From the NCBI RefSeq assembly GCF_057098645.1, contig NZ_CM169472.1: a DNA stretch of 64,000 bases; one strand, 5' to 3'. The translations under genes and the position numbers were made by a program. The number at the start of each line of letters is the position of its first letter. The stretch's first letter is position 1. Of the stretch, positions 1 to 64,000 are shown in pieces. Under the pieces are notes generated by a model. That model made no database searches, was not told the origin of the DNA, and worked only from the letters and a program-made list of their open reading frames with translations.

Positions 1-2268
1 ATGGCCGTTAAAGCCTCCGGGCGTTTTGTCCCTCCGTCAGCATTTGCCGCAGGCACCGGTGAGACGTTTACCGGTGCTTATGCATGGAACGCGCCACGCG
101 AGGCCGTCGGGCGCGAAAGACCCCTTACACGTGACGAGATGCGTCAGGTGCAAGGTGTTTTATCCACGATTAATCGCCTGCCTTACTTTTTGCGCTCGCT
201 GTTTACTTCACGCTATGACTACATCCGGCGCAATAAAAGCCCGGTGCACGGGTTTTATTTCCTCACATCCACTTTTCAGCGCCGTTTATGGCCGCGTATT
301 GAGCGCGTGAATCAGCGCCATGAAATGAACACCGACGCGTCGTTGCTGTTTCTGGCAGAGCGTGACCATTATGCGCGTCTGCCGGGGATGAATGACAAGG
401 AGCTGAAAAAGTTTGCCGCCCGTATCTCATCGCAGCTTTTCATGATGTATGAGGAACTCTGCGATGCATGGGTTGATGCACATGGCGAGAAAGAATCGCT
501 GTTTACAGATGAGGCGCAGGCGCATCTGTATGGTCATGTTGCTGGCGCTGCACGTGCTTTCAATATTTCCCCTCTCTACTGGAAAAAATACCGTAAAGGA
601 CAGATGACCACGAGGCAGGCATATTCTGCCATTGCCCGTCTGTTTAACGATGAGTGGTGGACTCATCAGCTTAAAGGCCAGCGTATGCGCTGGCATGAGG
701 CGTTACTGATTGCTGTCGGGGAGGTCAATAAAGACCGTTCTCCTTATGCCAGTAAACATGCCATTCGTGATGTGCGTGCACGCCGCCAGGCAAATCTGGA
801 ATTTCTTAAATCGTGTGACCTCGAAAACAGGGAAACCGGCGAGCGCATCGACCTTATCAGTAAGGTGATGGGCAGTATTTCTAATCCTGAAATTCGCCGG
901 ATGGAGCTGATGAACACCATCGCCGGTATTGAGCGTTACGCCGCCGCAGAGGGTGATGTGGGGATGTTTATCACTCTGACCGCGCCGTCAAAGTATCACC
1001 CGACACGTCAGGTCGGAAAAGGCGAAAGTAAAACCGTCCAGCTAAATCACGGCTGGAATGATGAGGCATTTAATCCAAAGGATGCGCAGCGTTATCTCTG
1101 CCGCATCTGGAGCCTGATGCGCACGGCATTCAAGGATAATGATTTACAGGTCTACGGTTTGCGAGTCGTCGAGCCACACCACGACGGAACGCCGCACTGG
1201 CATATGATGCTTTTTTGTAATCCACGCCAGCGTAACCAGATTATCGAAATCATGCGTCGCTATGCGCTCAAAGAGGATGGTGACGAAAGAGGAGCCGCGC
1301 GAAACCGTTTTCAGGCAAAACACCTTAACCGGGGCGGTGCTGCGGGATATATCGCGAAATACATCTCAAAAAACATCGATGGCTATGCACTGGATGGTCA
1401 GCTCGATAACGATACCGGCAGGCCGCTGAAAGACACTGCCGCGGCTGTTACCGCATGGGCGTCAACGTGGCGCATTCCGCAATTTAAAACGGTTGGCCTG
1501 CCGACAATGGGGGCTTACCGTGAACTACGCAAATTGCCTCGCGGCGTCAGCATTGCTGATGAGTTTGACGAACGCGTCGAGGCTGCACGCGCTGCCGCAG
1601 ACAGTGGTGATTTTGCGTTGTATATCAGCGCGCAGGGTGGGGCAAATGTTCCGCGCGATTGTCAGACTGTCAGGGTTGCCCGTAGTCCGTCGGATGAAGT
1701 TAACGAGTACGAGGAAGAAGTCGAGAGAGTGGTCGGCATTTACGCGCCGCATCTCGGCGCGCGTCATATTCATATCACCAGAACGACGGACTGGCGCATT
1801 GTTCCGAAAGTGCCGGTCGTTGAGCCTTTGACTTTAAAAAGCGGCATCGCCGCGCCTCGGAGTCCTGTCAATAACTGTGGAAAGCTCACCGGTGGTGATA
1901 CTTCGTTACCGGCTCCCACACCTTCTGAGCACGCCGCAGCAGTGCTTAATCTGGTTGATGACGGTGTTATCGAATGGAATGACCCGGAGGTCGTGAGGGC
2001 GCTCAGAAGCGCATTAAAACACGACCTGAGAAGACCAAACCGTCAGCAAAGAAACGGAAGCCCGTTAAAACCACATGAAATTGCACCATCGGCCAGACTG
2101 ACCCGGTCTGAACGATTGCAAATCACCCGTATCCGTGTTGACCTTGCTCAGAACGGTATCAGGCCGCAGCGATGGGAGCTTGAGGCGTTGGCGCGCGGGG
2201 CAACAGTAATTTATGAAGGTGAGCGGTTTAGTTATGCTGTAAAAGACGATTGGGTGATGTTTTCTTAA
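1..2268 (+). CDS. A: P2 gpA-like replication initiation endonuclease (rolling-circle nickase); ORF starts at window base 1 so the true 5' end may lie upstream
   Basis: 755-aa ORF with HUH-type motif HWHMMLF and tyrosine pair YIAKYISK; synteny A-cos-Q-P as in P2. Confidence 0.9.
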   Translation: MAVKASGRFVPPSAFAAGTGETFTGAYAWNAPREAVGRERPLTRDEMRQVQGVLSTINRLPYFLRSLFTSRYDYIRRNKSPVHGFYFLTSTFQRRLWPRIERVNQRHEMNTDASLLFLAERDHYARLPGMNDKELKKFAARISSQLFMMYEELCDAWVDAHGEKESLFTDEAQAHLYGHVAGAARAFNISPLYWKKYRKGQMTTRQAYSAIARLFNDEWWTHQLKGQRMRWHEALLIAVGEVNKDRSPYASKHAIRDVRARRQANLEFLKSCDLENRETGERIDLISKVMGSISNPEIRRMELMNTIAGIERYAAAEGDVGMFITLTAPSKYHPTRQVGKGESKTVQLNHGWNDEAFNPKDAQRYLCRIWSLMRTAFKDNDLQVYGLRVVEPHHDGTPHWHMMLFCNPRQRNQIIEIMRRYALKEDGDERGAARNRFQAKHLNRGGAAGYIAKYISKNIDGYALDGQLDNDTGRPLKDTAAAVTAWASTWRIPQFKTVGLPTMGAYRELRKLPRGVSIADEFDERVEAARAAADSGDFALYISAQGGANVPRDCQTVRVARSPSDEVNEYEEEVERVVGIYAPHLGARHIHITRTTDWRIVPKVPVVEPLTLKSGIAAPRSPVNNCGKLTGGDTSLPAPTPSEHAAAVLNLVDDGVIEWNDPEVVRALRSALKHDLRRPNRQQRNGSPLKPHEIAPSARLTRSERLQITRIRVDLAQNGIRPQRWELEALARGATVIYEGERFSYAVKDDWVMFS
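1852..1871 (+). other. candidate phage replication origin (A-protein nick region) inside gene A
   Basis: GCGCCTCGGAGTCCTGTCAA in the 3' third of gene A resembles my recollection of the P2 ori nick region; memory-based. Confidence 0.3.
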
Positions 2269-2351
2269 ACTGATGGCATCATGATACATTAACAAATCTG
2301 AAGCAATACTTTAGTAGTCGTGCATTAATAACTTATAAGGAATTATTATCG

Positions 2352-3674
2352 ATGAGTGCGTTAAGGGATGAAGTATCTATGAAGGTTGCGTTCTCTAATG
2401 GCATGATAAACAAATTATGCAAAAGTTTTTTTTATAGTCATGGTAAGGAGCAGCCTTGTATTCAAGTCGGTAAAGCATTAGAAGATTTTGTTTTTTGGCT
2501 TGCATATAATGATGAGGAGATTGCAAAATGTGCTAGTAGGTTATTAAAAGCATATGGCCCCCAATTAGGTATAAGTAACCTTCATAATGCGAAAAGATTA
2601 TTGTTAGGTTTTTGTTCTGAAGCCTTCAATCGCATTGATGCTGATTTTTTGTCGCTTAATCCTGATAAGATTTGTGTTGATGATATTATAACGCAAGTTC
2701 ATAGAAAAAATCTTAGTGAGATGTTTAAGTGTTATATACTTTCACGAATAAAATCCTGTCCATATATTTATAATCTTGGGTGTGCTGGCTTTGATGGGAA
2801 GCTTGAGCTTAGAGAAAATTTATTTTTATATGGCCCGGGGCTAGGGGTGGAATTACTTTCTGATATTAAAGACAAAACTGACATCAAGGTTCCTGTTGAT
2901 TTTTATGATGATGAATATATGCGGCATAAACCAATTGGGAAATATTTTCGACAGTCAAAATCCTGCTTGGTGGTGGCATATGCTTCATCAGAGGATAAAG
3001 CGGTGAAAATGTTTGATAGTTTGTTTGGAGCTTTATGTCTTGCAGTTGATAATCCTTTTGCGATTAATCGAGTTGCTGTTAATAATCTAGTTGAGTCTTT
3101 TGGTGTCGGGAAATATCATGAAAGTGAGTTTCGGGTGAATATTCCGTCTGTAAATAATTTAAATATAACGGATTCAACCTTGGCGATACTTACAAAAATA
3201 CTTTCATCACCTGATAAAAGGATGTTGTCTGCTCTTTCCTTTATAGCGCACGGGTGGAGAGATGACAAACGTGAAAGGTTTTTGAATCAATTTATAGCAT
3301 TGGATGCTATGTATGGAACCAATAATGGTAATAAAAATTCAATTATTGGCGGTGTTTGCAGAGATGCGGCGAAAATTATTGATATTGATTCAAAAATAGG
3401 AATAATCTATGAGCTTAGGTGTAAGTTTGTTCATGGAGATATTTCATCGTTATCTGATAATGATAGCTATCGAAAGTTTATTGATAGCTATGGCGTGGAC
3501 CCTATTGTTTCTCTTTTTGAAATTCTTAAAGAATGCGTCCTTAATTATAATGGTACTTACAAAACGCCAAAAGATGTTGGAAAGGCAGATAGGTCTATTT
3601 GCGTTCCTGCTGAGTTGCTTCCAGCGGTTGAGAGGATGATAGCGGAATACAGTGGAGTTAAAAAAACAAACTAA
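2352..3674 (+). CDS. hypothetical protein; AT-rich cargo gene at the tin/old position of P2; candidate anti-phage defence protein with C-terminal Rx4H (HEPN-like) motif
   Basis: 440-aa ORF, visibly AT-rich and Lys/Ile/Asn-rich unlike flanking phage genes; motif R356-CKFV-H361-GD; sits between gene A and cos. Confidence 0.75.
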   Translation: MSALRDEVSMKVAFSNGMINKLCKSFFYSHGKEQPCIQVGKALEDFVFWLAYNDEEIAKCASRLLKAYGPQLGISNLHNAKRLLLGFCSEAFNRIDADFLSLNPDKICVDDIITQVHRKNLSEMFKCYILSRIKSCPYIYNLGCAGFDGKLELRENLFLYGPGLGVELLSDIKDKTDIKVPVDFYDDEYMRHKPIGKYFRQSKSCLVVAYASSEDKAVKMFDSLFGALCLAVDNPFAINRVAVNNLVESFGVGKYHESEFRVNIPSVNNLNITDSTLAILTKILSSPDKRMLSALSFIAHGWRDDKRERFLNQFIALDAMYGTNNGNKNSIIGGVCRDAAKIIDIDSKIGIIYELRCKFVHGDISSLSDNDSYRKFIDSYGVDPIVSLFEILKECVLNYNGTYKTPKDVGKADRSICVPAELLPAVERMIAEYSGVKKTN

Positions 3675-3815
3675 AGATGTTCTTTTTAGCCTCGCCTGCA
3701 TTAGGTGCATAAATTTGCATTCATTTTCAAATATATCTTTTGACAGCGAGCACCAGAACAGGCGCTTGCCGGGGGGATGATGCACCTGCATTAAAACCGC
3801 CCCATGAAGCGGGCG

Positions 3816-3834
3816 GGCGAGGCGGGGAAAGCAC
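3816..3834. other. cos: cos site (19-nt cohesive-end sequence of P2-type phages)
   Basis: GGCGAGGCGGGGAAAGCAC matches the remembered P2/186 cohesive-end sequence and lies immediately upstream of Q as expected. Confidence 0.6.
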
Positions 3835-3975
3835 TGCGCGCTGGCGGTGGTGCTGATTTTATTTTTTCAGCGTCTGAGCGCGTCGTGAAGGCGCTTAGTC
3901 TGCCCGTTGAGGCGTTGGTGTGTCTGCGGGGTGTTTTGTGCGGTGGTGAGCGTGTGAGGGCGTGATGACGGGGTG

Positions 3976-3998
3976 TAAAAAAGCCGCCCGCAGGCGGC
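3976..3998 (-). terminator. intrinsic terminator downstream of Q (minus strand)
   Basis: GC hairpin GCCGCC-CGCA-GGCGGC followed by a T-run on the minus strand just past the Q stop. Confidence 0.5.
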
Positions 3999-4003
3999 GA
4001 TGT

Positions 4004-5038
4004 TCAGCCGTTGTCAGTGTCCAGTGAGTAGTTTTTAAAGCGGATGACCTCCTGACCGAGCCAGCCGTTTATCTCGCGGATCCTGTCCTGTAGCGGGATA
4101 AGCTCATTGCGGACAAAGACCTTTACCACTTTCTCAATATCACCCAGCGACCCGACGTTCTCCGGCTTGCCGCCCATCAACTGAAAGGGGATGCGGTGCG
4201 CGTCCAGCAGGTCAGCGGCGCTGGCTTTTTTGATATTAAAAAAATCGTCCTTCGTTGCCACTTCACTGAGCGGGATAATTTTAATGCCGTCGGCTTTCCC
4301 CTGCGGGGCATAGAGAAACAGGTTTTTAAAGTTGTTGCGGCCTTTCGACTTGACCATGTTTTCGCGAAGCATTTCGATATCGTTGCGATCCTGCACGGCA
4401 TCGGTGACGTACATGATATATCCGGCATGAGCGCCGTTTTCGTAATACTTGCGGCGGAACAGCGTGGCCGACTCATTCAGCCAGGCAGAATTAAGGGCGC
4501 TGAGATATTCCGGCAGGCCGTACAGCTCCTGATTAATATCCGGCTCCAGCAGGTGAAACACGGAGCCGGGCGCGAAGGCTGTCGGCTCGTTGAAGGACGG
4601 CACCCACCAGTAAACATCCTCCTCCACGCCACGGCGGGTATATTTTGCCGGTGAGGTTTCCAGTCTGATGACCTTACCGGTGGTGCTGTAACGCTTTTCC
4701 AGAAACGCATTACCGAACACCAGAAAATCCAGCACAAAGCGGCTGAAATCCTGCTGGGAAAGCCACGGGTGCGGAATAAACGTTGAAGCCAGAATATTAC
4801 GTTTGACGTAAATCGGTGAGCTGTGATGTACGGCAGCACGCAGGCTTTTTGCCAGACCGGTAAAGCTGACCGGTGGCTCATACCATCTGCCGTTACTGAT
4901 GCACTCGACGTAATCCAGAATGTCACGGCGGTCGAGTACCGGCACCGGTTCACCAAAGGTGAATGCCTCCATTTTCGGGGCGCTGGCGGTCATTTTTTTT
5001 GCCGCAGGTTGCGGTGTTTTCCCTTTTTTCTTGCTCAT
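4004..5038 (-). CDS. Q: portal protein (P2 gpQ-like)
   Basis: 344-aa ORF, same length as P2 Q; position and divergent QP/ONML arrangement. Confidence 0.93.
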   Translation of the reverse strand: MSKKKGKTPQPAAKKMTASAPKMEAFTFGEPVPVLDRRDILDYVECISNGRWYEPPVSFTGLAKSLRAAVHHSSPIYVKRNILASTFIPHPWLSQQDFSRFVLDFLVFGNAFLEKRYSTTGKVIRLETSPAKYTRRGVEEDVYWWVPSFNEPTAFAPGSVFHLLEPDINQELYGLPEYLSALNSAWLNESATLFRRKYYENGAHAGYIMYVTDAVQDRNDIEMLRENMVKSKGRNNFKNLFLYAPQGKADGIKIIPLSEVATKDDFFNIKKASAADLLDAHRIPFQLMGGKPENVGSLGDIEKVVKVFVRNELIPLQDRIREINGWLGQEVIRFKNYSLDTDNG

Positions 5039-6810
5039 CAGTAAAACTCCAGAATGGTGGATGTCAGCGGGGTGCTGATACCGGCGGTGAGTGGCTCATT
5101 TAACAGGGCGTGCATGGTCGCCCAGGCGAGGTCGGCGTGGCTGGCTTCCTCGCTGCGGCTGGCCTCATAGGTGGCGCTGCGTCCGCTGCTGGTCATGGTC
5201 TTGCGGATAGCCATAAACGAGCTGGTGATGTCGGTGGCGCTGACGTCATATTCCAGACAGCCACGGCGAATAACGTCTTTTGCCTTGAGCACCATTGCGG
5301 TTTTCATTTCCGGCGTGTAGCGGATATCGCGTGCGGCGGGATAGAACGAGCGAACGAGCTGGAACACGCCGACACCGAGGCCGGTGGCATCAATTCCGAT
5401 GTATTCGACGTTGTATTTTTCGGTGAGTTTGCGGATGGATTCAGCCTGGGTGGCAAAGTCCATGCCTTTCCACTGGTGACGTTCAAGTATTCTGAATTTG
5501 CCACCGGCCACCACCGGCGGTGCCAGCACCACGCATCCGGCACTGTCGCCACGGTGTGACGGGTCGTAACCAATCCATACCGGGCGGGAGCCGAACGGAT
5601 TGGCGGCAAAGGGTGCATAGTCTTCCCATTCTTCCAGCGTGTCGACCATGCAGCGTTGCAGCTCCTCGAACGGGAACACCGACGCCTTGTCGTCAACAAA
5701 TTCACACATGAACAGGTTTTTAAAATCGTCGGCGCTGTTTTCGCGTTTGAGCTGCTCAATGTCGAACAGCGTGCAGCCACCTTTCAGGGCGTCCTCAATG
5801 GTGACAATCTGTCGCCACTGGCCGTCCGCACAGAGAAGCCCACCGGCAAGGGCGTTATGACTGACGTCGATTTCCACGCGTTCGGCGGCGCTGGCGCGTC
5901 CCCGGTTATACAGTTCACCCGACCAGAACGGGTAGGCGTCGTGCGCCAGCGTGGACGGGGTGGAGAAATAGGTCGAACGCAGGTGACTCTGTGAGGCCAT
6001 ACCTGATGCCACCTTACGCAGTACCTGAAAATTCGGGATCCAGAAAATCTCGTCGACGTACAGGTCGCCGTTATGGCTCTGCGCGGTGTTGGAGTTGGTG
6101 CCGAGAAAAATCAGTTTTGCGCCGTTATTGCCCAGGACAATCGGATCACCGGTCAGGTCAACGTCAACCAGACGGGCAAAGGCGATGATGTATTCGCGGA
6201 ACACATACGCCTGCGTTTTACTGGCCGACAGAAAAATCTGGTTATGACCGGTTTTCAGGGCGCGCAGCAGCGCCTCGCGGGAAAAATAAAATGTCGCGCC
6301 AATCTGGCGGGATTTCAGGATATCGCGGATGCGGTGCTCAAGCCCGGCGCGATACCAGTGCAACTGATAATCGAAAGACTGCTCAAAGAAAATCTGCTCC
6401 AGCTTTTCGATGGCCTCGTCACTGAAAAAATTCTTTTTCGGTTTGCGCCGCCCGCCTTTGTTGCGGTTAGCGACGTTCGGATTAAGGTCTGCCTCGTTGC
6501 CGGTCTGGCTGTAGCGGTTTACCCGTGCCAGTCGTTCAATCTGGCGTCCGAGCAGGTCAATTTCCTTGAAATCACCGCCGGTTTTCTGCGGTTTGATGAT
6601 GAGCTGGGTCAGCCGCGCTTCCAGACTCATTTCGACACGGCTGATGGGGGCAACGCTGTCCCAGCCGTCGCGCTGTTTCCAGCTCTGCACCGTCGGGCGT
6701 TTCATCTGCAACATGGCGGCAATCTGCGGCACGGAAAATCCCTGCCAGTACAGCAGCGCCGCCTGACGACGCGGGTCGTGTAAAAGAGTGGTGTCTGTGG
6801 TGATGGTCAT
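5038..6810 (-). CDS. P: terminase large subunit / ATPase (P2 gpP-like)
   Basis: ORF track 5038..6840; start trimmed to internal Met (MTITTDTT...) giving 590 aa as in P2 P. Confidence 0.9.
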   Translation of the reverse strand: MTITTDTTLLHDPRRQAALLYWQGFSVPQIAAMLQMKRPTVQSWKQRDGWDSVAPISRVEMSLEARLTQLIIKPQKTGGDFKEIDLLGRQIERLARVNRYSQTGNEADLNPNVANRNKGGRRKPKKNFFSDEAIEKLEQIFFEQSFDYQLHWYRAGLEHRIRDILKSRQIGATFYFSREALLRALKTGHNQIFLSASKTQAYVFREYIIAFARLVDVDLTGDPIVLGNNGAKLIFLGTNSNTAQSHNGDLYVDEIFWIPNFQVLRKVASGMASQSHLRSTYFSTPSTLAHDAYPFWSGELYNRGRASAAERVEIDVSHNALAGGLLCADGQWRQIVTIEDALKGGCTLFDIEQLKRENSADDFKNLFMCEFVDDKASVFPFEELQRCMVDTLEEWEDYAPFAANPFGSRPVWIGYDPSHRGDSAGCVVLAPPVVAGGKFRILERHQWKGMDFATQAESIRKLTEKYNVEYIGIDATGLGVGVFQLVRSFYPAARDIRYTPEMKTAMVLKAKDVIRRGCLEYDVSATDITSSFMAIRKTMTSSGRSATYEASRSEEASHADLAWATMHALLNEPLTAGISTPLTSTILEFY

Positions 6811-6983
6811 GAATACCTCGCCGTGATGAATACACGGCAAGGCTACTGAGTCGCGCCCCGCGATTCGCTAAGGTGCTGTTGTGTCAGTGATAAGCCATCC
6901 GGGACTGATGGCGGAGGATGCGCATCGTCGGGAAACTGATGCCGACATGTGACTCCTCTAATCACTATTCAGGACTCCTGACA

Positions 6984-7838
6984 ATGGCAAAAAAAGTCTC
7001 AAAATTCTTTCGTATCGGCGTTGAGGGTGACACCTGTGACGGGCGTGTCATCAGTGCGCAGGATATTCAGGAAATGGCCGAAACCTTTGACCCGCGAGTC
7101 TATGGTTGCCGCATTAACCTGGAACATCTGCGCGGCATCCTGCCTGACGGTATTTTTAAGCGTTATGGCGATGTGGCCGAACTGAAGGCCGAAAAGATTG
7201 ACGATGATTCGGCGCTGAAAGGCAAATGGGCGCTGTTTGCGAAAATCACCCCGACCGATGACCTTATCGCGATGAACAAGGCCGCGCAGAAGGTCTATAC
7301 CTCAATGGAAATTCAGCCGAATTTTGCCAATACCGGCAAATGTTATCTGGTGGGGCTGGCCGTCACCGATGACCCGGCAAGCCTCGGCACGGAATACCTG
7401 GAATTCTGCCGCACGGCAAAACACAACCCTCTGAACCGCTTCAAATTAAGCCCTGAAAACCTGATTTCAGTGGCAACGCCTGTTGAGCTGGAATTTGAAG
7501 ACCTGCCTGAAACCGTGTTCACCGCCCTGACTGAAAAGGTGAAATCCATTTTTGGCCGCAAACAGGCCAGCGATGACGCCCGTCTGAATGACGTGCATGA
7601 AGCGGTGACCGCTGTTGCTGAACATGTGCAGGAAAAACTGAGCGCCACTGAGCAGCGCCTCGCTGAGATGGAAAACGCCTTTTCCGCACTTAAGCAGGAG
7701 GTGACTGACAGGGCGGATGAAACCAGCCAGGCATTCACCCGCCTGAAAAACAGTCTCGACCACACCGAAAGTCTGACCCAGCAGCGCCGCAGCAAGGCCA
7801 CCGGCGGTGGCGGTGACGCCCTGATGACGAACTGCTGA
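6984..7838 (+). CDS. O: capsid scaffolding protein (P2 gpO-like)
   Basis: ORF track 6918..7838; start trimmed to MAKKVSKFF; Ala/Glu-rich coiled-coil C-terminus; synteny. Confidence 0.88.
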   Translation: MAKKVSKFFRIGVEGDTCDGRVISAQDIQEMAETFDPRVYGCRINLEHLRGILPDGIFKRYGDVAELKAEKIDDDSALKGKWALFAKITPTDDLIAMNKAAQKVYTSMEIQPNFANTGKCYLVGLAVTDDPASLGTEYLEFCRTAKHNPLNRFKLSPENLISVATPVELEFEDLPETVFTALTEKVKSIFGRKQASDDARLNDVHEAVTAVAEHVQEKLSATEQRLAEMENAFSALKQEVTDRADETSQAFTRLKNSLDHTESLTQQRRSKATGGGGDALMTNC

Positions 7839-7892
7839 CCGGCGTCAGTCCGGGAAAACCTTCACGATTAACCCTTAATTTCAGGAAAAACT

Positions 7893-8966
7893 ATGCGCCA
7901 GGAAACCCGCTTTAAATTTAATGCCTACCTGTCCCGTGTTGCCGAACTGAACGGCATCGACGCCGGTGATGTGTCGAAAAAATTCACCGTTGAACCGTCG
8001 GTCACCCAGACCCTGATGAACACCATGCAGGAGTCCTCTGACTTTCTGACCCGCATCAACATTGTGCCGGTCAGCGAAATGAAAGGGGAAAAAATTGGTA
8101 TTGGTGTCACCGGCTCCATCGCCAGCACCACAGACACCGCCGGTGGCACCGAGCGTCAGCCGAAGGACTTCTCGAAGCTGGCGTCAAACAAGTACGAATG
8201 CGACCAGATTAACTTCGATTTTTATATCCGCTACAAAACGCTTGACCTGTGGGCGCGTTATCAGGATTTCCAGCTCCGTGTCCGTAACGCCATTATCAAA
8301 CGCCAGTCCCTTGATTTAATCATGGCCGGTTTTAACGGCGTGAGGCGTGCCGAAACCTCTGACCGCAGCAGTAACCAGATGCTGCAGGATGTGGCGGTCG
8401 GCTGGCTGCAGAAATACCGCAATGAAGCCACGGCGCGCGTGATGAGCAAGGTTACTGACGAGGAAGGTCACACGACCTCTGAGGTCATCCGCGTGGGTAA
8501 GGGCGGTGATTATGCCAGCCTCGATGCACTGGTGATGGATGCGACCAACAACCTGATTGAGCCGTGGTATCAGGAAGACCCTGACCTTGTGGTGATTGTG
8601 GGGCGTCAGCTACTGGCGGACAAGTATTTCCCCATCGTCAACAAGGAGCAGGACAACAGCGAGATGCTGGCCGCTGACGTCATCATCAGCCAGAAACGCA
8701 TCGGCAACCTGCCAGCGGTACGCGTCCCGTACTTCCCGGCGGATGCGATGCTCATCACGAAGCTGGAAAACCTGTCCATCTACTACATGGATGACAGCCA
8801 TCGTCGCGTGATTGTGGAAAACCCGAAACTCGACCGCGTGGAGAACTACGAGTCAATGAACATTGATTACGTGGTGGAAGACTACGCCGCCGGTTGTCTG
8901 GTGGAAAAAATTAAGGTCGGTGACTTCTCCACACCGACTAAAGTGACCGCAGAGCCGGGAGCGTAA
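7893..8966 (+). CDS. N: major capsid protein (P2 gpN-like)
   Basis: 357-aa ORF, same length as P2 N; synteny. Confidence 0.93.
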   Translation: MRQETRFKFNAYLSRVAELNGIDAGDVSKKFTVEPSVTQTLMNTMQESSDFLTRINIVPVSEMKGEKIGIGVTGSIASTTDTAGGTERQPKDFSKLASNKYECDQINFDFYIRYKTLDLWARYQDFQLRVRNAIIKRQSLDLIMAGFNGVRRAETSDRSSNQMLQDVAVGWLQKYRNEATARVMSKVTDEEGHTTSEVIRVGKGGDYASLDALVMDATNNLIEPWYQEDPDLVVIVGRQLLADKYFPIVNKEQDNSEMLAADVIISQKRIGNLPAVRVPYFPADAMLITKLENLSIYYMDDSHRRVIVENPKLDRVENYESMNIDYVVEDYAAGCLVEKIKVGDFSTPTKVTAEPGA

Positions 8967-8969
8967 CCG

Positions 8970-9713
8970 ATGACGAGTCCCGCACAGCGCCACATGATGC
9001 GGGTCTCGGCAGCGATGACCGCGCAGCGGGACGCCGCCCCGCTGCGACATGCAACTGTCTATGAGCAGATGCTGGTCAAGCTGGCCGCAGACCAGCGCAC
9101 ACTGAAAGCGATTTATTCAAAAGAGCTGAAGGCCGCGAAAAAACGCGAACTGCTGCCGTTCTGGTTGCCGTGGGTGAACGGCGTGCTGGAGCAGGGCAAA
9201 GGTGCACAGGATGACATTCTGATGACGGTCATGCTGTGGCGTCTGGATACCGGCGATATTGCCGGTGCGCTGGAGATTGCCCGTTATGCCCTGAAGTACG
9301 GTCTGACCATGCCGGGTAAACACCGCCGCACCCCGCCGTACATGTTCACCGAGGAGGTGGCGCTCGCGGCCATGCGCGCCCACGCTGCCGGTGAGTCTGT
9401 GGATACCCGCCTGCTGACGGAGACCCTTGCACTGACCGCCACGGCAGACATGCCTGATGAAGTGCGCGCAAAGCTGCACAAAATCACCGGTCTGTTTCTG
9501 CGTGACGCTGGTGATGCCGCCGGTGCGCTGGCTCACCTGCAACGTGCGACACAGCTCGACTGTCAGGCAGGCGTCAAAAAAGAGATTGAACGACTGGAGC
9601 GGGAGCTGAAACCGAAGCCGGAGCCGCAGCCCAAAGCGGCCACCCGCGCCCCGCGTAAGACCCGGAGCGTGACACCGGCAAAACGTGGACGCCCGAAAAA
9701 GAAAGCCAGTTAA
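8970..9713 (+). CDS. M: terminase small subunit / endonuclease (P2 gpM-like)
   Basis: 247-aa ORF with basic C-terminal tail; synteny. Confidence 0.88.
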   Translation: MTSPAQRHMMRVSAAMTAQRDAAPLRHATVYEQMLVKLAADQRTLKAIYSKELKAAKKRELLPFWLPWVNGVLEQGKGAQDDILMTVMLWRLDTGDIAGALEIARYALKYGLTMPGKHRRTPPYMFTEEVALAAMRAHAAGESVDTRLLTETLALTATADMPDEVRAKLHKITGLFLRDAGDAAGALAHLQRATQLDCQAGVKKEIERLERELKPKPEPQPKAATRAPRKTRSVTPAKRGRPKKKAS

Positions 9714-9812
9714 CAACCGAATGCGCCCCGCGCCAGGGCGGCACGCCGGTCAGTGAGGGTGAATCACCTGACACTGCACCGGCGTCCACCGCCCGACTTT
9801 TCAGAGGTAGTC

Positions 9813-10322
9813 ATGATGACGCTGATTATTCCGCGAAAGGAGGCTCCCGTGTCCGGTGAGGGTACGGTGGTCATCCCGCAACCGGCAGGCGACGAGCCGG
9901 TGATTAAAAACACGTTCTTTTTTCCCGATATCGACCCGAAGCGCGTCCGGGAACGTATGCGCCTTGAGCAGACCGTCGCCCCCGCCCGTCTGCGTGAGGC
10001 CATCAAGTCAGGCATGGCGGAGACAAATGCGGAGCTGTACGAGTACCGCGAACAGAAAATTGCCGCCGGTTTTACGCGTCTGGCGGACGTCCCGGCGGAC
10101 GATATCGACGGTGAAAGCATCAAAGTTTTTTACTACGAGCGCGCCGTGTGTGCGATGGCGACCGCGTCGCTTTATGAGCGTTATCGCGGCGTGGATGCCA
10201 GTGCGAAAGGTGACAAGAAGGCTGACAGCATTGACAGCACCATTGATGAGCTGTGGCGGGATATGCGCTGGGCGGTGGCGCGTATCCAGGACAAACCGCG
10301 CTGCATCGTGAGTCAAATCTGA
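9813..10322 (+). CDS. L: head completion/stabilisation protein (P2 gpL-like)
   Basis: ORF track 9753..10322; start trimmed to MMTLIIP giving 169 aa; stop overlaps X start (ATGA). Confidence 0.88.
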   Translation: MMTLIIPRKEAPVSGEGTVVIPQPAGDEPVIKNTFFFPDIDPKRVRERMRLEQTVAPARLREAIKSGMAETNAELYEYREQKIAAGFTRLADVPADDIDGESIKVFYYERAVCAMATASLYERYRGVDASAKGDKKADSIDSTIDELWRDMRWAVARIQDKPRCIVSQI

Positions 10323-10525
10323 TGAAGACCTTTGCGCTACAGGGCGACACGCTCGACGCCATTTGTGTCTGGTATTACGGGCGCACTGAGGGCGTGGTCG
10401 AAGCCGTGCTCGCCGCAAATCCGGGACTGGCTGAACTGGGGGCGGTGCTGCCGCACGGCACCGCCGTCGAACTGCCCGACGTTCAGACCGCGCCCGTGGC
10501 TGAAACTGTCAATCTGTGGGAGTAA
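10322..10525 (+). CDS. X: tail protein X (LysM-like, P2 gpX-like)
   Basis: 67-aa ORF starting MKTFALQGDTLDAI; synteny. Confidence 0.85.
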   Translation: MKTFALQGDTLDAICVWYYGRTEGVVEAVLAANPGLAELGAVLPHGTAVELPDVQTAPVAETVNLWE

Positions 10526-10528
10526 CGC

Positions 10529-10810
10529 ATGACAGCAGAAGAAAAAAGCGTCCTGTCGCTTTTCATGATTGGGGTGCTGATTGTTGTCGGCAAGGTGCTT
10601 GCCGGTGGTGAACCCATCACCCCGCGTCTGTTTATCGGGCGCATGTTGCTCGGTGGTTTTGTCTCGATGGTTGCCGGTGTTGTTCTGGTGCAGTTTCCTG
10701 ACCTGTCACTGCCTGCGGTGTGCGGCATCGGCTCCATGCTGGGTATCGCCGGTTATCAGGTGATTGAGATTGCCATTCAGCGCCGCTTTAAGGGCAGGGG
10801 GAAACAGTAA
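10529..10810 (+). CDS. Y: holin (P2 gpY-like)
   Basis: 93-aa ORF with hydrophobic helices, immediately upstream of the lysozyme gene. Confidence 0.85.
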   Translation: MTAEEKSVLSLFMIGVLIVVGKVLAGGEPITPRLFIGRMLLGGFVSMVAGVVLVQFPDLSLPAVCGIGSMLGIAGYQVIEIAIQRRFKGRGKQ

Positions 10811-11733
10811 TGCCGGTAATTAACACGCATCAGAATATCGCCGCCTTTCTCGACATGCTGGCGGTGTCCGAAGGGACGGCAAATCATCCGCTGACGAAAA
10901 ACCGGGGCTATGACGTGATAGTCACCGGACTGGACGGGAAGCCGGAAATCTTCACCGACTACAGTGACCACCCGTTCGCGCATGGCCGACCGGCGAAGGT
11001 GTTTAACCGTCGCGGTGAAAAGTCCACGGCCTCCGGTCGCTATCAGCAGCTTTACCTGTTCTGGCCGCACTACCGCAAACAGCTTGCCCTGCCGGATTTC
11101 AGTCCGTTGTCACAGGACAGACTCGCCATTCAGTTGATCCGCGAACGCGGTGCACTGGATGACATCCGGGCGGGACGCATTGAGCGCGCCATTTCACGCT
11201 GTCGCAATATCTGGGCGTCCCTGCCGGGTGCCGGTTACGGTCAGCGTGAGCATTCACTGGAAAAACTGGTCACCGTCTGGCGTACCGGCTTAAACGGAGT
11301 AAACACCATGAAGAAATTATCCCTTTCACTGATGCTGAATGTGTCGCTGGCGCTGATGCTGGCACTGTCACTGATTTACCCGCAGAGCGTGGCCGTCAGT
11401 TTTGTCGCTGCCTGGGCGATTCTGGCGACGGTTATCTGTGTGGTTGCCGGTGGTGTCGGCGTGTATGCCACTGAGTATGTACTTGAGCGCTACGGACGGG
11501 AGCTGCCGCCGGAATCGCTGGCCGTGAAGATTGTCACGTCGCTGTTTTTGCAGCCGGTGCCGTGGTGCAGACGGGCGGCGGGTCTGGTGGTGATGGTGGC
11601 GACGTTTATCTCGCTGGTCGCTGCCGGGTGGATTTTTACTGCACTGATTTATCTCGTGGCGTCGCTGTTTTTCCGGCTGATACGTAAAGCCTGTCGTCAG
11701 CGTTTTGAGGGGCGGGAACTATGTCAAAGCTGA
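10810..11733 (+). CDS. K: endolysin (P2 K-like lysozyme) reading through in frame into a LysA-like membrane domain (307 aa)
   Basis: N-terminal ~165 aa look like P2 K lysozyme; no stop codon before the LysA-like MKKLSLSLMLNV... segment in the same frame. Confidence 0.7.
   Translation: MPVINTHQNIAAFLDMLAVSEGTANHPLTKNRGYDVIVTGLDGKPEIFTDYSDHPFAHGRPAKVFNRRGEKSTASGRYQQLYLFWPHYRKQLALPDFSPLSQDRLAIQLIRERGALDDIRAGRIERAISRCRNIWASLPGAGYGQREHSLEKLVTVWRTGLNGVNTMKKLSLSLMLNVSLALMLALSLIYPQSVAVSFVAAWAILATVICVVAGGVGVYATEYVLERYGRELPPESLAVKIVTSLFLQPVPWCRRAAGLVVMVATFISLVAAGWIFTALIYLVASLFFRLIRKACRQRFEGRELCQS
11308..11733 (+). CDS. lysA: LysA-like membrane protein (possible internal in-frame start within the K reading frame)
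   Basis: ATG at 11308 in frame gives 141 aa, the length I recall for P2 LysA; hydrophobic segments. Confidence 0.5.
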   Translation: MKKLSLSLMLNVSLALMLALSLIYPQSVAVSFVAAWAILATVICVVAGGVGVYATEYVLERYGRELPPESLAVKIVTSLFLQPVPWCRRAAGLVVMVATFISLVAAGWIFTALIYLVASLFFRLIRKACRQRFEGRELCQS

Positions 11734-12146
11734 TGATTGTGCTGGTCGTGTTGTTATCGCTGGCGGTGGCGGGGCTGTTTCTGGCGAAGCATGAAAACGC
11801 CAGCCTGCGCGCCTCGCTGGACAGGGTGAACAACGTCGCCAGTGAACAGCAGACGACCATCACCATGCTGAAAAATCAGCTTCATGTTGCCATCACCAGG
11901 GCAGACAAAAACGAGCTGGCGCAGGTGGCACTGCGTCAGGAACTGGAGAACGCCGCGAAGCGTGAAGCACAGCGCGAGAAAACCATCACGAGGTTACTTA
12001 ATGAAAACGAAGATTTTCGCCGCTGGTATGGCGCTGACCTGCCTGATGCTGTGCGCCGGTTGCACCAGCGTCCGGCCTGCACCGACGCCAGTGATTGTCG
12101 CCAACGCCTGCCCGAAAGTGAGCCTTTGCCCGATGCCGGGCAGTGA
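11721..12146 (+). CDS. lysB: LysB, Rz-like i-spanin
   Basis: 141-aa ORF with N-terminal TM helix and coiled-coil; synteny. Confidence 0.8.
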   Translation: MSKLMIVLVVLLSLAVAGLFLAKHENASLRASLDRVNNVASEQQTTITMLKNQLHVAITRADKNELAQVALRQELENAAKREAQREKTITRLLNENEDFRRWYGADLPDAVRRLHQRPACTDASDCRQRLPESEPLPDAGQ

Positions 12147-12291
12147 CCCGCAGACGAACGGCGATTTAAGTGCCGATATCCGGCAGCTTGAGAACGCGCT
12201 GGCACGCTGTGCCAGCCAGGTAAAAATGATTAAACACTGTCAGGACGAAAACGATGCTCAAACCCGACAGCCTGCGCAGGGCACTGACTGA
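12001..12291 (+). CDS. lysC: LysC, Rz1-like o-spanin lipoprotein embedded in lysB in another frame
   Basis: MKTKIFAAGMALTCLMLCAGC lipobox signal; start trimmed from ORF-track 11884; Pro-rich. Confidence 0.75.
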   Translation: MKTKIFAAGMALTCLMLCAGCTSVRPAPTPVIVANACPKVSLCPMPGSDPQTNGDLSADIRQLENALARCASQVKMIKHCQDENDAQTRQPAQGTD

Positions 12292-12721
12292 TGCCGTCAC
12301 GGTGCTGAAAACCAGCCCCGAGATGCTGCGGATATTCGTGGATAACGGGAGTATTGCCTCCACACTGGCGACGTCACTGTCATTCGAAAAGCGTTACACG
12401 CTCAATGTCATTGTGACCGATTTTACCGATGATTTTGACCTGCTCATCGTGCCGGTGCTGGCGTGGCTGCGGGAAAATCAGCCCGACATCATGACCACCG
12501 ACGAAGGTCAGAAAAAGGGCTTCACGTTTTATGCAGACATCAACAATGACAGCAGCTTTGATATCAGCATCAGCCTGATGCTGACCGAGCGCACGCTGGT
12601 CAGTGAGGTGGACGGCGCACTGCATGTGAAGAATATCCCGGAACCCCCGCCGCCGGAGCCGGTCACCCGCCCGATGGAGCTGTATATCAATGGCGAACTG
12701 GTGAGCAAGTGGGATGAATGA
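12254..12721 (+). CDS. R: tail completion protein (P2 gpR-like)
   Basis: 155-aa ORF, same length as P2 R; synteny. Confidence 0.88.
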   Translation: MLKPDSLRRALTDAVTVLKTSPEMLRIFVDNGSIASTLATSLSFEKRYTLNVIVTDFTDDFDLLIVPVLAWLRENQPDIMTTDEGQKKGFTFYADINNDSSFDISISLMLTERTLVSEVDGALHVKNIPEPPPPEPVTRPMELYINGELVSKWDE

Positions 12722-13163
12722 GTTTAAGCGTTTTGAAGACCGGCTGACCGGAATGATTGAGTCGCTGTCACCGTCAGGGCGTCGGCGACTGGCGGTAGAT
12801 ATTGCGAAGAAACTGCGCCAGCGCCAGCAGCAGCGAATTAAATTACAAAAAGGCCCGGATGGTACGCCGTATGTACCGAGAAAAAACCAACCAGTGCGAA
12901 ATAAGAAAGGCCGGATAAAGCGGGAAATGTTTGTGAAATTACGCACTAACCGGTTTATGAAAGCAACAGCTAGCGAGAGTGCGGCGGTGGTGGAGTTTAC
13001 TGGTAAGGTTGAGTGTATTGCGAGAGTACATCAATTTGGGTTGGCTGATAAGCCTAGTTACAACAGTAAGGCTGTGGTTTATCCTGTTCGTATACTTATG
13101 GGAATCTCAGAGCGTGATACGAAATTTGTTGAAGAAGTTATTATTCGCTACCTATCTCATTAG
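12714..13163 (+). CDS. S: tail completion protein (P2 gpS-like); 3' two-thirds is AT-rich and looks mosaic
   Basis: 149-aa ORF starting MNEFKRFEDRLTG; synteny; composition shift near 12830. Confidence 0.85.
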   Translation: MNEFKRFEDRLTGMIESLSPSGRRRLAVDIAKKLRQRQQQRIKLQKGPDGTPYVPRKNQPVRNKKGRIKREMFVKLRTNRFMKATASESAAVVEFTGKVECIARVHQFGLADKPSYNSKAVVYPVRILMGISERDTKFVEEVIIRYLSH

Positions 13164-13213
13164 GGACGATGAAAATATAGTTTCATCAGCTATATTCTAG
13201 TATATAAAATACT

Positions 13214-13238
13214 AAGGCTACACTAGCCGTGTAGCCTT
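13214..13238. terminator. bidirectional intrinsic terminator between convergent S and the cargo NTPase gene
   Basis: perfect 10-bp stem AAGGCTACAC / GTGTAGCCTT with 5-nt loop, flanked by A/T-rich runs on both sides. Confidence 0.6.
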
Positions 13239-13263
13239 AGTATATGTTTGGGATATTATATAA

Positions 13264-14508
13264 CTAAATCCAGCGAAGGTAGAATAGTAAGTAAGGATCT
13301 CTGATGTCTAATACATCGCTTTCTTGATCCCACTCGATAATACTGCTATTTGCAGCATCGTTGGCAATAGCAGTTGAGTGCTGACATGCACTGGTTATAC
13401 TAGAACCGCTTGGGCTATCGCCATGACATAACGAGGTCACTCGAGATACTAAGTCAGAATAACGAAATGTCAGCGTCGGAGGATTAGAAGCAATGGCTTT
13501 TAATAAAAAGACATAAACATCGCCTTGCCAGCCATCTTTTGATATATATGATTTTCTATCAGAACCACGCACTTTAGGTCCTTCGCGCATTTTATCCACA
13601 ATCGTGCTGTAATCTGCTGACTGAAGTGTACGTTTGCACACTCTTTGCAATGTGGCAATATCTTTTTGATATTTTATTGAAGTATCAGAAGTCTCTCTGA
13701 CATTCATTTCAAAACAAGAGTTTAAGCATAAATATTGCATTAGTTGTGGTGAGCCTGCGGACTCTTTTACTAACTCACTTATAACTTCATCAGAGGCATC
13801 TATATTGAGTAGTTTGAATCCTTTCTGAGCAATAATTTTTAAGGTTGATTCATCCCAATAATCAAAATCAATATTAAATATCCGGCCTCGTAAGTCAGAG
13901 TTACCCCGAAGAACATCATCAGAATGATATGGCACTGATGCACAAATAAATTTGCAGCCATTAGCTATGGCATCTTTTATTTGTCGTGATAGTTCGGCTT
14001 GAGCTTCTTTAGCAATATAGTGAAAATCATCGATAAAGATAACATAATCTGTGTTTGCGATTTCTCGCTTCATTAGTTGAAAGAGATCTATCGCAAATGA
14101 TTCTGAGGTTTGATCTGCTGTACTATAACCAGCGGATGCAGACCCTTTAAGACTACCTTTTGCTAAAATTACACCAGCTTGGGCAGATAATTCTCCTGTA
14201 CTTGAAAATGATGAGGTGCCAGTTTTACTTTGAACTTGGGTTACTGGTACACCAAGTATGTCGAAAACGCGCTTCCATAAATCATTAGCAGATTGAACCC
14301 CTGCTCCAGTTACTTCGATTAGCCTCTGGGTTCCAAGTACTTTCTTAACAAAGACAGTTTTTCCTGATTTTGATGGGCCAGAGATAGAAATCAGCATGGT
14401 GCCCATCTCAAGTGTATCGATTAACTGTTGCTGTTTAGATACTAGGTGATCCTCAACCAGTGTGTGGTTGGGATAACCGCCTGGGATAAAAACCTCTGTC
14501 GCCTTCAT
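13264..14508 (-). CDS. hypothetical P-loop NTPase; AT-rich cargo gene between S and V; candidate anti-phage defence ATPase
   Basis: 414-aa ORF; Walker A GPSKSGKT (aa 44-51, nt 14356..14379); Walker B YVIFIDD (aa 155-161); Ser/Thr/Gly-rich insert between them; opposite strand and lower GC than the phage backbone. Confidence 0.8.
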   Translation of the reverse strand: MKATEVFIPGGYPNHTLVEDHLVSKQQQLIDTLEMGTMLISISGPSKSGKTVFVKKVLGTQRLIEVTGAGVQSANDLWKRVFDILGVPVTQVQSKTGTSSFSSTGELSAQAGVILAKGSLKGSASAGYSTADQTSESFAIDLFQLMKREIANTDYVIFIDDFHYIAKEAQAELSRQIKDAIANGCKFICASVPYHSDDVLRGNSDLRGRIFNIDFDYWDESTLKIIAQKGFKLLNIDASDEVISELVKESAGSPQLMQYLCLNSCFEMNVRETSDTSIKYQKDIATLQRVCKRTLQSADYSTIVDKMREGPKVRGSDRKSYISKDGWQGDVYVFLLKAIASNPPTLTFRYSDLVSRVTSLCHGDSPSGSSITSACQHSTAIANDAANSSIIEWDQESDVLDIRDPYLLFYLRWI

Positions 14509-14549
14509 ATATCAACGCCAACATTATTAATGGTATGCCAATTTTACGT

Positions 14550-14567
14550 TGTAAGAGGATCAATACA
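14550..14567. promoter_or_regulatory. TGT-N12-ACA dyad upstream of V (Ogr/Delta-type late activator site candidate)
   Basis: TGTAAGAGGATCAATACA in the divergent region between the cargo gene and V; spacing to the V start is shorter than expected, so tentative. Confidence 0.3.
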
Positions 14568-14614
14568 AGTTCCATTTATTGCCTGTGAGTGCTGAAAAAT
14601 TCAATATTTGAAAA

Positions 14615-15250
14615 ATGAATATAAATCACTCATTACAAGAGCTTGCGCGTGCACTGCGCAACATGATCCGCACCGGTATTATCGTCGAAACCGACCTTAA
14701 CGCCGGTCGCTGCCGTGTGCAGACCGGCGGCATGTGCACCGACTGGCTTCAGTGGCTGACCCATCGTGCCGGACGTTCGCGCACATGGTGGGCACCTTCC
14801 GTGGGGGAACAGGTGCTGATTCTGGCTGTGGGCGGTGAACTCGACACGGCGTTCGTTCTGCCGGGGATTTATTCCGGCGATAACCCCGCGCCGTCTGCGT
14901 CGGCGGATGCCCTGCATATCCGTTTCCCTGACGGGGCGGTGATTGAGTATGAACCCGAAACCAGTTCACTGACGGTAAGCGGAATTAAAACGGCCAGCGT
15001 GACGGCTTCTGATTTTGTTACTGCCACGGTGCCGGTGGTCACGGTGAAAGCATCAACCCGCGTCACCCTGGACACACCGGAGGTGGTCTGCACCAACAGG
15101 CTGATTACCGGCACGCTGGAAGTGCAGAAGGGCGGGACGATGCGCGGCAACATTGAACACACCGGCGGTGAACTCTCATCAAACGGTAAGGTACTGCATA
15201 CCCATAAACACCCCGGCGACAGTGGCGGCACAACAGGGGGACCTCTATGA
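14615..15250 (+). CDS. V: baseplate spike (P2 gpV-like)
   Basis: 211-aa ORF, same length as P2 V; synteny. Confidence 0.92.
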   Translation: MNINHSLQELARALRNMIRTGIIVETDLNAGRCRVQTGGMCTDWLQWLTHRAGRSRTWWAPSVGEQVLILAVGGELDTAFVLPGIYSGDNPAPSASADALHIRFPDGAVIEYEPETSSLTVSGIKTASVTASDFVTATVPVVTVKASTRVTLDTPEVVCTNRLITGTLEVQKGGTMRGNIEHTGGELSSNGKVLHTHKHPGDSGGTTGGPL

Positions 15251-15594
15251 CAGCGCGTTATCTCGGAATGAATCGCAGTGATGGCCTGACTGTCACTGAC
15301 CTTGAGCATATCAGCCAGAGTATCGGCGATATCCTGCGCACACCGGTCGGCTCACGGGTGATGCGTCGTGATTACGGCTCGTTGCTGGCGTCAATGATTG
15401 ACCAGCCGCAGACCCCGGCGCTTGAGTTGCAGATTAAAGTCGCCTGTTACATGGCAGTGCTGAAATGGGAACCCCGCGTCACCCTGTCATCCGTCACCAC
15501 GGCGCGCAGTTTTGACGGGCGAATGACGGTCACGTTAACCGGCCAGCACAACGACACCGGCCAGCCACTTTCGTTAACCATCCCTGTGAGTTGA
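15247..15594 (+). CDS. W: baseplate wedge protein (P2 gpW-like)
   Basis: 115-aa ORF; synteny. Confidence 0.9.
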   Translation: MTARYLGMNRSDGLTVTDLEHISQSIGDILRTPVGSRVMRRDYGSLLASMIDQPQTPALELQIKVACYMAVLKWEPRVTLSSVTTARSFDGRMTVTLTGQHNDTGQPLSLTIPVS

Positions 15595-15598
15595 AACC

Positions 15599-16507
15599 AT
15601 GCCGATTATCGACCTGAACCAGCTACCCGCACCGGATGTGGTCGAGGAGCTGGACTTTGAAACCATTCTTGCCGAACGCAAGGCGACACTGATTTCCCTT
15701 TACCCGGAAGACCAGCAGGAGGCGGTCGCCCGTACCCTGACACTGGAATCTGAGCCTCTCGTCAAACTGCTGGAGGAAAATGCTTATCGTGAGCTTATCT
15801 GGCGTCAGCGTGTGAATGAGGCTGCACGGGCGGTGATGCTGGCCTGTGCAGCCGGTAATGACCTTGATGTGATTGGTGCCAATTACAACACCACACGCCT
15901 GATTATCACCCCGGCAGATGATTCAACCATCCCGCCGACACCGGCCGTGATGGAATCTGACACCGATTATCGTCTGCGTATTCAGCAGGCGTTTGAAGGT
16001 TTAAGCGTCGCCGGGTCGGTGGGGGCCTATCAGTATCATGGTCGAAGTGCCGACGGGCGTGTCGCAGATATCTCTGTCACCAGTCCTTCTCCGGCCTGCG
16101 TCACCATCTCTGTGCTGTCACGTGAAAATAACGGTGTGGCATCCGAAGACCTGCTGGCGGTGGTGCGCAACGCCCTTAATGGTGAGGACGTCAGACCGGT
16201 GGCCGACCGTGTGACCGTGCAGTCTGCCGTCATCGTTGAATACCAGATAAATGCCACGCTTTACCTTTACCCTGGCCCCGAAAGCGAACCCATTCGCGCT
16301 GCCGCCGTGAAAAAACTGGAAGCGTATATCACGGCACAGCACCGGCTGGGGCGCGACATCCGACTGTCTGCCATTTATGCCGCTTTGCATGTGGAAGGCG
16401 TGCAGCGTGTCGAACTGGCTGCACCGCTGGCCGACATCGTGCTCAACAATACGCAGGCGTCTTTCTGTACCGAATACAGCGTCGTGACCGGAGGCTCGGA
16501 TGAGTGA
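15599..16507 (+). CDS. J: baseplate protein (P2 gpJ-like)
   Basis: 302-aa ORF; synteny. Confidence 0.9.
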   Translation: MPIIDLNQLPAPDVVEELDFETILAERKATLISLYPEDQQEAVARTLTLESEPLVKLLEENAYRELIWRQRVNEAARAVMLACAAGNDLDVIGANYNTTRLIITPADDSTIPPTPAVMESDTDYRLRIQQAFEGLSVAGSVGAYQYHGRSADGRVADISVTSPSPACVTISVLSRENNGVASEDLLAVVRNALNGEDVRPVADRVTVQSAVIVEYQINATLYLYPGPESEPIRAAAVKKLEAYITAQHRLGRDIRLSAIYAALHVEGVQRVELAAPLADIVLNNTQASFCTEYSVVTGGSDE

Positions 16508-17111
16508 TTCGCGACTGCTGCCGACCGGCTCATCACCGCTTGAAGTCGCTGCCGCAAAAGCCTGTGCGGAAATTGAAAAAACGCCGGTCAGTATTCGTGA
16601 GCTGTGGAACCCGGACACCTGCCCGGCAAATCTGCTGCCGTGGCTGGCGTGGTCATTTTCGGTTGACCGCTGGGATGATAAGTGGCCGGAAGCGACAAAA
16701 CGCGCTGTTATCCGCGATGCGTATTTCATTCACTGCCATAAGGGCACTATAGGCGCAATCCGGCGTGTGGTGGAGCCGCTCGGCTATCTGATTGAGGTGA
16801 GGGAGTGGTGGCAGCTCAACGAGGAGCCGGGGACGTTCCGCATCGTTGTTGGCGTGCTTGAGCAGGGTATTACCGAGGAAATGTATCAGGAGCTGGAGCG
16901 CCTCGTTGCTGATGCAAAACCGGCAAGCCGCCATCTGACGGGACTGGCTATCAGTTTAAGTACAACCGGCAACATTTTTGCCGGTGCGGGATGCTATCAC
17001 GGTGACGCCCTGACGGTTTATCCCTACACCCCGGAGGCCATTATTGTCGGAGGGGATTATTTCCCGGCCTCGGCCATTCATTTAATTGATAACCTGAGAG
17101 TAAACGCATGA
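16500..17111 (+). CDS. I: baseplate protein (P2 gpI-like)
   Basis: 203-aa ORF overlapping J stop and H start; synteny. Confidence 0.85.
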   Translation: MSDSRLLPTGSSPLEVAAAKACAEIEKTPVSIRELWNPDTCPANLLPWLAWSFSVDRWDDKWPEATKRAVIRDAYFIHCHKGTIGAIRRVVEPLGYLIEVREWWQLNEEPGTFRIVVGVLEQGITEEMYQELERLVADAKPASRHLTGLAISLSTTGNIFAGAGCYHGDALTVYPYTPEAIIVGGDYFPASAIHLIDNLRVNA

Positions 17112-18388
17112 CAGTGAAATACTACGCCATTCTGACTAATCAGGGCGCAGCACGGCTGGCTAACGCGACGATGCTCGGCAGTAAGCTGAATCTGACGCAA
17201 ATGGCCGTTGGTGATGCGAATGGTGTCTTGCCGACACCAGACCCGGCACAGACAAAACTGATTAACCAGAAACGCATCGCGCCGCTGAATCTTCTGAGTG
17301 TTGACCCGAACAACCAGAGCCAGATTATTGCGGAGCAAATCATCCCTGAGAACGAGGGCGGATTCTGGATCCGTGAGATTGGGCTTTATGATGATGAAGG
17401 CGTACTCATTGCGGTGGCGAACTGCCCGGAAACGTACAAACCGCAGTTGCAGGAAGGCAGTGGTCGTACCCAGACTATCCGCATGATTCTGGTTGTCACG
17501 AATACCGAAGCTATTACGCTGAAAATCGACCCGTCGGTGGTACTGGCGACCCGTAAATACGTGGATGATGAAGTCCTGGAATTAAGGCTGTATGTGGATG
17601 ACCAGATGAGAAACCACATTGCCGCACAGGATCCTCATAGCCAGTATGCACAGAAACATAATCCGACATTTACCGGAGAACCAAAAGCGCCGACGCCTGC
17701 CGCAGGGAATAACACCACGCGGATTGCGACCACTGAGTTTGTTCAGGCCGCTATTACCGCTCTGATTAACGGTGCGCCAGCCACGCTGGACACACTGAAA
17801 GAAATTGCCGCAGCCATTAACAATGACCCGAAATTCAGTACCACCATTAACAATGCGCTGTCAGGTAAGCAGCCACTGGATGAGACGCTGACTCATTTGA
17901 GTGGAAAGGATGTTGCCGGTCTTCTCGCATACCTTGGTTTGGGAGAAGCGGCAAAACGGAATGTGGGCAACGGGGAAAACCAAATCCCTGATATGTCTTT
18001 CTGGACGGCTACTGGTGGCAATGGAAATTTTGTGATTCGTCAACCTGACGGGCTAATCATTCAGATGGTTACTGTAAGTATAAGCGGCCCAGTGGCGATG
18101 AATGGAATGACTGATAATGCTTATGCCATCACAGGTTCTAATAAGTCTTATATTGCCACAGCCACATTGCCCTTTGTATTTCCTAATAAGGTGCTGGGCG
18201 TTATCCCTCTGGTATCAACAACAGCCTATGGTGGTGTATCCAGTAATATTACAGGTTCATACGCGACGGCGGTTTGTTCTTTTGCCGCTGTCAGGGGGAA
18301 TAATACGATTGTGTTCAAAGTCGACAAACCACTGAATGCAGCCTTTCCTTCAGATACCAGCGTCTCAGCGTTAATCATTGGACGGTAA
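17108..18388 (+). CDS. H: tail fibre protein (P2 gpH-like); C-terminal part lies inside the invertible segment
   Basis: 426-aa ORF; crossover site inside the gene at the LGLGE motif; followed by a tail-fibre assembly gene. Confidence 0.88.
   Translation: MTVKYYAILTNQGAARLANATMLGSKLNLTQMAVGDANGVLPTPDPAQTKLINQKRIAPLNLLSVDPNNQSQIIAEQIIPENEGGFWIREIGLYDDEGVLIAVANCPETYKPQLQEGSGRTQTIRMILVVTNTEAITLKIDPSVVLATRKYVDDEVLELRLYVDDQMRNHIAAQDPHSQYAQKHNPTFTGEPKAPTPAAGNNTTRIATTEFVQAAITALINGAPATLDTLKEIAAAINNDPKFSTTINNALSGKQPLDETLTHLSGKDVAGLLAYLGLGEAAKRNVGNGENQIPDMSFWTATGGNGNFVIRQPDGLIIQMVTVSISGPVAMNGMTDNAYAITGSNKSYIATATLPFVFPNKVLGVIPLVSTTAYGGVSSNITGSYATAVCSFAAVRGNNTIVFKVDKPLNAAFPSDTSVSALIIGR
17922..17947. other. 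site-specific recombination (crossover) site of a Gin/Hin-family invertase, left copy, inside H
   Basis: TTCTCGCATACC-TT-GGTTTGGGAGAA; right half is the reverse complement of the left half of the site at 22512..22537. Confidence 0.6.
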
Positions 18389-18390
18389 GA

Positions 18391-18945
18391 ATGAACTCAG
18401 TATTCTTTTCACCCGGAAGTAAAAGTTTTTATCTGCAAGAATTGTTTCCAGAATATGAGGATGCGGGAACGCTTCCTGATGATGTTATTGAAATTACCCG
18501 AGAAACATATGAGCAATTTCTTGGGCTGCATCCAGAAGGGAAAGAAATTGGCGCTGACAGTTCAGGACGGCCAATATGGATTAATTCCCCGCCGCCTTCA
18601 AAAGAGGATGAGGTGCTGGCGGCTGAAATGAAAAAAATATCTTTGGTTTCAGAAGTCAATACCTACATCAATACCCATCAGTGGCCTGGCAAAGCTGCTA
18701 TTGGTCGTCTGAAAGGTGACGAGCTGGAACAATATAATTTATGGCTGGATTATCTGGACGCACTGGAACTGGTTGATACCTCCAGTGCTCCAGATTGCGT
18801 ATTCCGCTCTATTCGATCACGGATTGGCATCGAAGTCCGATCAGCGATTCGCATCCATTCGATCAACCGGGAACTTAACTTTTTCTACCGCTTTTTAACG
18901 CGTTTTTTCGCTGCTTTCCACTACCGGGGGATTTTTCCTCAGTGA
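18391..18945 (+). CDS. G: tail fibre assembly protein (gpG-like) with C-terminus replaced by IS-derived sequence
   Basis: 184-aa ORF; native sequence ends at ...DTSSAPD (nt ~18795), then reads into the IS21-family element. Confidence 0.7.
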   Translation: MNSVFFSPGSKSFYLQELFPEYEDAGTLPDDVIEITRETYEQFLGLHPEGKEIGADSSGRPIWINSPPPSKEDEVLAAEMKKISLVSEVNTYINTHQWPGKAAIGRLKGDELEQYNLWLDYLDALELVDTSSAPDCVFRSIRSRIGIEVRSAIRIHSINRELNFFYRFLTRFFAAFHYRGIFPQ

Positions 18946-19650
18946 CTCTCCCTGAAGGACCACTCGGTGTGAGTTATGTACCAGTCTGTCCAGGATGGCA
19001 TCTGCTGTTGTTGGGTTCTCCATCAGACCATGCCATTTATCTACCGGGAACTGGCTTACCACTATCGTGCTGCTTTGTCCGTAACGATCCTCTATGAGCT
19101 CCAGAAGGTCATTACACTGGGCGTTACTTAACTGTTCCAGCCCCAGATCGTCCAGGATTAGAACCTGTATTTTTTGCAACTGTTTCAGATATTTCAGCCA
19201 GCTGCCATCAACACGTCCCTGAGCCAGTTGTTCCAGTAATCGCCCGGTTCTACAGTACCGGACGCTGTGTTTCTGTCGACATGCCTGTTCGCCCAGCGCA
19301 TTGGCTATCCAGCTCTTGCCACATCCTGTCGGACCGGTTATCAGCAGGTTTTTCCTGTGGGTTATGTAGTGGCCGTTCAGCAGTTCTCTCATCTGTTCAG
19401 CCCGCAGACCTCTTGAGGCCGGATAGCGCAGCCCTTCCGGTGTTGCCTGGTATTTCAGGCCGGCATTTTTTCTCAACCGTGCCACACGGCTGTTTTCCCT
19501 GCTCAGAAGCTCGTCATCAACCAGCAGCGTCAGCCTTTCCTCGAACGACAGTTCGTCGTAGGTCTGAGGCGTTTCCCGCTGCCGTATCAGGCTCCCGGCC
19601 ATCGCCGGGAGTTTCAGTTGGGTCAGTTTGTTTAACAGGTTATCACTCAT
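18895..19650 (-). CDS. istB: IS21-family helper ATPase IstB
   Basis: Walker A GPTGCGKS, Walker B VLILDDLG; start trimmed to MSDNLLNKL within ORF-track 18895..19893. Confidence 0.9.
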   Translation of the reverse strand: MSDNLLNKLTQLKLPAMAGSLIRQRETPQTYDELSFEERLTLLVDDELLSRENSRVARLRKNAGLKYQATPEGLRYPASRGLRAEQMRELLNGHYITHRKNLLITGPTGCGKSWIANALGEQACRQKHSVRYCRTGRLLEQLAQGRVDGSWLKYLKQLQKIQVLILDDLGLEQLSNAQCNDLLELIEDRYGQSSTIVVSQFPVDKWHGLMENPTTADAILDRLVHNSHRVVLQGESLRKNPPVVESSEKTR

Positions 19651-19666
19651 ACTGTTGTTCCTTCTG

Positions 19667-21202
19667 TCAGTGGTAGTAGCCCGGACCACGCAGGTTTTCA
19701 TGCTCTGAAGCATATGCCGGATGTTGTTCGCCCTGGCGGGATAATGGAAGCTCCAGGTTCTCCCGATGGTGACGCAGCAGATTGTCGATAAAGCGTCTGT
19801 CAGGGGCGTTATAGTGCAGGGCAACGTAACAGGCCTTTTCCAGCCGTTCCGGGCCGTATTTTTTCTGAAGTGCCAGCAGCCCCAGAACTGCACGATAAGC
19901 CAGTTCCGGATGGGGTTTTGCCTTCAGCATGGATTCAACCACCCGGCCTGTGGACGGGCCCGTACGTTTTCCCTGCTCGATCAGGCGTTCCGGTGTCCAT
20001 GTCCCGTGCTGCCGGTGGCGCTCTGGCATGTGAAGCGGATTGGTTGTGTGTTTATATTCATGTGTGCTGCGCGGATGTTGCGCCACACACTGCCCCTTGT
20101 GCCAGAGCTGTACCACCGACTGCCCCGCCTTCAGTGACAGACGCTGACCGACCAGTTCGTGTGGAACGGAGTACCAGTGACGGGCATATTCAACGTGGTA
20201 GTCAGGGCCAACCTTCACAGCTTTGTATTCCGTGTATTCATAAGGTGCCAGAGGCAGCGGAGAGAGTGCTGGCGCATCCAGTATGCGGAAGCGTTCTGCA
20301 CGGGTTTGATTGCCGTACCCCTTCATTGGCCGGTTATTCATGTCTGTCAGTAACTCCCTAAGGCGCGCATTCAGCGCCCTGAGCGTGTGGAAGGTTTCAT
20401 TACGGATGCGGGCAAGAAGCCATCGTTCAACGATGAGGACGCCGTTTTCTGCTTTTGGTTTATCTTTAGGTTTGCGTGGTCGGGCCGGGATGATAACCGT
20501 GCCATAGTGCTCAGCCAGTGCCTGATAACTGTCGTTGATGACAGGCTCATATCGATCGGCCTTTTTCACTGCGCTTCTGAGGTTATCGGGGATGAGCAGC
20601 TTCGGTACGCCGCCCAGGAAGGTCAGGCAACGGCTGTGGGCATTTAACCATGACATCATGTCCTGACCTTCGCACGCTTCAACGTAGGTATAGTTGGACG
20701 CCCCCATTACGGCCACGAAGATTGCCACGCGGCGTATCTCACCGGTGTCCGGATTAATAACAGGAACCGTAGGACCACAGAAGTCGATAAAAAGCTTTTC
20801 GCCGGCACGATGCTCCTGGCGCATGGAGAGACGTCGCGTTTTTTTCCACTCCCGGTAGCAACGGCAGAAGTGCGAGTATCCCATCGCTTTGTTACCCGCC
20901 TGTGCCTTGTATTCCATCCACAACAGTTGCCGCGTCACACCTGGTTTTCTCATTTCCGTATCGAAGTACAACATGTCAGGCATTACAAGCTCTGATGCAA
21001 AGGTGTCTTTGGGCGGAAAAATGAGTTTCTCCAGCGTGTCATGGGATATATCAGCAGGTAATGGCCATGACAGAGAAGAGGCTTTGAAGCGGGCAAGAAC
21101 CTCAAAAACGGTTGAGGCGCTGATGTGTAACGTCAGTCCGATACAACGGTTAGTCAGCTTCTTGTCGAACTTGAGCTGAAGGATCTTAAAACAGGTTTCC
21201 AT
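19667..21202 (-). CDS. istA: IS21-family transposase IstA
   Basis: N-terminal HTH then DDE-type core; start trimmed to METCFKIL within ORF-track 19667..21313 (track start is a TTG). Confidence 0.88.
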   Translation of the reverse strand: METCFKILQLKFDKKLTNRCIGLTLHISASTVFEVLARFKASSLSWPLPADISHDTLEKLIFPPKDTFASELVMPDMLYFDTEMRKPGVTRQLLWMEYKAQAGNKAMGYSHFCRCYREWKKTRRLSMRQEHRAGEKLFIDFCGPTVPVINPDTGEIRRVAIFVAVMGASNYTYVEACEGQDMMSWLNAHSRCLTFLGGVPKLLIPDNLRSAVKKADRYEPVINDSYQALAEHYGTVIIPARPRKPKDKPKAENGVLIVERWLLARIRNETFHTLRALNARLRELLTDMNNRPMKGYGNQTRAERFRILDAPALSPLPLAPYEYTEYKAVKVGPDYHVEYARHWYSVPHELVGQRLSLKAGQSVVQLWHKGQCVAQHPRSTHEYKHTTNPLHMPERHRQHGTWTPERLIEQGKRTGPSTGRVVESMLKAKPHPELAYRAVLGLLALQKKYGPERLEKACYVALHYNAPDRRFIDNLLRHHRENLELPLSRQGEQHPAYASEHENLRGPGYYH

Positions 21203-21299
21203 AGTGCTCCTGGATTTTCTCTTTCTGGACATTGACGTCTCCACTGGTTTAAACACGGCAATGGAGACTGTGGTGAAAAGAGTTAATTCCCGGAGTGAC

Positions 21300-21434
21300 T
21301 GGCAGGATGCCAATCAATGATCGGAAGCATGCCAAATCGTGATCGATTGTGATGCCAAACTGTGATCGGAGATGGATGCCAAATCATGATCGATTCGAAT
21401 GCCAAACTGCGATCGATTCAGATGCCATTTTGCA
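21300..21434. repeat. tandem ~20-bp terminal repeats of the IS21-family element (transposase binding sites)
   Basis: five to six copies of GATGCCAAA(C/T)NGTGATCGAT-like units; similar units inverted at the other end (18796..18880). Confidence 0.7.
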
Positions 21435-21450
21435 CCAGATATTGAATGGC

Positions 21451-22056
21451 CTACGCCTCCGGTAGTTCAGGCCAGATGACATCCGGCGCGGTGCTGATAT
21501 CTGTTGCAGTCACCGCGTCAATGTAATCCAGCACAGCGTTAAGCCGGGTTGTTTCTGCCTGCGTCAGCTTCCGCCCGGCCTGCAATTTCAGCTGAATCAG
21601 ACTAATGGAAGCCATAGCCGCATCAATCAGTGACTGGCGCCGTACTTCTGCCGCGTCTACTGCGGCGTTATGCTGTGCCTCAGTGTCGGTCACCCATTTC
21701 TCACCATCCCATTTATCGTATGACGTTAACGGGGCGATAGTGGTTGTATTTTCAGGGTAATCACCCGGAACTGTGATTTCTTTTGATTCTCCTGTTTCGG
21801 TGCTATAGACGATTTCACCGCGATGGTCTGGCACATATTCCCATGAGTTAAAATCTGCAGAACGGCAAATTGCATAACCAGCTTTATATGAGCCAGGAGC
21901 ATCTAAACAGGAACATGCCGGGATACCGACACCCACAGCAAGATATTCAGTTGATGTGGAAATATATTCCCGTGTTTCACCATCATAATTATAAACGGTA
22001 ATGTCTCCGGCCTTTGTGGCGATGAGTTCATTATTTAATACAGCTTTACTTATCAT
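21451..22056 (-). CDS. tail fibre assembly protein, alternative copy in the invertible segment
   Basis: 201-aa ORF ending ...APDVIWPELPEA; directly downstream of the alternative fibre C-terminal cassette. Confidence 0.85.
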   Translation of the reverse strand: MISKAVLNNELIATKAGDITVYNYDGETREYISTSTEYLAVGVGIPACSCLDAPGSYKAGYAICRSADFNSWEYVPDHRGEIVYSTETGESKEITVPGDYPENTTTIAPLTSYDKWDGEKWVTDTEAQHNAAVDAAEVRRQSLIDAAMASISLIQLKLQAGRKLTQAETTRLNAVLDYIDAVTATDISTAPDVIWPELPEA

Positions 22057-22565
22057 GCAGCCCTCACAATATAATTAAAGGCGATGTTACGGGAGCGGGT
22101 TTCAGATGCTGTGCGAACTGAGCGAGATGCGTCGAATGTCCAGTTATAAGCGCCATAACCCTCAATAATTTCGGCTTCCTTTAGACCTGTAGATAATACT
22201 TGCCCATGTTGACTAAATGGCCCTGAACTAAGTACGTCTCTAAAAAGCTGGGTACGCCCAAAAGAACCAACAATATTCTGAATTGCATCATTCTGTGCAG
22301 ATAATAAGTTACGACCAGAGTCAATCCCGCGCCCATCATCCCAGCCACGAATAAATTCACCGCGTAAATCTGGTAATTTTAATGTTGGGTAAGCCTTTGC
22401 CAGATTTGGGTACTTTTCAGAAGAAAATACTGCTCCGTTACATTTTAGCCACCCCATTGGCGGAGTGGCTGAAGGCCACGGAACAGGCACACCAACCGGT
22501 AATGCAGAGCCTTCTCCCAAACCAACGTTTAAGAAAATGCAGAGATTATGTCTAACTGGCATCAT
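22053..22565 (-). CDS. alternative tail fibre C-terminal cassette (promoterless; expressed only after inversion fuses it to H)
   Basis: ORF contains the same NVGLGE junction motif as H at the crossover site; lies between the right crossover site and the alternative assembly gene. Confidence 0.75.
   Translation of the reverse strand: MMPVRHNLCIFLNVGLGEGSALPVGVPVPWPSATPPMGWLKCNGAVFSSEKYPNLAKAYPTLKLPDLRGEFIRGWDDGRGIDSGRNLLSAQNDAIQNIVGSFGRTQLFRDVLSSGPFSQHGQVLSTGLKEAEIIEGYGAYNWTFDASRSVRTASETRSRNIAFNYIVRAA
22512..22537. other. site-specific recombination (crossover) site of a Gin/Hin-family invertase, right copy
   Basis: TTCTCCCAAACC-AA-CGTTTAAGAAAA fits the TTnTCnnAAACC-nn-GGTTTnnGAnAA consensus with one mismatch; adjacent to the invertase gene. 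Confidence 0.65.
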
Positions 22566-22592
22566 CTCCGGTTTTTATTCAGGGGGATGCTC

Positions 22593-23186
22593 ATGCTTAT
22601 TGGCTATGTACGCGTGTCAACAAATGACCAGAACACGGAATTGCAGCGTAATGCGCTGGAGTGCGCAGGATGTGAGCTGATTTTTGAGGACAAAATCAGC
22701 GGCACGAAGTCCGACAGGCCGGGGCTGAAAAAACTGCTCAGAACATTATCGGAAGGTGACACTCTGGTTGTCTGGAAGCTGGACAGGCTGGGGCGTAGTA
22801 TGCGGCATCTGGTCATTCTGGTTGAGGAACTGCGCGAACGCGGCGTTAATTTTCGCAGCCTGACGGATGCTATTGATACCAGCACGCCGATGGGGCGTTT
22901 TTTCTTTCATGTGATGGGTGCCCTGGCTGAAATGGAGCGAGAACTCATTGTCGAGCGGACACGCGCCGGACTGGAAGCGGCCAGAGCCAAAGGTCGTATT
23001 GGTGGCAGACGACCGAAACTCACCGCGAGTGAGTGGGAGCAGGCCGGGCGTTTGCTGGCTGCAGGGGAGTCACGTCAACGCGTGGCACTGATTTTTGATA
23101 TTGGTCTGTCCACGCTCTATAAAAAATTTCCCTCATCAGCGACAAAGAATAAATTGTGTCATCCCTTAGCCAACCGGGACAAATAG
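22593..23186 (+). CDS. serine DNA invertase (Gin/Hin/Cin/Pin family)
   Basis: MLIGYVRVSTNDQ catalytic-serine N-terminus and C-terminal HTH; start trimmed from ORF-track 22548. Confidence 0.9.
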   Translation: MLIGYVRVSTNDQNTELQRNALECAGCELIFEDKISGTKSDRPGLKKLLRTLSEGDTLVVWKLDRLGRSMRHLVILVEELRERGVNFRSLTDAIDTSTPMGRFFFHVMGALAEMERELIVERTRAGLEAARAKGRIGGRRPKLTASEWEQAGRLLAAGESRQRVALIFDIGLSTLYKKFPSSATKNKLCHPLANRDK

Positions 23187-23245
23187 CCTGACATCTCCGG
23201 CACAACTGAAAATATCACTCACCCATTAACCACGGAGTTAAACGG

Positions 23246-24436
23246 ATGAGTGACTATCATCACGGCGTGCAGGTGCTGGAGATTAACGACGGCACCCGCG
23301 TCATTTCCACCGTATCCACGGCCATTGTCGGCATGGTCTGCACGGCCAGCGATGCAGATGCGGAAACCTTCCCCCTCAATAAACCGGTGCTGATTACCAA
23401 TGTGCAGAGCGCAATTGCAAAGGCCGGTAAAAAAGGCACGCTGGCGGCGTCGTTACAGGCCATCGCTGACCAGTCAAAACCGGTCACCGTTGTTGTGCGC
23501 GTGGAAGACGGCACCGGCGACGACGAAGAAACGAAACTTGCGCAGACCGTTTCCAATATCATCGGCACCACCGACGAAAACGGTCAGTACACCGGACTGA
23601 AAGCCCTGCTGGCGGCGGAGTCGGTAACCGGTGTTAAACCGCGTATTCTCGGCGTGCCGGGACTGGATACCAAAGAGGTGGCTGTTGCACTGGCATCAGT
23701 CTGTCAGAAGCTGCGCGCTTTCGGGTATATCAGCGCATGGGGCTGTAAAACCATTTCCGAGGTGAAAGCCTACCGCCAGAATTTCAGCCAGCGTGAGCTG
23801 ATGGTCATCTGGCCGGATTTCCTCGCATGGGATACGGTCGCCAGTACCACTGCCACCGCGTATGCCACCGCCCGTGCACTGGGGCTGCGTGCCAAAATCG
23901 ACCAGGAGCAGGGCTGGCATAAAACGCTGTCCAATGTCGGGGTGAACGGTGTTACCGGCATCAGCGCGTCCGTATTCTGGGATTTGCAGGAGTCCGGCAC
24001 CGATGCTGACCTGCTTAACGAGTCAGGCGTCACAACGCTGATTCGCCGTGACGGTTTCCGCTTCTGGGGTAACCGTACCTGCTCTGATGACCCGCTGTTC
24101 CTCTTTGAAAACTACACCCGCACCGCGCAGGTGCTGGCCGACACGATGGCTGAGGCGCACATGTGGGCGGTGGACAAGCCCATCACCGCAACGCTGATTC
24201 GCGACATCGTTGACGGCATCAATGCCAAATTCCGTGAGCTGAAAACAAACGGCTATATCGTGGATGCGGCCTGCTGGTTCAGCGAAGAATCCAACGATGC
24301 GGAAACCCTCAAGGCCGGAAAACTGTATATCGACTACGACTATACACCGGTGCCTCCTCTCGAAAACCTGACCCTGCGCCAGCGTATTACCGATAAATAC
24401 CTGGCAAATCTGGTCACTTCGGTTAACAGCAATTAA
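23246..24436 (+). CDS. FI: tail sheath protein (P2 gpFI-like)
   Basis: 396-aa ORF, same length as P2 FI; synteny. Confidence 0.93.
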   Translation: MSDYHHGVQVLEINDGTRVISTVSTAIVGMVCTASDADAETFPLNKPVLITNVQSAIAKAGKKGTLAASLQAIADQSKPVTVVVRVEDGTGDDEETKLAQTVSNIIGTTDENGQYTGLKALLAAESVTGVKPRILGVPGLDTKEVAVALASVCQKLRAFGYISAWGCKTISEVKAYRQNFSQRELMVIWPDFLAWDTVASTTATAYATARALGLRAKIDQEQGWHKTLSNVGVNGVTGISASVFWDLQESGTDADLLNESGVTTLIRRDGFRFWGNRTCSDDPLFLFENYTRTAQVLADTMAEAHMWAVDKPITATLIRDIVDGINAKFRELKTNGYIVDAACWFSEESNDAETLKAGKLYIDYDYTPVPPLENLTLRQRITDKYLANLVTSVNSN

Positions 24437-24448
24437 GGAGCCTGACCG

Positions 24449-24967
24449 ATGGCAATGCCGCGCAAACTCAAGTTAATGAACGTCTTTCTGAACGGCTACA
24501 GCTATCAGGGCGTCGCGAAGTCCGTCACGCTGCCAAAACTGACCCGTAAGCTCGAAAACTATCGCGGTGCGGGGATGAACGGCAGCGCACCGGTAGACCT
24601 CGGCCTTGATGACGATGCGCTGTCAATGGAGTGGTCGCTCGGTGGCTTCCCGGATTCGGTTATCTGGGAGCTTTACGCCGCAACCGGTGTGGATGCCGTA
24701 CCGATTCGTTTTGCAGGCTCTTACCAGCGCGACGATACCGGCGAAACGGTGGCCGTCGAGGTGGTCATGCGTGGACGTCAGAAAGAAATCGACACCGGCG
24801 AGGGTAAACAGGGAGAAGACACCGAGTCGAAAATCTCCGTGGTCTGCACCTATTTCCGGCTGACGATGGACGGTAAGGAGCTGGTCGAAATCGACACCAT
24901 CAACATGATTGAGAAGGTGAACGGCGTCGACCGGCTGGAGCAACACCGCCGCAATATCGGCCTGTGA
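24449..24967 (+). CDS. FII: tail tube protein (P2 gpFII-like)
   Basis: 172-aa ORF; synteny. Confidence 0.92.
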   Translation: MAMPRKLKLMNVFLNGYSYQGVAKSVTLPKLTRKLENYRGAGMNGSAPVDLGLDDDALSMEWSLGGFPDSVIWELYAATGVDAVPIRFAGSYQRDDTGETVAVEVVMRGRQKEIDTGEGKQGEDTESKISVVCTYFRLTMDGKELVEIDTINMIEKVNGVDRLEQHRRNIGL

Positions 24968-25023
24968 TTTTCATCCGGTCAGCCTGGCTGACCGGTTAAC
25001 CCCGATTCATAAGTGAGAAAACC

Positions 25024-25299
25024 ATGAACAAAGAAAATGTGATTACCCTGGACAATCCGGTCAAACGTGGTGAGCAGGTTATCGAACAGGTCACGCTGAT
25101 GAAACCCAGTGCCGGGACGCTGCGCGGTGTCAGTCTGGCAGCGGTCGCAAACTCCGAAGTCGATGCACTGATTAAGGTGTTGCCGCGCATGACGGCACCG
25201 ATGCTGACCGAGCAGGAAGTCGCCGCACTGGAACTGCCTGACCTTGTGGCGCTGGCCGGTAAGGTGGTCGGTTTTTTGTCGCCGAACTCGGTGCAGTGA
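25024..25299 (+). CDS. E: tail assembly chaperone (P2 gpE-like)
   Basis: 91-aa ORF between the tube and tape-measure genes. Confidence 0.88.
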   Translation: MNKENVITLDNPVKRGEQVIEQVTLMKPSAGTLRGVSLAAVANSEVDALIKVLPRMTAPMLTEQEVAALELPDLVALAGKVVGFLSPNSVQ

Positions 25300-25451
25300 C
25301 GTTTCCGAAAAATCTCTCGGTCGATGACCTGATGGCGGATGTGGCAGTGATATTTCACTGGCCGCCATCAGAACTGTATCCCATGAGCCTGACCGAACTC
25401 ATCACATGGCGCGAAAAGGCGCTCCGGCGAAGCGGAAACACGAATGAGTAA
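25024..25451 (+). CDS. E': E+E' extended chaperone made by -1 programmed frameshift at T_TTT_TTG (25272..25278)
   Basis: slippery heptamer near the 3' end of E; the -1 frame stays open to 25451, overlapping the T start. Confidence 0.7.
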
Positions 25452-27891
25452 CAATGTAAAATTACAGGTATTGCTCAGGGCTGTTGACCAGGCATCCCGC
25501 CCGTTTAAATCCATCCGCACAGCGAGCAAATCGCTGTCGGGGGATATCCGGGAAACACAAAAATCACTGCGCGAGCTGAACGGTCAGGCGTCCCGTATTG
25601 AGGGATTTCGCAAGACCAGTGCACAGCTTGCCGTGACTGGTCATGCACTTGAAAAGGCACGGCAGGAAGCCGAAGCCCTTGCCACACAGTTTAAAAACAC
25701 CGAACGTCCGACCCGTGCTCAGGCGAAAGTGCTGGAATCCGCAAAGCGTGCGGCGGAGGACTTACAGGCGAAATATAACCGCCTGACGGATTCTGTTAAA
25801 CGCCAGCAGCGGGAACTGGCCGCTGTGGGAATTAATACCCGCAATCTTGCACATGATGAGCAGGGACTGAAAAACCGTATCAGTGAAACCACCGCACAGC
25901 TTAACCGGCAGCGTGATGCGCTGGCGCGTGTCAGTGCACAACAGGCAAAACTTAACGCAGTAAAACAGCGTTATCAGGCCGGAAAAGAACTGGCCGGAAA
26001 TATGGCCTCGGTGGGCGCTGCCGGTGTGGGGATTGCGGCGGCGGGAACGATGGCCGGAGTTAAGTTGCTGATGCCCGGTTATGAGTTTGCGCAGAAAAAC
26101 TCAGAATTGCAGGCCGTGCTCGGAGTGGCAAAAGACTCCGCCGAAATGACCGCACTACGCAAACAGGCGCGCCAGCTCGGTGACAACACCGCCGCCTCGG
26201 CGGATGATGCGGCCGGTGCACAGATAATCATCGCGAAAGCGGGTGGGGATGTTGATGCCATTCAGGCGGCAACGCCGGTCACGCTGAATATGGCGCTGGC
26301 GAACCGCCGCACGATGGAAGAAAACGCCGCCCTGCTGATGGGGATGAAATCCGCCTTTCAGCTTTCAAACGATAAGGTCGCTCATATCGGGGATGTTCTC
26401 TCCATGACGATGAACAAAACCGCCGCCGATTTTGACGGCATGAGCGATGCGCTGACCTATGCCGCACCTGTGGCAAAAAATGCCGGTGTCAGCATTGAAG
26501 AAACCGCCGCAATGGTCGGGGCGCTGCATGATGCAAAAATCACAGGCTCAATGGCGGGGACGGGAAGCCGTGCCGTGTTAAGTCGCCTGCAGGCACCGAC
26601 GGGAAAAGCATGGGATGCACTCAAAGAGCTTGGCGTGAAAACCTCAGACAGTAAGGGGAATACCCGACCAGTATTTACCATTCTGAAAGAAATGCAGGCC
26701 ATCTTTGAGAAAAACCGGCTCGGTACTGCCCAGCAGGCTGAATACATGAAAACTATTTTCGGGGAGGAGGCCAGCTCAGCCGCCGCCGTGCTGATGACTG
26801 CCGCCTCAACCGGAAAGCTGGACAAACTGACCGCCACACTGAAAGCCTCAGACGGTAAAACGGAAGAGCTGGTTAAAATCATGCAGGACAACCTCGGCGG
26901 TGACTTTAAGGAGTTTCAGTCCGCTTATGAGGCGGTGGGGACTGACCTGTTTGACCAGCAGGAAGGCACACTGCGTAAGCTCACGCAGACGGCCACAAAG
27001 TATGTGTTAAAACTCGACGGCTGGATCCAGAAAAACAAATCACTGGCGTCAACCATCGGCCTCATTGTCGGTGGCGCACTGGCGCTTACTGGCATCATCG
27101 GTGCAATTGGTCTTGTAGCCTGGCCGGTTATCACCGGCATTAATGCCATCATCGCGGCAGCAGGCGCAATGGGGGCAATCTTCACGACGGTTGGCAGTGC
27201 TGTTATGACCGCCATCGGGGCGATTAGCTGGCCGGTTGTGGCTGTGGTGGCCGCTATTGTCGCCGGGGCGTTGCTTATCCGTAAATACTGGGAGCCTGTC
27301 AGCGCATTCTTTGGCGGTGTGGTGGAAGGGCTGAAAGCGGCATTTGCGCCGGTGGGGGAACTGTTCACGCCACTTAAGCCGGTGTTTGACTGGCTGGGCG
27401 AAAAGTTACAGGCCGCGTGGCAGTGGTTTAAAAACCTGATTGCCCCGGTCAAAGCCACCCAGGACACCCTGAACCGTTGCCGTGACACGGGCGTCATGTT
27501 CGGGCAGGCACTGGCTGACGCGCTGATGCTGCCGCTTAATGCGTTCAACAAACTGCGCAGCGGTATTGACTGGGTACTGGAAAAACTCGGCGTCATCAAC
27601 AAAGAGTCAGGCACGCTTGACCAGACCGCCGCCAGAACTCATGCCGCCACGTATGGCACCGGTGGTTATATTCCGGCGACCAGCTCTTATGCTGGCTATC
27701 AGGCTTATCAGCCAGTTACGGCACCGGCTGGCCGCTCTTATGTGGACCAGAGTAAAAACGAATATCACATCAACCTGACGGGCGGTACTGCGCCGGGGAC
27801 ACAGCTCGACCGCCAGTTACAGGATGCGCTCGAAAAATACGAGCGGGATAAACGTGCGCGCGCCCGTGCCAGCATGATGCATGACGGTTAA
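25444..27891 (+). CDS. T: tail tape measure protein (P2 gpT-like)
   Basis: 815-aa ORF, coiled-coil N-terminus and Gly/Ala-rich TM segments. Confidence 0.93.
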   Translation: MSNNVKLQVLLRAVDQASRPFKSIRTASKSLSGDIRETQKSLRELNGQASRIEGFRKTSAQLAVTGHALEKARQEAEALATQFKNTERPTRAQAKVLESAKRAAEDLQAKYNRLTDSVKRQQRELAAVGINTRNLAHDEQGLKNRISETTAQLNRQRDALARVSAQQAKLNAVKQRYQAGKELAGNMASVGAAGVGIAAAGTMAGVKLLMPGYEFAQKNSELQAVLGVAKDSAEMTALRKQARQLGDNTAASADDAAGAQIIIAKAGGDVDAIQAATPVTLNMALANRRTMEENAALLMGMKSAFQLSNDKVAHIGDVLSMTMNKTAADFDGMSDALTYAAPVAKNAGVSIEETAAMVGALHDAKITGSMAGTGSRAVLSRLQAPTGKAWDALKELGVKTSDSKGNTRPVFTILKEMQAIFEKNRLGTAQQAEYMKTIFGEEASSAAAVLMTAASTGKLDKLTATLKASDGKTEELVKIMQDNLGGDFKEFQSAYEAVGTDLFDQQEGTLRKLTQTATKYVLKLDGWIQKNKSLASTIGLIVGGALALTGIIGAIGLVAWPVITGINAIIAAAGAMGAIFTTVGSAVMTAIGAISWPVVAVVAAIVAGALLIRKYWEPVSAFFGGVVEGLKAAFAPVGELFTPLKPVFDWLGEKLQAAWQWFKNLIAPVKATQDTLNRCRDTGVMFGQALADALMLPLNAFNKLRSGIDWVLEKLGVINKESGTLDQTAARTHAATYGTGGYIPATSSYAGYQAYQPVTAPAGRSYVDQSKNEYHINLTGGTAPGTQLDRQLQDALEKYERDKRARARASMMHDG

Positions 27892-27905
27892 GGAGGTGAC
27901 GAAAA

Positions 27906-28385
27906 ATGATGCTCGCGTTAGGTATGTTTGTTTTTATGCGCCAGACGCTGCCACACCAGACCATGCAGCGTGAATCAGATTATCGCTGGCCGTCAAATTC
28001 CCGTATCGGTAAACGGGATGCCTTTCAGTTTCTCGGTGTGGGTGAGGAAAACATTACGCTTGCCGGTGTGCTTTATCCCGAACTGACCGGCGGCAAGCTG
28101 ACGATGACCACGCTCAGGCTGATGGCAGAGGAAGGTCGGGCGTGGCCGTTGCTGGATGGCACCGGCATGATTTACGGCATGTATGTCATCAGCAGGGTGA
28201 GTGAAACAGGGAGTATTTTCTTTGCAGACGGCACACCCCGAAAAATTGATTTTACGCTGTCGCTCACCCGCGTGGATGAATCACTGGCCGCGCTTTATGG
28301 CGATATCGGTAAACAGGCGGAATCGCTCATCGGTAAGGCTGGCAGTATGGCGACTAAATTCACGGGGATGACGGGGGCGGGATAA
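27906..28385 (+). CDS. U: tail protein (P2 gpU-like)
   Basis: 159-aa ORF; synteny. Confidence 0.9.
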   Translation: MMLALGMFVFMRQTLPHQTMQRESDYRWPSNSRIGKRDAFQFLGVGEENITLAGVLYPELTGGKLTMTTLRLMAEEGRAWPLLDGTGMIYGMYVISRVSETGSIFFADGTPRKIDFTLSLTRVDESLAALYGDIGKQAESLIGKAGSMATKFTGMTGAG

Positions 28386-29548
28386 TGCTGGATGCGCTGA
28401 CATTTGATGCAGGCAGTACGCTGACGCCGGATTACATGCTGATGCTCGACAGCAGGGATATTACCGGCAATATCAGCGACCGTCTGATGAGCATGACCCT
28501 GACGGATAACCGGGGCTTTGAGGCTGACCAGCTTGATATTGAACTGAACGACGCCGACGGGCAGGTAGGGCTGCCGGTTCGTGGCGCTGTCCTGACGGTG
28601 TATATCGGCTGGAAAGGTTTTGCCCTGGTATGCAAAGGGAAATTTACCGTTGATGAGGTTGAACACCGGGGCGCGCCGGATGTGGTCACCATCCGCGCCC
28701 GGAGTGCAGATTTTCGCGGGACGCTCAATTCCCGCCGGGAAGGCTCCTGGCATGACACCACGCTCGGTGCGATTGTTGAGGCGATTGCCTCCCGTAACAG
28801 GCTGGAAGCCAGTGTCGCTCCGTCACTGGCCGGAATTAAAATCCCGCACATCGATCAGTCGCAGGAGTCTGATGCGAAATTCCTGACCCGTCTAGCAGAA
28901 CGCAACGGCGGTGAGGTGTCGGTAAAAATGGGAAAACTGTTGTTTCTCAAAGCGGGGCAGGGGGTGACGGCCAGCGGTAAAAAAATCCCGCAGATTACCA
29001 TCACCCGCAGCGACGGCGACCGTCATCATTTTGCGATTGCTGACCGTGGAGCCTACACCGGCGTAACGGCAAAGTGGTTACACACCAAAGACCCGAAGCC
29101 ACAAAAGCAGAAGGTAAAACTGAAACGCAAAAAGAAAGAGAAACACCTGCGCGCACTGGAGCACCCGAAAGCGAAACCGGTCACGCAGAAGAAAGCGCCA
29201 AAAGTACCGGAAGCGCGCGAAGGTGAATACATGGCCGGTGAGGCTGACAATGTTTTTGCCCTGACCACGGTATATGCCACGAAAGCGCAGGCCATGCGCG
29301 CCGCTCAGGCGAAGTGGGACAAACTGCAACGGGGCGTCGCGGAGTTCTCCATCAGTCTGGCTACCGGTCGGGCAGATATTTACACGGAAACGCCGGTCAA
29401 AGTGTCAGGCTTTAAGCGCGTCATAGACGAGCAGGACTGGACAATCACTAAGGTGACACACTTTCTGAATAATAGCGGCTTCACGACGTCCTTGGAGCTT
29501 GAGGTCAGGCTTTCTGATGTGGAGTACGAAACAGAAGATGATGAGTGA
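28385..29548 (+). CDS. D: tail protein (P2 gpD-like, late control gene D)
   Basis: 387-aa ORF; synteny. Confidence 0.92.
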   Translation: MLDALTFDAGSTLTPDYMLMLDSRDITGNISDRLMSMTLTDNRGFEADQLDIELNDADGQVGLPVRGAVLTVYIGWKGFALVCKGKFTVDEVEHRGAPDVVTIRARSADFRGTLNSRREGSWHDTTLGAIVEAIASRNRLEASVAPSLAGIKIPHIDQSQESDAKFLTRLAERNGGEVSVKMGKLLFLKAGQGVTASGKKIPQITITRSDGDRHHFAIADRGAYTGVTAKWLHTKDPKPQKQKVKLKRKKKEKHLRALEHPKAKPVTQKKAPKVPEAREGEYMAGEADNVFALTTVYATKAQAMRAAQAKWDKLQRGVAEFSISLATGRADIYTETPVKVSGFKRVIDEQDWTITKVTHFLNNSGFTTSLELEVRLSDVEYETEDDE

Positions 29549-29629
29549 TGTCTTTTGTTTATCTGTTTGTTTTATAAGGATAAATTAACTAAAATGGCAC
29601 CATCAACAAAACCGGAAGAGGTGCTCGCG

Positions 29630-29848
29630 ATGTTTCATTGTCCTTTATGCCAGCATGCCGCACATGCGCGTACAAGTCGCTATATCACTGACACGACAAA
29701 AGAGCGTTATCACCAGTGCCAGAACGTGAATTGCAGCGCCACGTTCATCACTTATGAGTCGGTACAGCGATACATCGTGAAGCCGGGAGAAGTCCACGCC
29801 GTAAGGCCGCACCCGTTGCCGTCAGGGCAGCAAATTATGTGGATGTAA
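29630..29848 (+). CDS. ogr: late transcription activator Ogr (zinc-finger)
   Basis: 72-aa ORF MFHCPLCQHAAH...CQNVNC with four Cys; start trimmed from ORF-track 29555. Confidence 0.9.
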   Translation: MFHCPLCQHAAHARTSRYITDTTKERYHQCQNVNCSATFITYESVQRYIVKPGEVHAVRPHPLPSGQQIMWM

Positions 29849-29860
29849 TTACAAACAGAA

Positions 29861-29886
29861 AGCCCCTCAGTCGAGGGGCTTTTTTT
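29861..29886 (+). terminator. intrinsic terminator after ogr
   Basis: AGCCCCTC-AGTC-GAGGGGCT hairpin followed by TTTTTTT. Confidence 0.75.
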
Positions 29887-29976
29887 GTCGATGTGGTCAA
29901 TGTGTGGACGTGACCAGAAATAAATCCTTTTATTTCATGCAATTAGATATCAAAAAATGTCACCAATAACTGACAT
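29887..29976. other. attR: attR: prophage right attachment region with Int arm-type repeats and a core overlapping the pflA start
   Basis: direct repeats TGTGGTCA / TGTGGACG resemble the P2 Int arm-site consensus TGTGGACA; host-like sequence resumes at ~29962. Confidence 0.5.
29950..29976 (-). pseudogene. pflA: pflA 5' fragment: native start codon plus five codons (MSVIG) fused to phage sequence, reading MSVIGDIF-stop
   Basis: reverse complement ATGTCAGTTATTGGT sits ~191 nt downstream of the pflB stop, where pflA starts in E. coli; the frame hits a stop after 8 codons. Confidence 0.7.
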
Positions 29977-30100
29977 TGCGGTGTTTCTCCAGATGTGGCC
30001 CATCTGAGGCCGTGTTGGTGCGCAGCTCGAAGGCTACGTCGAGTCTGTTTTGGCAGTCACCTTAAAGTATAGATAGCTGACAAAAAAGGCTCTCGTGCTA

Positions 30101-30128
30101 AAAAAGGCCCCACTTTCGTGGAGCCTTT
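30101..30128 (-). terminator. pflB intrinsic terminator
   Basis: imperfect GC hairpin followed by a T-run on the minus strand just downstream of the pflB stop. Confidence 0.55.
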
Positions 30129-30167
30129 ATTGTACGCTTTTTACTGTACGATTTCAGTCAAATCTAA

Positions 30168-32450
<2,283 letters not shown>

Positions 32451-32504
32451 GTAACACCTACCTTCTTAAGTGGATTTTTTATTTACTGCGTACTTCGACA
32501 ACCA

Positions 32505-33362
32505 TTAATGGTGATCGTTTTCACGCAGGTAAATGACCCAGTATGTCAACCCAACCAACAAACCACCGCCGATAATATTACCGATCGTAACCGGAATCAG
32601 GTTATCAGTGATGAAGTTCATCACGGTCAGGTGAGAAAAATTTTCCGGTGCAGAACCGACAGCGGTCCAGAATTCCGGAGATGCGAAGTCGCGGATTACA
32701 ATACCCATCGGGATCATAAACATGTTTGCGATACTGTGCTCAAAACCGCTGGCAACAAACATCGCGACCGGCAGCACCATGATAAACGCTTTGTCCATCA
32801 GGCTGCGGCCAGAATAACTCATCCATACTGCCAGACATACCATCAGGTTTGCCAGGATACCAAGGCAGACGGCCTCAATAAAAGTATGGTGCACTTTGTG
32901 GTCGGCGGTTTGTAGGACGTTTAGTCCCCATTGACCATTTGCGGTCATATACTCGCCGGAAAGCCACATTAAAAGTACAAACAGCAGTGCGCCGACCAGG
33001 TTGCCAAAATAGACATTTAGCCAGTTTTTAGCCAACTGACCCCAGGTGATGCGCCCACTCGCCTTAGCAACAACAATCAACACTGTGGAAGTAAAGAGAT
33101 CGGCTCCGCAGACAACACAAAGAATCAGCCCCAGAGAGAAGCAAATGCCGCCAACCAGTTTTGCCATGCCGAAGGGCATTGTGCCTGTGCCAGTGGTTGC
33201 TGTGATATAGAAGACGAATGCGATTGAGATGAAAACACCGGCGGTAATCGCCAGATAGAAAGTCTTAAGCGGATGTTTCGTTGCTTTATAGACACCCGCC
33301 TCTTCGGCCACTTTGGCCATTGCAGCAGGAAGTAAAAGATCAAAAGGGTTGTCAGCTTTCAC
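32505..33362 (-). CDS. focA: formate channel FocA (GTG start)
   Basis: ORF track 32505..33701; start trimmed to V-KADNPFDLL (GTG), giving ~285 aa; coordinate +/-1 nt. Confidence 0.88.
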   Translation of the reverse strand: MKADNPFDLLLPAAMAKVAEEAGVYKATKHPLKTFYLAITAGVFISIAFVFYITATTGTGTMPFGMAKLVGGICFSLGLILCVVCGADLFTSTVLIVVAKASGRITWGQLAKNWLNVYFGNLVGALLFVLLMWLSGEYMTANGQWGLNVLQTADHKVHHTFIEAVCLGILANLMVCLAVWMSYSGRSLMDKAFIMVLPVAMFVASGFEHSIANMFMIPMGIVIRDFASPEFWTAVGSAPENFSHLTVMNFITDNLIPVTIGNIIGGGLLVGLTYWVIYLRENDHH

Positions 33363-33767
33363 ACTAACTCTCTCTTTATTAAGTCGGCGACGAGATACTA
33401 ACAAAGCATTATAGATGAGAAATTGATATAGATCATATCTCGCCTGGCTTATAGGCCCGTAACTCGCATGGTTTTTATGCAAATACGGAGTAAATATTTG
33501 ATTATCCAAATAAAAATAAATTTTAAAAATTAACAAATGAGTTGAATTTTTTCCGCATCCTCCGCTAAAACAGTTAATTAAAAGGGAGCACCAGGCGAAT
33601 AAAGTAACAATATCGATCGTATTTATTAAATACAAATTACCGATATTTAACCTTATAATTACAATTATTTTATTAATGCAAATATATGTAAAGCGGGGCA
33701 TTAAAAAAACGCCCCGTAATATAACTCAGACGAATCATTAAGCCTACATTGCGTAGGCTATTTGATT
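33363..33767 (-). promoter_or_regulatory. focA-pflB upstream regulatory region (multiple promoters; FNR/ArcA/IHF control from the literature)
   Basis: long AT-rich intergenic region upstream of focA; individual sites not mapped from sequence. Confidence 0.4.
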
Positions 33768-35528
33768 TTATTTTGCCCAGAATGCTGCTTTGGCGCGCTG
33801 CAGCTTTTCGTAGGCCTTCAACAGCGACTGATGTGCAGCAAACGCGTGCAGATCGCTATCTACTGGTTGCAAGCCATAAAACGCCGCTTCGCCGCTCATT
33901 GCCGCACTAGCGGCTTCCACGGCATCTGCGCCGTACATGCGAACAAACGCATTCAGATATTGCAGCGGCTGGCGATCTTCTTCCTGCGCCAGTAATAACA
34001 ACGTTTGCAGGCAGCGATAATAGTTGGCGCGTTCCGGGCTGAATGCCGATGAGTTAAACTCCATCGTCCATTCGGTCCAGACCAGAGCCTGTTCCAGATC
34101 GCCACCAGCCAGCGCCAGCATGGCTTTTAATTCACCGATACGCAGGGTGTACCAACCGTTATCCGACCCGGTCGCCAGACCCAACAGCTCACGCACGCGG
34201 GTAAAGTCATCAAAACCTTCTTCATCCAGTTGCTCGATGAGGTTCAGGTAATCTTCTTTTTCCCACTCGCTGCCTGGTAGCGAAAGAATCGTTTCACGTA
34301 AATGGCTGCCCATACTGTTATTCGCGAGCCACAGATCTTCAGCCGGATAAATATCGGACATGCCAGGCACGATAATACGGCAAGCATAAACGCCCAGATG
34401 CTCGTAATCGGCAATATAAACTTCTTTATCTTCTTTGTTGAAGATAGCCATCAGCGTAGCAAACTCTTCTTCCGTGGTGCCGGAGAAATTCCAGTCCACA
34501 AACGGATAATCGGCATCCTGCTTGAACAGGTCCCAGGAGATTAAACCGCTGGAATCGATAAAGTGCGTTTCGAGGTTGGTATGTTCAGCGACTTCTTCAT
34601 CATCGAAGGTTGGCGGAGTAAACACATCCAAATCTTTCAGGCCACGACCTTGCAGCAGCTCGGTCACGGTACGTTCCAGTGCTACGCCAAAATCAGGATG
34701 CGCACCGAAAGAGGCAAAGCAGGTGCCGTTAGCAGGATTAAACAGTACCACGCAAATCACCGGATACTGGCCGCCAAGGGAACCATCATATGCGAAGATC
34801 GGGAAACCTTCTGCTTCCAGTGTTTCGATCGCTTCAACCACCGCTGGGTAACGCGCCAGCACGTCTGCCGGGATTTCCGGCAAGCTGATGCTTTCAGCAA
34901 TAATGCGGTTTTTCACGTAGCGTTCGAAAACTTCGGACAACCCCTGAACGCGTGCTTCGTTGCGGGTATTGCCAGCGGACATACCGTTAGAAACGTACAG
35001 GTTACCAATGATATTCATCGGAATATAAACGGTCTGATTGTCGGACTGGCGCGTAAACGGCAGACCGCAAATACCACGATCTTCGTTACCGGATTGTAGG
35101 TCAATCAGCATACTGCCGGTCAATTCATTCTCCGGATCGTAAAATGCGCGCAGACGGTCATCGAGCAGCCCTTCTGGCACATCGTCATTTTCGGTCAGTG
35201 GGAACCATTTTTCGTTGGGATAATGCACAAATGGACCGTTGGCGATGGTTTCGCCCAGCCAGAAATCAGCAAAAAAGTAGTTGGTTGAGAGACGCTCGAA
35301 ATATTCACCGAGTGCAGAAGCCAGCGCCGCTTTCTTGGTTGCGCCTTTACCGTTGGTAAAACACAGTGCGCACTCTTTGTCGCGAATATGTACAGACCAG
35401 ACGTTAGGCACGGGATTCAGCCAGGAGGCCTCTTCAATCTGAAAGCCGAGGTCTGAAAGTTTTTGCTGGAAGCGAGCGATGGAATCTTCCAGTGCGGCAT
35501 CTTTGCCGGGGATAAATGTTTGCGTCAT
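33768..35528 (-). CDS. ycaO: YcaO, ribosomal protein S12 methylthiotransferase accessory factor
   Basis: ORF track 33768..35561; start trimmed to MTQTFIPGKD giving 586 aa. Confidence 0.92.
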   Translation of the reverse strand: MTQTFIPGKDAALEDSIARFQQKLSDLGFQIEEASWLNPVPNVWSVHIRDKECALCFTNGKGATKKAALASALGEYFERLSTNYFFADFWLGETIANGPFVHYPNEKWFPLTENDDVPEGLLDDRLRAFYDPENELTGSMLIDLQSGNEDRGICGLPFTRQSDNQTVYIPMNIIGNLYVSNGMSAGNTRNEARVQGLSEVFERYVKNRIIAESISLPEIPADVLARYPAVVEAIETLEAEGFPIFAYDGSLGGQYPVICVVLFNPANGTCFASFGAHPDFGVALERTVTELLQGRGLKDLDVFTPPTFDDEEVAEHTNLETHFIDSSGLISWDLFKQDADYPFVDWNFSGTTEEEFATLMAIFNKEDKEVYIADYEHLGVYACRIIVPGMSDIYPAEDLWLANNSMGSHLRETILSLPGSEWEKEDYLNLIEQLDEEGFDDFTRVRELLGLATGSDNGWYTLRIGELKAMLALAGGDLEQALVWTEWTMEFNSSAFSPERANYYRCLQTLLLLAQEEDRQPLQYLNAFVRMYGADAVEAASAAMSGEAAFYGLQPVDSDLHAFAAHQSLLKAYEKLQRAKAAFWAK

Positions 35529-35657
35529 GAAAATCACTTTAGTCGTACGGAAAGCGCGCAATAATACGGGTTTTATCTCAAAGGCGCTATCACCGCCGCC
35601 ATGCCGATGAACTGTTGACTATGCTTTTAGCGGATAAACCACGTTAAGAGCATAAAA

Positions 35658-36350
35658 ATGAAGGTGTTCGATCTCCACCGTATGGCATTTGATAAAGTGC
35701 CTTTTGATTTCCTTGGCGAAGTTGCACTACGTAGTCTGTATACCTTTGTACTGGTTTTTTTGTTCCTCAAAATGACCGGAAGACGCGGAGTGCGGCAGAT
35801 GTCGCTGTTTGAAGTGTTAATCATTCTGACGCTGGGGTCAGCGGCGGGAGATGTGGCGTTTTATGATGATGTGCCGATGGTCCCGGTACTTATCGTCTTT
35901 ATCACTCTGGCGTTGTTATACCGCCTGGTAATGTGGTTGATGGCACACAGTGAAAAACTGGAAGATCTTCTGGAAGGTAAGCCGGTTGTCATTATTGAAG
36001 ATGGCGAGCTGGCCTGGTCGAAACTCAATAACTCCAACATGACGGAATTTGAGTTCTTTATGGAGCTACGATTGCGCGGTGTAGAGCAGTTGGGGCAAGT
36101 ACGTCTGGCGATTCTCGAAACCAACGGGCAAATCAGTGTCTATTTCTTTGAAGATGACAAGGTGAAACCGGGTTTACTTATTTTACCCAGTGATTGTACT
36201 CAGCGTTACAAAGTGGTGCCGGAGTCGGCGGACTATGCCTGCATCCGTTGTAGTGAAATCATTCATATGAACGCGGGGGAAAAACAATTATGTCCGCGCT
36301 GTGCAAATCCAGAATGGACGAAGGCAAGTCGGGCTAAACGGGTGACCTGA
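35658..36350 (+). CDS. ycaP: DUF421 family inner membrane protein YcaP
   Basis: 230-aa ORF; conserved neighbour of ycaO and serC. Confidence 0.9.
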   Translation: MKVFDLHRMAFDKVPFDFLGEVALRSLYTFVLVFLFLKMTGRRGVRQMSLFEVLIILTLGSAAGDVAFYDDVPMVPVLIVFITLALLYRLVMWLMAHSEKLEDLLEGKPVVIIEDGELAWSKLNNSNMTEFEFFMELRLRGVEQLGQVRLAILETNGQISVYFFEDDKVKPGLLILPSDCTQRYKVVPESADYACIRCSEIIHMNAGEKQLCPRCANPEWTKASRAKRVT

Positions 36351-36548
36351 CAGCAAAAATATCGGTTTTTTGGTAATAATCCGAGAGATTCTGTTGTGTG
36401 ACGCGTGCCGCATTTTTGCCCTCAACGGTTTTACCCATTGCGATGCGTGTCACTGAATGATAAAACCGATAGCCACAGGAATAACATATTACCCGCGGTC
36501 GCAATCGATTGACTGGGGGTTAATGGCAACGCAACGTGGTGAGGGGAA

Positions 36549-37637
36549 ATGGCTCAAATCTTCAATTTTAGTTCTGGTCCGGCAATGCTACCGGCAGAGG
36601 TGCTTAAACAGGCTCAACAGGAACTGCGTGACTGGAACGGTCTTGGTACGTCGGTGATGGAAGTGAGTCACCGTGGCAAAGAGTTCATTCAGGTTGCAGA
36701 GGAAGCCGAGAAGGATTTTCGCGATCTTCTTAATGTCCCCTCCAACTACAAGGTATTATTCTGCCATGGCGGTGGTCGCGGTCAGTTTGCTGCGGTACCG
36801 CTGAATATTCTCGGTGATAAAACCACCGCAGATTATGTTGATGCCGGTTACTGGGCGGCAAGTGCCATTAAAGAAGCGAAAAAATACTGCACGCCTAATG
36901 TCTTTGACGCCAAAGTGACTGTTGATGGTCTGCGCGCGGTTAAGCCAATGCGTGAATGGCAACTCTCTGATAATGCTGCTTATATGCATTACTGCCCGAA
37001 TGAAACCATCGACGGTATCGCCATCGACGAAACGCCAGACTTCGGCAAAGATGTGGTGGTTGCCGCCGACTTCTCTTCAACCATTCTTTCCCGTCCGATT
37101 GACGTCAGCCGTTATGGTGTAATTTACGCTGGCGCGCAGAAAAATATCGGCCCGGCAGGCCTGACAATCGTCATCGTCCGTGAAGATTTGCTGGGCAAAG
37201 CGAATGTCGCGTGTCCGTCGATTCTGGATTATTCCATCCTCAACGATAATGGCTCCATGTTTAACACGCCGCCGACATTTGCCTGGTATCTGTCTGGTCT
37301 GGTCTTTAAATGGCTGAAAGCGAACGGCGGTGTAGCTGAAATGGATAAAATCAATCAGCAAAAAGCAGAACTGCTATATGGGGTGATTGATAACAGCGAT
37401 TTCTACCGCAATGACGTGGCGAAAGCTAACCGTTCGCGGATGAACGTGCCGTTCCAGTTGGCGGACAGTGCGCTTGACAAATTGTTCCTTGAAGAGTCTT
37501 TTGCTGCAGGCCTTCATGCACTGAAAGGTCACCGTGTGGTCGGCGGAATGCGCGCGTCTATTTATAATGCCATGCCGCTGGAAGGCGTTAAAGCGCTGAC
37601 AGACTTCATGGTTGAGTTCGAACGCCGTCACGGTTAA
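36549..37637 (+). CDS. serC: phosphoserine aminotransferase
   Basis: 362-aa ORF starting [15 protein letters not shown]. Confidence 0.95.
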
Positions 37638-37656
37638 TGCCGAAATTTTGCTTAAT

Positions 37657-37684
37657 CCCCACAGCCAGCCTGTGGGGTTTTTAT
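37657..37684 (+). terminator. hairpin plus T-run between serC and aroA (internal attenuator/terminator of the serC-aroA operon)
   Basis: CCCCACA-GCCAGCC-TGTGGGG followed by TTTTTAT. Confidence 0.65.
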
Positions 37685-37707
37685 TTCTGTTGTAGAGAGT
37701 TGAGTTC

Positions 37708-38991
37708 ATGGAATCCCTGACGTTACAACCCATCGCTCGTGTCGATGGCACTATTAATCTGCCCGGTTCCAAGAGCGTTTCTAACCGCGCTTTATTGCTG
37801 GCGGCATTAGCACACGGCAAAACAGTATTAACCAATCTGCTGGATAGCGATGACGTGCGCCATATGCTGAATGCATTAACAGCGTTAGGGGTAAGCTATA
37901 CGCTTTCAGCCGATCGTACACGTTGCGAAATTATCGGTAACGGCGGTCCATTACACGCAGAAGGTGCCCTGGAGTTGTTCCTCGGTAACGCCGGAACGGC
38001 AATGCGTCCGCTGGCGGCAGCTCTTTGTCTGGGTAGCAATGATATTGTGCTGACCGGTGAGCCGCGTATGAAAGAGCGCCCAATTGGTCATCTGGTGGAT
38101 GCGCTGCGCCTGGGCGGGGCGAAGATCATTTACCTGGAACAAGAAAATTATCCGCCGTTGCGTTTACAGGGCGGCTTTACTGGCGGCAACGTTGACGTTG
38201 ATGGCTCCGTTTCCAGCCAATTCCTCACCGCACTGTTAATGACTGCGCCTCTTGCGCCGGAAGATACGGTGATTCGTATTAAAGGCGATCTGGTTTCTAA
38301 ACCTTATATCGACATCACACTCAATCTGATGAAGACGTTTGGTGTTGAAATTGAAAATCAGCACTATCAACAATTTGTCGTAAAAGGCGGGCAGTCTTAT
38401 CAGTCTCCGGGTACTTATTTGGTCGAAGGCGATGCATCTTCGGCTTCTTACTTTCTGGCAGCAGCAGCAATCAAAGGCGGCACTGTAAAAGTGACCGGTA
38501 TTGGACGTAACAGTATGCAGGGTGATATTCGCTTTGCTGATGTGCTGGAAAAAATGGGCGCGACCATTTGCTGGGGCGATGATTATATTTCCTGCACGCG
38601 TGGTGAACTGAACGCTATTGATATGGATATGAACCATATTCCTGATGCGGCGATGACCATTGCCACGGCGGCGTTATTTGCAAAAGGCACCACCACGCTG
38701 CGCAATATCTATAACTGGCGTGTTAAAGAAACCGATCGCCTGTTTGCGATGGCAACAGAACTGCGTAAAGTCGGTGCGGAAGTAGAAGAGGGGCACGATT
38801 ACATTCGTATCACTCCACCGGAAAAACTGAACTTTGCCGAGATCGCGACATACAATGATCACCGGATGGCGATGTGTTTCTCGCTGGTGGCGTTGTCAGA
38901 TACACCAGTGACGATTCTTGATCCCAAATGTACGGCCAAAACATTTCCGGATTATTTCGAGCAGCTGGCGCGGATTAGCCAGGCAGCCTGA
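37708..38991 (+). CDS. aroA: 3-phosphoshikimate 1-carboxyvinyltransferase (EPSP synthase)
   Basis: 427-aa ORF starting [23 protein letters not shown]. Confidence 0.95.
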
Positions 38992-39034
38992 ATGAATAAC
39001 GTCCAATAAATAGCCAAAACTTTCTTTATCAAAA

Positions 39035-39061
39035 CGTCGGCACATTGCCGGCGTTTTTTTT
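39035..39061 (+). terminator. aroA intrinsic terminator
   Basis: hairpin CGTCGGCA-CAT-TGCCGGCG followed by T8. Confidence 0.75.
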
Positions 39062-39159
39062 CGGACCTTGTGAGTCATTTTGATTAATGGTAGCGTCAGT
39101 TGTCAATGTAAGTTGTTGATACATAATATTTATATATGATTAATCAACGGATGATTCAC

Positions 39160-39924
39160 ATGAAGAATACTAAATTACTGCTGGCGATTGTGACCTCTGC
39201 AGCATTACTGACGGGGTGTCAAAATACCCACGGTATTGATACCAATATGGCTATCAGCTCCGGTTTAAATGCCTATAAAGCAGCAACATTAAGCGATGCC
39301 GATGCAAAAGCGATTGCCAATCAGGGCTGTGCCGAAATGGACAGCGGCAATCAAGTCGCAAGTAAATCCAGCAAGTACGGTAAACGTCTGGCAAAAATCG
39401 CCAAAGCATTGGGTAACAATATTAATGGCACGCCGGTCAACTATAAGGTTTATATGACCAGCGACGTCAACGCATGGGCGATGGCGAACGGCTGTGTTCG
39501 TGTTTACAGTGGCCTGATGGACATGATGAACGATAACGAAATTGAAGGCGTTCTGGGCCATGAACTGGGCCACGTCGCGTTGGGTCACTCGCTGGCTGAA
39601 ATGAAAGCTTCTTATGCGATCGTTGCCGCACGCGATGCCATTTCAGCTACCAGCGGTGTGGCTTCCCAGCTTTCCCGCTCACAATTGGGTGATATCGCAG
39701 AAGGCGCTATCAATGCGAAATACTCCCGCGATAAAGAGTCCGAAGCAGATGATTTCTCCTTTGATCTGTTGAAGAAACGTGGCATCAGCACCCAGGGGCT
39801 GGTTGGCAGCTTTGAAAAACTGGCTAGCCTGGATGGCGGTCGCACCCAGTCCATGTTTGACTCTCACCCACCATCAACAGAGCGTGCGCAACACATCCGT
39901 GATCGTATCGCCTCTGGTAAGTAA
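39160..39924 (+). CDS. ycaL: periplasmic metalloprotease lipoprotein YcaL (M48 family)
   Basis: lipobox LLTGC signal and HELGH zinc motif; start trimmed from ORF-track 39136. Confidence 0.9.
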   Translation: MKNTKLLLAIVTSAALLTGCQNTHGIDTNMAISSGLNAYKAATLSDADAKAIANQGCAEMDSGNQVASKSSKYGKRLAKIAKALGNNINGTPVNYKVYMTSDVNAWAMANGCVRVYSGLMDMMNDNEIEGVLGHELGHVALGHSLAEMKASYAIVAARDAISATSGVASQLSRSQLGDIAEGAINAKYSRDKESEADDFSFDLLKKRGISTQGLVGSFEKLASLDGGRTQSMFDSHPPSTERAQHIRDRIASGK

Positions 39925-40022
39925 ATCATTGTCATCTTTCGGGCTGGTCTTCTGCCAGCCCGCTATAATTGCGCAATAAATCCCCATCTGAATACAGACA
40001 AAACTGGTTTTTGCACACAACG

Positions 40023-40052
40023 TTAACGATTTGTGGCGTCGGCGCGTATAAT
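40023..40052 (+). promoter_or_regulatory. sigma70-like promoter upstream of cmk
   Basis: TTAACG -35, 18-nt spacer, TATAAT -10, ~45 nt upstream of the cmk start. Confidence 0.45.
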
Positions 40053-40096
40053 GCGCGCGGTTATGTTAACGGTACGCCTGTTTTAAGGAGATAAAG

Positions 40097-40780
40097 ATGA
40101 CGGCAATTGCCCCGGTTATTACCATTGATGGCCCAAGCGGTGCAGGGAAAGGCACCTTGTGTAAGGCTATGGCGGAAGCGTTGCAATGGCATCTGCTGGA
40201 TTCGGGTGCAATTTATCGCGTACTGGCATTGGCGGCATTACATCACCATGTTGATGTTGCGTCGGAAGACGCGCTGGTGCCGCTGGCATCCCATCTGGAT
40301 GTACGTTTTGTGTCAACCAATGGCAATCTGGAAGTGATCCTCGAAGGGGAAGATGTCAGCGGCGAAATTCGTACTCAGGAAGTGGCGAATGCAGCTTCAC
40401 AAGTCGCGGCATTCCCACGCGTTCGTGAAGCATTATTGCGTCGCCAACGCGCGTTTCGCGAATTACCAGGCCTGATTGCCGATGGCCGCGACATGGGAAC
40501 GGTGGTATTCCCTGATGCGCCAGTGAAAATTTTCCTTGACGCCTCCTCGGAAGAACGTGCGCATCGCCGCATGCTACAGTTGCAGGAGAAGGGCTTTAGT
40601 GTTAACTTTGAGCGCCTTTTGGCCGAGATCAAAGAACGCGACGACCGCGATCGTAACCGAGCGGTAGCGCCACTGGTTCCGGCAGCCGATGCTTTAGTGT
40701 TGGATTCCACCACCTTAAGCATTGAGCAAGTGATTGAAAAAGCGCTACAATACGCGCGCCAGAAATTGGCTCTCGCATAA
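40097..40780 (+). CDS. cmk: cytidylate kinase
   Basis: 227-aa ORF with P-loop GPSGAGKGT. Confidence 0.95.
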
Positions 40781-40890
40781 GCGACCGAATTTGCAGTACC
40801 CCCGTTGCAATGGAATGACAGCGGGTATGTTAAACAACCCCATCCGGCATGGAGCCAGGTGGACGTTAAATATAAACCTGAAGATTAAAC

Positions 40891-42564
40891 ATGACTGAAT
40901 CTTTTGCTCAACTCTTTGAAGAGTCCTTAAAAGAAATCGAAACCCGCCCGGGTTCTATCGTTCGTGGCGTTGTTGTTGCTATCGACAAAGACGTAGTACT
41001 GGTTGACGCTGGTCTGAAATCTGAGTCCGCCATCCCGGCTGAGCAGTTCAAAAACGCCCAGGGCGAGCTGGAAATCCAGGTAGGTGACGAAGTTGACGTT
41101 GCTCTGGACGCAGTAGAAGACGGCTTCGGTGAAACTCTGCTGTCCCGTGAGAAAGCTAAACGTCACGAAGCCTGGATCACGCTGGAAAAAGCTTACGAAG
41201 ATGCTGAAACTGTTACCGGTGTTATCAACGGCAAAGTTAAGGGCGGCTTCACTGTTGAGCTGAACGGTATTCGTGCGTTCCTGCCAGGTTCTCTGGTAGA
41301 CGTTCGTCCGGTGCGTGACACTCTGCACCTGGAAGGCAAAGAGCTTGAATTCAAAGTAATCAAGCTGGATCAGAAGCGCAACAACGTTGTTGTTTCTCGT
41401 CGTGCCGTTATCGAATCCGAAAACAGCGCAGAGCGCGATCAGCTGCTGGAAAACCTGCAGGAAGGCATGGAAGTTAAAGGTATCGTTAAGAACCTCACTG
41501 ACTACGGTGCATTCGTTGATCTGGGCGGCGTTGACGGCCTGCTGCACATCACTGACATGGCCTGGAAACGCGTTAAGCATCCGAGCGAAATCGTCAACGT
41601 GGGCGACGAAATCACTGTTAAAGTGCTGAAGTTCGACCGCGAACGTACCCGTGTATCCCTGGGCCTGAAACAGCTGGGCGAAGATCCGTGGGTAGCTATC
41701 GCTAAACGTTATCCGGAAGGTACCAAACTGACTGGTCGCGTGACCAACCTGACCGACTACGGCTGCTTCGTTGAAATCGAAGAAGGCGTTGAAGGCCTGG
41801 TACACGTTTCCGAAATGGATTGGACCAACAAAAACATCCACCCGTCCAAAGTTGTTAACGTTGGCGATGTAGTGGAAGTTATGGTTCTGGATATCGACGA
41901 AGAACGTCGTCGTATCTCCCTGGGTCTGAAACAGTGCAAAGCTAACCCGTGGCAGCAGTTCGCGGAAACCCACAACAAGGGCGACCGTGTTGAAGGTAAA
42001 ATCAAGTCTATCACTGACTTCGGTATCTTCATCGGCCTGGACGGCGGCATCGACGGCCTGGTTCACCTGTCTGACATCTCCTGGAACGTTGCAGGCGAAG
42101 AAGCAGTTCGTGAATACAAAAAAGGCGACGAAATCGCTGCAGTTGTTCTGCAGGTTGACGCAGAACGTGAACGTATCTCCCTGGGCGTTAAACAGCTCGC
42201 AGAAGATCCGTTCAACAACTGGGTTGCTCTGAACAAGAAAGGCGCTATCGTAACCGGTAAAGTGACTGCAGTTGACGCTAAAGGCGCAACCGTAGAACTG
42301 GCTGATGGCGTTGAAGGTTACCTGCGTGCTTCTGAAGCATCCCGTGACCGCGTTGAAGACGCTACCCTGGTTCTGAGCGTTGGCGACGAAGTTGAAGCTA
42401 AATTCACCGGCGTTGATCGTAAAAACCGCGCAATCAGCCTGTCTGTACGTGCGAAAGACGAAGCTGACGAGAAAGATGCAATCGCAACTGTTAACAAACA
42501 GGAAGATGCAAACTTCTCCAACAACGCAATGGCTGAAGCTTTCAAAGCAGCTAAAGGCGAGTAA
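40891..42564 (+). CDS. rpsA: 30S ribosomal protein S1
   Basis: 557-aa ORF with repeated S1 domains; highly biased codon usage. Confidence 0.97.
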
Positions 42565-42574
42565 TTCTCTGACT

Positions 42575-42600
42575 CTTCGGGATTTTTATTCCGAAGTTTG
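42575..42600 (+). terminator. rpsA terminator-like hairpin
   Basis: CTTCGGGA-TTTTTA-TTCCGAAG hairpin followed by a T-rich stretch. Confidence 0.5.
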
Positions 42601-42723
42601 TTGAGTTTACTTGACAGATTGCAGGTTTCGTCCTGTAATCAAGCACTAAGGGCGGCTACGGCCGCCCTTAATCAATGCAGCAACAGCAGCCGCTTAATTT
42701 GCCTTTAAGGAACCGGAGGAATC

Positions 42724-43008
42724 ATGACCAAGTCAGAATTGATAGAAAGACTTGCCACCCAGCAATCGCACATTCCCGCCAAGACGGTTGAAGATGCAGT
42801 AAAAGAGATGCTGGAGCATATGGCCTCGACTCTTGCGCAGGGCGAGCGTATTGAAATCCGCGGTTTCGGCAGTTTCTCTTTGCACTACCGCGCACCACGT
42901 ACCGGACGTAATCCGAAGACTGGCGATAAAGTAGAACTGGAAGGAAAATACGTTCCTCACTTTAAACCTGGTAAAGAACTGCGCGATCGCGCCAATATTT
43001 ACGGTTAA
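42724..43008 (+). CDS. ihfB: integration host factor beta subunit
   Basis: 94-aa ORF starting [11 protein letters not shown]. Confidence 0.95.
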
Positions 43009-43034
43009 GTTTTTACTCAAACTTGAACGCGAGA

Positions 43035-43058
43035 AAAGCACCTGTCGGGTGCTTTTTT
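43035..43058 (+). terminator. ihfB intrinsic terminator
   Basis: AAAGCACC-TGTCG-GGTGCTTT hairpin followed by TTTT. Confidence 0.75.
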
Positions 43059-43214
43059 CATTTCTCTAATCAGGAGCTGGAAGCTGCCTCGCAGAGTTTT
43101 GAGCAGTTTTCACCCTTTCGTTAAATTCTTCTGAATGTGCCTCGGGGAACGCAAAATTCCCACCAGACAACCGCTCAACAAAGTTGCACACTTTCCATAA
43201 ACAGGGAGGGGTGC

Positions 43215-45479
43215 ATGAAAATAACGACAGTCGGCGTATGCATAATTTGCGGAATTTTTCCGTTGCTGATTTTGCCCCAATTGCCTGGGACATTAACCCT
43301 TGCGTTTCTGACTCTCTTCGCCTGCGTACTGGCATTTATCCCTGTTAAAACCGTCCGTTATATCGCGCTGACGTTGCTGTTTTTCGTTTGGGGCATATTA
43401 TCAGCAAAGCAAATTTTGTGGGCAGGAGAAACCTTAACTGGCGCGACGCAGGATGCAATTGTTGAGATCACTGCTACTGACGGCATGACCACTCATTATG
43501 GTCAAATTACTTATCTACAAGGTCGACGTATATTCCCTGCGCCAGGCCTTGTGCTGTATGGCGAATATCTTCCGCAAGCGGTTTGTGCCGGACAACTGTG
43601 GTCAATGAAACTCAAAGTTCGTGCCGTTCATGGTCAACTTAATGATGGCGGCTTTGATAGCCAGCGTTATGCCATTGCCCTGCATCAGCCGCTCACCGGC
43701 CGCTTTCTGCAGGCAAGTGTTATTGAACCGAATTGTAGCCTGCGTGCACAGTATCTGGCGTCACTACAAACAACGCTGCAACCCTATCCGTGGAATGCGG
43801 TTATTCTTGGTTTAGGTATGGGGGAACGGTTATCCGTCCCTAAAGAAATCAAAAATATCATGCGTGATACTGGAACGGCGCATTTAATGGCGATATCGGG
43901 ATTGCACATCGCTTTTGCGGCGTTGCTGGCTGCCGGACTCATTCGCAGTGGACAAATTTTTCTGCCTGGGCGCTGGATCCACTGGCAAATGCCATTAATT
44001 GGCGGAATCTGCTGTGCTGCTTTTTATGCCTGGCTGACGGGAATGCAACCTCCTGCATTGCGTACCGTTGTGGCGCTTGCTACGTGGGGAATGCTTAAGT
44101 TAAGTGGGCGACAGTGGAGTGGCTGGGATGTATGGATATGTTGTCTGGCGGCAATTTTGCTGATGGATCCTGTTGCCATTCTCTCGCAAAGTTTATGGCT
44201 CTCTGCCGCTGCGGTCGCGGCATTGATATTTTGGTATCAGTGGTTTCCCTGTCCTGAGTGGCAACTGCCGCCGGTATTGCGTGCAGTTGTTTCCCTCATC
44301 CATCTGCAACTGGGAATCACACTTCTGCTTATGCCCGTGCAAATCGTCATATTTCATGGCATTAGCCTGACCTCGTTTATTGCAAATCTATTAGCTATTC
44401 CCTTGGTGACATTTATCACGGTTCCGTTGATCCTCGCCGCGATGGTTGTGCATTTAAGCGGGCCGTTAATCCTGGAGCAAGGGTTATGGTTTCTTGCCGA
44501 CCGGTCTTTGGCTTTACTTTTCTGGGGGTTAAAGAGTTTGCCAGAAGGGTGGATCAACATTGCTGAACGTTGGCAATGGCTATCATTTTCCCCATGGTTC
44601 TTACTGGTGGTATGGCGATTAAACGCCTGGCGAACGTTGCCAGCAATGTGTGTGGCTGTAGGCTTGCTGATGTGCTGGCCGCTGTGGCAAAAACCTCGAC
44701 CTGACGAGTGGCAAGTGTACATGCTTGATGTCGGGCAAGGGCTGGCAATGGTGATAGCCAGAAACGGCAAAGCGATTCTCTATGACACGGGACTGGCCTG
44801 GCCTGAAGGGGATAGTGGGCAACAACTGATTATCCCCTGGCTCCACTGGCATAATCTTGAACCGGAAGGCGTTATTCTGAGTCATGAACATCTGGATCAC
44901 CGGGGAGGGCTGGACTCAATATTGCACACATGGCCGATGTTATGGATCAGAAGTCCGTTAAACTGGGAACATCATCAGCCCTGTGTGCGTGGCGAAGCAT
45001 GGCAATGGCAAGGATTGCGTTTCAGCGTGCACTGGCCTTTACAAGCTAGCAACGATAAAGGAAATAACCATTCCTGTGTGGTTAAGGTTGATGACGGGAC
45101 GAATAGCATTCTTCTAACCGGTGATATTGAAGTCCCCGCTGAACAAAAGATGCTAAGCCGTTACTGGCAGCAAGTGCAGGCAACATTGCTTCAGGTACCT
45201 CACCATGGCAGTAATACCTCATCATCGTTGCCATTAATTCAGCGAGTGAATGGAAAAGTGGCACTCGCATCGGCATCGCGCTATAACGCATGGCGACTGC
45301 CCTCTAACAAAGTTAAGCATCGCTATCAACAACAGGGTTATACGTGGCTTGATACTCCTCATCAGGGGCAAGTAACGGTCGATTTTTCAGCGCAAGGCTG
45401 GCGGATTAGCAGCCTCAGGGAGCAAATTTTACCTCGTTGGTATCATCAGTGGTTTGGCGTGCCAGTGGATAACGGGTAG
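43215..45479 (+). CDS. ycaI: ComEC/Rec2-family inner membrane protein YcaI
   Basis: polytopic N-terminus plus C-terminal metallo-beta-lactamase-like HxHxDH motif; start trimmed from ORF-track 43137. Confidence 0.88.
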   Translation: MKITTVGVCIICGIFPLLILPQLPGTLTLAFLTLFACVLAFIPVKTVRYIALTLLFFVWGILSAKQILWAGETLTGATQDAIVEITATDGMTTHYGQITYLQGRRIFPAPGLVLYGEYLPQAVCAGQLWSMKLKVRAVHGQLNDGGFDSQRYAIALHQPLTGRFLQASVIEPNCSLRAQYLASLQTTLQPYPWNAVILGLGMGERLSVPKEIKNIMRDTGTAHLMAISGLHIAFAALLAAGLIRSGQIFLPGRWIHWQMPLIGGICCAAFYAWLTGMQPPALRTVVALATWGMLKLSGRQWSGWDVWICCLAAILLMDPVAILSQSLWLSAAAVAALIFWYQWFPCPEWQLPPVLRAVVSLIHLQLGITLLLMPVQIVIFHGISLTSFIANLLAIPLVTFITVPLILAAMVVHLSGPLILEQGLWFLADRSLALLFWGLKSLPEGWINIAERWQWLSFSPWFLLVVWRLNAWRTLPAMCVAVGLLMCWPLWQKPRPDEWQVYMLDVGQGLAMVIARNGKAILYDTGLAWPEGDSGQQLIIPWLHWHNLEPEGVILSHEHLDHRGGLDSILHTWPMLWIRSPLNWEHHQPCVRGEAWQWQGLRFSVHWPLQASNDKGNNHSCVVKVDDGTNSILLTGDIEVPAEQKMLSRYWQQVQATLLQVPHHGSNTSSSLPLIQRVNGKVALASASRYNAWRLPSNKVKHRYQQQGYTWLDTPHQGQVTVDFSAQGWRISSLREQILPRWYHQWFGVPVDNG

Positions 45480-45515
45480 AATATGCGGCTATTTCAACAA
45501 ATGCTGGTTTTTTGA

Positions 45516-47264
45516 ATGCATAACGACAAAGATCTCTCTACGTGGCAGACATTCCGCCGACTGTGGCCAACCATTGCGCCTTTTAAAGCGGGTCTGATCG
45601 TGGCGGGCGTAGCGTTAATCCTCAACGCAGCCAGCGATACCTTCATGTTATCGCTCCTTAAGCCACTTCTTGATGATGGCTTTGGTAAAACAGATCGCTC
45701 CGTGCTGGTGTGGATGCCGCTGGTGGTGATCGGGCTGATGATTTTGCGTGGTATCACCAGCTATGTCTCCAGCTACTGTATCTCCTGGGTATCAGGAAAG
45801 GTGGTAATGACCATGCGTCGCCGCCTGTTTGGTCACATGATGGGAATGCCGGTTTCATTCTTTGACAAACAGTCAACGGGTACGCTGTTGTCACGTATCA
45901 CCTACGATTCCGAACAGGTTGCTTCTTCCTCTTCCGGCGCACTGATTACTGTTGTGCGTGAAGGTGCGTCGATCATCGGCCTGTTCATCATGATGTTCTA
46001 TTACAGTTGGCAATTGTCGATCATTTTGATTGTGCTGGCACCGATTGTTTCGATTGCGATTCGCGTAGTATCGAAGCGTTTTCGCAACATCAGTAAAAAC
46101 ATGCAGAACACCATGGGGCAGGTGACCACCAGCGCTGAACAAATGCTGAAAGGCCATAAAGAAGTATTGATTTTCGGTGGTCAGGAAGTGGAAACGAAAC
46201 GCTTCGATAAAGTCAGCAACCGAATGCGTCTTCAGGGGATGAAAATGGTTTCAGCCTCTTCCATCTCTGATCCGATCATTCAGCTGATCGCCTCTTTGGC
46301 GCTGGCGTTTGTTCTGTATGCGGCGAGCTTCCCAAGTGTCATGGATAGCCTGACTGCCGGTACGATTACCGTTGTTTTCTCTTCAATGATTGCACTGATG
46401 CGTCCGCTGAAATCGCTGACCAACGTTAACGCCCAGTTCCAGCGCGGTATGGCGGCTTGTCAGACGCTGTTTACCATTCTGGACAGTGAGCAGGAGAAAG
46501 ACGAAGGTAAGCGCGTGCTCGAGCGTGCGACTGGCGACGTGGAATTCCGCAACGTCACCTTTACTTATCCGGGACGTGACGTACCCGCATTGCGTAACAT
46601 CAACCTGAAAATTCCGGCAGGGAAGACGGTTGCTCTGGTTGGACGCTCTGGTTCAGGTAAATCAACCATCGCCAGCCTGATCACGCGTTTTTACGATATT
46701 GATGAAGGCGAAATCCTGATGGATGGTCACGATCTGCGCGAGTATACTCTGGCGTCGTTACGTAACCAGGTTGCTCTGGTGTCGCAGAATGTCCATCTGT
46801 TTAACGATACGGTTGCTAACAACATTGCTTACGCACGGACTGAACAGTACAGCCGTGAGCAAATTGAAGAAGCGGCGCGTATGGCCTACGCCATGGACTT
46901 CATCAATAAGATGGATAACGGTCTCGATACAGTGATTGGTGAAAACGGCGTGCTGCTCTCTGGCGGTCAGCGTCAGCGTATTGCTATCGCTCGAGCCTTG
47001 TTGCGTGATAGCCCGATTCTGATTCTGGATGAAGCTACCTCGGCTCTGGATACCGAATCCGAACGTGCGATTCAGGCGGCACTGGATGAGTTGCAGAAAA
47101 ACCGTACCTCTCTGGTGATTGCCCACCGCTTGTCTACCATTGAAAAGGCAGACGAAATCGTGGTCGTCGAGGATGGTGTCATTGTGGAACGCGGTACGCA
47201 TAACGATTTGCTTGAGCACCGCGGCGTTTACGCGCAACTTCACAAAATGCAGTTTGGCCAATGA
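45516..47264 (+). CDS. msbA: lipid A flippase, ABC transporter MsbA
   Basis: 582-aa ORF; Walker [10 protein letters not shown] and ABC signature LSGGQRQR. Confidence 0.95.
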
Positions 47265-48247
47265 TCGAAAAAATCTGGTCTGGTGAATCCCCTTTGTGGC
47301 GGCTATTGCTGCCACTCTCCTGGTTGTATGGCCTGGTGAGTGGCGCGATCCGTCTTTGCTATAAACTAAAACTGAAGCGCGCCTGGCGTGCCCCCGTACC
47401 GGTTGTCGTGGTTGGTAATCTCACCGCAGGCGGCAACGGAAAAACCCCGGTCGTTGTCTGGCTGGTGGAACAGTTGCAACAGCGCGGTATTCGCGTGGGG
47501 GTCGTGTCCCGGGGATATGGTGGTAAGGCTGAATCTTATCCGCTGTTATTGTCGGCAGATACCACCACAGCACAGGCGGGTGATGAACCTGTGTTGATTT
47601 ATCAACGCACTGGCGCGCCCGTTGCGGTTTCTCCCGTGCGTTCTGATGCGGTAAAAGCCATTCTGGCGCAACACCCTGATGTGCAGATCATCGTAACCGA
47701 CGACGGTTTACAGCATTACCGTCTGGCGCGTGATGTGGAAATTGTCGTTGTTGATGGTGTGCGTCGCTTTGGCAATGGCTGGTGGTTGCCGGCGGGGCCA
47801 ATGCGTGAGCGAGTGGGGCGCTTAAAGTCAGTTGATGCGGTAATCGTCAACGGCGGTGTCCCCCGCAGCGGTGAAATCCCCATGCATCTGCTGCCGGGTC
47901 AGGCGGTGAATTTACGTACTGGTACGCGTTGTGACGTTGCTCAGCTTGAACATGTGGTGGCGATGGCAGGGATTGGGCATCCGCCGCGCTTTTTTGCCAC
48001 GCTGAAGATGTGCGGCGTACAACCGGAAAAATGTGTACCGCTGGCCGATCATCAGTCTTTGAACCATGCGGATGTCAGCGCGTTGGTAAGCACCGGGCAA
48101 ACGCTGGTAATGACTGAAAAAGATGCGGTGAAATGCCGGGCCTTTGCAGAAGAAAATTGGTGGTATTTGCCCGTTGACGCACAGCTTTCAGGTGATGAAC
48201 CAGCGAAACTGCTTGCGCAACTAACCTCGCTGGCTTCTGGCAACTAG
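47261..48247 (+). CDS. lpxK: tetraacyldisaccharide 4'-kinase
   Basis: 328-aa ORF overlapping the msbA stop; P-loop [11 protein letters not shown]. Confidence 0.93.
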
Positions 48248-48283
48248 TTACGCCGCGGCAGCGTTCGATTGATGGAGTCATGA

Positions 48284-49516
48284 ATGTCGCTGCCGCACCT
48301 CTCCCTTGCTGATGCGCGTAATCTTCACCTTGCCGCGCAAGGCCTGTTAAACAAACCCCGCCGTCGAGCGTCGTTGGAGGATATTCCGGCAACGATCTCC
48401 CGCATGTCCTTGCTGCAAATCGATACCATCAATATTGTTGCCCGTAGCCCATATCTGGTGCTTTTCAGTCGTCTGGGAAATTATCCTGCCCAGTGGCTAG
48501 ATGAGTCTCTGGCGCGTGGCGAATTAATGGAATACTGGGCGCATGAAGCCTGCTTTATGCCACGCAGCGACTTTCGTCTTATTCGCCACCGCATGCAGGC
48601 ACCTGAAAAAATGGGCTGGAAATACAAAGACGCCTGGATGCAGGAACATGAGGCGGAAATTGCACAGTTAATTCAGCATATTCATGATAAGGGGCCGGTA
48701 CGTTCAGCCGATTTTGAGCATCCTCGTAAAGGTGCAAGCGGCTGGTGGGAATGGAAGCCGCATAAACGGCATCTGGAAGGTTTATTTACTGCCGGAAAGG
48801 TGATGGTGATTGAACGGCGCAACTTCCAGCGCGTTTATGATTTAACCCACCGTGTCATGCCTGACTGGGATGATGAGCGCGATCTCGTTTCGCAAACAGA
48901 AGCAGAAATCATCATGCTGGATAACAGTGCGCGTAGCCTGGGAATATTCCGCGAACAGTGGCTGGCAGATTACTATCGGCTGAAACGTCCGGCACTGGCG
49001 GCGTGGCGTGAAGCGAGGGCTGAACAGCAGCAAATCATTGCTGTGCATGTTGAAAAATTGGGCAATCTTTGGCTGCATGCTGATTTGCTGCCGCTACTCG
49101 AGCGAGCGCTGGCCGGAAAGCTCACTGCAACGCACAGCGCGGTACTTTCGCCTTTTGATCCTGTTGTCTGGGATCGCAAACGCGCAGAGCAGCTTTTTGA
49201 TTTTAGCTACCGGCTGGAGTGCTATACCCCAGCGCCGAAACGTCAGTATGGCTATTTTGTTCTGCCATTATTACATCGTGGGCAATTAGTTGGGCGAATG
49301 GATGCCAAAATGCATCGCAAGACAGGCATCCTTGAAGTTATCTCTCTGTGGTTACAGGAAGGCATTAAACCAACGACAATGCTGCAAAAAGGGTTACGTC
49401 AGGCGATTACTGATTTCGCGAGCTGGCAGCAGGCAACGCGGGTGACATTAGGACGCTGCCCGCAAGGTCTCTTTACTGATTGCCGCACTGGCTGGGAAAT
49501 AGACTCCGTCGCATAA
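48284..49516 (+). CDS. ycaQ: winged-helix DNA glycosylase YcaQ
   Basis: 410-aa ORF in conserved position. Confidence 0.88.
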   Translation: MSLPHLSLADARNLHLAAQGLLNKPRRRASLEDIPATISRMSLLQIDTINIVARSPYLVLFSRLGNYPAQWLDESLARGELMEYWAHEACFMPRSDFRLIRHRMQAPEKMGWKYKDAWMQEHEAEIAQLIQHIHDKGPVRSADFEHPRKGASGWWEWKPHKRHLEGLFTAGKVMVIERRNFQRVYDLTHRVMPDWDDERDLVSQTEAEIIMLDNSARSLGIFREQWLADYYRLKRPALAAWREARAEQQQIIAVHVEKLGNLWLHADLLPLLERALAGKLTATHSAVLSPFDPVVWDRKRAEQLFDFSYRLECYTPAPKRQYGYFVLPLLHRGQLVGRMDAKMHRKTGILEVISLWLQEGIKPTTMLQKGLRQAITDFASWQQATRVTLGRCPQGLFTDCRTGWEIDSVA

Positions 49517-49567
49517 ATGATTATGATAAGATTTATGCATTCATAACCCGATCCATCTGGAGGAACT

Positions 49568-50493
<926 letters not shown>

Positions 50494-50646
50494 TTTCACT
50501 TCACGACACTTCAGCCAATTTTGGGAGGAGTGTCGTACCGTTACGATTTTCCTCAATTTTTCTTTTCAACAATTGATCTCATTCAGGTGACATCTTTTAT
50601 ATTGGCGCTCATTATGAAAGCAGTAGCTTTTATGAGGGTAATCTGA

Positions 50647-51540
50647 ATGGAACAGCTGCGTGCCGAATTAAGCCATTTACTGGGCGAAAAACTCAGTCGT
50701 ATTGAGTGCGTCAATGAAAAAGCGGATACGGCGTTGTGGGCTTTGTATGACAGCCAGGGAAACCCAATGCCGTTAATGGCAAGAAGCTTTAGTACGCCCG
50801 GAAAAGCCCGACAACTGGCATGGAAAACCACCATGCTGGCAAGAAGTGGGACTGTCCGTATGCCGACTATTTATGGTGTGATGACGCATGAAGAACACCC
50901 CGGCCCCGATGTCCTGCTACTGGAGCGGATGCGTGGTGTTTCGGTGGAGGCACCAGCCCGAACACCAGAACGCTGGGAACAACTCAAAGACCAAATCGTT
51001 GAAGCCTTACTGGCCTGGCACCGTCAGGACAGTCGCGGTTGCGTCGGCGCGGTCGACAATACTCAGGAAAATTTCTGGCCCTCATGGTACCGGCAACATG
51101 TTGAAGTGCTATGGACCACGCTCAATCAGTTCAATAACACCGGTCTGACGATGCAGGATAAGCGGATCCTGTTTCGCACTCGCGAATGTCTCCCGGCATT
51201 ATTTGAAGGCTTTAACGACAATAGTGTGTTGATTCACGGTAACTTCTGTTTACGCAGCATGCTGAAAGATTCGCGCAGCGATCAGTTACTGGCGATGGTC
51301 GGGCCGGGACTAATGCTTTGGGCACCGCGAGAATACGAACTGTTCCGACTAATGGATAATTCTCTGGCGGAAGATTTGCTCTGGAGTTACCTGCAACGCG
51401 CGCCAGTGGCGGAGTCGTTCATCTGGCGGCGTTGGTTGTATGTGTTATGGGATGAAGTTGCGCAACTGGTTAATACCGGACGATTTAGTCGGCGCAACTT
51501 CGATCTGGCATCAAAATCACTCTTGCCGTGGCTCGCCTGA
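50647..51540 (+). CDS. ycbJ: putative phosphotransferase/kinase-like protein YcbJ
   Basis: 297-aa ORF in conserved position. Confidence 0.85.
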   Translation: MEQLRAELSHLLGEKLSRIECVNEKADTALWALYDSQGNPMPLMARSFSTPGKARQLAWKTTMLARSGTVRMPTIYGVMTHEEHPGPDVLLLERMRGVSVEAPARTPERWEQLKDQIVEALLAWHRQDSRGCVGAVDNTQENFWPSWYRQHVEVLWTTLNQFNNTGLTMQDKRILFRTRECLPALFEGFNDNSVLIHGNFCLRSMLKDSRSDQLLAMVGPGLMLWAPREYELFRLMDNSLAEDLLWSYLQRAPVAESFIWRRWLYVLWDEVAQLVNTGRFSRRNFDLASKSLLPWLA

Positions 51541-52296
51541 CGAACCTTTTAGCCACTGCCAGATACGGCCAAGCGTTTCATAGCCAACACGATCGCTATG
51601 CATCAACCAGACCGGAGAAGGGATTGCCCGTTCCCACGGGTTAAGCGGCGAGTCGATGGCCAGCTGATTCGCCGGGGCTGGTAGCGGATTTAACCCTTCC
51701 TGCTGAAAAAAGATCATCGCCCGCGGCAGATGTGACGCGGAGGTCACCAGCAGGAAAGGGGCGTCACCAATCGCCTGTTTCACTGCCGCAGCTTCTTCTT
51801 CGGTATCTTTTGGCAAATCCAGGGTGATAATTTGCTCGCGCGGCACGCCCAGCGATTGCGCAACTCTGGCACCTACTTCCGCTGTACTCACCGTATTGGT
51901 TTTTGCTACACCTCCCGTGAAGATCAGTTTTGATCCCGGATTTTCGCGCCATAAGCGAATGCCTTCATTCAGGCGTGGCAGACTGTTATTGATTAAATTA
52001 GAGCTCGGTGCCCACTGCGGGTTCCAGGTATAACCACCTCCGAGCACCACGATATAGTCCACTTTTTGCGAATTATTCCATGTCGGATAGGTGCTTTCGA
52101 TGGGACGCAGCAGGCGGTCGGCTACCGGTTGCAAACTCAATAACAAGAGTGCCAGCCACCCAATGCTAATAAAAATCTTCCCGGTTTTTTGAAAACGGCT
52201 AAACCACAGCAGTGCCAGGCCAGCGCCAATAATTAACAACATCAGCGGAAGTGGCAGCAACATATTGCCAATCACTTTTTTCAGTGTAAAAAGCAT
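51517..52296 (-). CDS. elyC: envelope biogenesis factor ElyC (DUF218)
   Basis: 259-aa ORF with N-terminal TM helix; convergent 24-nt overlap with ycbJ. Confidence 0.88.
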   Translation of the reverse strand: MLFTLKKVIGNMLLPLPLMLLIIGAGLALLWFSRFQKTGKIFISIGWLALLLLSLQPVADRLLRPIESTYPTWNNSQKVDYIVVLGGGYTWNPQWAPSSNLINNSLPRLNEGIRLWRENPGSKLIFTGGVAKTNTVSTAEVGARVAQSLGVPREQIITLDLPKDTEEEAAAVKQAIGDAPFLLVTSASHLPRAMIFFQQEGLNPLPAPANQLAIDSPLNPWERAIPSPVWLMHSDRVGYETLGRIWQWLKGSSGEPRQE

Positions 52297-52431
52297 CCTT
52301 TCTGGTTCCTTTTTTAACCATATAGCAAGGGATCGCCAGCGATATTACACCAGACGGGTTCATTCTCGCCGTGGCTGTGACAAAATAGCGTCTTTATCAG
52401 AAAACGTCTTAGCCAACCGGTGGAGAAAGCA

Positions 52432-53217
52432 ATGCAGGATCGCAATTTTGATGATATTGCGGAAAAGTTTTCCCGTAACATTTACGGCACCACCAAAGGG
52501 CAGCTTCGACAGGCTATTCTGTGGCAGGATCTCGATCGCGTGCTGGCGGAAATGGGCCCGCAAAAACTGCGTGTGCTGGATGCGGGCGGTGGAGAAGGGC
52601 AGACTGCAATCAAAATGGCCGAGCGTGGGCATCAGGTTATTTTATGCGATCTTTCTGCGCAGATGATCGACCGCGCAAAACAGGCGGCAGAAGCAAAAGG
52701 TGTGAGCGACAACATGCAATTTATACATTGCGCCGCTCAGGATGTTGCTTCGCATTTGGAAACGCCCGTTGATCTGATATTGTTCCATGCGGTGCTCGAG
52801 TGGGTGGCTGATCCCCGCAGCGTATTGCAGACCTTGTGGTCAGTGTTGCGTCCAGGCGGCGTGTTGTCGTTAATGTTCTACAATGCGCATGGTTTGTTGA
52901 TGCATAACATGGTTGCCGGGAATTTTGATTACGTGCAGGCGGGAATGCCGAAAAAGAAAAAACGGACGCTTTCGCCAGATTATCCACGCGACCCGACGCA
53001 GGTTTATCTGTGGCTGGAAGAAGCTGGTTGGCAAATTATGGGTAAGACAGGCGTTCGCGTGTTTCATGATTATCTGCGCGAGAAGCACCAGCAGCGCGAC
53101 TGCTATGAAGCATTACTTGAATTAGAAACGCGTTATTGCCGTCAGGAACCGTATATTACCCTGGGGCGTTATATTCATGTCACCGCGCGCAAACCGCAGA
53201 GCAAGGATAAAGTATGA
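52432..53217 (+). CDS. cmoM: tRNA cmo5U methyltransferase CmoM (formerly SmtA)
   Basis: SAM-methyltransferase motif VLDAGGGEG; start trimmed from ORF-track 52420. Confidence 0.9.
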
Positions 53218-54536
53218 GTGAATTTTCCCAGACAGTCCCCGAACTGGTTGCCTGGGCCAGAAAAAATGACTTCTCCATTTCGCTGCCGGTAGACCGACTC
53301 TCTTTTCTGCTGGCGGTTGCCACGCTGAACGGCGAGCGTCTGGATGGTGAGATGAGTGAAGGCGAGCTGGTGGATGCATTCCGCCATGTGAGTGATGCGT
53401 TTGAGCAAACCAGCGAAACCATCGGCGTGCGCGCCAACAACGCGATCAACGACATGGTGCGTCAACGTCTGCTGAACCGCTTTACCAGCGAGCAGGCAGA
53501 AGGGAACGCAATTTACCGTCTGACGCCGCTCGGCATCGGCATTACTGACTATTACATCCGTCAGCGCGAGTTTTCTACGCTGCGCCTTTCTATGCAGTTG
53601 TCGATTGTGGCGGGTGAGCTCAAACGCGCAGCAGATGCCGCCGAAGAGGGCGGTGATGAATTTCACTGGCACCGTAATGTCTATGCGCCACTGAAATATT
53701 CGGTAGCAGAAATTTTCGACAGTATCGACCTGACGCAACGTCTGATGGACGAACAGCAGCAGCAGGTGAAGGACGATATCGCCCAGTTGCTGAACAAAGA
53801 CTGGCGGGCGGCGATTTCCAGCTGTGAATTGTTGCTTTCGGAAACTTCCGGAACGCTGCGTGAATTGCAGGATACGCTGGAAGCGGCAGGCGACAAATTG
53901 CAGGCTAATCTGTTGCGCATTCAGGATGCGACGATGACCCATGACGATCTGCATTTCGTCGATCGTCTGGTGTTCGATCTGCAGAGCAAACTCGATCGTA
54001 TTATCAGTTGGGGCCAGCAATCCATCGACTTGTGGATTGGCTACGACCGCCACGTACACAAATTTATTCGTACCGCGATCGATATGGATAAAAACCGCGT
54101 CTTTGCTCAGCGGTTACGTCAGTCGGTACAAACCTATTTTGATGAGCCGTGGGCGCTAACTTATGCCAATGCCGATCGTCTGCTGGATATGCGTGACGAA
54201 GAGATGGCACTGCGCGATGAAGAAGTGACTGGGGAACTTCCTGAGGATCTGGAATACGAAGAGTTTAACGAGATCCGCGAACAGCTGGCGGCGATCATCG
54301 AAGAACAACTTGCTGTGTACAAAACCAGACAAGTGCCGCTGGATCTTGGTCTGGTGGTACGCGAATATCTGTCACAGTATCCGCGTGCACGTCACTTTGA
54401 CGTTGCGCGCATTGTTATTGATCAGGCGGTACGTCTTGGCGTAGCGCAAGCAGATTTCACCGGACTGCCAGCGAAATGGCAGCCGATTAATGATTACGGA
54501 GCCAAGGTACAGGCGCATGTCATCGACAAATATTGA
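53214..54536 (+). CDS. mukF: chromosome partition protein MukF (kleisin)
   Basis: 440-aa ORF; mukFEB operon. Confidence 0.95.
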
Positions 54537-55221
54537 ACAAGTGATGCCGGTTAAGCTGGCGCAGGCGCTGGCGAATCCGTTATTTCCGGCGCTGGACAGC
54601 GCCTTACGTTCAGGCCGCCATATTGGCCTCGACGAACTGGATAATCATGCATTCCTGATGGATTTTCAGGAATATCTGGAAGAGTTTTACGCGCGTTATA
54701 ACGTTGAGCTTATTCGTGCACCGGAAGGGTTCTTCTATTTACGTCCACGTTCCACCACGCTGATCCCTCGTTCCGTCTTGTCGGAACTGGATATGATGGT
54801 CGGGAAAATCCTCTGTTATCTCTATCTCAGCCCGGAACGGCTGGCGAATGAGGGGATTTTCACCCAGCAGGAACTGTACGACGAACTGCTCACCCTGGCC
54901 GATGAAGCGAAACTGCTGAAACTGGTGAACAACCGTTCAACCGGTTCAGACGTTGACCGTCAGAAGTTGCAGGAAAAAGTACGTTCTTCGCTCAACCGTC
55001 TGCGTCGTTTAGGCATGGTGTGGTTTATGGGCCACGACAGCAGCAAGTTCCGCATTACCGAATCGGTGTTCCGCTTCGGAGCCGATGTGCGTGCTGGCGA
55101 CGATCCCCGTGAAGCACAGCGTCGCCTGATTCGTGATGGCGAAGCAATGCCGATTGAAAATCATCTGCAACTCAACGATGAAACCGAAGAGAATCAGCCA
55201 GATAGCGGAGAGGAAGAATAA
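54517..55221 (+). CDS. mukE: chromosome partition protein MukE
   Basis: start trimmed to [16 protein letters not shown] within ORF-track 54490..55221; overlaps mukF 3' end. Confidence 0.9.
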
Positions 55222-58200
55222 TGATTGAACGCGGGAAATTTCGCTCACTGACGCTGATTAACTGGAACGGCTTTTTTGCCCGAACTTTTGACCTTGACGA
55301 GCTGGTCACGACGCTTTCTGGCGGTAACGGGGCGGGTAAATCCACCACCATGGCGGCGTTCGTTACGGCGCTGATCCCCGACCTGACCCTGCTGCATTTC
55401 CGTAACACTACGGAAGCCGGGGCCACCAGCGGTTCGCGCGATAAAGGTCTGCACGGTAAGCTGAAAGCGGGTGTCTGTTATTCGATGCTCGACACCATTA
55501 ACTCGCGCCACCAGCGCGTGGTGGTCGGTGTGCGTCTGCAACAGGTTGCCGGACGCGATCGTAAAGTGGATATCAAACCATTTGCCATTCAGGGACTGCC
55601 GATGTCGGTGCAGCCGACACAGCTGGTGACCGAAACTCTGAACGAACGCCAGGCGCGCGTGCTGCCGCTTAACGAGCTGAAAGACAAGCTCGAGGCGATG
55701 GAAGGCGTGCAGTTTAAACAGTTCAACTCCATTACCGATTACCACTCGCTGATGTTCGATCTGGGCATCATCGCGCGTCGTCTGCGCTCCGCATCTGACC
55801 GTAGCAAATTCTATCGTCTGATCGAAGCTTCGCTGTATGGCGGGATCTCCAGTGCCATTACCCGTTCTCTGCGCGACTACCTGTTGCCGGAAAACAGCGG
55901 CGTGCGTAAAGCGTTCCAGGACATGGAAGCGGCGCTGCGTGAAAACCGCATGACGCTGGAAGCGATTCGTGTCACCCAGTCGGACCGTGACCTGTTTAAG
56001 CATCTGATCAGCGAAGCTACCAACTACGTGGCGGCGGACTACATGCGTCACGCCAACGAGCGCCGTGTCCATCTCGACAAAGCCCTGGAGTTTCGTCGCG
56101 AGCTACATACTTCGCGTCAGCAACTGGCGGCTGAGCAGTACAAACACGTCGATATGGCGCGTGAGCTGGCAGAGCACAACGGTGCCGAAGGCGATCTGGA
56201 AGCGGATTATCAGGCGGCCAGCGATCACCTGAACCTGGTGCAAACCGCACTGCGTCAGCAGGAGAAGATCGAACGCTACGAAGCGGATCTCGATGAGCTG
56301 CAGATCCGTCTGGAAGAGCAAAACGAAGTGGTGGCAGAAGCCATCGAACGCCAGGAAGAGAACGAGGCTCGTGCGGAAGCTGCCGAACTGGAAGTGGACG
56401 AGCTGAAAAGCCAGCTTGCTGACTACCAGCAGGCGCTGGACGTCCAGCAAACGCGCGCGATCCAGTATAACCAGGCGATTGCTGCGCTTAATCGTGCCAA
56501 AGAACTGTGCCATCTGCCGGACTTAACCGCCGACAGCGCCGCCGAATGGCTGGAAACCTTCCAGGCGAAAGAGCTGGAAGCGACTGAAAAAATGCTCTCT
56601 CTTGAGCAGAAAATGAGCATGGCGCAAACCGCGCACAGCCAGTTTGAGCAGGCTTATCAGCTGGTGGTGGCAATCAACGGCCCGCTGGCGCGTAACGAGG
56701 CGTGGGATGTCGCCCGCGAACTGCTGCGCGAAGGGGTCGAGCAGCGTCACCTGGCAGAGCAGGTTCAACCGTTGCGGATGCGCTTAAGTGAACTGGAACA
56801 GCGTCTGCGCGAGCAGCAAGAAGCCGAACGCCTGCTGGCAGATTTCTGCAAACGTCAGGGCAAGAATTTTGATATCGACGAACTGGAAGCCCTGCATCAG
56901 GAGCTGGAAGCGCGTATTGCCTCTCTTTCCGATAGCGTGTCTAACGCCCGCGAAGAGCGTATGGCACTGCGCCAGGAGCAGGAACAGCTGCAGTCTCGCA
57001 TTCAGAGTTTGATGCAGCGTGCACCGGTTTGGCTGGCAGCGCAAAACAGTCTCAACCAGTTGAGTGAACAGTGCGGCGAAGAGTTCTCCTCCAGCCAGGA
57101 CGTCACTGAATATCTGCAACAGTTGCTGGAGCGTGAGCGCGAGGCGATTGTTGAACGCGATGAAGTGGGCGCGCGCAAAAACGCTGTCGATGAAGAGATC
57201 GAACGTTTAAGCCAGCCTGGCGGCTCTGAAGACCAGCGTCTGAATGCGCTGGCGGAGCGTTTTGGCGGCGTGCTGCTGTCAGAAATTTATGACGACGTTA
57301 GCCTGGAAGATGCGCCGTACTTCTCAGCGCTGTATGGCCCGTCACGCCACGCCATCGTGGTGCCAGATCTGTCACAGGTAACCGAACACCTGGAAGGCTT
57401 GACCGATTGCCCGGAAGATCTCTATTTGATCGAAGGGGATCCGCAGTCATTCGATGACAGCGTGTTCAGCGTTGATGAGCTGGAAAAAGCGGTAGTGGTG
57501 AAAATCGCCGATCGTCAGTGGCGTTATTCACGTTTCCCGGAAGTGCCGCTGTTTGGTCGTGCTGCGCGTGAAAGCCGTATTGAAAGCCTCCATGCCGAGC
57601 GTGAAGTGCTTTCCGAACGCTTCGCCACGCTCTCCTTTGATGTACAGAAAACCCAGCGTCTGCATCAGGCGTTCAGCCGCTTTATCGGCAGTCATCTGGC
57701 GGTGGCGTTTGAGTCTGACCCGGAAGCAGAAATCCGTCAACTGAACAGCCGTCGCGTCGAACTGGAGCGGGCGTTGAGTAATCATGAAAATGATAACCAG
57801 CAGCAGCGTATTCAGTTTGAGCAGGCGAAAGAAGGCGTTACGGCGCTGAACCGCATTCTGCCGCGTCTCAACCTGTTGGCTGATGACAGCCTGGCGGATC
57901 GCGTCGATGAAATCCGCGAACGTCTGGATGAAGCCCAGGAAGCCGCGCGTTTTGTTCAGCAGTTTGGCAATCAACTGGCGAAACTGGAACCGATTGTTTC
58001 AGTGTTGCAGAGTGACCCGGAACAGTTCGAACAGTTAAAAGAAGATTACGCGTATTCTCAGCAGATGCAGCGCGATGCCCGTCAGCAGGCGTTTGCCCTG
58101 ACGGAAGTGGTGCAGCGTCGTGCGCACTTTAGCTATTCTGACTCGGCAGAAATGCTTAGCGGTAACAACGATCTCAACGAAAAACTGCGTGAACGTCTGG

Positions 58201-59681
58201 AACAGGCGGAAGCGGAGCGTACCCGCGCTCGCGAAGCGTTGCGCGGTCACGCAGCGCAGTTGAGTCAGTACAACCAGGTGCTGGCTTCGCTGAAAAGTTC
58301 TTACGACACCAAAAAAGAGCTACTCAACGATCTGCAACGTGAATTGCAGGATATCGGCGTGCGTGCTGATAGCGGGGCAGAAGAGCGGGCACGTATTCGC
58401 CGTGACGAGCTGCATGCACAACTGAGCAATAACCGTTCGCGCCGCAATCAACTGGAAAAAGCGCTCACCTTCTGCGAAGCGGAGATGGACAACCTGACCC
58501 GCAAACTGCGCAAGCTGGAGCGTGATTACTTTGAGATGCGCGAGCAGGTAGTGACCGCGAAAGCGGGCTGGTGTGCAGTCATGCGCATGGTGAAAGATAA
58601 CGGCGTTGAACGCCGCTTACACCGTCGTGAGCTGGCTTATCTCTCCGCTGATGATTTGCGTTCCATGTCGGATAAGGCGTTAGGTGCGCTGCGTCTGGCG
58701 GTGGCGGATAACGAACATCTGCGCGACGTGCTGCGCATGTCGGAAGATCCGAAACGTCCGGAGCGTAAAATTCAGTTCTTCGTGGCGGTTTATCAGCATC
58801 TGCGTGAACGTATTCGTCAGGATATTATTCGTACCGATGATCCGGTGGAAGCTATCGAACAGATGGAGATCGAACTTAGCCGTCTGACCGAAGAATTAAC
58901 CTCCCGTGAACAGAAACTGGCGATCAGTTCCCGCAGCGTGGCGAACATCATTCGCAAAACCATTCAGCGCGAACAGAATCGTATCCGTATGCTCAACCAG
59001 GGGTTGCAGAACGTATCGTTTGGTCAGGTGAACAGCGTACGTCTGAACGTGAACGTGCGTGAAACGCACGCCATGCTGTTGGATGTGCTCTCTGAACAGC
59101 ACGAGCAGCATCAGGATCTGTTTAACAGCAACCGTCTGACCTTCTCGGAAGCGCTGGCGAAATTGTATCAGCGTCTTAATCCGCAGATTGATATGGGGCA
59201 GCGCACGCCGCAGACCATTGGCGAAGAACTGCTGGATTACCGCAACTATCTGGAAATGGAAGTTGAGGTTAACCGTGGTTCCGATGGCTGGTTGCGCGCA
59301 GAGTCTGGTGCATTGTCGACCGGTGAGGCGATTGGTACCGGTATGTCGATTCTGGTGATGGTGGTACAAAGCTGGGAAGATGAATCTCGCCGCCTGCGCG
59401 GTAAAGATATCTCTCCTTGCCGCCTGCTGTTCCTCGATGAAGCAGCGCGACTGGATGCTCGTTCTATCGCCACGCTGTTTGAATTGTGTGAACGTTTGCA
59501 AATGCAGCTCATCATCGCAGCGCCGGAAAATATCAGTCCGGAAAAAGGCACCACCTATAAACTGGTACGTAAAGTCTTCCAGAATACCGAACATGTTCAC
59601 GTCGTCGGCCTGCGAGGATTTGCGCCGCAACTCCCTGAAACGCTTCCAGGAAGTGACGAAGCGCCTTCCCAGGCGAGTTAA
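55221..59681 (+). CDS. mukB: chromosome partition SMC-like protein MukB
   Basis: 1486-aa ORF; N-terminal Walker [10 protein letters not shown], long coiled coils, C-terminal Walker B LLFLDEA. Confidence 0.97.
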
Positions 59682-59685
59682 AATG

Positions 59686-59716
59686 AAGGCGGCAGCAATG
59701 CCGCCTTTTCTTTTTC
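59686..59716 (+). terminator. mukB intrinsic terminator
   Basis: AAGGCGGCA-GCAA-TGCCGCCTT hairpin followed by TTTCTTTTT. Confidence 0.75.
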
Positions 59717-59941
59717 CGAAAACTCCGTTTCTGCACTAAAAAAGTGGCACATTACGGCGCGCTTTTCTTTAAACTTCTTTACATTAGGTTATGTAAAAAC
59801 GTATCGGCGTTTATATACTGAAGTTAAGCCTGATGAGTAACAGGCTTGCTCGTCATACTTTCGTGAGTATTGGCGTTGTACAGGCAAGTCGTAAAATAAC
59901 AGCCTGGCTATTCAGAGTATGATAAAAACAGGGGGCAAGGG

Positions 59942-61789
59942 ATGTTGCTTAATATGATGTGTGGTCGTCGGCTGTCGGCAATCAGTTTGTGCCTGGCCGT
60001 AACATTCGCTCCACTGTTCAATGCGCAGGCCGATGAGCCTGAAGTAATCCCTGGCGACAGCCCGGTGGCTGTCAGTGAACAGGGCGAGGCACTGCCGCAG
60101 GCGCAAGCCACGGCAATAATGGCGGGGATCCAGCCATTGCCTGAAGGTGCGGCTGAAAAAGCCCGCACGCAAATCGAATCTCAATTACCCGCAGGTTATA
60201 AGCCGGTTTATCTTAACCAGCTTCAACTGTTGTATGCCGCACGCGATATGCAACCCATGTGGGAAAACCGTGATGCTGTTAAAGCCTTCCAGCAACAGCT
60301 GGCAGAGGTGGCGATTGCTGGTTTCCAGCCGCAGTTTAATAAATGGGTAGAGTTACTGACCGATCCTGGTGTTAACGGGATGGCACGTGACGTGGTGCTC
60401 TCTGATGCGATGATGGGCTATCTCCATTTCATTGCAAATATTCCGGTCAAAGGCACTCGCTGGCTATATAGCAGTAAACCTTATGCGCTTTCAACGCCGC
60501 CGCTTTCGGTGATTAACCAATGGCAGCTAGCGCTGGATAAAGGTCAATTGCCTACGTTTGTTGCAGGACTGGCACCGCAGCATCCGCAATATGCGGCGAT
60601 GCATGAGTCGTTACTGGCCTTACTCAGTGACACCAAACCGTGGCCCCAACTGACCGGCAAAGCAACGTTGCGCCCAGGGCAGTGGAGTAACGACGTACCG
60701 GCGTTGCGCGAAATATTGCAACGCACAGGCATGTTGGACGGGGGGCCGAAAATTACGCTACCTGGCGATGACACGCCAACTGACGCGGTAGTCAGCCCAT
60801 CCGCTGTTACTGTTGAAACAGCAGAAACTAAGCCGATGGACAAGCAAACGACGTCTCGTAGTAAACCTGCGCCTGCCGTTCGTGCCGCCTACGATAATGA
60901 ACTGGTGGAAGCCGTTAAACGTTTTCAGGCATGGCAAGGATTGGGGGCAGATGGTGCTATTGGCCCGGCAACGCGGGACTGGTTAAACGTAACGCCCGCC
61001 CAGCGTGCTGGCGTGTTGGCACTCAACATCCAGCGATTGCGCTTGCTGCCAACAGAGCTTTCTACCGGGATCATGGTTAACATTCCGGCCTATTCGCTGG
61101 TCTACTATCAGAACGGCAATCAGGTGCTGGATTCGCGAGTCATTGTCGGTCGCCCCGATCGCAAAACGCCGATGATGAGCAGTGCCCTTAACAACGTAGT
61201 GGTAAACCCGCCGTGGAACGTACCTCCAACTCTGGCACGCAAAGATATTCTGCCAAAAGTGCGCAACGATCCGGGATATCTCGAAAGCCATGGCTATACG
61301 GTGATGCGCGGCTGGAACAGCAGAGAAGCGATTGACCCATGGCAGGTTGACTGGTCTACAATCACGGCCTCGAATTTACCGTTCCGCTTCCAGCAGGCTC
61401 CAGGCCCACGGAACTCGCTGGGGCGCTATAAATTCAATATGCCGAGTTCAGAGGCCATTTATTTGCATGACACGCCGAACCACAATCTGTTCAAGCGTGA
61501 TACACGCGCATTGAGCTCAGGCTGTGTACGAGTGAATAAAGCTTCCGATCTGGCGAATATGCTGTTGCAGGATGCAGGCTGGAATGACAAACGTATTTCT
61601 GATGCGCTGAAGCAGGGTGATACACGTTACGTCAATATTCGGCAGTCGATTCCGGTGAATCTCTACTACCTGACGGCCTTTGTTGGTGCAGATGGTCGTA
61701 CCCAGTATCGTACAGATATTTACAATTATGATCTGCCTGCGCGATCCAGCTCGCAAATCGTATCGAAAGCGGAACAATTAATCAGGTAA
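59942..61789 (+). CDS. ldtD: L,D-transpeptidase LdtD (YcbB)
   Basis: 615-aa ORF with signal peptide and C-terminal YkuD-type motif (HDTPN...SSGCVR). Confidence 0.92.
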
Positions 61790-61969
61790 ATGAAGTAGTT
61801 CGGGGAAATCAGTTGTCGTAATAATTAGCATGATTGGGGGTGATTCTCTGCAGCCCCCGTCAATGCTGGGGTTGAGTCATCTTGACGTCTGCTTTTCGGG
61901 CGGTTAAGGTGCCTCTTGTGCGCCAGAAGTGCATATAAACGATAACATTGACCTGTAGACTTGATTATC

Positions 61970-62518
61970 ATGGACAAATTCGACGCTAATCGCCGCAAAT
62001 TGCTGGCGCTTGGTGGCGTTGCACTCGGTGCCGCCATCCTGCCGACCCCTGCGTTTGCAACACTCTCTACCCCACGCCCGCGCATTTTGACACTCAATAA
62101 TCTTCATACCGGAGAGTCAATCAAAGCGGAGTTTTTCGATGGCAGAGGCTATATTCAGGAAGAATTGGCAAAACTTAACCATTTTTTCCGCGATTACCGC
62201 GCGAACAAAATAAAGTCCATCGACCCAGGATTATTCGACCAGTTGTATCGCCTGCAAGGGTTGTTAGGCACGCGCAAACCGGTGCAACTCATTTCCGGTT
62301 ATCGTTCCATTGATACCAACAATGAACTACGCGCCCGCAGCCGTGGAGTAGCGAAGAAAAGCTATCACACTAAAGGCCAGGCGATGGATTTCCATATTGA
62401 AGGTATCGCGTTAAGCAATATTCGCAAAGCCGCGTTATCTATGCGCGCAGGTGGTGTAGGATATTACCCACGTAGTAACTTTGTGCATATTGATACCGGG
62501 CCAGCACGGCACTGGTAG
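61970..62518 (+). CDS. mepK: murein endopeptidase MepK (YcbK), Tat-signal peptidase M15-like
   Basis: RRKLLALGG twin-arginine signal; start trimmed from ORF-track 61961. Confidence 0.88.
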   Translation: MDKFDANRRKLLALGGVALGAAILPTPAFATLSTPRPRILTLNNLHTGESIKAEFFDGRGYIQEELAKLNHFFRDYRANKIKSIDPGLFDQLYRLQGLLGTRKPVQLISGYRSIDTNNELRARSRGVAKKSYHTKGQAMDFHIEGIALSNIRKAALSMRAGGVGYYPRSNFVHIDTGPARHW

Positions 62519-62544
62519 TAATTGCTTAACGAAACAGGGGCAGT

Positions 62545-63192
62545 ATGAACTATCGTATTATTCCGGTCACCGCATTCTCCCAGAACTGTTCATTGATCTG
62601 GTGTGAACAAACCCGCCTGGCCGCACTGGTCGATCCTGGCGGCGATGCGGAAAAAATCAAACAGGAAGTTAATGACAGCGGCCTGACACTGATGCAGATC
62701 CTGCTGACGCATGGTCATCTGGACCACGTTGGCGCAGCGGCGGAACTGGCGCAACATTACGGCGTGCCGGTTTTTGGCCCGGAAAAAGAAGATGAGTTCT
62801 GGCTGCAAGGCTTGCCTGCGCAAAGTCGTATGTTTGGTCTGGAAGAGTGTCAGCCGCTGACGCCAGATCGTTGGCTGAAAGAAGGCGATACCATCAGCAT
62901 AGGGAATGTGACTTTACAGGTGTTACATTGCCCTGGGCATACGCCGGGTCATGTCGTGTTTTTTGATGATCGGGCAAAGCTGCTGATTTCTGGCGATGTT
63001 ATTTTCAAAGGCGGAGTAGGGCGCAGTGACTTCCCGCGTGGCGATCATAATCAACTGATTTCTTCAATCAAAGATAAATTGCTGCCACTGGGGGATGACG
63101 TGACATTTATTCCGGGTCACGGACCATTATCCACACTTGGTTATGAACGCCTGCATAATCCCTTCCTGCAAGACGAAATGCCCGTCTGGTAA
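62545..63192 (+). CDS. gloC: hydroxyacylglutathione hydrolase GloC (YcbL), metallo-beta-lactamase fold
   Basis: 215-aa ORF with THGHLDH motif. Confidence 0.92.
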
Positions 63193-63205
63193 GGCACACA
63201 TAAAA

Positions 63206-63227
63206 AAGCCCGCTTTTCAGCGGGCTT
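63206..63227. terminator. bidirectional intrinsic terminator between convergent gloC and aspC
   Basis: AAGCCCGC-TTTTCA-GCGGGCTT hairpin with T-runs on both strands. Confidence 0.75.
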
Positions 63228-63242
63228 CATTGTTTTTAACGC

Positions 63243-64000
63243 TTACAGCACTGCCACAATCGCTTCGCACAGCGGAGCCATGTTATCTGGTGTCATCCCG
63301 GCCACGTTTACGCGACCAGAAGCAACAGCATACACGCCAAACTCTTCGCGCAGACGCAGCACTTGTTCTTTTGTCAGGCCACTGAAGGAGAACATGCCGT
63401 TCTGTTTGATGATAAAGCTGAAGTCGCGGTTTGCGCCTTTTTCCTGCAGCGTATTGACGAACAACTGACGCATACGCTGAATACGCTGGCGCATATCAGT
63501 CAGCTCTTGTTCCCAAATCGCACGTAACGCATCGTTGCTCAGGATGGTGGCAACAACAGAAGCGCCGTGTGCTGGTGGGTTAGAGTAGTTAGCGCGAATC
63601 GCCGCTTTCATTTGGCTGAATGCGCGATCAACGGTTTCACTGTCGGCAGCAACCAGAGTACAAGCGCCAACACGCTCGTTGTACAGGCCAAAGTTTTTAG
63701 AGTAGGAACTGGCAACAATCAGCTCTTTATGCATAGCCGCGAAAGCGCGCAGTCCTTCAGCATCTTCTTCCAGACCACGGGCAAAACCCTGGTAAGCGAA
63801 GTCAAACAGCGGTAACCAGCCTTTCTCAACGGAGAGTTGTGCCAGTGTCTGCCATTGTTCCAGCGTAGGGTCGATACCGGTTGGGTTGTGGCAGCAGCCA
63901 TGGAACAGCACTACGTCGCCAGCCTGAGCTTCGTTCAGGCTGTTAATCAGTGCATCGAAGTCAAGGGTGTGGTTTTCCGCATCATAATAAGCGTATTCAC
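63243..64000 (-). CDS. aspC: aspartate aminotransferase, 3' (C-terminal) part only; gene continues beyond the window end
   Basis: ORF open to the window edge; C-terminal sequence ...[13 protein letters not shown]; conserved neighbour of gloC. Confidence 0.9.

What the first reader, a model, noticed from the sequence alone, without database searches (positions are those of the whole stretch)
10810..11733. Endolysin reads through in frame into the LysA-like membrane protein
The lysozyme ORF has no stop codon where P2 K (165 aa as I recall) should end. The codon at ~11305..11307 is ACC, followed in the same frame by ATG AAG AAA... and a 141-aa hydrophobic LysA-like segment. The result is a 307-aa lysozyme-membrane domain fusion, with LysA possibly also made from the internal in-frame ATG at 11308. 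This may be a lost stop codon or a natural signal-anchor-like endolysin variant that changes lysis timing.
Basis: partly seen in the sequence, partly recalled or inferred. Interest (0 to 1): 0.4.

Follow-up and report, generated by a model that had tools for sequence, protein, structure and literature searches.

The report
Frameshift deletion fuses prophage endolysin to LysA
A 14-base slippage deletion in a P2-like prophage of E. coli joins the cell-wall-cutting enzyme K to the neighbouring membrane protein LysA; it is a real but rare mutant allele, most likely a lysis defect in a decaying prophage rather than a new kind of lysis protein.

Summary
ORF 10810..11733 encodes 307 aa: P2 gpK residues 1-159, a 7-aa linker (GLNGVNT) and the whole of LysA (141 aa).

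The stop codon is not lost. K's TAA is still at 11291-11293 but is out of frame, because 14 bp present in P2 are missing. The missing piece is one copy of a 9-bp direct repeat (GGCGTACCG) plus its 5-bp spacer, which is the pattern of replication slippage.

Separate K and lysA genes are the norm. All 75 sequenced P2-like phages and about 1,470 complete E. coli genomes with this region have them. No LysA homologue among 1.84 billion representatives carries an N-terminal enzyme domain.

The allele is not an assembly error. The identical protein occurs on at least 12 contigs from at least 8 samples. A second fused allele sits on a different haplotype, so the deletion probably arose twice.

The lambda-R-like catalytic domain is intact, but it is predicted to be tethered on the cytoplasmic face of the membrane. 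I infer impaired lysis. This prophage also carries an IS21-family insertion in a tail-fibre assembly gene, and the second fused allele lies in a tail-less prophage remnant.

This is ordinary prophage decay with a minor curiosity. Interest is low.

The parts
10529..10810 (+). Holin gene Y (93 aa), immediately upstream. Its stop overlaps the K start.
   Evidence: PF04550 Phage_holin_3_2 at E=2.6e-42; 100% identical to P2 gpY.
10810..11733 (+). Fused ORF K::lysA, 307 aa.
   Evidence: The exact protein is found on at least 12 public contigs.
10810..11286 (+). Codons 1-159 of endolysin K, a lambda-R-type lytic transglycosylase (GH104). The catalytic domain is complete.
   Evidence: 100% identical to P2 gpK 1-159. 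Residues 9-158 align to lambda lysozyme 1AM7 residues 7-147 at E=1e-41, including the SEGT motif that holds the catalytic Glu.
11279..11287 (+). The single surviving copy of the 9-bp direct repeat GGCGTACCG, which is the deletion junction. P2 has two copies (7466-7474 and 7480-7488) separated by CTGGC.
11287..11307 (+). Seven linker codons (GLNGVNT), read from what is normally the end of K, its stop and the K-lysA spacer in the lysA frame.
11291..11293 (+). The original K stop codon TAA, still present but now out of frame.
11296..11299 (+). GGAG Shine-Dalgarno sequence of lysA, 8 nt before the ATG and unchanged from wild type. Independent initiation of LysA remains possible.
   Evidence: Searches show the sequence. 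That it functions as a start signal is inferred.
11308..11733 (+). lysA part (141 aa; DNZ54_00345 / PF28015 family). This is the putative antiholin, with 3-4 hydrophobic segments.
   Evidence: NF038378 at E=1.7e-34, residues 167-300. Hydropathy. PF28015 is listed for the same protein.
11721..12146 (+). lysB (Rz-like i-spanin), intact.
   Evidence: 141/141 aa, 94% identical to P2 LysB.
12001..12291 (+). lysC (Rz1-like o-spanin), intact.
   Evidence: 96/96 aa, 93% identical to P2 LysC.

Best explanation
The window holds a P2-like prophage of E. coli integrated between pflA and pflB. The window starts inside replication gene A, and the right prophage end is near 29,940. In this prophage a 14-bp deletion removed one copy of the 9-bp direct repeat GGCGTACCG plus its 5-bp spacer near the 3' end of endolysin gene K. 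This is the pattern expected from slipped-strand mispairing during replication. The deletion shifts K's reading frame by two bases into the frame of the downstream gene lysA. That frame is open for 24 codons upstream of the lysA ATG, so K's own TAA is bypassed. Translation gives K(1-159), a 7-aa linker and full-length LysA(141). All of this is shown directly.

The rest is inferred. No free soluble endolysin can be made from this allele. LysA is predicted to have its N- and C-termini in the cytoplasm, because K/R residues cluster at both ends, and it is reported to have four transmembrane segments. The intact transglycosylase domain would therefore sit on the cytoplasmic face of the inner membrane, tethered to a polytopic membrane protein. 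It could not diffuse through the holes made by holin Y, so lysis should be abolished, weakened or delayed. K is essential for P2 lysis. LysA itself can probably still be made from its own unchanged ribosome-binding site and ATG.

The allele is silent in a lysogen. It can therefore persist and be carried into other P2-like prophages by recombination. It is best read as an early lesion of prophage decay, not as a designed lysis protein.
For: The deletion and its flanking repeats are seen. The in-silico deletion in P2 reproduces the fusion.

Wild type is the norm. All 75 P2-like phage records have the 14 bp. None of about 1,470 complete E. coli genomes with this region has the deletion. There were 0 exact junction matches in 100,044 species-representative genomes and in JGI metagenomes. 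The closest prophage, in strain KW21, is 99% identical over the late-gene region, sits at the same pflA/pflB site, and has separate K (498 bp) and lysA genes.

The allele is not an artefact. The exact 307-aa protein is on at least 12 contigs from at least 8 samples (GCA_029361185.1 and several SRA runs). These fall into four or more mosaic backgrounds that share a SNP-free block at about 10,000-12,000.

The deletion recurred. A second fused allele (L002/L013/L014) differs from the window allele by 23 SNPs. It is only 4 SNPs from wild-type strain Z142-6, while the window allele is 7 SNPs from wild-type strain CUVM53. Both wild-type alleles have perfect 9-bp repeats.

It is not a conserved architecture. 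All 37 LysA-family hits among 1.84 billion representatives are at most 165 aa, and the full-length homologues are 133-143 aa starting at residue 1. The other K homologues listed are single-domain proteins of about 165-190 aa.

The catalytic domain is intact. Topology rests on hydropathy and charge: 3 K/R before the first hydrophobic segment and 6 K/R in the C-tail, plus four transmembrane segments reported for P2 LysA (PMC3091744).

The allele is associated with decay. An IS21-family element at 18796..21434 interrupts the tail-fibre assembly gene in this same prophage. The second fused allele lies in a prophage that has lost everything from lysC to gene D.
Against: No experiment bears on lysis competence of the fusion.

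All other P2 late proteins in the window are full length, so the prophage is not grossly degraded.

The fused haplotype occurs in several recombinant prophage backgrounds and seems to have arisen twice. This could also mean that it is tolerated by a viable phage.

Large C-terminal fusions to the homologous lambda R endolysin are reported to remain lysis-proficient. I know this from the R-beta-galactosidase fusion of Wang, Deaton and Young 2003, which I could not read here.

Natural endolysins with C-terminal transmembrane domains do cause lysis (PMC7143992, PMC8943055).

The topology is predicted, not measured.
Confidence: 0.7

Rival explanations
1. The fusion is a working lysis protein. It would be a membrane-tethered endolysin-antiholin chimera that still reaches the cell wall once holin Y opens the membrane, or by its own transmembrane part, and so changes lysis timing. 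Phage carrying it would remain viable.
For: The catalytic domain is complete. The linker is short and polar. The holin, spanins and all structural genes are intact. The allele is present in four or more mosaic prophage backgrounds and seems to have arisen twice. [quoted passage not shown]
Against: It is absent from all 75 sequenced P2-like phages, which are particles that had to lyse a host. It is absent from about 1,470 complete genomes. No LysA homologue anywhere has an enzyme domain. Recurrence is explained by the 9-bp repeats. Persistence is expected for any silent prophage mutation. Both backgrounds that could be inspected fully carry further lesions, namely the IS insertion and the tail-module deletion. 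The predicted topology places the enzyme on the wrong side of the membrane.
Confidence: 0.2
2. The missing 14 bp is a sequencing or assembly artefact of the source genome.
For: Frameshifted chimeric 'K' proteins found only once are common in public protein collections, for example P0016-P0048.
Against: The identical junction and the identical 307-aa protein occur in independent assemblies from at least 8 samples and in a second haplotype. A 14-bp loss between 9-bp repeats is not a homopolymer-type read error, and repeats this short cannot collapse in assembly. Over 14 kb the window differs from its closest relative by only one other net indel, a 4-bp intergenic one.
Confidence: 0.03
3. The in-frame K-LysA arrangement is normal for P2-like phages.
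For: None found.
Against: P2 itself has K (165 aa), a TAA stop, a 14-nt spacer and a separate lysA. Every phage record and every complete genome examined has the same arrangement.
Confidence: 0.01

Closest known systems
Bacteriophage P2 lysis cassette Y-K-lysA-lysB-lysC (Ziermann et al. 1994 from my own knowledge; NC_001895)
   Same: Same gene order and 93-100% protein identity for Y, K(1-159), LysA, LysB and LysC. The position in the late O operon is the same, and so is the lysA ribosome-binding site.
   Different: K lacks its last six residues and its stop is out of frame, so K and LysA form one polypeptide. The cause is a 14-bp deletion of P2 coordinates 7466-7479 (equivalently 7475-7488).
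Lambda R lytic transglycosylase (PDB 1AM7) and its engineered C-terminal fusions
   Same: The K domain is homologous (E=1e-41). Like lambda R it has no secretion signal and depends on a hole-forming holin.
   Different: Here the C-terminal partner is a polytopic membrane protein, not a soluble one, so diffusion through holin holes is not expected.
Endolysins with a C-terminal transmembrane domain (Salmonella phage BSPM4 M4Lys, Hafnia phage Enc34 ORF39, chi-like phage Siskin; PMC7143992, PMC8943055)
   Same: The overall layout matches: an N-terminal muralytic domain followed by a C-terminal membrane segment.
   Different: Those form a conserved family with an unrelated catalytic domain (PHA02564) and 1-2 helices, and their lytic activity is demonstrated. 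The present fusion is a rare mutant allele of two otherwise separate genes, with a complete antiholin-like protein of about four segments attached.
SAR (signal-anchor-release) endolysins such as P1 Lyz, phage 21 R21 and Mu gp22 (PMC9239132)
   Same: Both are endolysins physically linked to a membrane segment.
   Different: A SAR domain is N-terminal and exports the enzyme to the periplasm. Here the enzyme comes before the membrane segments and has no hydrophobic N-terminus (maximum 19-residue hydropathy in the K domain is 0.92).
Deletions between short direct repeats by replication slippage, and prophage pseudogenisation
   Same: The deleted unit is exactly one repeat plus the spacer. The same deletion is found on two haplotypes. 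The prophages concerned carry other lesions.
   Different: Nothing differs. This is the textbook pattern.

Membership tests
P2 gpK / lambda R-type endolysin (GH104 lytic transglycosylase) | Sequence homology to lambda lysozyme, including the catalytic Glu in the SEGT motif | tested here: met
   Residues 9-158 align to 1AM7 residues 7-147 at E=1.1e-41, with SEGT aligned. 100% identical to P2 gpK 1-159.
P2 gpK / lambda R-type endolysin (GH104 lytic transglycosylase) | Free, soluble single-domain protein of about 165 aa ended by its own stop codon | tested here: not met
   The stop TAA at 11291-11293 is out of frame and the ORF continues to 11733. The other K homologues listed are single-domain proteins of about 165-190 aa.
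LysA (DNZ54_00345, NF038378 / PF28015), the putative P2 antiholin | Match to the family model above its curated cut-off | tested here: met
   NF038378 scores 118.7 bits against a cut-off of 40, over residues 167-300.
LysA (DNZ54_00345, NF038378 / PF28015), the putative P2 antiholin | Stand-alone membrane protein of about 141 aa that starts at its own ATG | tested here: inconclusive
   The long ORF adds 166 N-terminal residues. The GGAG and ATG of lysA are unchanged, so the stand-alone form may still be made, but translation was not measured. All full-length homologues are 133-143 aa.
LysA (DNZ54_00345, NF038378 / PF28015), the putative P2 antiholin | Delays Y-holin triggering (antiholin activity) | not testable with these tools
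   This needs lysis-curve experiments. The literature calls P2 LysA an antiholin with four transmembrane segments (PMC3091744).
SAR / signal-anchor endolysins | N-terminal weakly hydrophobic transmembrane segment that precedes the catalytic domain | tested here: not met
   There is no hydrophobic stretch in residues 1-150 (maximum 19-residue Kyte-Doolittle score 0.92). All hydrophobic segments lie at 169-292.
C-terminal-TMD endolysins (Enc34 / M4Lys / Siskin type) | Conserved family with a PHA02564-type catalytic domain fused to 1-2 C-terminal helices | tested here: not met
   The catalytic domain is lambda-R-like. The fusion is not conserved: no LysA homologue has an enzyme domain, and none of 75 phages has the fusion. 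Only the layout is similar.
Slipped-strand deletion between direct repeats | The wild-type sequence has two direct repeats, and the mutant keeps one copy and loses the other copy plus the spacer | tested here: met
   Wild type reads GGCGTACCG-(5 nt)-GGCGTACCG in P2, CUVM53 and Z142-6. The window and L002, L005 and L013 have a single copy.
Decaying (defective) prophage | Further inactivating lesions in lytic-cycle genes | tested here: met
   An IS21-family element at 18796..21434, with CCAGAT target duplication, replaces the last ~14 codons of the tail-fibre assembly gene. All other late genes are intact, so any decay is at an early stage.

The most novel reading that the evidence does not exclude
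The K::LysA fusion may be a viable, naturally arising membrane-anchored endolysin. In this reading a slippage hotspot repeatedly converts the P2 cassette's separate endolysin and antiholin into one polypeptide. That polypeptide would still support lysis, perhaps with altered timing, and would circulate among recombining P2-like phages. It would be a living example of how endolysins with C-terminal transmembrane domains can originate.
Probability: 0.15. Interest if true: 0.5.

Novelty: new member of a known kind. Interest (0 to 1): 0.2.

Why it matters
The finding matters mainly for annotation. The 307-aa 'lysozyme-membrane fusion' should be read as a frameshifted K gene running into lysA. It is not a new endolysin class and not a lost stop codon.

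There are two minor points of interest. First, the 9-bp repeat pair at the end of K appears to be a recurrent deletion hotspot, and because the lysA frame is open upstream, each event produces the same in-frame chimera. Second, the allele offers a ready-made natural construct for testing whether a lambda-R-type endolysin tethered to the cytoplasmic face of the membrane can still reach the wall through holin holes.

If the fusion is inactive, it marks this prophage and its relatives as lysis-defective. That bears on whether the prophage's cargo genes can still spread by phage particles.

Tried and rejected
Pfam gave no family for the K domain or for the whole fusion. Homology had to come from PDB sequences, NCBIfam and PHROGs.

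Exact-junction scans of species-representative genomes and of JGI metagenomes found nothing. Only one IMG/VR contig matched.

I tried to reach the host flank of the GCA_029361185.1 contig (L005) by looking up its DUF3850 protein. That protein is common, and the call returned ten unrelated wild-type prophages at yegR, pflA and cpxP sites. I therefore could not establish whether the fused haplotype sits in different host lineages or attachment sites. It did add ten more examples of the wild-type arrangement.

The primary papers on P2 lysis (To et al. 2013) and on the R-beta-galactosidase fusion (Wang et al. 2003) are not held. Statements from them rest on my own knowledge and on citing papers.

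I considered a programmed frameshift that would restore the TAA. I rejected it because there is no slippery heptamer near 11270-11293 (direct reading).

I considered structure prediction. I did not run it because it cannot decide membrane topology or lysis competence.

Full report
**Observation**

The + strand ORF 10810..11733 encodes 307 aa. Residues 1-159 are 100% identical to P2 endolysin gpK, which is 165 aa. Residues 167-307 are LysA, 141 aa and 95% identical to P2 LysA, with an NF038378 hit of 118.7 bits against a cut-off of 40. Seven residues, GLNGVNT, join the two parts.

**What caused it**

Aligning the junction with P2 shows that the window lacks 14 bp.
- P2 reads GTCT-GGCGTACCG-CTGGC-GGCGTACCG-GCTTAA. 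The two 9-bp direct repeats lie at 7466-7474 and 7480-7488.
- The window has a single repeat copy, at 11279-11287.
- K's stop codon TAA is still present at 11291-11293 but is now out of frame. The lysA ribosome-binding site GGAG (11296-11299) and the ATG (11308) are unchanged.
- In P2 the lysA frame is open for 24 codons upstream of its ATG. Any shift into that frame near the end of K therefore yields a read-through fusion.
- Deleting the same 14 bp from P2 in silico gives a 924-bp ORF and a 307-aa protein with the identical linker.

So the stop codon was not lost. This is a frameshift deletion with the pattern of slipped-strand mispairing.

**Context**

The window is E. coli DNA. The 12 kb to the right of the prophage is 100% identical to O145:H28 chromosomes (pflB, focA, ycaO, serC, aroA, rpsA). 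The prophage is P2-like:
- The window starts inside replication gene A.
- It continues through a cargo gene, the cos site and the late genes Q, P, O, N, M, L, X, Y, K::lysA, lysB/C, R, S.
- A second cargo gene follows, then V, W, J, I, tail-fibre genes, FI through D and ogr.
- Homology to P2 ends near 29,937, next to pflB.

The closest complete-genome relative is the prophage of strain KW21. It sits at the same pflA/pflB site and is 99% identical over 14 kb. It has a normal 498-bp K gene and a separate lysA. Over that 14 kb the window differs from it by only two net indels. One is 4 bp in the O-N intergenic space, and the other is the 14-bp deletion. All other P2 late proteins are full length in the window.

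**Is the fused arrangement normal?**

It is not.
- All 75 P2-like phage records contain the extra 14 bp.
- About 1,470 of 5,426 complete E. coli genomes carry this region, and none has the deletion. This holds whether the query is the junction or either fused allele.
- The exact 24-nt junction is absent from 100,044 species-representative genomes and from JGI metagenomes.
- An exhaustive HMMER search with LysA against 1.84 billion cluster representatives gave only 37 hits. Every full-length homologue is 133-143 aa and starts at residue 1, and none has an N-terminal enzyme domain.
- The K homologues listed from other genera are single-domain proteins of about 165-190 aa.

**Is it an artefact?**

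It is not.
- The exact 307-aa sequence is in the 15-billion-protein collection.
- It lies on at least 12 contigs from at least 8 samples, including GCA_029361185.1, ERR3905718, DRR634222, SRR5033736, SRR33963762, ERR12121972, SRR13048147 and ERR12122442.
- These contigs are not copies of one genome. They carry different cargo genes and differ from the window in blocks of SNPs (0 to 115 SNPs in 9 kb). They share a SNP-free block from about 10,000 to 12,000 that contains the fusion.
- The pattern is that of one haplotype carried into several recombinant P2-like prophages.

**A second fused allele**

A second fused allele is present in IMG/VR contig L002 and in GCA_002518655.1 and SRR29736265 (L013, L014).
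- It differs from the window allele by 23 SNPs in 924 bp.
- It is only 4 SNPs from wild-type strain Z142-6, while the window allele is 7 SNPs from wild-type strain CUVM53.
- In each pair the lysA half is identical, and both wild-type alleles have perfect 9-bp repeats.

The simplest reading is that the same deletion happened at least twice. Short-patch recombination cannot be excluded, because the roughly 200 bp around the junction are invariant in nearly all alleles. Other one-off fusions exist in the database, made by different frameshifts (P0016, 296 aa; P0017, 253 aa). They show that this gene boundary is prone to such products.

**Likely consequence (inferred)**

- The K domain is complete. 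Residues 9-158 align with lambda lysozyme 1AM7 at E=1e-41, including the SEGT catalytic motif, and the break comes after the alignable region.
- The K domain has no hydrophobic segment (maximum 19-residue hydropathy 0.92).
- The LysA part has hydrophobic segments at about 169-189, 193-218 and 258-288.
- There are three K/R residues just before the first segment and six in the C-terminal tail.
- P2 LysA is described as a four-segment antiholin (PMC3091744).
- By the positive-inside rule, both ends of LysA face the cytoplasm.

The enzyme would therefore be tethered to the cytoplasmic face of the membrane. P2 uses a canonical holin and a soluble endolysin that must diffuse through holin holes, and K is essential for lysis (NC_001895 annotation). 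A tethered K is therefore expected to lyse poorly or not at all. LysA may still be made separately from its own start site. Late genes are silent in a lysogen, so the allele costs the host nothing and can drift.

**Association with decay**

In the window an IS21-family (ISSso4-like) element occupies 18796..21434. It is flanked by a CCAGAT duplication and replaces the last ~14 codons of the tail-fibre assembly gene that starts at 18391. The second fused allele lies in a prophage that has lost everything between lysC and the end of gene D.

**Rival reading**

The fusion might still work.
- Large C-terminal fusions to lambda R are tolerated (Wang et al. 2003, from my own knowledge; the paper is not held).
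- A family of natural endolysins with C-terminal transmembrane domains lyses cells without a holin (PMC7143992, PMC8943055).
- The allele persists in several backgrounds.

Against this, it is absent from every sequenced phage particle genome, it is rare, it is not conserved, and its predicted topology is wrong for reaching the wall. I give this reading about 0.15-0.2.

**Verdict**

This is a real, rare, recurrent 14-bp slippage deletion that fuses K to LysA in a P2-like prophage. It is most probably a lysis-impairing lesion. It is a mutant member of a well-known lysis cassette, not a new system. Interest is low (0.2).

Noticed in passing
window 18796..21434 (istA 19667..21313 -, istB 18895..19893 -): An IS21-family (ISSso4-like) insertion sequence with a 6-bp CCAGAT target duplication (18790-18795 and 21435-21440). 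It is inserted at about codon 135 of the tail-fibre assembly gene 18391.. (Caudo_TAP) and replaces that gene's last ~14 residues. This is a second lesion in the same prophage.
   Followed up: yes
window 13264..14508 (-): A 414-aa P-loop ATPase occupies the S/V (orf30) cargo hotspot of the P2-like prophage. It matches the PADLOC phage-defence candidate PDC-S59 (E=2.7e-31) and, weakly, AAA_22. The KW21 prophage has it, but the L005-type prophages that carry the same fused K::lysA do not.
   Followed up: partly
window 2352..3674 (+): A 440-aa ORF lies between replication gene A and cos, at the old/tin cargo hotspot. It has no hit in Pfam, NCBIfam or PADLOC and may be an uncharacterised defence or cargo gene.
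   Followed up: partly
L002 9486 / L013 11363 (equivalent to window 12178 joined to 29392): The second fused allele sits in a prophage remnant at the same pflA/pflB site. A 17-kb deletion there joins lysC to the 3' end of gene D and removes all tail genes.
   Followed up: partly
window 21451..23186: Convergent tail-fibre assembly genes lie next to a 212-aa ORF at the position of the gene that KW21 annotates as 'recombinase family protein'. This suggests an invertible tail-fibre segment like Mu G or P1 C, and the IS element lies inside or at its edge.
   Followed up: no
P2 record NC_001895 (L003) lysA; PHROG phrog_162: lysA is labelled 'endolysin' in RefSeq P2 and in PHROG 162, although it is a 141-aa membrane protein with no enzyme domain. 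This label could mislead automatic readers into seeing two endolysins. PHROG 17029 (241 columns) matches residues 1-234 of the fusion, which suggests that other K-into-lysA read-throughs are already in phage protein sets.
   Followed up: partly
proteins P0019-P0048: Many chimeric 'K' proteins, most seen on only one or two contigs, are fused to holin Y, terminase M, baseplate V or capsid N fragments. They are probably frameshift or assembly products, and they show the background rate of such fusions in large protein collections.
   Followed up: no
L023 (GCA_032300135.1, cpxP-fieF site): Another P2-like prophage remnant. The portal-to-K region is deleted, leaving lysA next to the cargo genes. 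It also carries an IS21-type element (IstB and an rve transposase) downstream of gene R.
   Followed up: no
window 7846: A 4-bp indel (CAGC absent) relative to the KW21 prophage lies in the O-N intergenic spacer. All contigs that carry the window-type fused allele share it.
   Followed up: partly

What the first reader, a model, noticed from the sequence alone, without database searches (positions are those of the whole stretch)
12830..13263. Mosaic junction: AT-rich 3' part of gene S next to the cargo NTPase gene
The first third of S has phage-typical GC-rich codons, but from about 12830 the gene becomes AT-rich, ending ...VYPVRILMGISERDTKFVEEVIIRYLSH. This suggests the S C-terminus was replaced together with the adjacent cargo by recombination. 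A perfect 10-bp hairpin at 13214..13238 flanked by A/T runs could terminate both convergent transcripts.
Basis: seen in the sequence. Interest (0 to 1): 0.3.

Follow-up and report, generated by a model that had tools for sequence, protein, structure and literature searches.

The report
Swapped gene-end beside phage cargo cassette
In a P2-like prophage, most of the essential tail gene S was replaced together with the neighbouring AT-rich cargo gene, its terminator, the next promoter and the first ten codons of gene V, as one recombination cassette. This is an ordinary kind of phage mosaicism, seen here unusually clearly.

Summary
GC falls inside gene S: the best change point is 12836, from 0.56 to 0.42. 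Third-codon-position GC (GC3) falls from 0.72 in R to 0.30 in the S tail, the same as the cargo (0.29).

Similarity to P2 S is not uniform. It is 100% up to 12791 and about 45-70% after that. A second, nested breakpoint against R18C-type phages lies at about 12998.

The hairpin is real but longer than reported: a 15-bp perfect stem at 13209-13243.

- In 5,426 complete E. coli genomes, the same 11 carry both the S tail and the cargo.
- Among carriers, the flanks differ by 3-4% but 12792-14644 differs by only 0.05-0.5%.
- The right edge behaves the same way. The cassette brings its own PV promoter and V codons 1-10.
- Across 79 P2-like loci the S-V site holds 26 cargo types. S tails differ between near-identical backbones only when the cargo differs.

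This is the known P2 orf30 accessory-gene site. The cargo is a Cdc6/Orc1-like AAA+ ATPase related to the untested PADLOC candidate PDC-S59.

Two points stay open: no donor phage was found, and terminator function is untested. Interest is modest.

The parts
12254..12721 (+). Gene R (tail completion / tail terminator). This is backbone, 97% aa identical to P2 R.
   Evidence: Pfam P2_Phage_GpR, E 1.6e-44. tblastn identities.
12714..13163 (+). Gene S (tail completion / virion morphogenesis protein, 149 aa). An intact ORF that is chimeric.
   Evidence: Pfam Phage_tail_S E 1.2e-33, profile positions 2-147 of 148. TIGR01635 tail_comp_S E 6e-38. Alignment to P2, L-413C and R18C S.
12714..12791 (+). 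S codons 1-26, the backbone part. Identical to P2-type S. GC 0.54, GC3 0.58.
   Evidence: In 33 of 40 evenly spaced E. coli hits, the match to the window ends at 12791 or 12794.
12792..12998 (+). S codons 27-95, the outer (older) replaced layer. About 100% identical to R18C-type phages and to L011, which carry other cargo. 73-75% identical to 186-type S and about 45-70% to P2 S. GC 0.49, GC3 0.51.
12999..13163 (+). S codons 96-149 plus the stop codon, the inner layer. This tail is specific to the cassette. GC 0.395, GC3 0.30. It occurs only together with this cargo.
   Evidence: same 11 genomes.. Nearest tails elsewhere are at most 55-60% aa identical.
13209..13243 (.). Perfect 15-bp stem with a 5-nt loop between the convergent genes S and cargo. 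Candidate bidirectional intrinsic terminator.
   Evidence: P2 has an annotated putative terminator at the same position, with an unrelated sequence.
13264..14508 (-). Cargo gene: a 414-aa P-loop AAA+ ATPase with a Cdc6/Orc1-like fold. GC 0.39.
   Evidence: PADLOC PDC-S59 E 2.8e-31. Weak AAA_22 and ATPase_2 matches. AF2 model pLDDT 79.5. Foldseek top hits are Cdc6 1fnn (E 3e-10), ORC, PABY2304, RFC and RuvB.
14509..14614 (+). Cassette-specific version of the late promoter PV. It has a TGT-N12-ACA activator-site motif at 14550-14567, centred about 56 nt before the V start codon. The cargo's own promoter presumably lies in the same spacer on the - strand.
   Evidence: Read from the sequence. Alignment with P2, L-413C, R18C and L011 shows that only GTTGT...ACA is conserved. 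P2 annotates an activator binding site 10239-10266 before V at 10308.
14615..14644 (+). V codons 1-10 (MNINHSLQEL, against P2 MNTLANIQEL). This is the cassette-derived, AT-rich start of the baseplate spike gene. GC 0.27.
14645..15250 (+). Rest of gene V. Backbone, GC 0.60.
   Evidence: Pfam Phage_base_V and Phage_spike..
12536..14766 (.). Tract that is almost free of polymorphism among carriers of the cassette. Its ends lie at 12429-12753 on the left and 14683-14767 on the right, depending on the carrier. It marks the most recent exchanges, with crossovers in conserved R/S 5' and V 5' sequence.
   Evidence: Mismatch lists and densities.

Best explanation
The finding is the left junction of an exchangeable cassette of about 1.85 kb (12792 to about 14644). 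The cassette occupies the S-V accessory-gene site of a P2-like (Peduovirus) prophage. This is the site where phage P2 carries orf30.

From left to right the cassette contains:
- the 3' four-fifths of the essential tail-completion gene S, in a diverged but homologous and AT-rich version;
- a strong hairpin that probably terminates both the late O-operon transcript (...R-S) and the convergent cargo transcript;
- a Cdc6/Orc1-like AAA+ ATPase gene on the opposite strand;
- its own copy of the Ogr-type late promoter PV;
- the first ten codons of V.

Shown: the whole block is inherited as a unit, and it sits in backbones that are otherwise 3-4% apart.

Inferred: the block moves between P2-like phages by homologous recombination, with crossovers in the conserved 5' part of S (or in R) and in V. 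The ends of the two flanking essential genes are therefore carried along from the donor. Repeated events with different crossover points produced the nested breakpoints at 12791/12792 and about 12998, and hence the stepwise fall in GC. The chimeric S is expected to work because the replaced part is a true S homologue.
For: Anatomy and comparison with P2:
- Searches give the gene order R, S, hairpin, antisense cargo, PV, V. P2 has the same order with orf30 as cargo.

Breakpoints and composition:
- Window S is identical to P2 through nt 78 and to R18C through about nt 285.
- GC3 of the S tail (0.30) equals that of the cargo (0.29) and of V codons 1-10 (0.30). The backbone is 0.66-0.72.

Linkage:
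- The same 11 of 5,426 E. coli genomes hold the S tail and the cargo, and never one without the other.
- In six carriers, mismatches are 3.1-4.0% in the flanks and 0.05-0.5% in 12792-14644.

Generality:
- 79 usable P2-like loci give 26 cargo clusters.
- Among pairs with at least 93% identical R, the S tail is under 70% identical in 0 of 166 both-empty pairs and 0 of 70 same-cargo pairs. It is under 70% in 69% of 206 different-cargo pairs.
- The 70 nt upstream of V, and in 30% of different-cargo pairs V codons 1-10, behave the same way.
- The S tail has GC below 0.50 in 26 of 50 occupied loci and in 0 of 25 empty loci.
- Cargo C3 occurs with either a canonical or a divergent S tail. P2 orf30 and the Serratia homologue of this cargo have canonical tails. 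The left crossover point is therefore variable, as passive hitch-hiking predicts.

Other support:
- No transposase, integrase or flanking repeats lie in or around the cassette.
- R18C carries the same chimeric S codons 27-95 and is described in its paper's title as a viable phage (PMC6823313).
Against: No donor phage was found.
- The nearest S tails among 1.84 billion representative proteins and 50,697 phage records are at most 55-60% aa identical, and they sit next to unrelated cargo.
- No P2-like phage with an AT-rich backbone turned up among the loci fetched, and none was searched for specifically.

Among phages carrying 73-78% identical homologues of this cargo at the same site, the S tails are more diverged (DNA identity 0.50-0.61) than the cargo (0.69-0.72). 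Part of the tail's divergence therefore reflects weak constraint on that part of S. Tail pN is 0.22-0.39 against 0.07-0.19 for the head.

The pair statistics use non-independent pairs from a sample chosen by similarity to this S.

Terminator and promoter functions are read from sequence only. Two single-sided substitutions occur in the hairpin among carriers, and none is compensatory.
Confidence: 0.8

Rival explanations
1. In-place divergence. The last 50 or so codons of S are simply a weakly constrained, fast-evolving region. Next to a non-recombining, AT-rich insert they drift towards AT. Possible causes are AT-biased mutation, or the loss of GC-biased gene conversion where no homologous partner exists. 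On this view the link with the cargo is physical linkage, not import from a donor.
For: - The tail evolves faster than the head: pN 0.22-0.39 against 0.07-0.19.
- Both-empty pairs on distant backbones have tails 0.59 identical and heads 0.72 identical.
- Tails are more diverged than the cargo among cargo-homologue loci.
- No donor phage or AT-rich backbone was seen among the loci fetched, though none was searched for specifically.
Against: - Identity to P2-type S drops abruptly at a single position, from 100% to about 70% at 12791/12792. The backbones are otherwise 96-97% identical.
- Tail identity between near-identical backbones sits near 0.9-1.0 for both-empty and same-cargo pairs (never below 0.83) and at a median 0.53 for different-cargo pairs.
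- Several cargo types, and the Serratia homologue of this one, sit next to GC-rich canonical tails. An adjacent AT-rich insert does not by itself erode the tail.
- The replaced part includes codons 27-95 at intermediate GC, shared 100% with phages that carry other cargo.
Confidence: 0.12
2. Functional coupling. The S tail allele and the cargo are co-adapted. For example, the cargo ATPase might sense or act on the S protein or S DNA of competing P2-like phages, and the resident phage would then carry a matched, insensitive S tail. Selection, rather than crossover position, would keep them together.
For: - Perfect linkage in E. coli.
- S tails track cargo across backbones.
- The cargo family stays at this one site in several P2-like lineages.
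- The cargo is related to a candidate defence family.
Against: - Homologues of this cargo sit next to quite different tails. One is a canonical GC-rich tail in Serratia.
- Cargo C3 and P2 orf30 occur with canonical tails.
- The V side shows the same hitch-hiking, which a coupling specific to S does not predict.
- The tails closest to this one accompany unrelated cargo.
- More distant homologues of the cargo live outside phages altogether.
Confidence: 0.05
3. Insertion by a mobile element or by site-specific recombination into the 3' end of S. The element would bring a replacement coding end that restores an S-like C-terminus.
For: The site is hit repeatedly: 26 cargo types. The boundaries are sharp.
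Against: - There is no recombinase or transposase gene in the cassette.
- No terminal inverted repeats or target duplications flank it. The only strong inverted repeat is the hairpin.
- The replaced S segment is homologous to S over its whole length. The Pfam and TIGRFAM profiles are matched end to end.
- The left boundary differs from case to case.
Confidence: 0.03

Closest known systems
Phage P2 S-orf30-V region (NC_001895). The orf30 position is one of three regions of P2-like phages said to hold horizontally acquired genes (PMC3091744).
   Same: - Same place between S and V.
- Same layout: S, a strong hairpin annotated as a putative rho-independent terminator of the O operon, an AT-rich non-essential ORF on the opposite strand, the activator binding site of PV, then V.
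- Insert GC is 0.35-0.36 in P2 and 0.38 here.
   Different: The cargo is unrelated, and the hairpin and PV promoter sequences are unrelated. In P2 the insert begins downstream of a canonical, GC-rich S tail. Here the replaced block reaches back to S codon 27 and forward into V codon 10.
Bacteriophage R18C (MN016939) and R18C-type prophages
   Same: P2-type backbone. S is identical to the window's through codon 95 or so, including the same 12791/12792 breakpoint against P2. It also has an AT-rich S tail and cargo at the S-V site. The R18C paper notes a 741-bp ORF in place of orf30 (PMC6823313).
   Different: Beyond about 12998 the S tail differs (45% aa identity). The cargo is a different gene on the same strand as S, and the PV region differs.
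Accessory-gene ('moron') and defence hotspots of P2-like phages and P4 satellites (Rousset et al. 2022, PMC9122126; Moura de Sousa et al. 2026 preprint, 10.64898/2026.02.27.708500; Egorov et al. 2024 preprint, 10.1101/2024.10.15.618418)
   Same: AT-rich, rapidly swapped cargo at fixed positions between conserved core genes. Near-identical phages carry unrelated cargo. Homologous recombination in the flanks has been proposed as part of the mechanism.
   Different: Those papers centre on the hotspot next to cos (old/tin), the Z/fun hotspot and a few others. In the parts I read they do not describe the S-V site in detail or cargo-linked ends of S and V. The 2026 preprint reports almost no linkage between defence genes and whole core genes (Spearman 0.2 or less). 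Here linkage is tight but confined to the cargo-proximal part of S.
PADLOC candidate PDC-S59, and Cdc6/Orc1-type AAA+ ATPases (Pfam ATPase_2 / AAA_22)
   Same: HMM match E 2.8e-31 over residues 37-296. Walker A GPSKSGKT and Walker B FIDDF are invariant in the family. The predicted fold is closest to Cdc6/Orc1, PABY2304, RFC and RuvB.
   Different: Only the ATPase core matches the PDC-S59 profile. The C-terminal 120 residues are not covered. No paper in the searchable library mentions PDC-S59, so no function is established. There is no sequence-level match to any solved structure.

Membership tests
P2 gpS / Phage_tail_S (PF05069, TIGR01635) tail completion protein | Full-length match to the family profile above the curated cut-off | tested here: met
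   PF05069: 116.5 bits (cut-off 24.3), profile positions 2-147 of 148. TIGR01635: 130.1 bits (cut-off 37.65), positions 2-144 of 144. The AT-rich tail is covered too.
P2 gpS / Phage_tail_S (PF05069, TIGR01635) tail completion protein | Position in the late operon directly after R, overlapping its end, and before V | tested here: met
   R is 12254-12721 and S is 12714-13163, an 8-nt overlap as in P2.
P2 gpS / Phage_tail_S (PF05069, TIGR01635) tail completion protein | Supports tail completion (essential function) | not testable with these tools
   Indirect evidence only. The ORF is intact. pN is below pS in tails of related cassettes. R18C, with the same chimeric codons 27-95, is reported viable.
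P2 orf30-site (S-V) horizontally acquired cargo | Lies between the S stop codon and the PV activator site / V start | tested here: met
   Cargo at 13264-14508, TGT-N12-ACA at 14550-14567, V at 14615.
P2 orf30-site (S-V) horizontally acquired cargo | Base composition unlike the phage backbone | tested here: met
   GC 0.39 and GC3 0.29, against backbone 0.57 and 0.66-0.72.
P2 orf30-site (S-V) horizontally acquired cargo | Content varies among closely related phages, including empty sites | tested here: met
   The gap ranges from 66 bp to 3.5 kb, with 26 cargo clusters in 79 loci. Only 11 of about 1,565 E. coli genomes with a P2-like S carry this cargo.
Intrinsic (rho-independent) terminator, bidirectional | Stable stem-loop with G+C pairs directly after the stop codons of convergent genes | tested here: met
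   15-bp perfect stem with 6 G-C pairs, dG -24 to -27 kcal/mol, z -4.8 and -5.8. It lies 46 nt after the S stop and 20 nt after the cargo stop.
Intrinsic (rho-independent) terminator, bidirectional | U-rich tract immediately 3' of the stem on each strand | tested here: inconclusive
   The - strand has UUUAUAUACU and was called by the scan. The + strand has AUGUUUGGGA and was not called. A shorter stem would leave U-rich tails on both strands.
Intrinsic (rho-independent) terminator, bidirectional | Transcripts end there | not testable with these tools
   No transcript data. Hairpins with unrelated sequences sit at the same place in P2 and in four of five other loci with homologous cargo (L089, L090, L094, L101). 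The L089 hairpin is a weak one, and L092 has none.
PADLOC PDC-S59 candidate defence protein | Match to the PDC-S59 profile over most of its length | tested here: inconclusive
   E 2.8e-31, but only profile positions 37-292 of 428 and protein residues 37-296 of 414 are matched.
PADLOC PDC-S59 candidate defence protein | Protects against phage infection | not testable with these tools
Context is suggestive only: a prophage accessory site, and retention of an intact copy in a decayed prophage.
Transposon or integrative-element insertion | Own recombinase, plus terminal repeats or target-site duplication | tested here: not met
   There is a single cargo ORF with no recombinase domain. No flanking direct or inverted repeats were found.

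The most novel reading that the evidence does not exclude
The cargo-proximal end of S may be more than a passenger. S-tail alleles and S-V cargo could be co-selected pairs. For instance, cargo proteins such as this AAA+ ATPase might discriminate resident from incoming P2-like phages through the S tail, as protein or as DNA. If so, an essential virion gene would carry an 'immunity allele' matched to the neighbouring defence gene. A weaker version is that the AT-rich S and V ends are maintained as portable homology arms, which let cassettes cross between distant P2-like lineages.
Probability: 0.06. Interest if true: 0.65.

Novelty: new member of a known kind. Interest (0 to 1): 0.3.

Why it matters
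This is a clean, quantified example of how accessory or defence cargo moves between temperate phages. The exchanged unit is not the cargo gene alone. It is a block that also brings the ends of the two flanking essential genes, a terminator and a late promoter.

Three practical consequences follow:
- Hotspot catalogues that delimit cargo by 'core genes' will place the boundaries of this site about 370 bp too far to the right on the S side.
- Phylogenies or typing schemes that use S will be confounded by the cargo. The S tail is about 35% aa identical between phages that are otherwise 96-97% identical.
- S tolerates very large changes in its C-terminal third. That is useful for anyone studying tail completion proteins.

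The finding does not reveal a new kind of system.

Tried and rejected
Searches for a donor of the S tail:
- The word-indexed protein search with the 54-aa tail returned nothing, because no candidate passed the word filter.
- The exhaustive HMMER search of 1.84 billion representatives gave 41 hits. None was above 55% identity, and the top hit was a low-complexity artefact.
- A tblastn search of 50,697 phage records gave at best 60%, to the canonical Klebsiella/186-type tail.
- The nearest tails sit next to unrelated cargo. I dropped the idea that tail similarity tracks cargo at long range.

Tests of co-transfer between distant backbones:
- I compared the same cargo families (C1, C2, C3, C7) across distant backbones. 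Everything is about 70% identical and synonymous sites are saturated, so these pairs are uninformative.

Other checks:
- The Rfam scan of 12200-15000 found nothing credible.
- My window scan for the PV motif used the wrong spacing (GTTGT-N9-11-ACA) and missed the site. I read the motif TGT-N12-ACA at 14550-14567 directly from the sequence and from the alignment.
- A transposon-type insertion is rejected: no repeats and no recombinase.
- A profile search of PDB sequences for the cargo found nothing. Only the fold comparison gave an assignment.
- A literature search for PDC-S59 found nothing.

Full report
**What is there.** The window holds a P2-like (Peduovirus) prophage. Around the finding the order is:
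- R, 12254-12721, + strand
- S, 12714-13163, + strand
- a hairpin, 13209-13243
- a 414-aa ORF, 13264-14508, - strand
- a 106-bp spacer
- V, 14615-15250, + strand

Phage P2 itself has the same layout: S, an annotated putative rho-independent terminator of the O operon, the non-essential AT-rich orf30 on the opposite strand, the activator binding site of PV, then V.

**Check of the observation.** The fall in GC is real. GC in 200-nt windows goes from 0.59 to 0.35 between 12600 and 13300, and recovers at 14600-14900. A likelihood scan of R+S puts the change point at 12836 (0.56 to 0.42; 1 of 500 permutations reaches this). GC3 steps down as follows: R 0.72, S codons 1-26 0.58, codons 27-95 0.51, codons 96-149 0.30. 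The last value equals the cargo (0.29) and V codons 1-10 (0.30). The rest of V is 0.66.

Similarity to P2 S is not uniform. The DNA is identical through nt 78 of S (12791) and then 40-73% identical. Megablast against 76 P2-like phage records covers only R, the S 5' end and V.

The hairpin is a perfect 15-bp stem with a 5-nt loop. Predicted dG is -26.9 and -24.2 kcal/mol on the two strands, with z = -4.8 and -5.8.

**Two nested breakpoints.** Against P2, L-413C and most E. coli prophages, homology stops at 12791-12794. This is the case in 33 of 40 evenly spaced rows. Against R18C-type phages and locus L011, identity stays at about 100% to about 12998 and then falls to about 50%. These phages carry other cargo. 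The segment 12792-12998 is 73-75% identical to S of 186-type phages. S is therefore a three-part chimera, which explains the stepwise composition.

**The S tail and the cargo travel together.** In 5,426 complete E. coli genomes, 1,565 match the R/S 5' end. The S tail with its spacer (12999-13263) and the cargo (13264-14614) were searched separately, and each is found in exactly the same 11 genomes.

Six carriers were aligned to the window. They differ by 3.1-4.0% in the flanks (11000-12428 and 14768-16500) but by only 0.05-0.5% in 12792-14644. The low-polymorphism tract ends at 12429-12753 on the left and 14683-14767 on the right. The block has therefore been placed into diverged backbones, or the backbones have been exchanged around it. 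The crossovers lie in conserved R/S 5' and V sequence.

**The right edge mirrors the left.** The 106-bp spacer before V is unrelated to that of P2, L-413C or R18C, except for GTTGT...ACA. This is the TGT-N12-ACA motif at 14550-14567, at the same distance from the V start as the annotated P2 activator site. V codons 1-10 are a diverged AT-rich version (MNINHSLQEL against MNTLANIQEL).

**Generality.** A scan of IMG/VR with an S alignment gave 80 loci. Together with the four phage-record loci fetched earlier and the window, 79 were usable. The S-V gap ranges from 66 bp (empty and GC-rich) to 3.5 kb. Occupied sites fall into 26 cargo clusters with GC 0.32-0.42.

For pairs whose R genes are at least 93% identical, I asked how often the S tail (codons 111 to the end) is under 70% identical:
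- both sites empty: 0 of 166 pairs
- same cargo: 0 of 70 pairs
- different cargo: 69% of 206 pairs (median identity 0.53)

The 70 nt before V behave alike (68% of different-cargo pairs under 0.7). So do V codons 1-10 in 30% of different-cargo pairs. S-tail GC is below 0.50 in 26 of 50 occupied loci (12 of 26 clusters) and in 0 of 25 empty loci.

The left boundary varies. Cargo C3 occurs with both a canonical and a divergent tail. P2 orf30 and many 186-type cargos sit behind canonical tails. The pairs are not independent, and the sample was chosen by similarity to this S, so the counts are descriptive.

**Cargo.** The protein has an invariant Walker A (GPSKSGKT) and Walker B (FIDDF). It matches AAA_22, AAA_16 and ATPase_2 weakly. 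It matches the PADLOC candidate PDC-S59 over the ATPase core (E 2.8e-31). An AlphaFold model (pLDDT 79.5) is closest to Cdc6/Orc1, the archaeal ATPase PABY2304, RFC and RuvB.

Homologues at 71-78% identity sit at the same S-V site, convergent with S, in other P2-like backbones including a Serratia prophage. A 62% homologue survives intact in a decayed P2 remnant in a metagenome contig (the protein is named Pantoea septica by NCBI). Homologues at 57-59% lie in non-phage chromosomal sites in Aeromonas and in marine bacteria. The function is unknown. A defence role is a guess from context.

**Mechanism.** The best-supported reading is cassette exchange by homologous recombination between P2-like phages, with crossovers inside the conserved parts of S (or R) and V. 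The cargo-proximal ends of both essential genes, the terminator and the PV promoter then hitch-hike with the cargo.
- Shown: the block structure, the linkage, the nested breakpoints, the symmetric edges, and the absence of transposon features.
- Inferred: the recombination pathway, terminator and promoter activity, and functionality of the chimeric S. For the last point, support comes from the end-to-end profile matches, pN below pS in tails of related cassettes, and the reported viability of R18C.

**What remains unexplained.** No donor was found. The closest tails anywhere are at most 55-60% identical and accompany unrelated cargo. No P2-like phage with an AT-rich backbone appeared among the loci fetched, though I ran no search aimed at such phages. 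Among phages with homologous cargo, the tails are more diverged than the cargo, and the tail is under weaker constraint than the head. Some in-place divergence or AT drift of cassette-linked tails may therefore add to import. The Serratia locus has homologous cargo behind a GC-rich canonical tail. This shows that AT-rich tails are not required by this cargo, which argues against functional coupling.

**Comparison with the literature.** The orf30 position is named as one of three regions of P2-like phages that hold horizontally acquired genes (PMC3091744). The R18C paper notes a different ORF there. Recent hotspot studies centre on other P2 sites, and one reports little linkage between defence genes and whole core genes. 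The sub-genic linkage of the S tail, the PV promoter and the V start to the cargo was not described in what I read. It is, however, what the standard model of phage mosaicism predicts.

**Verdict.** This is a new cassette at a known accessory site, not a new kind of system. Interest is modest (0.3).

Noticed in passing
window 18391-23186: The tail-fibre assembly gene (18391-18945, Caudo_TAP) has its 3' end replaced by an IS21-family element on the minus strand: istB at 18895-19893 and istA at 19667-21313. An 18-nt inverted repeat at 18814-18831 / 21306-21323 probably marks its ends. Beyond it lie an alternative fibre C-terminus (22053-22565), an alternative assembly gene (21451-22056) and a serine DNA invertase (22548-23186). 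Together these form an invertible host-range segment interrupted by an IS.
   Followed up: partly
window 10810-11733 (deletion at about 11283/11284): Relative to the five carriers shown in the alignment, the window lacks 14 bp between two short direct repeats (GGCGTACCG) at the end of the endolysin gene K. This removes the K stop codon and fuses K in frame to lysA, giving a 307-aa ORF. Together with the IS21 insertion, it suggests that this copy of the prophage is decaying.
   Followed up: partly
L002 about 1440-1470, and the equivalent 40 nt before V in L001, L011, L044, L024, L033: Most P2-like loci, empty or occupied, share a GC-rich hairpin between the PV activator site and the V start codon (ATTGCCGCCGG...CCGGCGGCATCC). 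The window's cassette and P2 itself lack it and have unrelated AT-rich leaders. Its role is unknown; it could be the O-operon terminator at empty sites, or a 5'-UTR element.
   Followed up: no
L102 1612-5178 (metagenome contig; the protein is named Pantoea septica by NCBI): A 62% homologue of the cargo is intact inside a decayed P2-like remnant. S is split into two ORFs, and V and J are truncated, next to trmD/rplS. Retention of the cargo while the phage decays fits a benefit to the host.
   Followed up: no
L104/L105/L106 2004-2906: In marine chromosomal loci, a 57% homologue of the cargo is preceded 95 bp upstream, on the same strand, by a 300-aa protein with no Pfam match and a Cys-rich C-terminus. 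This could be a partner gene that is absent from the phage versions. The 301-aa ORF near the Aeromonas homologue is unrelated.
   Followed up: no
window 14509-14614, - strand: The cargo's presumed promoter must lie in the same 106-bp spacer as PV and would overlap the activator site. A weak TTGTAT-16 nt-TAAAAT match is visible by eye on the minus strand, but it fell below the scan's threshold. Divergent regulation of the cargo and the V operon was not examined.
   Followed up: no

Follow-up and report, generated by a model that had tools for sequence, protein, structure and literature searches.

AAA+ ATPases of the ORC/Cdc6 clade share a set of hallmarks that includes a helix-extension-helix insert after strand 2 and an inter-subunit arginine finger (PMC12839542). 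RdrA, the ATPase of RADAR, is a defence AAA+ protein whose own authors compare it with Cdc6; its insertion after strand beta2 builds a crown atop the ring, and this crown is a functional contact surface (PMC9994260). The phage defence candidates (PDCs) are families nominated because at least one member was found inside a BREX, DISARM or type I RM operon; their authors describe them as 'untested', and none has been validated (Payne et al., 2024, preprint). In P2-like phages, the A/Q locus is an experimentally validated anti-phage hotspot (Rousset et al.); in P2 itself the S/V position, occupied by orf30, is known to take up genes by horizontal transfer (PMC3091744).

The 64,000-nucleotide stretch of DNA analysed here (the window) includes an E. 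coli P2-like prophage in which an ORF lies between the tail genes S and V, antisense to both (Table 1). The original prediction of a minus-strand, lower-GC ORF encoding 414 aa at the orf30 position holds: its GC content is 0.394 against 0.54-0.57 for the backbone, and its GC3 is 0.294 against 0.637 for V. The foreign segment exceeds the ORF. Homology to approximately 1,500 other E. coli P2-like prophages breaks at ~12791-12794, 80 bp inside S, and restarts at ~14632, six codons inside V; the intervening module comprises the divergent 3' part of S, a terminator, the ATPase gene, a divergent promoter region and the first six V codons. These borders indicate that in E. coli homologous exchange within the two flanking genes moves the module. 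The ATPase gene is carried by 11 of 5,426 complete E. coli genomes, with flanking R/S sequence present in ~1,570. In a typical P2-like prophage (L016) the S/V junction is empty, with a gap of 66 bp, and another P2-like prophage has a different cargo at this position. Judged from its low GC content, its rare carriage and its known site of horizontal transfer, the gene is accessory and foreign.

Table 1. Features of the exchanged module and of the ATPase that it encodes (window coordinates).
Feature	Position	Strand	Basis
ATPase gene, ORC/Cdc6-clade AAA+, 414 aa	13264..14508	-	intact ORF, ATG start
Gene S (P2 tail)	12714..13163	+	
Gene V (P2 tail)	14615..15250	+	
Whole exchanged low-GC module	12795..14631	no strand	GC 0.393; limits from homology breaks
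Terminator, perfect palindrome with 15-bp stem	13209..13243	-	terminator scan and direct reading
Putative sigma-70 promoter of the ATPase gene	14541..14568	-	-35 TTGTAT, 16-nt spacer, -10 TAAAAT; inferred
Walker A GPSKSGKT, aa 44-51	14356..14379	-	G44, K47, G49, K50 invariant in 114 sequences
Beta-hairpin insert, aa 88-140, at helix-extension-helix site	14089..14247	-	AF2 model
Walker B YVIFIDD, aa 155-161, then conserved FHY	14026..14046	-	conservation
R209, arginine-finger position	13882..13884	-	invariant (114 sequences; 14-clade alignment)
Helical lid with GSPQLMQ..C motif, aa 220-268	13705..13851	-	AF2 helices, conservation
Winged-helix domain, aa 331-404, and C-terminal helix DPYLLFYLRW, aa 405-413	13267..13518	-	

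The AF2 model shows the protein to be a stand-alone AAA+ ATPase of the ORC/Cdc6 clade, with intact motifs for ATP binding and hydrolysis. [quoted passage not shown] The helix-extension-helix hallmark is present in the model as strand 63-67, helix 74-85, insert 88-140, helix 142-150 and Walker B strand 156-160. The DLRGR motif, earlier suggested as a possible arginine finger, is likewise read from the translation (aa 205-209), and the suggestion fits: the invariant R209 lies directly ahead of modelled strand 5 (aa 210-214), where the clade has its inter-subunit arginine finger, and is predicted to act in trans.

The approximately 250 residues to which the original prediction assigned no function complete the AAA+ core and add a helical lid, a linker and, beyond the lid, a winged-helix domain. 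Three modelled helices (aa 220-233, 240-250 and 254-267) form the lid, which conserves S253, P254, L256, M257, Q258 and C261 and yields weak matches to RuvB lids; the C-terminal helix is also conserved. Only 36 aa make up the N-terminus, and at the other end the chain stops at aa 414, with no further domain after the winged helix. The net charge is about -6 for the whole ATPase and -5 for its winged-helix domain (family mean -3). When the PDB is searched by sequence, the protein and a 114-sequence profile alike return P-loop and AAA+-lid similarities only, and a search of NCBIfam returns no match over any cutoff. The RecA matches in the PDB search are an artefact, because concatenated RecA chains sum weak P-loop matches.

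The segment between the Walker motifs, previously described as a Ser/Thr/Gly low-complexity insert, is instead predicted to fold as an amphipathic beta-hairpin whose length (~54 aa) is conserved. The model shows this hairpin replacing the 'extension' of the helix-extension-helix, an atypical form of the insert. Its strands span aa 92-107 and 122-137, and its tip has a pLDDT below 50 in the AF2 monomer model. The insert is rich in S, G, T and A, has the highest entropy in the protein and carries no net charge. Its tip-proximal half is amphipathic, with ~12 residues per strand alternating between hydrophobic and polar in register between both strands (period-2 hydrophobic pattern, z=+1.9 and +1.4 versus shuffles), and the tip itself (aa 113-116) is hydrophobic. 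The hydrophobic tip and a single hydrophobic face are family-wide; in the window ATPase this face includes positions 107, 109, 111, 118, 120 and 122. In some distant clades the hairpin is shortened, and it therefore cannot be a universal effector.

Homologues of the ATPase number 1,707-1,724 in Bacteria and Archaea (364 clusters at 50% identity; E<=1e-30), with lengths of ~400-440 aa; they align over their full length, which rules out a chance ORF. Relatives with 58-100% identity are always found at the S/V junction of P2-like phages, in antisense orientation, and relatives of ~30% identity sit beside Q in the A/Q hotspot of P2-like phages. Elsewhere, an Acidithiobacillus homologue adjoins a SIR2-STAND gene, a HepT/MNT pair and Tn7-like genes, and a Chloroflexi homologue lies among toxin-antitoxin modules. 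Many others stand alone among housekeeping genes, by parC/parE or after uvrA for instance, without defence neighbours. Annotation pipelines label the family simply 'ATP-binding protein'.

Across ~70 loci, no gene other than those of the phage backbone is a conserved neighbour; from this and from the solitary chromosomal copies we infer that the gene acts singly. Potential partners were considered and rejected. A 300-aa gene upstream of the homologue in a marine locus occurs beside no other homologue, and the co-cargo at A/Q varies between loci. Joint action with the gene at 2352..3674 of the window, a possibility that the original prediction put up for checking, finds no support: 45 E. coli genomes have this HEPN-annotated gene, and among the 25 of them that are listed there is no ATPase carrier. 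Strain 258E has the ATPase together with a different A/Q gene, DUF4238, and the HEPN gene assorts independently of the ATPase. A 630-aa relative (P0259) has an N-terminal extension in which no significant Pfam domain is detected.

A single family in the PADLOC defence library, PDC-S59, is matched by the ATPase (model PDLC05049, E=2.8e-31, 107 bits), and the alignment joins query aa 37-296 to model positions 37-292 of 428. PDC-S59 is also the sole PADLOC match of each of ten other clades, with E values from 1e-23 to 1e-36, and clades ~30% identical to the query span model positions 15-401. Given a score of 107 bits over ~60% of the model, the window ATPase probably represents a sister clade and not core PDC-S59. 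A weak match to mad8 of MADS (E=1e-4) was dismissed as confined to the Walker B region. No paper in the literature searched mentions PDC-S59, the supplements of the PDC paper contain no entry for it, and none of the ~70 loci inspected lies within a BREX, DISARM or type I RM operon.

The PDC-S59 match, the S/V and A/Q positions of relatives and the SIR2-STAND and HepT/MNT neighbourhood make the ATPase a reasonable defence candidate, as originally proposed. A defence role is plausible on these genomic grounds, at the level of a candidate only. The further proposal that the protein might be new needs correcting: an existing catalogue has the superfamily among its untested candidates (Payne et al., 2024, preprint), and the window ATPase is accordingly not wholly new.

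The terminator lies directly 3' of the ATPase stop codon, between the ATPase gene and S, and its 15 pairs are followed by a minus-strand T-run. At the other end, the ATPase gene and the late gene V have in common a 105-bp divergent control region, in which a TGT-N12-ACA dyad (14550-14567) overlaps the putative promoter. The consensus promoter scan passed over this promoter because its -35 fits at 3 of 6 positions only; from it, transcription would be expected to begin near 14535. The pattern TTGT...ACAACG-TAnnnT is kept in ~5 diverged S/V loci whose intergenic regions are otherwise 43% identical. Perfect TGT-N12-ACA sequences are not above chance in the window (12 found, 16 expected), and the window's other late-promoter regions do not fit the pattern. 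The conserved intergenic element is explained equally well as the ATPase gene's own -35/-10 or as an Ogr-dependent P_V site.

The reading that we favour, with about even confidence, is that the P2-like prophage acquired this 'moron' horizontally and that its product is a stand-alone AAA+ switch whose most likely role is single-gene protection of the lysogen against phages or other mobile genetic elements. Driven by a promoter of its own, transcription would run against the late tail operon, with the strong terminator as insulation, and the protein could therefore be made in the lysogen. By analogy with ORC/Cdc6 and STAND-type switches, the ATPase may remain monomeric until triggered by an incoming phage or other mobile element. 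The trigger would then lead to ATP-dependent oligomerisation through R209. In such an oligomer the hairpins, each leaving the same face of its ATPase core, would cluster as a crown; the family-wide hydrophobicity of the tip and of one hairpin face points to this crown as the probable output or contact element. Infection might be stopped by the crown gripping a target protein or inserting into the inner membrane.

A more specific version of protection, an 'AAA+ resistosome', carries the last of these steps further. Here infection would drive assembly of an ATP-dependent ring whose six or seven hairpins form a 12-14-stranded beta-barrel in the inner membrane, killing or arresting the cell by abortive infection. 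One protein of 414 aa would then unite sensor, switch and pore-forming effector, with the modelled helix-extension-helix insert as the effector. We know of no AAA+ protein that has been reported to work in this manner. The shortening of the hairpin in some clades disfavours pore formation as a family-wide mechanism, and we consider this version quite unlikely.

Protection of the lysogen has to be weighed against a role in the phage's own cycle, for example as an accessory remodelling ATPase for tail or baseplate assembly, replication or lysogeny control within a single P2-like lineage, or as a factor for superinfection exclusion or against P4 satellites whose action is confined to P2-type partners. 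The constant antisense placement of close relatives at S/V speaks for such a role, as does the control region in common with V and its dyad. The S, V, R, W and J proteins of these phages have diverged to a similar degree as the ATPase, suggesting long vertical residence and not rapid turnover; co-divergence of this kind would be expected of a phage-intrinsic gene too, and it counts against the defence reading, as do the many solitary homologues beside housekeeping genes. A phage-cycle function nevertheless sits poorly with 11 carriers against ~1,570 genomes with the flanking genes, with the empty junction of L016, with the presence of distant relatives in the A/Q cargo hotspot and with a family that is common outside phages and in Archaea. 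Homology to a phage morphogenesis ATPase, the finding that would have overturned the original prediction, does not emerge from PHROGs, where the sole match is phrog_6841, a family of unassigned function; in the 'phages' collection, the sole match is an unannotated Clostridioides phage protein with 31% identity. On balance we regard a function in the phage cycle as unlikely.

It is similarly improbable that the ATPase is a DNA-binding initiator or loader that polymerises like Orc1/Cdc6, MuB or TnsC and marks, blocks or hijacks targets of replication or transposition. The winged-helix domain and the insert would then contact DNA, and against this stand the absence of net charge on the hairpin and the acidic character of both the winged-helix domain and the whole protein. 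A hydrophobic tip and face would be unusual for an element that binds the DNA backbone, and the conserved neighbours of the gene include neither transposases nor replication genes. The gene might, finally, be a selfish or addiction-type element that benefits neither host nor phage, is kept by mobility and possible toxicity, and is tolerated at transcription-unit boundaries such as S/V. The gene stands alone at many chromosomal sites that are unrelated to one another, and copies from different phyla are 55-60% identical, which points to frequent transfer; the low GC content, the putative promoter and the terminator on its flanks suit a self-contained element. Yet no mobility gene or repeat belongs to the ATPase, and the E. 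coli module moves by exchange within S and V. Strong purifying selection on the catalytic and C-terminal motifs across more than 1,700 members implies, moreover, a selected biochemical function, leaving purely selfish maintenance very unlikely.

If the ATPase proves to be a defence gene, the result would validate a family of more than 1,700 sequences in 364 clusters, including the PADLOC candidate PDC-S59, and S/V (orf30) would join the well-studied A/Q hotspot as a defence locus of P2-like phages. Few immune switches of the ORC/Cdc6 type would be smaller, and as the protein has no recognisable enzymatic effector, one would have to ask by what means an AAA+ module on its own halts a phage; for that question the amphipathic hairpin offers a concrete, mutable handle. 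Should it not be a defence gene, it would still be a conserved, mobile ATPase concealed behind a generic label.

Comparison with known systems places the ATPase outside several families of similar appearance. OLD, GajA and AriA combine an ABC ATPase with a TOPRIM nuclease, carried by the same protein or by a partner, whereas the window ATPase has an AAA+ fold and no partner gene; as the original prediction held, it is none of the three, matching OLD, Gabija GajA and PARIS AriA in neither PADLOC, Pfam nor NCBIfam. TnsC, MuB, TniB and IstB are encoded beside a cognate transposase, an arrangement that the window ATPase lacks. Unlike the STAND NTPases (Avs, NLRs, MalT), it has neither a C-terminal repeat sensor nor an N-terminal effector. 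Where AAA+ proteins place their arginine finger it has an invariant arginine, and it fits PF01637 and Cdc6 proteins better than any STAND structure.

The closest structures are in fact the archaeal PF01637 'ATPase_2' proteins PAB2304 (PDB 2qen) and SSO1545 (PDB 2fna), at 14-18% identity; our literature search on PAB2304, SSO1545 and PF01637 found no functional study. Orc1/Cdc6 and the BREX proteins BrxC and BrxD have a helical extension where the window ATPase has a long amphipathic beta-hairpin, and the latter also differs from them in its acidic wHTH, in lacking BREX partner genes and, relative to BrxC (1,200-1,300 aa), in size. Stems of the aerolysin and alpha-haemolysin type are S/T/G-rich amphipathic beta-hairpins long enough to cross a bilayer. 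The hairpin resembles such stems of beta-barrel pore formers in composition, in amphipathicity and in a length sufficient to span a bilayer, a likeness that concerns how it may work. Among defence families, PDC-S59 has the same single-gene layout and a similar model length (428), and the RdrA crown is, by analogy, the best precedent for a possible function of the hairpin insert.

Translation of the window confirmed, in coordinates and motifs, the original prediction of a minus-strand 414-aa ORF with Walker A and Walker B sequences between the tail genes S (12714..13163) and V (14615..15250), where the ATPase gene lies antisense in an E. coli P2-like prophage. Its GC content is also lower than that of its surroundings, as proposed: the ORF has a GC of 0.394 and a GC3 of 0.294, compared with a GC3 of 0.637 in adjacent V and a GC of 0.54-0.57 in the phage backbone, and its composition is foreign. 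Approximately 1,700 homologues (364 clusters at 50% identity, E<=1e-30) align from first to last residue, and the ORF is therefore certainly a real gene.

Features of the ATPase gene, its product and the IS21-family element (nucleotides are window positions; aa, residues of the ATPase)
Feature	Position	Strand	Remarks
ATPase ORF	13264..14508	-	ATG start, 414 aa; from translation
Terminator	13209..13243		perfect palindrome, 15-bp stem, between ATPase stop codon and S
Putative sigma-70-like promoter	-35 TTGTAT 14568-14563; -10 TAAAAT 14546-14541		upstream of ATPase
Walker A	aa 44-51		GPSKSGKT; directly from translation
Walker B	aa 155-161		YVIFIDD; directly from translation
DLRGR	aa 205-209		directly from translation
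Insert after strand 2	helix 74-85, insert 88-140, helix 142-150		AF2 model
R209	directly ahead of strand 210-214		invariant; arginine at strand 5 base
C-terminal helical bundle	aa 220-267		conserved GSPQLMQ..C motif
Linker subdomain	aa 269-330		
Winged-helix domain	aa 331-404		
C-terminal helix			DPY(F/L)LFYLRW; strongly conserved, ends at or beside stop codon in nearly all members
IstA	19667..21313	-	E=1e-84
IstB helper ATPase	18895..19893	-	E=2e-76; also a spurious-looking PADLOC DrmD match

Searches with the ATPase returned only weak AAA_22, AAA_16 and ATPase_2 matches in Pfam, no match in NCBIfam, one PHROGs family of unknown function and, in PADLOC, the single-gene phage defence candidate PDC-S59 (E=2.8e-31, aa 37-296). 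A structural model was computed using AF2 from a 114-sequence alignment (mean pLDDT 92.3, pTM 0.85). Structure comparison placed MuB (15.4), TnsC (14.8) and ORC and RFC subunits among its matches, and Foldseek was concordant; a reading of the protein as a transposition regulator was rejected, since no transposase accompanies the gene. The ORC/Cdc6 clade is distinguished by a strand 2 that is followed by an insert, a strand 5 with an arginine at its base, and a C-terminal helical bundle (PMC12839542), and model and alignment together reveal every one of these hallmarks in the ATPase. As modelled, the ATP site is intact and of the ORC/Cdc6 type, the invariant arginine takes the inter-subunit finger position, lid and winged helix make up a switch module, and the clade insert site bears an amphipathic hairpin. 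The DLRGR sequence, suspected of supplying an arginine finger, fits that role through its invariant R209, and the ~250 aa after Walker B formerly assigned no function are, in the model, the remainder of the AAA+ switch module. The protein is, as judged previously, not of the OLD, GajA or AriA type. STAND proteins carry a sensor/effector domain; the ATPase has neither a sensor nor an effector domain but does have an arginine finger, and thus falls outside the STAND proteins as strictly defined.

Closer examination of the segment once described as a Ser/Thr/Gly-rich low-complexity insert leads to a different picture, as AF2 predicts a long two-stranded beta-hairpin (strands 92-107 and 122-137) with a poorly defined tip (pLDDT <50 at 111-120). 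Its length is conserved family-wide (median 54 aa), its composition is rich in S, G, T and A, and no other segment of the protein varies as much (entropy 3.09 bits vs 1.2-2.6 elsewhere). This variability conceals a strict alternating pattern: 40-76% of members have a hydrophobic residue at positions 101, 103, 105, 107, 109 and 111 (intervening positions, 2-12%), 74-95% at the tip (113-116), and 42-64% at positions 118, 120, 122, 124 and 126 (intervening positions, 3-14%). When a four-residue turn is assumed, the hydrophobic positions pair across both strands, which would yield a ribbon of ~12 residues with one hydrophobic face and an opposite face that is polar and often charged. The period-2 moment lies above that of composition-preserving shuffles (mean z=+1.9 and +1.4), and the basal half of the hairpin gives no period-2 signal relative to shuffles (z about 0). 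Most clades retain the hairpin, including that of the A/Q hotspot, a separate cargo site of P2-like phages; it is shortened in some clades (L048, L060 and L067) and is therefore a variable module rather than an invariant feature.

The proposed orf30 position of the gene agrees with the P2 order S - orf30 (function unknown) - V, and P2-like phages tend to take up horizontally acquired genes at three sites, here and in the Z- and TO-regions (PMC3091744). The ATPase gene is present in 11 of 5,426 complete E. coli genomes at 99.5-99.9% identity; ~1,000 of the 5,426 match the V edge only, and in ~1,570 the match covers R and the beginning of S. Similarity to other P2-like prophages breaks off at ~12791-12794, 80 bp into S, and restarts at ~14632, six codons into V, so that the exchanged unit is a 1.84-kb low-GC module that extends from the divergent 3' part of S through the terminator, the ATPase and the intergenic region into the beginning of V. 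Because these limits fall within the flanking tail genes, the ATPase appears to move among P2-like phages by homologous exchange there. Gene S itself is mosaic: its first 80 bp are 95-98% identical to ~1,500 E. coli P2-like prophages, and its 3' two-thirds (12795..13163) are a divergent allele (GC 0.442 vs 0.556) linked to the ATPase; exchange of the cargo module hence brings with it part of an essential tail-completion gene. The S/V junction is empty in a typical P2-like prophage (L016; 66-bp gap) and in another holds an unrelated 246-aa gene on the + strand.

From its sequence, we infer that the sigma-70-like element is the ATPase promoter. TTGT...ACAACG-TAnnnT elements are kept in ~5 diverged homologous loci whose intergenic regions are otherwise just 43% identical; a consensus promoter scan left the site unflagged, owing to the weak -35. 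A TGT-N12-ACA dyad, a pattern that agrees with the Ogr/Delta activator-site consensus in P2 late promoters, lies at 14550..14567 between the ATPase and V, its centre ~56 bp upstream of the V start codon, and overlaps the putative -35. The dyad is kept in several diverged S/V loci, and a near-match, TGT-N12-ACC, sits at equal distance from V in the empty junction (L016 3915..3932). The perfect pattern is unenriched in the window (12 found vs 16 expected). The dyad may belong to P_V, to the ATPase promoter, or to both.

A survey of 56 viral or prophage contigs found relatives 58-100% identical always at the S/V junction, antisense, in P2-like phages whose backbone proteins have diverged about as much as their ATPases. 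Relatives ~30% identical lie between A and Q, directly adjoining Q, in other P2-like phages. The A/Q hotspot is an experimentally validated reservoir of anti-phage systems (Rousset et al., PMC9122126), and a 2026 preprint on P2/P4 hotspots places minor defence hotspots inside P2 late genes as well. An Acidithiobacillus homologue resides in an island with a SIR2-STAND gene, a HepT/MNT pair and Tn7-like genes, a Chloroflexi homologue in a region full of toxin-antitoxin modules, and one further homologue in an integrase-associated island; solitary copies occur beside parC/parE or after uvrA. Proteins of the same fold (TM 0.75-0.9; ~400-440 aa), all of them uncharacterised, occur in AFDB throughout Bacteria and, among Archaea, in Halobacterium, Methanosarcina and Haloarcula.

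All clades tested match PDC-S59 alone in PADLOC (80-124 bits), and clades at ~30% identity to the query cover the model throughout, which indicates that the window protein is a sister clade in the same superfamily. On sequence grounds, then, the ATPase is a diverged relative of an untested candidate in defence catalogues. The PDCs are 145 such candidates, whose nomination goes back to a member lying inside an operon for BREX, DISARM or type I RM (Payne et al., bioRxiv 10.1101/2024.01.29.577857); no paper or supplement gives any detail on PDC-S59.

When all neighbouring ORFs were clustered, no partner gene proved to be conserved, and co-cargo at A/Q loci changes from locus to locus. At a marine gammaproteobacterial locus (L002-L009), the homologue is preceded on its own strand, 95 bp upstream, by a 300-aa gene (7004..7906); this gene has no Pfam match and, as it adjoins no other homologue, is probably no partner. 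The original prediction also raised joint action with the gene at 2352..3674 (+), a 440-aa A/Q cargo (GC 0.351) labelled 'HEPN domain-containing protein' in RefSeq and matching nothing in PADLOC or NCBIfam. Of 5,426 E. coli genomes, 45 have this gene; the ATPase is absent from all 25 of those listed, and strain 258E carries a DUF4238 gene, not the HEPN gene, along with its ATPase. The two genes thus assort independently, which speaks against joint action. By its location in the validated hotspot, the HEPN gene is an uncharacterised defence candidate itself.

The prophage displays further peculiarities. Relative to the prophage of strain 258E, a 14-bp deletion at ~11278 falls within a short repeat (GGCGTACCG) inside the ORF 10810..11733 (+), at the 3' end of endolysin gene K, and fuses K in frame to a downstream lysA-like membrane-protein ORF (307 aa vs 165 aa and a separate gene); the prophage may have a changed or impaired lysis cassette. 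The 258E prophage is otherwise nearly identical, but its late-control gene D (L001 33896..35059) carries an internal stop and a pseudogene annotation, whereas the window D ORF (28385..29548) is intact; ATPase carriers hence include at least one probably defective prophage. An IS21-family element (18895..21313, - strand) separates the tail-fibre assembly gene G from the sheath gene FI, in the P2 Z/fun region. At 22548..23186 (+) lies a serine recombinase/invertase-like gene (best NCBIfam matches, XisF and Mpi-type invertases), beside minus-strand ORFs at 21451..22056 and 22053..22565 that have no family match; the 21451..23186 arrangement resembles an invertible tail-fibre segment for host-range switching.

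The ATPase is a single-gene unit of foreign composition located in cargo hotspots; it is real and coherent, and plausibly a defence gene. We propose that it would be made in the lysogen from its own promoter and act as an ATP-dependent oligomerisation switch, the oligomer clustering its hairpins on one face of a ring or spiral to create a functional surface. An exposed ribbon with a hydrophobic face and tip, as modelled, must pack, and neighbouring hairpins, a target protein or a membrane are the candidate contacts; a membrane-inserting beta-barrel built of hairpins seems improbable. Rivals to a defence switch are a phage-intrinsic function, a selfish gene, and a DNA-binding role like that of an initiator or loader. 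Against this last reading stands the distribution of charge: the hairpin is neutral overall, and negative charge prevails both in the winged-helix domain (mean of -3 over the family, -5 in the query) and in the protein as a whole (about -6), which argues against DNA-gripping by either element.

The prediction of a defence ATPase, maybe a new one, therefore survives as plausible, given the hotspots and the PDC-S59 relative, but not as wholly new, since the superfamily is already catalogued. An uncharacterised ATPase in a P2 cargo site would not surprise a specialist; the value of the case resides in the breadth of the family, its presence in two P2 hotspots, and a candidate effector element that is open to testing and structurally out of the ordinary. 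Only the amphipathic hairpin could raise the ATPase above catalogued-candidate status, and a precedent for a crown-forming role is RdrA of RADAR, a heptameric defence ATPase crowned by an insertion after beta2, with the crown providing the surface at which the effector docks (PMC9994260).

What the first reader, a model, noticed from the sequence alone, without database searches (positions are those of the whole stretch)
14509..14614. Divergent control region shared by the cargo NTPase and the V operon
The 106-bp region between the NTPase start and the V start contains TGTAAGAGGATCAATACA, a TGT-N12-ACA dyad like the Ogr/Delta-type late activator sites of P2 late promoters. Its centre is only ~57 nt from the V start codon, closer than the usual -55 from the transcription start, so the cargo insertion may have rearranged the V promoter, or the cargo gene may share late-activator control.
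Basis: inference. Interest (0 to 1): 0.3.

Follow-up and report, generated by a model that had tools for sequence, protein, structure and literature searches.

The report
Cargo-borne P2 V late promoter
This 106-bp gap is the ordinary Ogr-activated late promoter of the baseplate (V) operon of a P2-like prophage; it arrived on the same swapped cassette as a defence-like ATPase gene, whose own likely promoter overlaps the activator site.

Summary
The dyad is real: TGTAAGAGGATCAATACA at 14550-14567, extended to TTGTA-N10-TACAA at 14549-14568, with its centre 56.5 nt before the V ATG. The bare pattern is not enriched in the window (12 found, 16.3 expected). Its position is what counts. In P2 itself the annotated pV activator site is centred 55.5 nt before the V ATG, and the V transcript start is annotated on that ATG, so the mRNA is leaderless. 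The spacing is therefore native, not a rearrangement. Across 13 sequence classes of V upstream regions, and in phage 186, TGT sits 63-65 nt before the ATG. A weak -10 lies at -13..-7, and none has a Shine-Dalgarno sequence correctly placed before the ATG. The prophage encodes an Ogr identical to P2's. The promoter and V codons 1-7 belong to the swapped cassette (about 12939-14635). Ogr activation of the cargo gene is not supported, because a leftward start 55 nt from the dyad centre would fall inside the cargo coding sequence. Instead, five diverged cargo orthologues share a sigma-70-like promoter whose -35 is the V-proximal half-site and whose -10 lies just past the other half-site. That predicts Ogr occludes the cargo promoter; this last step is inferred. 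It is a new member of a known kind and of low-to-moderate interest.

The parts
14549..14568 (.). Predicted Ogr (late activator) binding dyad of pV: TTGT-N12-ACAA, with core TGT at 14550-14552 and ACA at 14565-14567. Centre 14558.5.
   Evidence: Same register as the annotated P2 pV activator site, as 13 upstream classes and as phage 186. Half-sites conserved and the N12 spacer variable in orthologous cassettes.
14579..14584 (+). Weak -35-like hexamer of pV (TTGCCT).
   Evidence: A TxGxxT pattern is conserved at -36..-31 in the five orthologues. ATTGCC sits at the same columns in the cargo-less class. PWM scan.
14602..14607 (+). -10 hexamer of pV (CAATAT; alternative AATATT at 14603-14608).
   Evidence: A CAWNNT hexamer lies at -13..-8 or -12..-7 in all classes. 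The PWM places the start at 14614-14615.
14614..14615 (+). Predicted V operon transcription start at or next to the A of the V ATG (leaderless V mRNA).
   Evidence: The P2 RefSeq record annotates the V transcript start on the V ATG. PMC4633059 cites P2 for leaderless mRNA. The window and four other classes have no anti-SD complementarity in the 20 nt before V; in the remaining classes it lies too far from the ATG. Not measured here.
14615..15250 (+). Gene V (baseplate spike/assembly protein, 211 aa). Codons 1-7 (MNINHSL) are cassette-specific.
   Evidence: 94% identical to P2 gpV. DNA homology to other P2-like phages resumes only at 14632-14636.
14563..14568 (-). Predicted -35 of the cargo promoter (TTGTAT on the minus strand). 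It is the reverse complement of the V-proximal half-site.
   Evidence: Top cargo-strand PWM candidate in the window and in L085, L087 and L088. The same TTGTxx/TAnnnT motif pair is present in L105 (read from the sequence; motif check). ACAA is invariant. Kept in L089, which has lost the other half-site.
14541..14546 (-). Predicted -10 of the cargo promoter (TAAAAT on the minus strand). Spacer 16 nt, start near 14534, leader about 26 nt.
   Evidence: A TAnnnT hexamer lies 16-18 nt after TTGTxx in all five orthologues. The chance of this is about 0.06-0.09 per sequence.
13264..14508 (-). Cargo gene: 414-aa P-loop ATPase matching the PADLOC candidate defence family PDC-S59.
   Evidence: PADLOC PDC-S59 at 2.8e-31. 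Pfam AAA_22/AAA_16 below the curated cut-offs. PGAP calls it 'ATP-binding protein'.
13209..13243 (.). 15-bp-stem hairpin between the S stop and the cargo stop. Likely terminator of the cargo gene, and possibly of the O operon.
   Evidence: Terminator scan and sequence.
12939..14635 (.). Extent of the swapped S-V hotspot cassette: 3' part of S, terminator, cargo, pV and V codons 1-7.
   Evidence: BLAST against 80 related loci: homology ends at 12938 (13091 for the L051 class) and resumes at 14636. Megablast to phages resumes at 14632.
29630..29845 (+). ogr, the cognate late activator, in the same prophage.
   Evidence: 72/72 aa identical to P2 Ogr.

Best explanation
Window 14509-14614 is the pV late promoter of a P2-like prophage, plus the promoter of the divergent cargo gene. 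Late in lytic growth, Ogr (encoded at 29630-29845) binds the TTGT-N12-ACAA dyad at 14549-14568 and recruits sigma-70 RNA polymerase to a weak core promoter. That core consists of -35 TTGCCT (14579-14584) and -10 CAATAT (14602-14607). Transcription starts at or within a few nt of the V ATG, so the V-W-J-I-H-G mRNA is leaderless, as annotated for P2. This explains why the dyad centre is about 56 nt from the start codon. The whole promoter and the first seven V codons are not P2 sequence. They belong to the cassette that brought the ATPase gene into the S-V (orf30) hotspot by exchange within S and V, and every functional element has been kept in register. In the lysogen the cargo gene is most likely read from its own sigma-70 promoter: -35 TTGTAT at 14568-14563, which is the V-proximal half-site read backwards, and -10 TAAAAT at 14546-14541, with a start near 14534. 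Because the dyad covers this promoter's -35 and spacer, Ogr binding is predicted to block it while activating pV. Shown here: the anatomy, the register and the conservation. Inferred: Ogr binding, both start sites and the occlusion.
For: P2 RefSeq record: pV activator site 10239-10266, with the V transcript start at 10308, which is also the V ATG. The pP/pO and pF starts lie 55.5-58.5 nt from their site centres. P2 is cited as a source of leaderless mRNA (PMC4633059). The consensus TGT-N12-ACA for the four P2 late promoters is given in PMC3931495. TGT lies at -65..-63 in nearly all 13 V-upstream classes, although pairwise identity to the window is only 24-43%, and it lies there in phage 186 too. 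No shift-null trial out of 5000 reached the observed value. No correctly placed Shine-Dalgarno precedes V: anti-SD duplex energy is +0.2 to +1.3 kcal/mol in the window and four other classes (random median -2.6). The -1.7 to -5.0 values in the other classes come from a hairpin arm too far from the ATG. Ogr is 100% identical to P2's, and the pO/pP site is identical to P2's. The module occurs in only 11 of 5426 complete E. coli genomes, with the gap 100% identical. Cargo orthologues at 62-76% aa identity sit in the same slot of P2-likes whose V is 53-77% identical. They keep CGyTGT-N12-ACAAG while the N12 spacer varies. In the window and three of these orthologues the top cargo-strand promoter candidate is TTGTxx-16/17-TAnnnT, at 10.3-11.2 bits, with a 25-30 nt leader. 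The fifth, L105, has the same motif pair with an 18-nt spacer. L089 keeps that promoter, has lost the other half-site (TTCA), and carries a separate pV dyad elsewhere.
Against: No transcript or binding data exist for this sequence. The pV core promoter scores only about the background median (8.2 bits against a median of 7.6), although that is expected for an activator-dependent promoter. The cargo -35 matches only 3 of 6 consensus positions, and the tool's stricter scan did not report it. The TTGT of that -35 would be conserved for Ogr binding anyway, so only the TAnnnT element and locus L089 are independent support. The dyad-to-ATG distance varies by 1-2 nt and the half-site spacing from N10 to N13 among relatives, so the exact start could be 1-4 nt upstream of the ATG. 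To my knowledge, no repressor role of Ogr has been reported.
Confidence: 0.85

Rival explanations
1. One Ogr site activates both divergent genes, as at P2 pP/pO, so the cargo ATPase is a late gene.
For: P2 pP and pO share one annotated activator site, with starts 55.5 nt either side of its centre. The dyad here is symmetric.
Against: The leftward point 55.5 nt from the centre is 14503, inside the cargo coding sequence (ATG at 14508). The N-terminal 36 residues are conserved in orthologues, so a downstream start is unlikely. A sigma-70-like promoter with the dyad over its -35 and spacer is conserved instead. L089 keeps the cargo promoter without an intact dyad.
Confidence: 0.06
2. The cargo insertion displaced or rearranged pV, so V is now read from another promoter with a normal leader, and the dyad is a remnant or a chance match.
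For: The 106 bp have no detectable DNA homology to P2 pV. The bare pattern is not enriched in the window.
Against: The geometry equals that of P2 (56.5 against 55.5-56.5 nt). Register is conserved across 13 classes and 186. V has no Shine-Dalgarno that would serve a leadered mRNA. No better plus-strand promoter exists in the gap. A divergent gene and a terminator upstream rule out read-through from the O operon.
Confidence: 0.04
3. The dyad is the operator of some other regulator (host CRP-like, or a cargo-specific factor), or it forms an RNA or DNA hairpin.
For: TGT/ACA half-sites resemble those of CRP-family sites. TGT-N12-ACA is also the PpsR/CrtJ motif in purple bacteria.
Against: From general knowledge, CRP half-sites are spaced TGT-N10-ACA, not N12. 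The cassette carries no regulator gene. PpsR is absent from enterobacteria. The gap has no Rfam match and no stable fold: z = +1.07 and +1.28, and the dyad does not pair in the minimum-energy structure.
Confidence: 0.03

Closest known systems
Bacteriophage P2 pV late promoter (NC_001895: activator site 10239-10266, V transcript start 10308)
   Same: Same operon and same activator (Ogr 100% identical). The dyad centre lies about 56 nt before the V ATG. Both have a TnCAAT/CAAT(A/C)T -10 region at -15..-8, no Shine-Dalgarno, and a divergent non-essential gene (orf30 in P2) immediately upstream.
   Different: The sequence is unrelated apart from the functional elements (36% ungapped identity). The dyad here is a perfect TGT-N12-ACA, whereas P2 pV reads TGT-N11-ACA. 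This one has a TTGCCT -35-like hexamer that P2 lacks. The gap is 106 bp against 83 bp. The first 6-7 V codons differ.
P2 pP/pO divergent late promoters sharing one activator site
   Same: One dyad lies between two divergent genes of the same prophage. That site is present unchanged in this window at 6874-6904.
   Different: At pP/pO both starts are 55.5 nt from the centre and both are activated. Here the left-hand gene starts only 50.5 nt from the centre, and its predicted promoter overlaps the site.
Phage 186 B-dependent late promoters (p12/pV, pJ) and P4 Delta / PSP3 Pag targets
   Same: The annotated B sites read GTTGT-N12-CCA and lie about 58 nt before the pJ start. The 186 V homologue (orf32) has TGT at -65..-63 and a GGCATTCTT -10 region.
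   Different: Phage 186 has no cargo in the S-V slot, and its record annotates no promoter there.
Leaderless phage and transposon mRNAs of E. coli (lambda cI from pRM, P2 late gene, Tn1721 tetR)
   Same: The transcript start is predicted on the AUG, ATG is invariant, and there is no Shine-Dalgarno.
   Different: Leaderless status is inferred here by register with P2, not measured.
P2 variable loci that carry non-essential or anti-phage cargo (orf30, Z/fun, tin-old); Rousset et al. 2022 describe P2/P4 defence hotspots
   Same: A candidate defence ATPase (PDC-S59) occupies the orf30 slot between S and V. The hotspot concept is from PMC9122126.
   Different: That paper's text does not mention orf30, gpS or gpV. 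Here the cassette limits lie inside S and V, and the cassette carries the essential pV promoter.

Membership tests
Ogr/Delta/B-dependent late promoter of P2-like phages | Hyphenated dyad of the TGT-N12-ACA type upstream of the core promoter | tested here: met
   TTGT-N12-ACAA at 14549-14568. It matches the G-TTGT-N12-(A/C)CA of the annotated P2 and 186 sites. Consensus cited from PMC3931495.
Ogr/Delta/B-dependent late promoter of P2-like phages | Dyad centred about 55 bp upstream of the transcription start | tested here: inconclusive
   The start was not measured. By register with P2 (start on the V ATG) and by the position of the -10, the centre would be at about -55.5 to -56.5.
Ogr/Delta/B-dependent late promoter of P2-like phages | Heads one of the late operons (here V W J I H G) | tested here: met
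   V, W, J, I, H and G follow directly at 14615-18945.
Ogr/Delta/B-dependent late promoter of P2-like phages | Cognate zinc-finger activator encoded by the same element | tested here: met
   ogr at 29630-29845, 72/72 aa identical to P2 Ogr.
Ogr/Delta/B-dependent late promoter of P2-like phages | Weak core promoter: recognisable -10 and a poor -35 | tested here: met
   TTGCCT-17-CAATAT scores 8.2 bits, close to the background median of 7.6.
Ogr/Delta/B-dependent late promoter of P2-like phages | Transcription depends on Ogr and on the RNA polymerase alpha subunit (rpoA109 phenotype) | not testable with these tools
   Needs reporter or in vitro transcription assays.
Leaderless mRNA | 5' end of the transcript at the A of an AUG start codon | not testable with these tools
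   Annotated for P2 V and cited in PMC4633059. Predicted here from the -10 position.
Leaderless mRNA | No Shine-Dalgarno, and an AUG (not GUG or UUG) start | tested here: met
   Anti-SD duplex energy is +0.4 kcal/mol for the window. No class has a correctly placed Shine-Dalgarno. ATG is the start in all 13 classes and 5 orthologues.
Bidirectional late promoter pair sharing one activator site (P2 pP/pO type) | Both divergent starts about 55 bp from the dyad centre, upstream of both coding sequences | tested here: not met
   The leftward position is 14503, which is 5 nt inside the cargo coding sequence that starts at 14508.
PADLOC PDC-S59 candidate defence protein (cargo gene) | Significant match to the family profile | tested here: met
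   E = 2.8e-31 over residues 37-296. Defence activity was not tested.

The most novel reading that the evidence does not exclude
Ogr acts as a two-way switch at this locus. The same bound dyad that turns on the leaderless V operon sits on the -35 and spacer of the prophage's defence-ATPase promoter and shuts it off in the late lytic phase. This overlap is conserved in orthologous cassettes down to 62% cargo identity. A different overlap, a perfect TTGACA on the V-distal half-site, occurs in the unrelated cassette L039. If so, S-V hotspot cassettes are selected to carry a pV promoter that doubles as an off-switch for their cargo.
Probability: 0.3. Interest if true: 0.5.

Novelty: new member of a known kind. 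Interest (0 to 1): 0.25.

Why it matters
For annotation, the case shows that the about 56-nt dyad-to-ATG distance is the signature of the leaderless V mRNA and not a sign of damage. It also shows that a strict TGT-N12-ACA search both over-calls and misses true sites: the pO/pP and pF sites in this same prophage read TGT-N12-CCA. For phage evolution, it shows that cassettes exchanged at the S-V (orf30) hotspot have their limits inside two essential genes and must bring a working copy of an essential late promoter. That promoter is rebuilt from unrelated sequence with all elements in register. If the predicted overlap with the cargo promoter is functional, it would be a simple way for a prophage to silence a defence or abortive-infection gene once its own late genes fire. 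It would also be the first repressor role proposed for an Ogr-family activator.

Tried and rejected
- Pattern enrichment: TGT-N12-ACA is not enriched in the window, so the case cannot rest on the motif alone.
- DNA homology of the gap to phages: none beyond chance hits. Megablast homology starts only inside V.
- The tool's consensus promoter scan found nothing in the gap on either strand. A PWM scan was needed.
- Known RNA families: none. RNA folding is no better than shuffles, and the dyad does not form a hairpin.
- Literature: the primary papers were not held, namely Christie & Calendar 1985, Julien & Calendar 1995 and the 2016 P2 review. Searches for 'P2 gene V leaderless' found nothing directly. 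Indirect support came from PMC4633059 and PMC3931495.
- The hotspot papers do not discuss the orf30/S-V slot or its promoters. The Salmonella BTP5 transcriptome paper gave no usable start site for V.
- P2 orf30 does not share the cargo-promoter layout. Its Shine-Dalgarno and ATG abut the dyad, so the overlap design is not universal.
- More distant cargo homologues (38-55% identity; L090-L095, L106-L121) are not next to a V gene and were not informative.
- The phage 186 record annotates no promoter before its V homologue. Only its sequence register could be used.

Full report
OBSERVATION. The gap 14509-14614 lies between a minus-strand 414-aa ORF (13264-14508) and gene V (14615-15250). PGAP annotates the same two genes with the same 106-bp gap in E. 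coli 258E. TGTAAGAGGATCAATACA is at 14550-14567, and the symmetry extends to TTGTA-N10-TACAA at 14549-14568. Its centre (14558.5) is 56.5 nt before the V ATG. The bare pattern TGT-N12-ACA is not enriched: 12 matches in 64 kb against 16.3 +/- 3.7 expected. The motif alone therefore proves nothing.

CONTEXT. The window holds a P2-like prophage: A, Q, P, O, N ... S, cargo, V ... FI ... D, ogr. Ogr (29630-29845) is 72/72 identical to P2 Ogr. The pP/pO intergenic region is identical to P2's, including the annotated activator site. The cargo protein is a P-loop ATPase. It matches the PADLOC candidate defence family PDC-S59 at 2.8e-31, while its Pfam AAA hits fall below the curated cut-offs. It occupies the slot that holds orf30 in P2.

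THE SPACING IS NATIVE. The P2 RefSeq record annotates the pV activator site at 10239-10266 (centre 10252.5). It annotates the 'transcription start site for V operon' at 10308, the same base as the V start codon. The other late promoters have ordinary leaders. pO starts at 3127 with its CDS at 3167. pP starts at 3016 with its CDS at 2993. pF starts at 17626-17628 with its CDS at 17652. Their starts are 55.5-58.5 nt from their site centres. The P2 V mRNA is thus annotated as leaderless. A paper on leaderless transcripts lists P2 phage among the few E. coli examples and cites Christie & Calendar 1985 (PMC4633059). The dyad-to-ATG distance is 55.5-56.5 nt in P2 and 56.5 nt here.

CONSERVATION IN REGISTER. 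Eighty loci encoding V relatives were fetched. They gave 47 distinct upstream sequences in 13 classes. Three classes have no cargo. Four have cargo on the same strand as V. Six, including P2 and the window, have a divergent cargo gene.
- Pairwise ungapped identity of the window's last 70 nt to the other classes is 24-43%.
- When the sequences are anchored at the ATG, TGT falls at -65..-63 in nearly all classes, with a 1-nt shift in a few.
- Among seven mutually dissimilar classes, the best 4-column information sum (5.17 bits) was never reached in 5000 random circular shifts. The count of columns with at least 6 of 7 identical had P = 0.011.
- Phage 186, from a different genus, has TGT at the same columns before its V homologue. 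Its annotated B-protein sites read GTTGT-N12-CCA.
- A -10-like CAWNNT sits at -13..-8 or -12..-7 in every class. Examples are CAATAT here, CAATCT in P2, CATCCT in the cargo-less class, and CATTAT or CATCAT in others.
- A T.G..T -35-like hexamer sits at -36..-31 (TTGCCT here, 14579-14584).
- A PWM scan puts the window's start at 14614-14615. The score of 8.2 bits is close to the background median, as expected for an activator-dependent promoter.
- V has no correctly placed Shine-Dalgarno in any class. Anti-SD duplex energy is +0.4 kcal/mol here and +0.2 to +1.3 in four other classes, against a random median of -2.6 and -6 to -9.5 for W, I, K and G. The -1.7 to -5.0 values in the other classes come from a hairpin arm too far from the ATG. 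The start codon is always ATG.
Together these features describe an Ogr-type promoter that fires a leaderless message.

THE PROMOTER IS PART OF THE CASSETTE. Megablast homology to P2-like phages resumes only at 14632. BLAST against the 80 loci shows homology ending at 12938, in mid-S (13091 for the L051 class), and resuming at 14636. S is only 57% identical to P2 S. The V N-terminus is MNINHSLQ rather than MNTLANIQ. The gap plus the V 5' end has no relative in 50,697 phage records. It occurs 100% identical in just 11 of 5426 complete E. coli genomes, always with the ATPase. The exchanged unit therefore runs from about 12939 to 14635. It contains the 3' part of S, a hairpin terminator (13209-13243), the cargo gene, pV and V codons 1-7. 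Nothing was 'rearranged'. A complete, differently spelled pV came in with the cargo.

THE CARGO SIDE. A leftward start 55.5 nt from the dyad centre, which is the pP/pO geometry, would be at 14503. That is inside the cargo coding sequence, whose N-terminus is conserved in orthologues. On the cargo strand the best sigma-70 candidate is TTGTAT (14568-14563), a 16-nt spacer, then TAAAAT (14546-14541). It scores 10.9 bits, above the 90th percentile of the best score per 241-nt window, and gives a start near 14534 and a 26-nt leader. Its -35 is the V-proximal half-site read backwards.

Cargo orthologues were then found in the same S-V slot of more distant P2-like phages. L085/L086 are 76% identical in the cargo, L088 74%, L087 71% and L105 62%; their V proteins are 53-77% identical. 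Their gaps are compact, at 101-109 nt.
- In their alignment the only strong block is CGyTGT-N12-ACAAG. The N12 spacer is almost fully variable, and ACAA is invariant.
- In the window, L085, L087 and L088 the top cargo-strand candidate has the same design, TTGTxx-16/17-TAnnnT, at 10.3-11.2 bits with 25-30 nt leaders.
- L105 has the same motif pair, TTGTGT-18-TATGTT (read from the sequence; motif check).
- TAnnnT at one of three allowed spacings has a chance of about 0.06-0.09 per sequence. The product over five is 2e-6, although the sequences are homologous and so not independent.
- L089 (cargo 73% identical) is a natural control. Its pV, with its own dyad, lies 211 nt away. It keeps TTGTTT-17-TAATTT at the same distance from the cargo ATG, but the other half-site has decayed to TTCA.
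This supports two conclusions. TTGTxx/TAnnnT is the cargo promoter, and in the compact cassettes the V-distal TTGT is kept for the activator. The dyad centre lies about 24 nt upstream of the predicted cargo start, between its -35 and -10. Bound Ogr should therefore hinder this promoter rather than help it. That step is inference only.

The unrelated cassette L039 has a perfect TTGACA overlapping the V-distal half-site, so promoter overlap recurs. P2 orf30 has a different layout, with its Shine-Dalgarno and ATG abutting the dyad.

EXCLUSIONS. The gap has no Rfam match. RNA folding is no better than shuffled sequence (z = +1.07 and +1.28), and the dyad does not pair in the minimum-energy fold. 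From general knowledge, CRP half-sites are spaced N10, not N12. The cassette encodes no regulator of its own.

VERDICT. The Ogr-site reading is right. The 'rearranged promoter' reading is wrong. 'Shared late-activator control of the cargo' is not supported as activation, though the two promoters do share the dyad physically. This is a new sequence member of a well-known promoter class. The modestly new points are that hotspot cassettes carry their own in-register pV, and that a cargo promoter is built over the Ogr site.

Noticed in passing
window 23154-23173 (upstream of FI, whose ATG is at 23246): The pF activator site keeps the P2 right half (TTAGCCAACCGGGAC). Its left half is different sequence that still has TTGTG in the same register. 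So the limit of the neighbouring variable region falls inside the activator site, and the site lies within the 3' end of a serine-invertase ORF (22548-23186).
   Followed up: partly
window 18895-21313: An IS21-family element sits directly after tail-fibre assembly gene G (18391-18945). It comprises an IstA-like transposase (548 aa, rve + Mu-transposase C-terminal domain) and an IstB-like ATPase (332 aa, PF01695 at 2e-60), both on the minus strand.
   Followed up: partly
window 21451-23186: An inverted tail-fibre assembly gene (Caudo_TAP) and a tail-fibre C-terminal fragment (Collar domain) lie on the minus strand, followed by a resolvase/invertase gene. This looks like a Mu-G/P1-C-like invertible host-range segment, now interrupted by the IS21 element.
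   Followed up: partly
window 2352-3674 (+): A 440-aa ORF lies between A and the cos/Q end, in the tin-old hotspot position. It has no Pfam or PADLOC match.
   Followed up: no
window 12714-13163: Gene S is mosaic. Its first about 225 nt are P2-like (about 93% DNA identity), and the rest belongs to another allele shared up to 13091 with the L051-class loci. The protein is only 57% identical to P2 S.
   Followed up: partly
L007, L051, L071, L079-L081, L089 (about -43..-15 before the V ATG); not present in the window: Most V-upstream classes that share the GGCAT(C/T)CTT proximal region carry a stem-loop (for example GCCGCCGG...CCGGCGGC) inside the pV core region. The arms show compensatory differences between classes (GCCGCTAGT/ACTAGCGGC, GCTGCTGG/CCAGCGGC). 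It may be the O-operon terminator overlapping pV.
   Followed up: no
L039 (about 58-63 nt before the V ATG), L020: In other divergent-cargo cassettes, the reverse complement of the V-distal half-site region (TGTGTCAA or TGTGCCAA) forms a TTGACA or TTGGCA -35 hexamer for leftward transcription. This is a second, independent way in which a cargo promoter overlaps the Ogr site.
   Followed up: partly
window 13209-13243: A 15-bp-stem hairpin lies between the convergent S and cargo genes. It has a T-run on the minus strand and is a possible bidirectional terminator.
   Followed up: no
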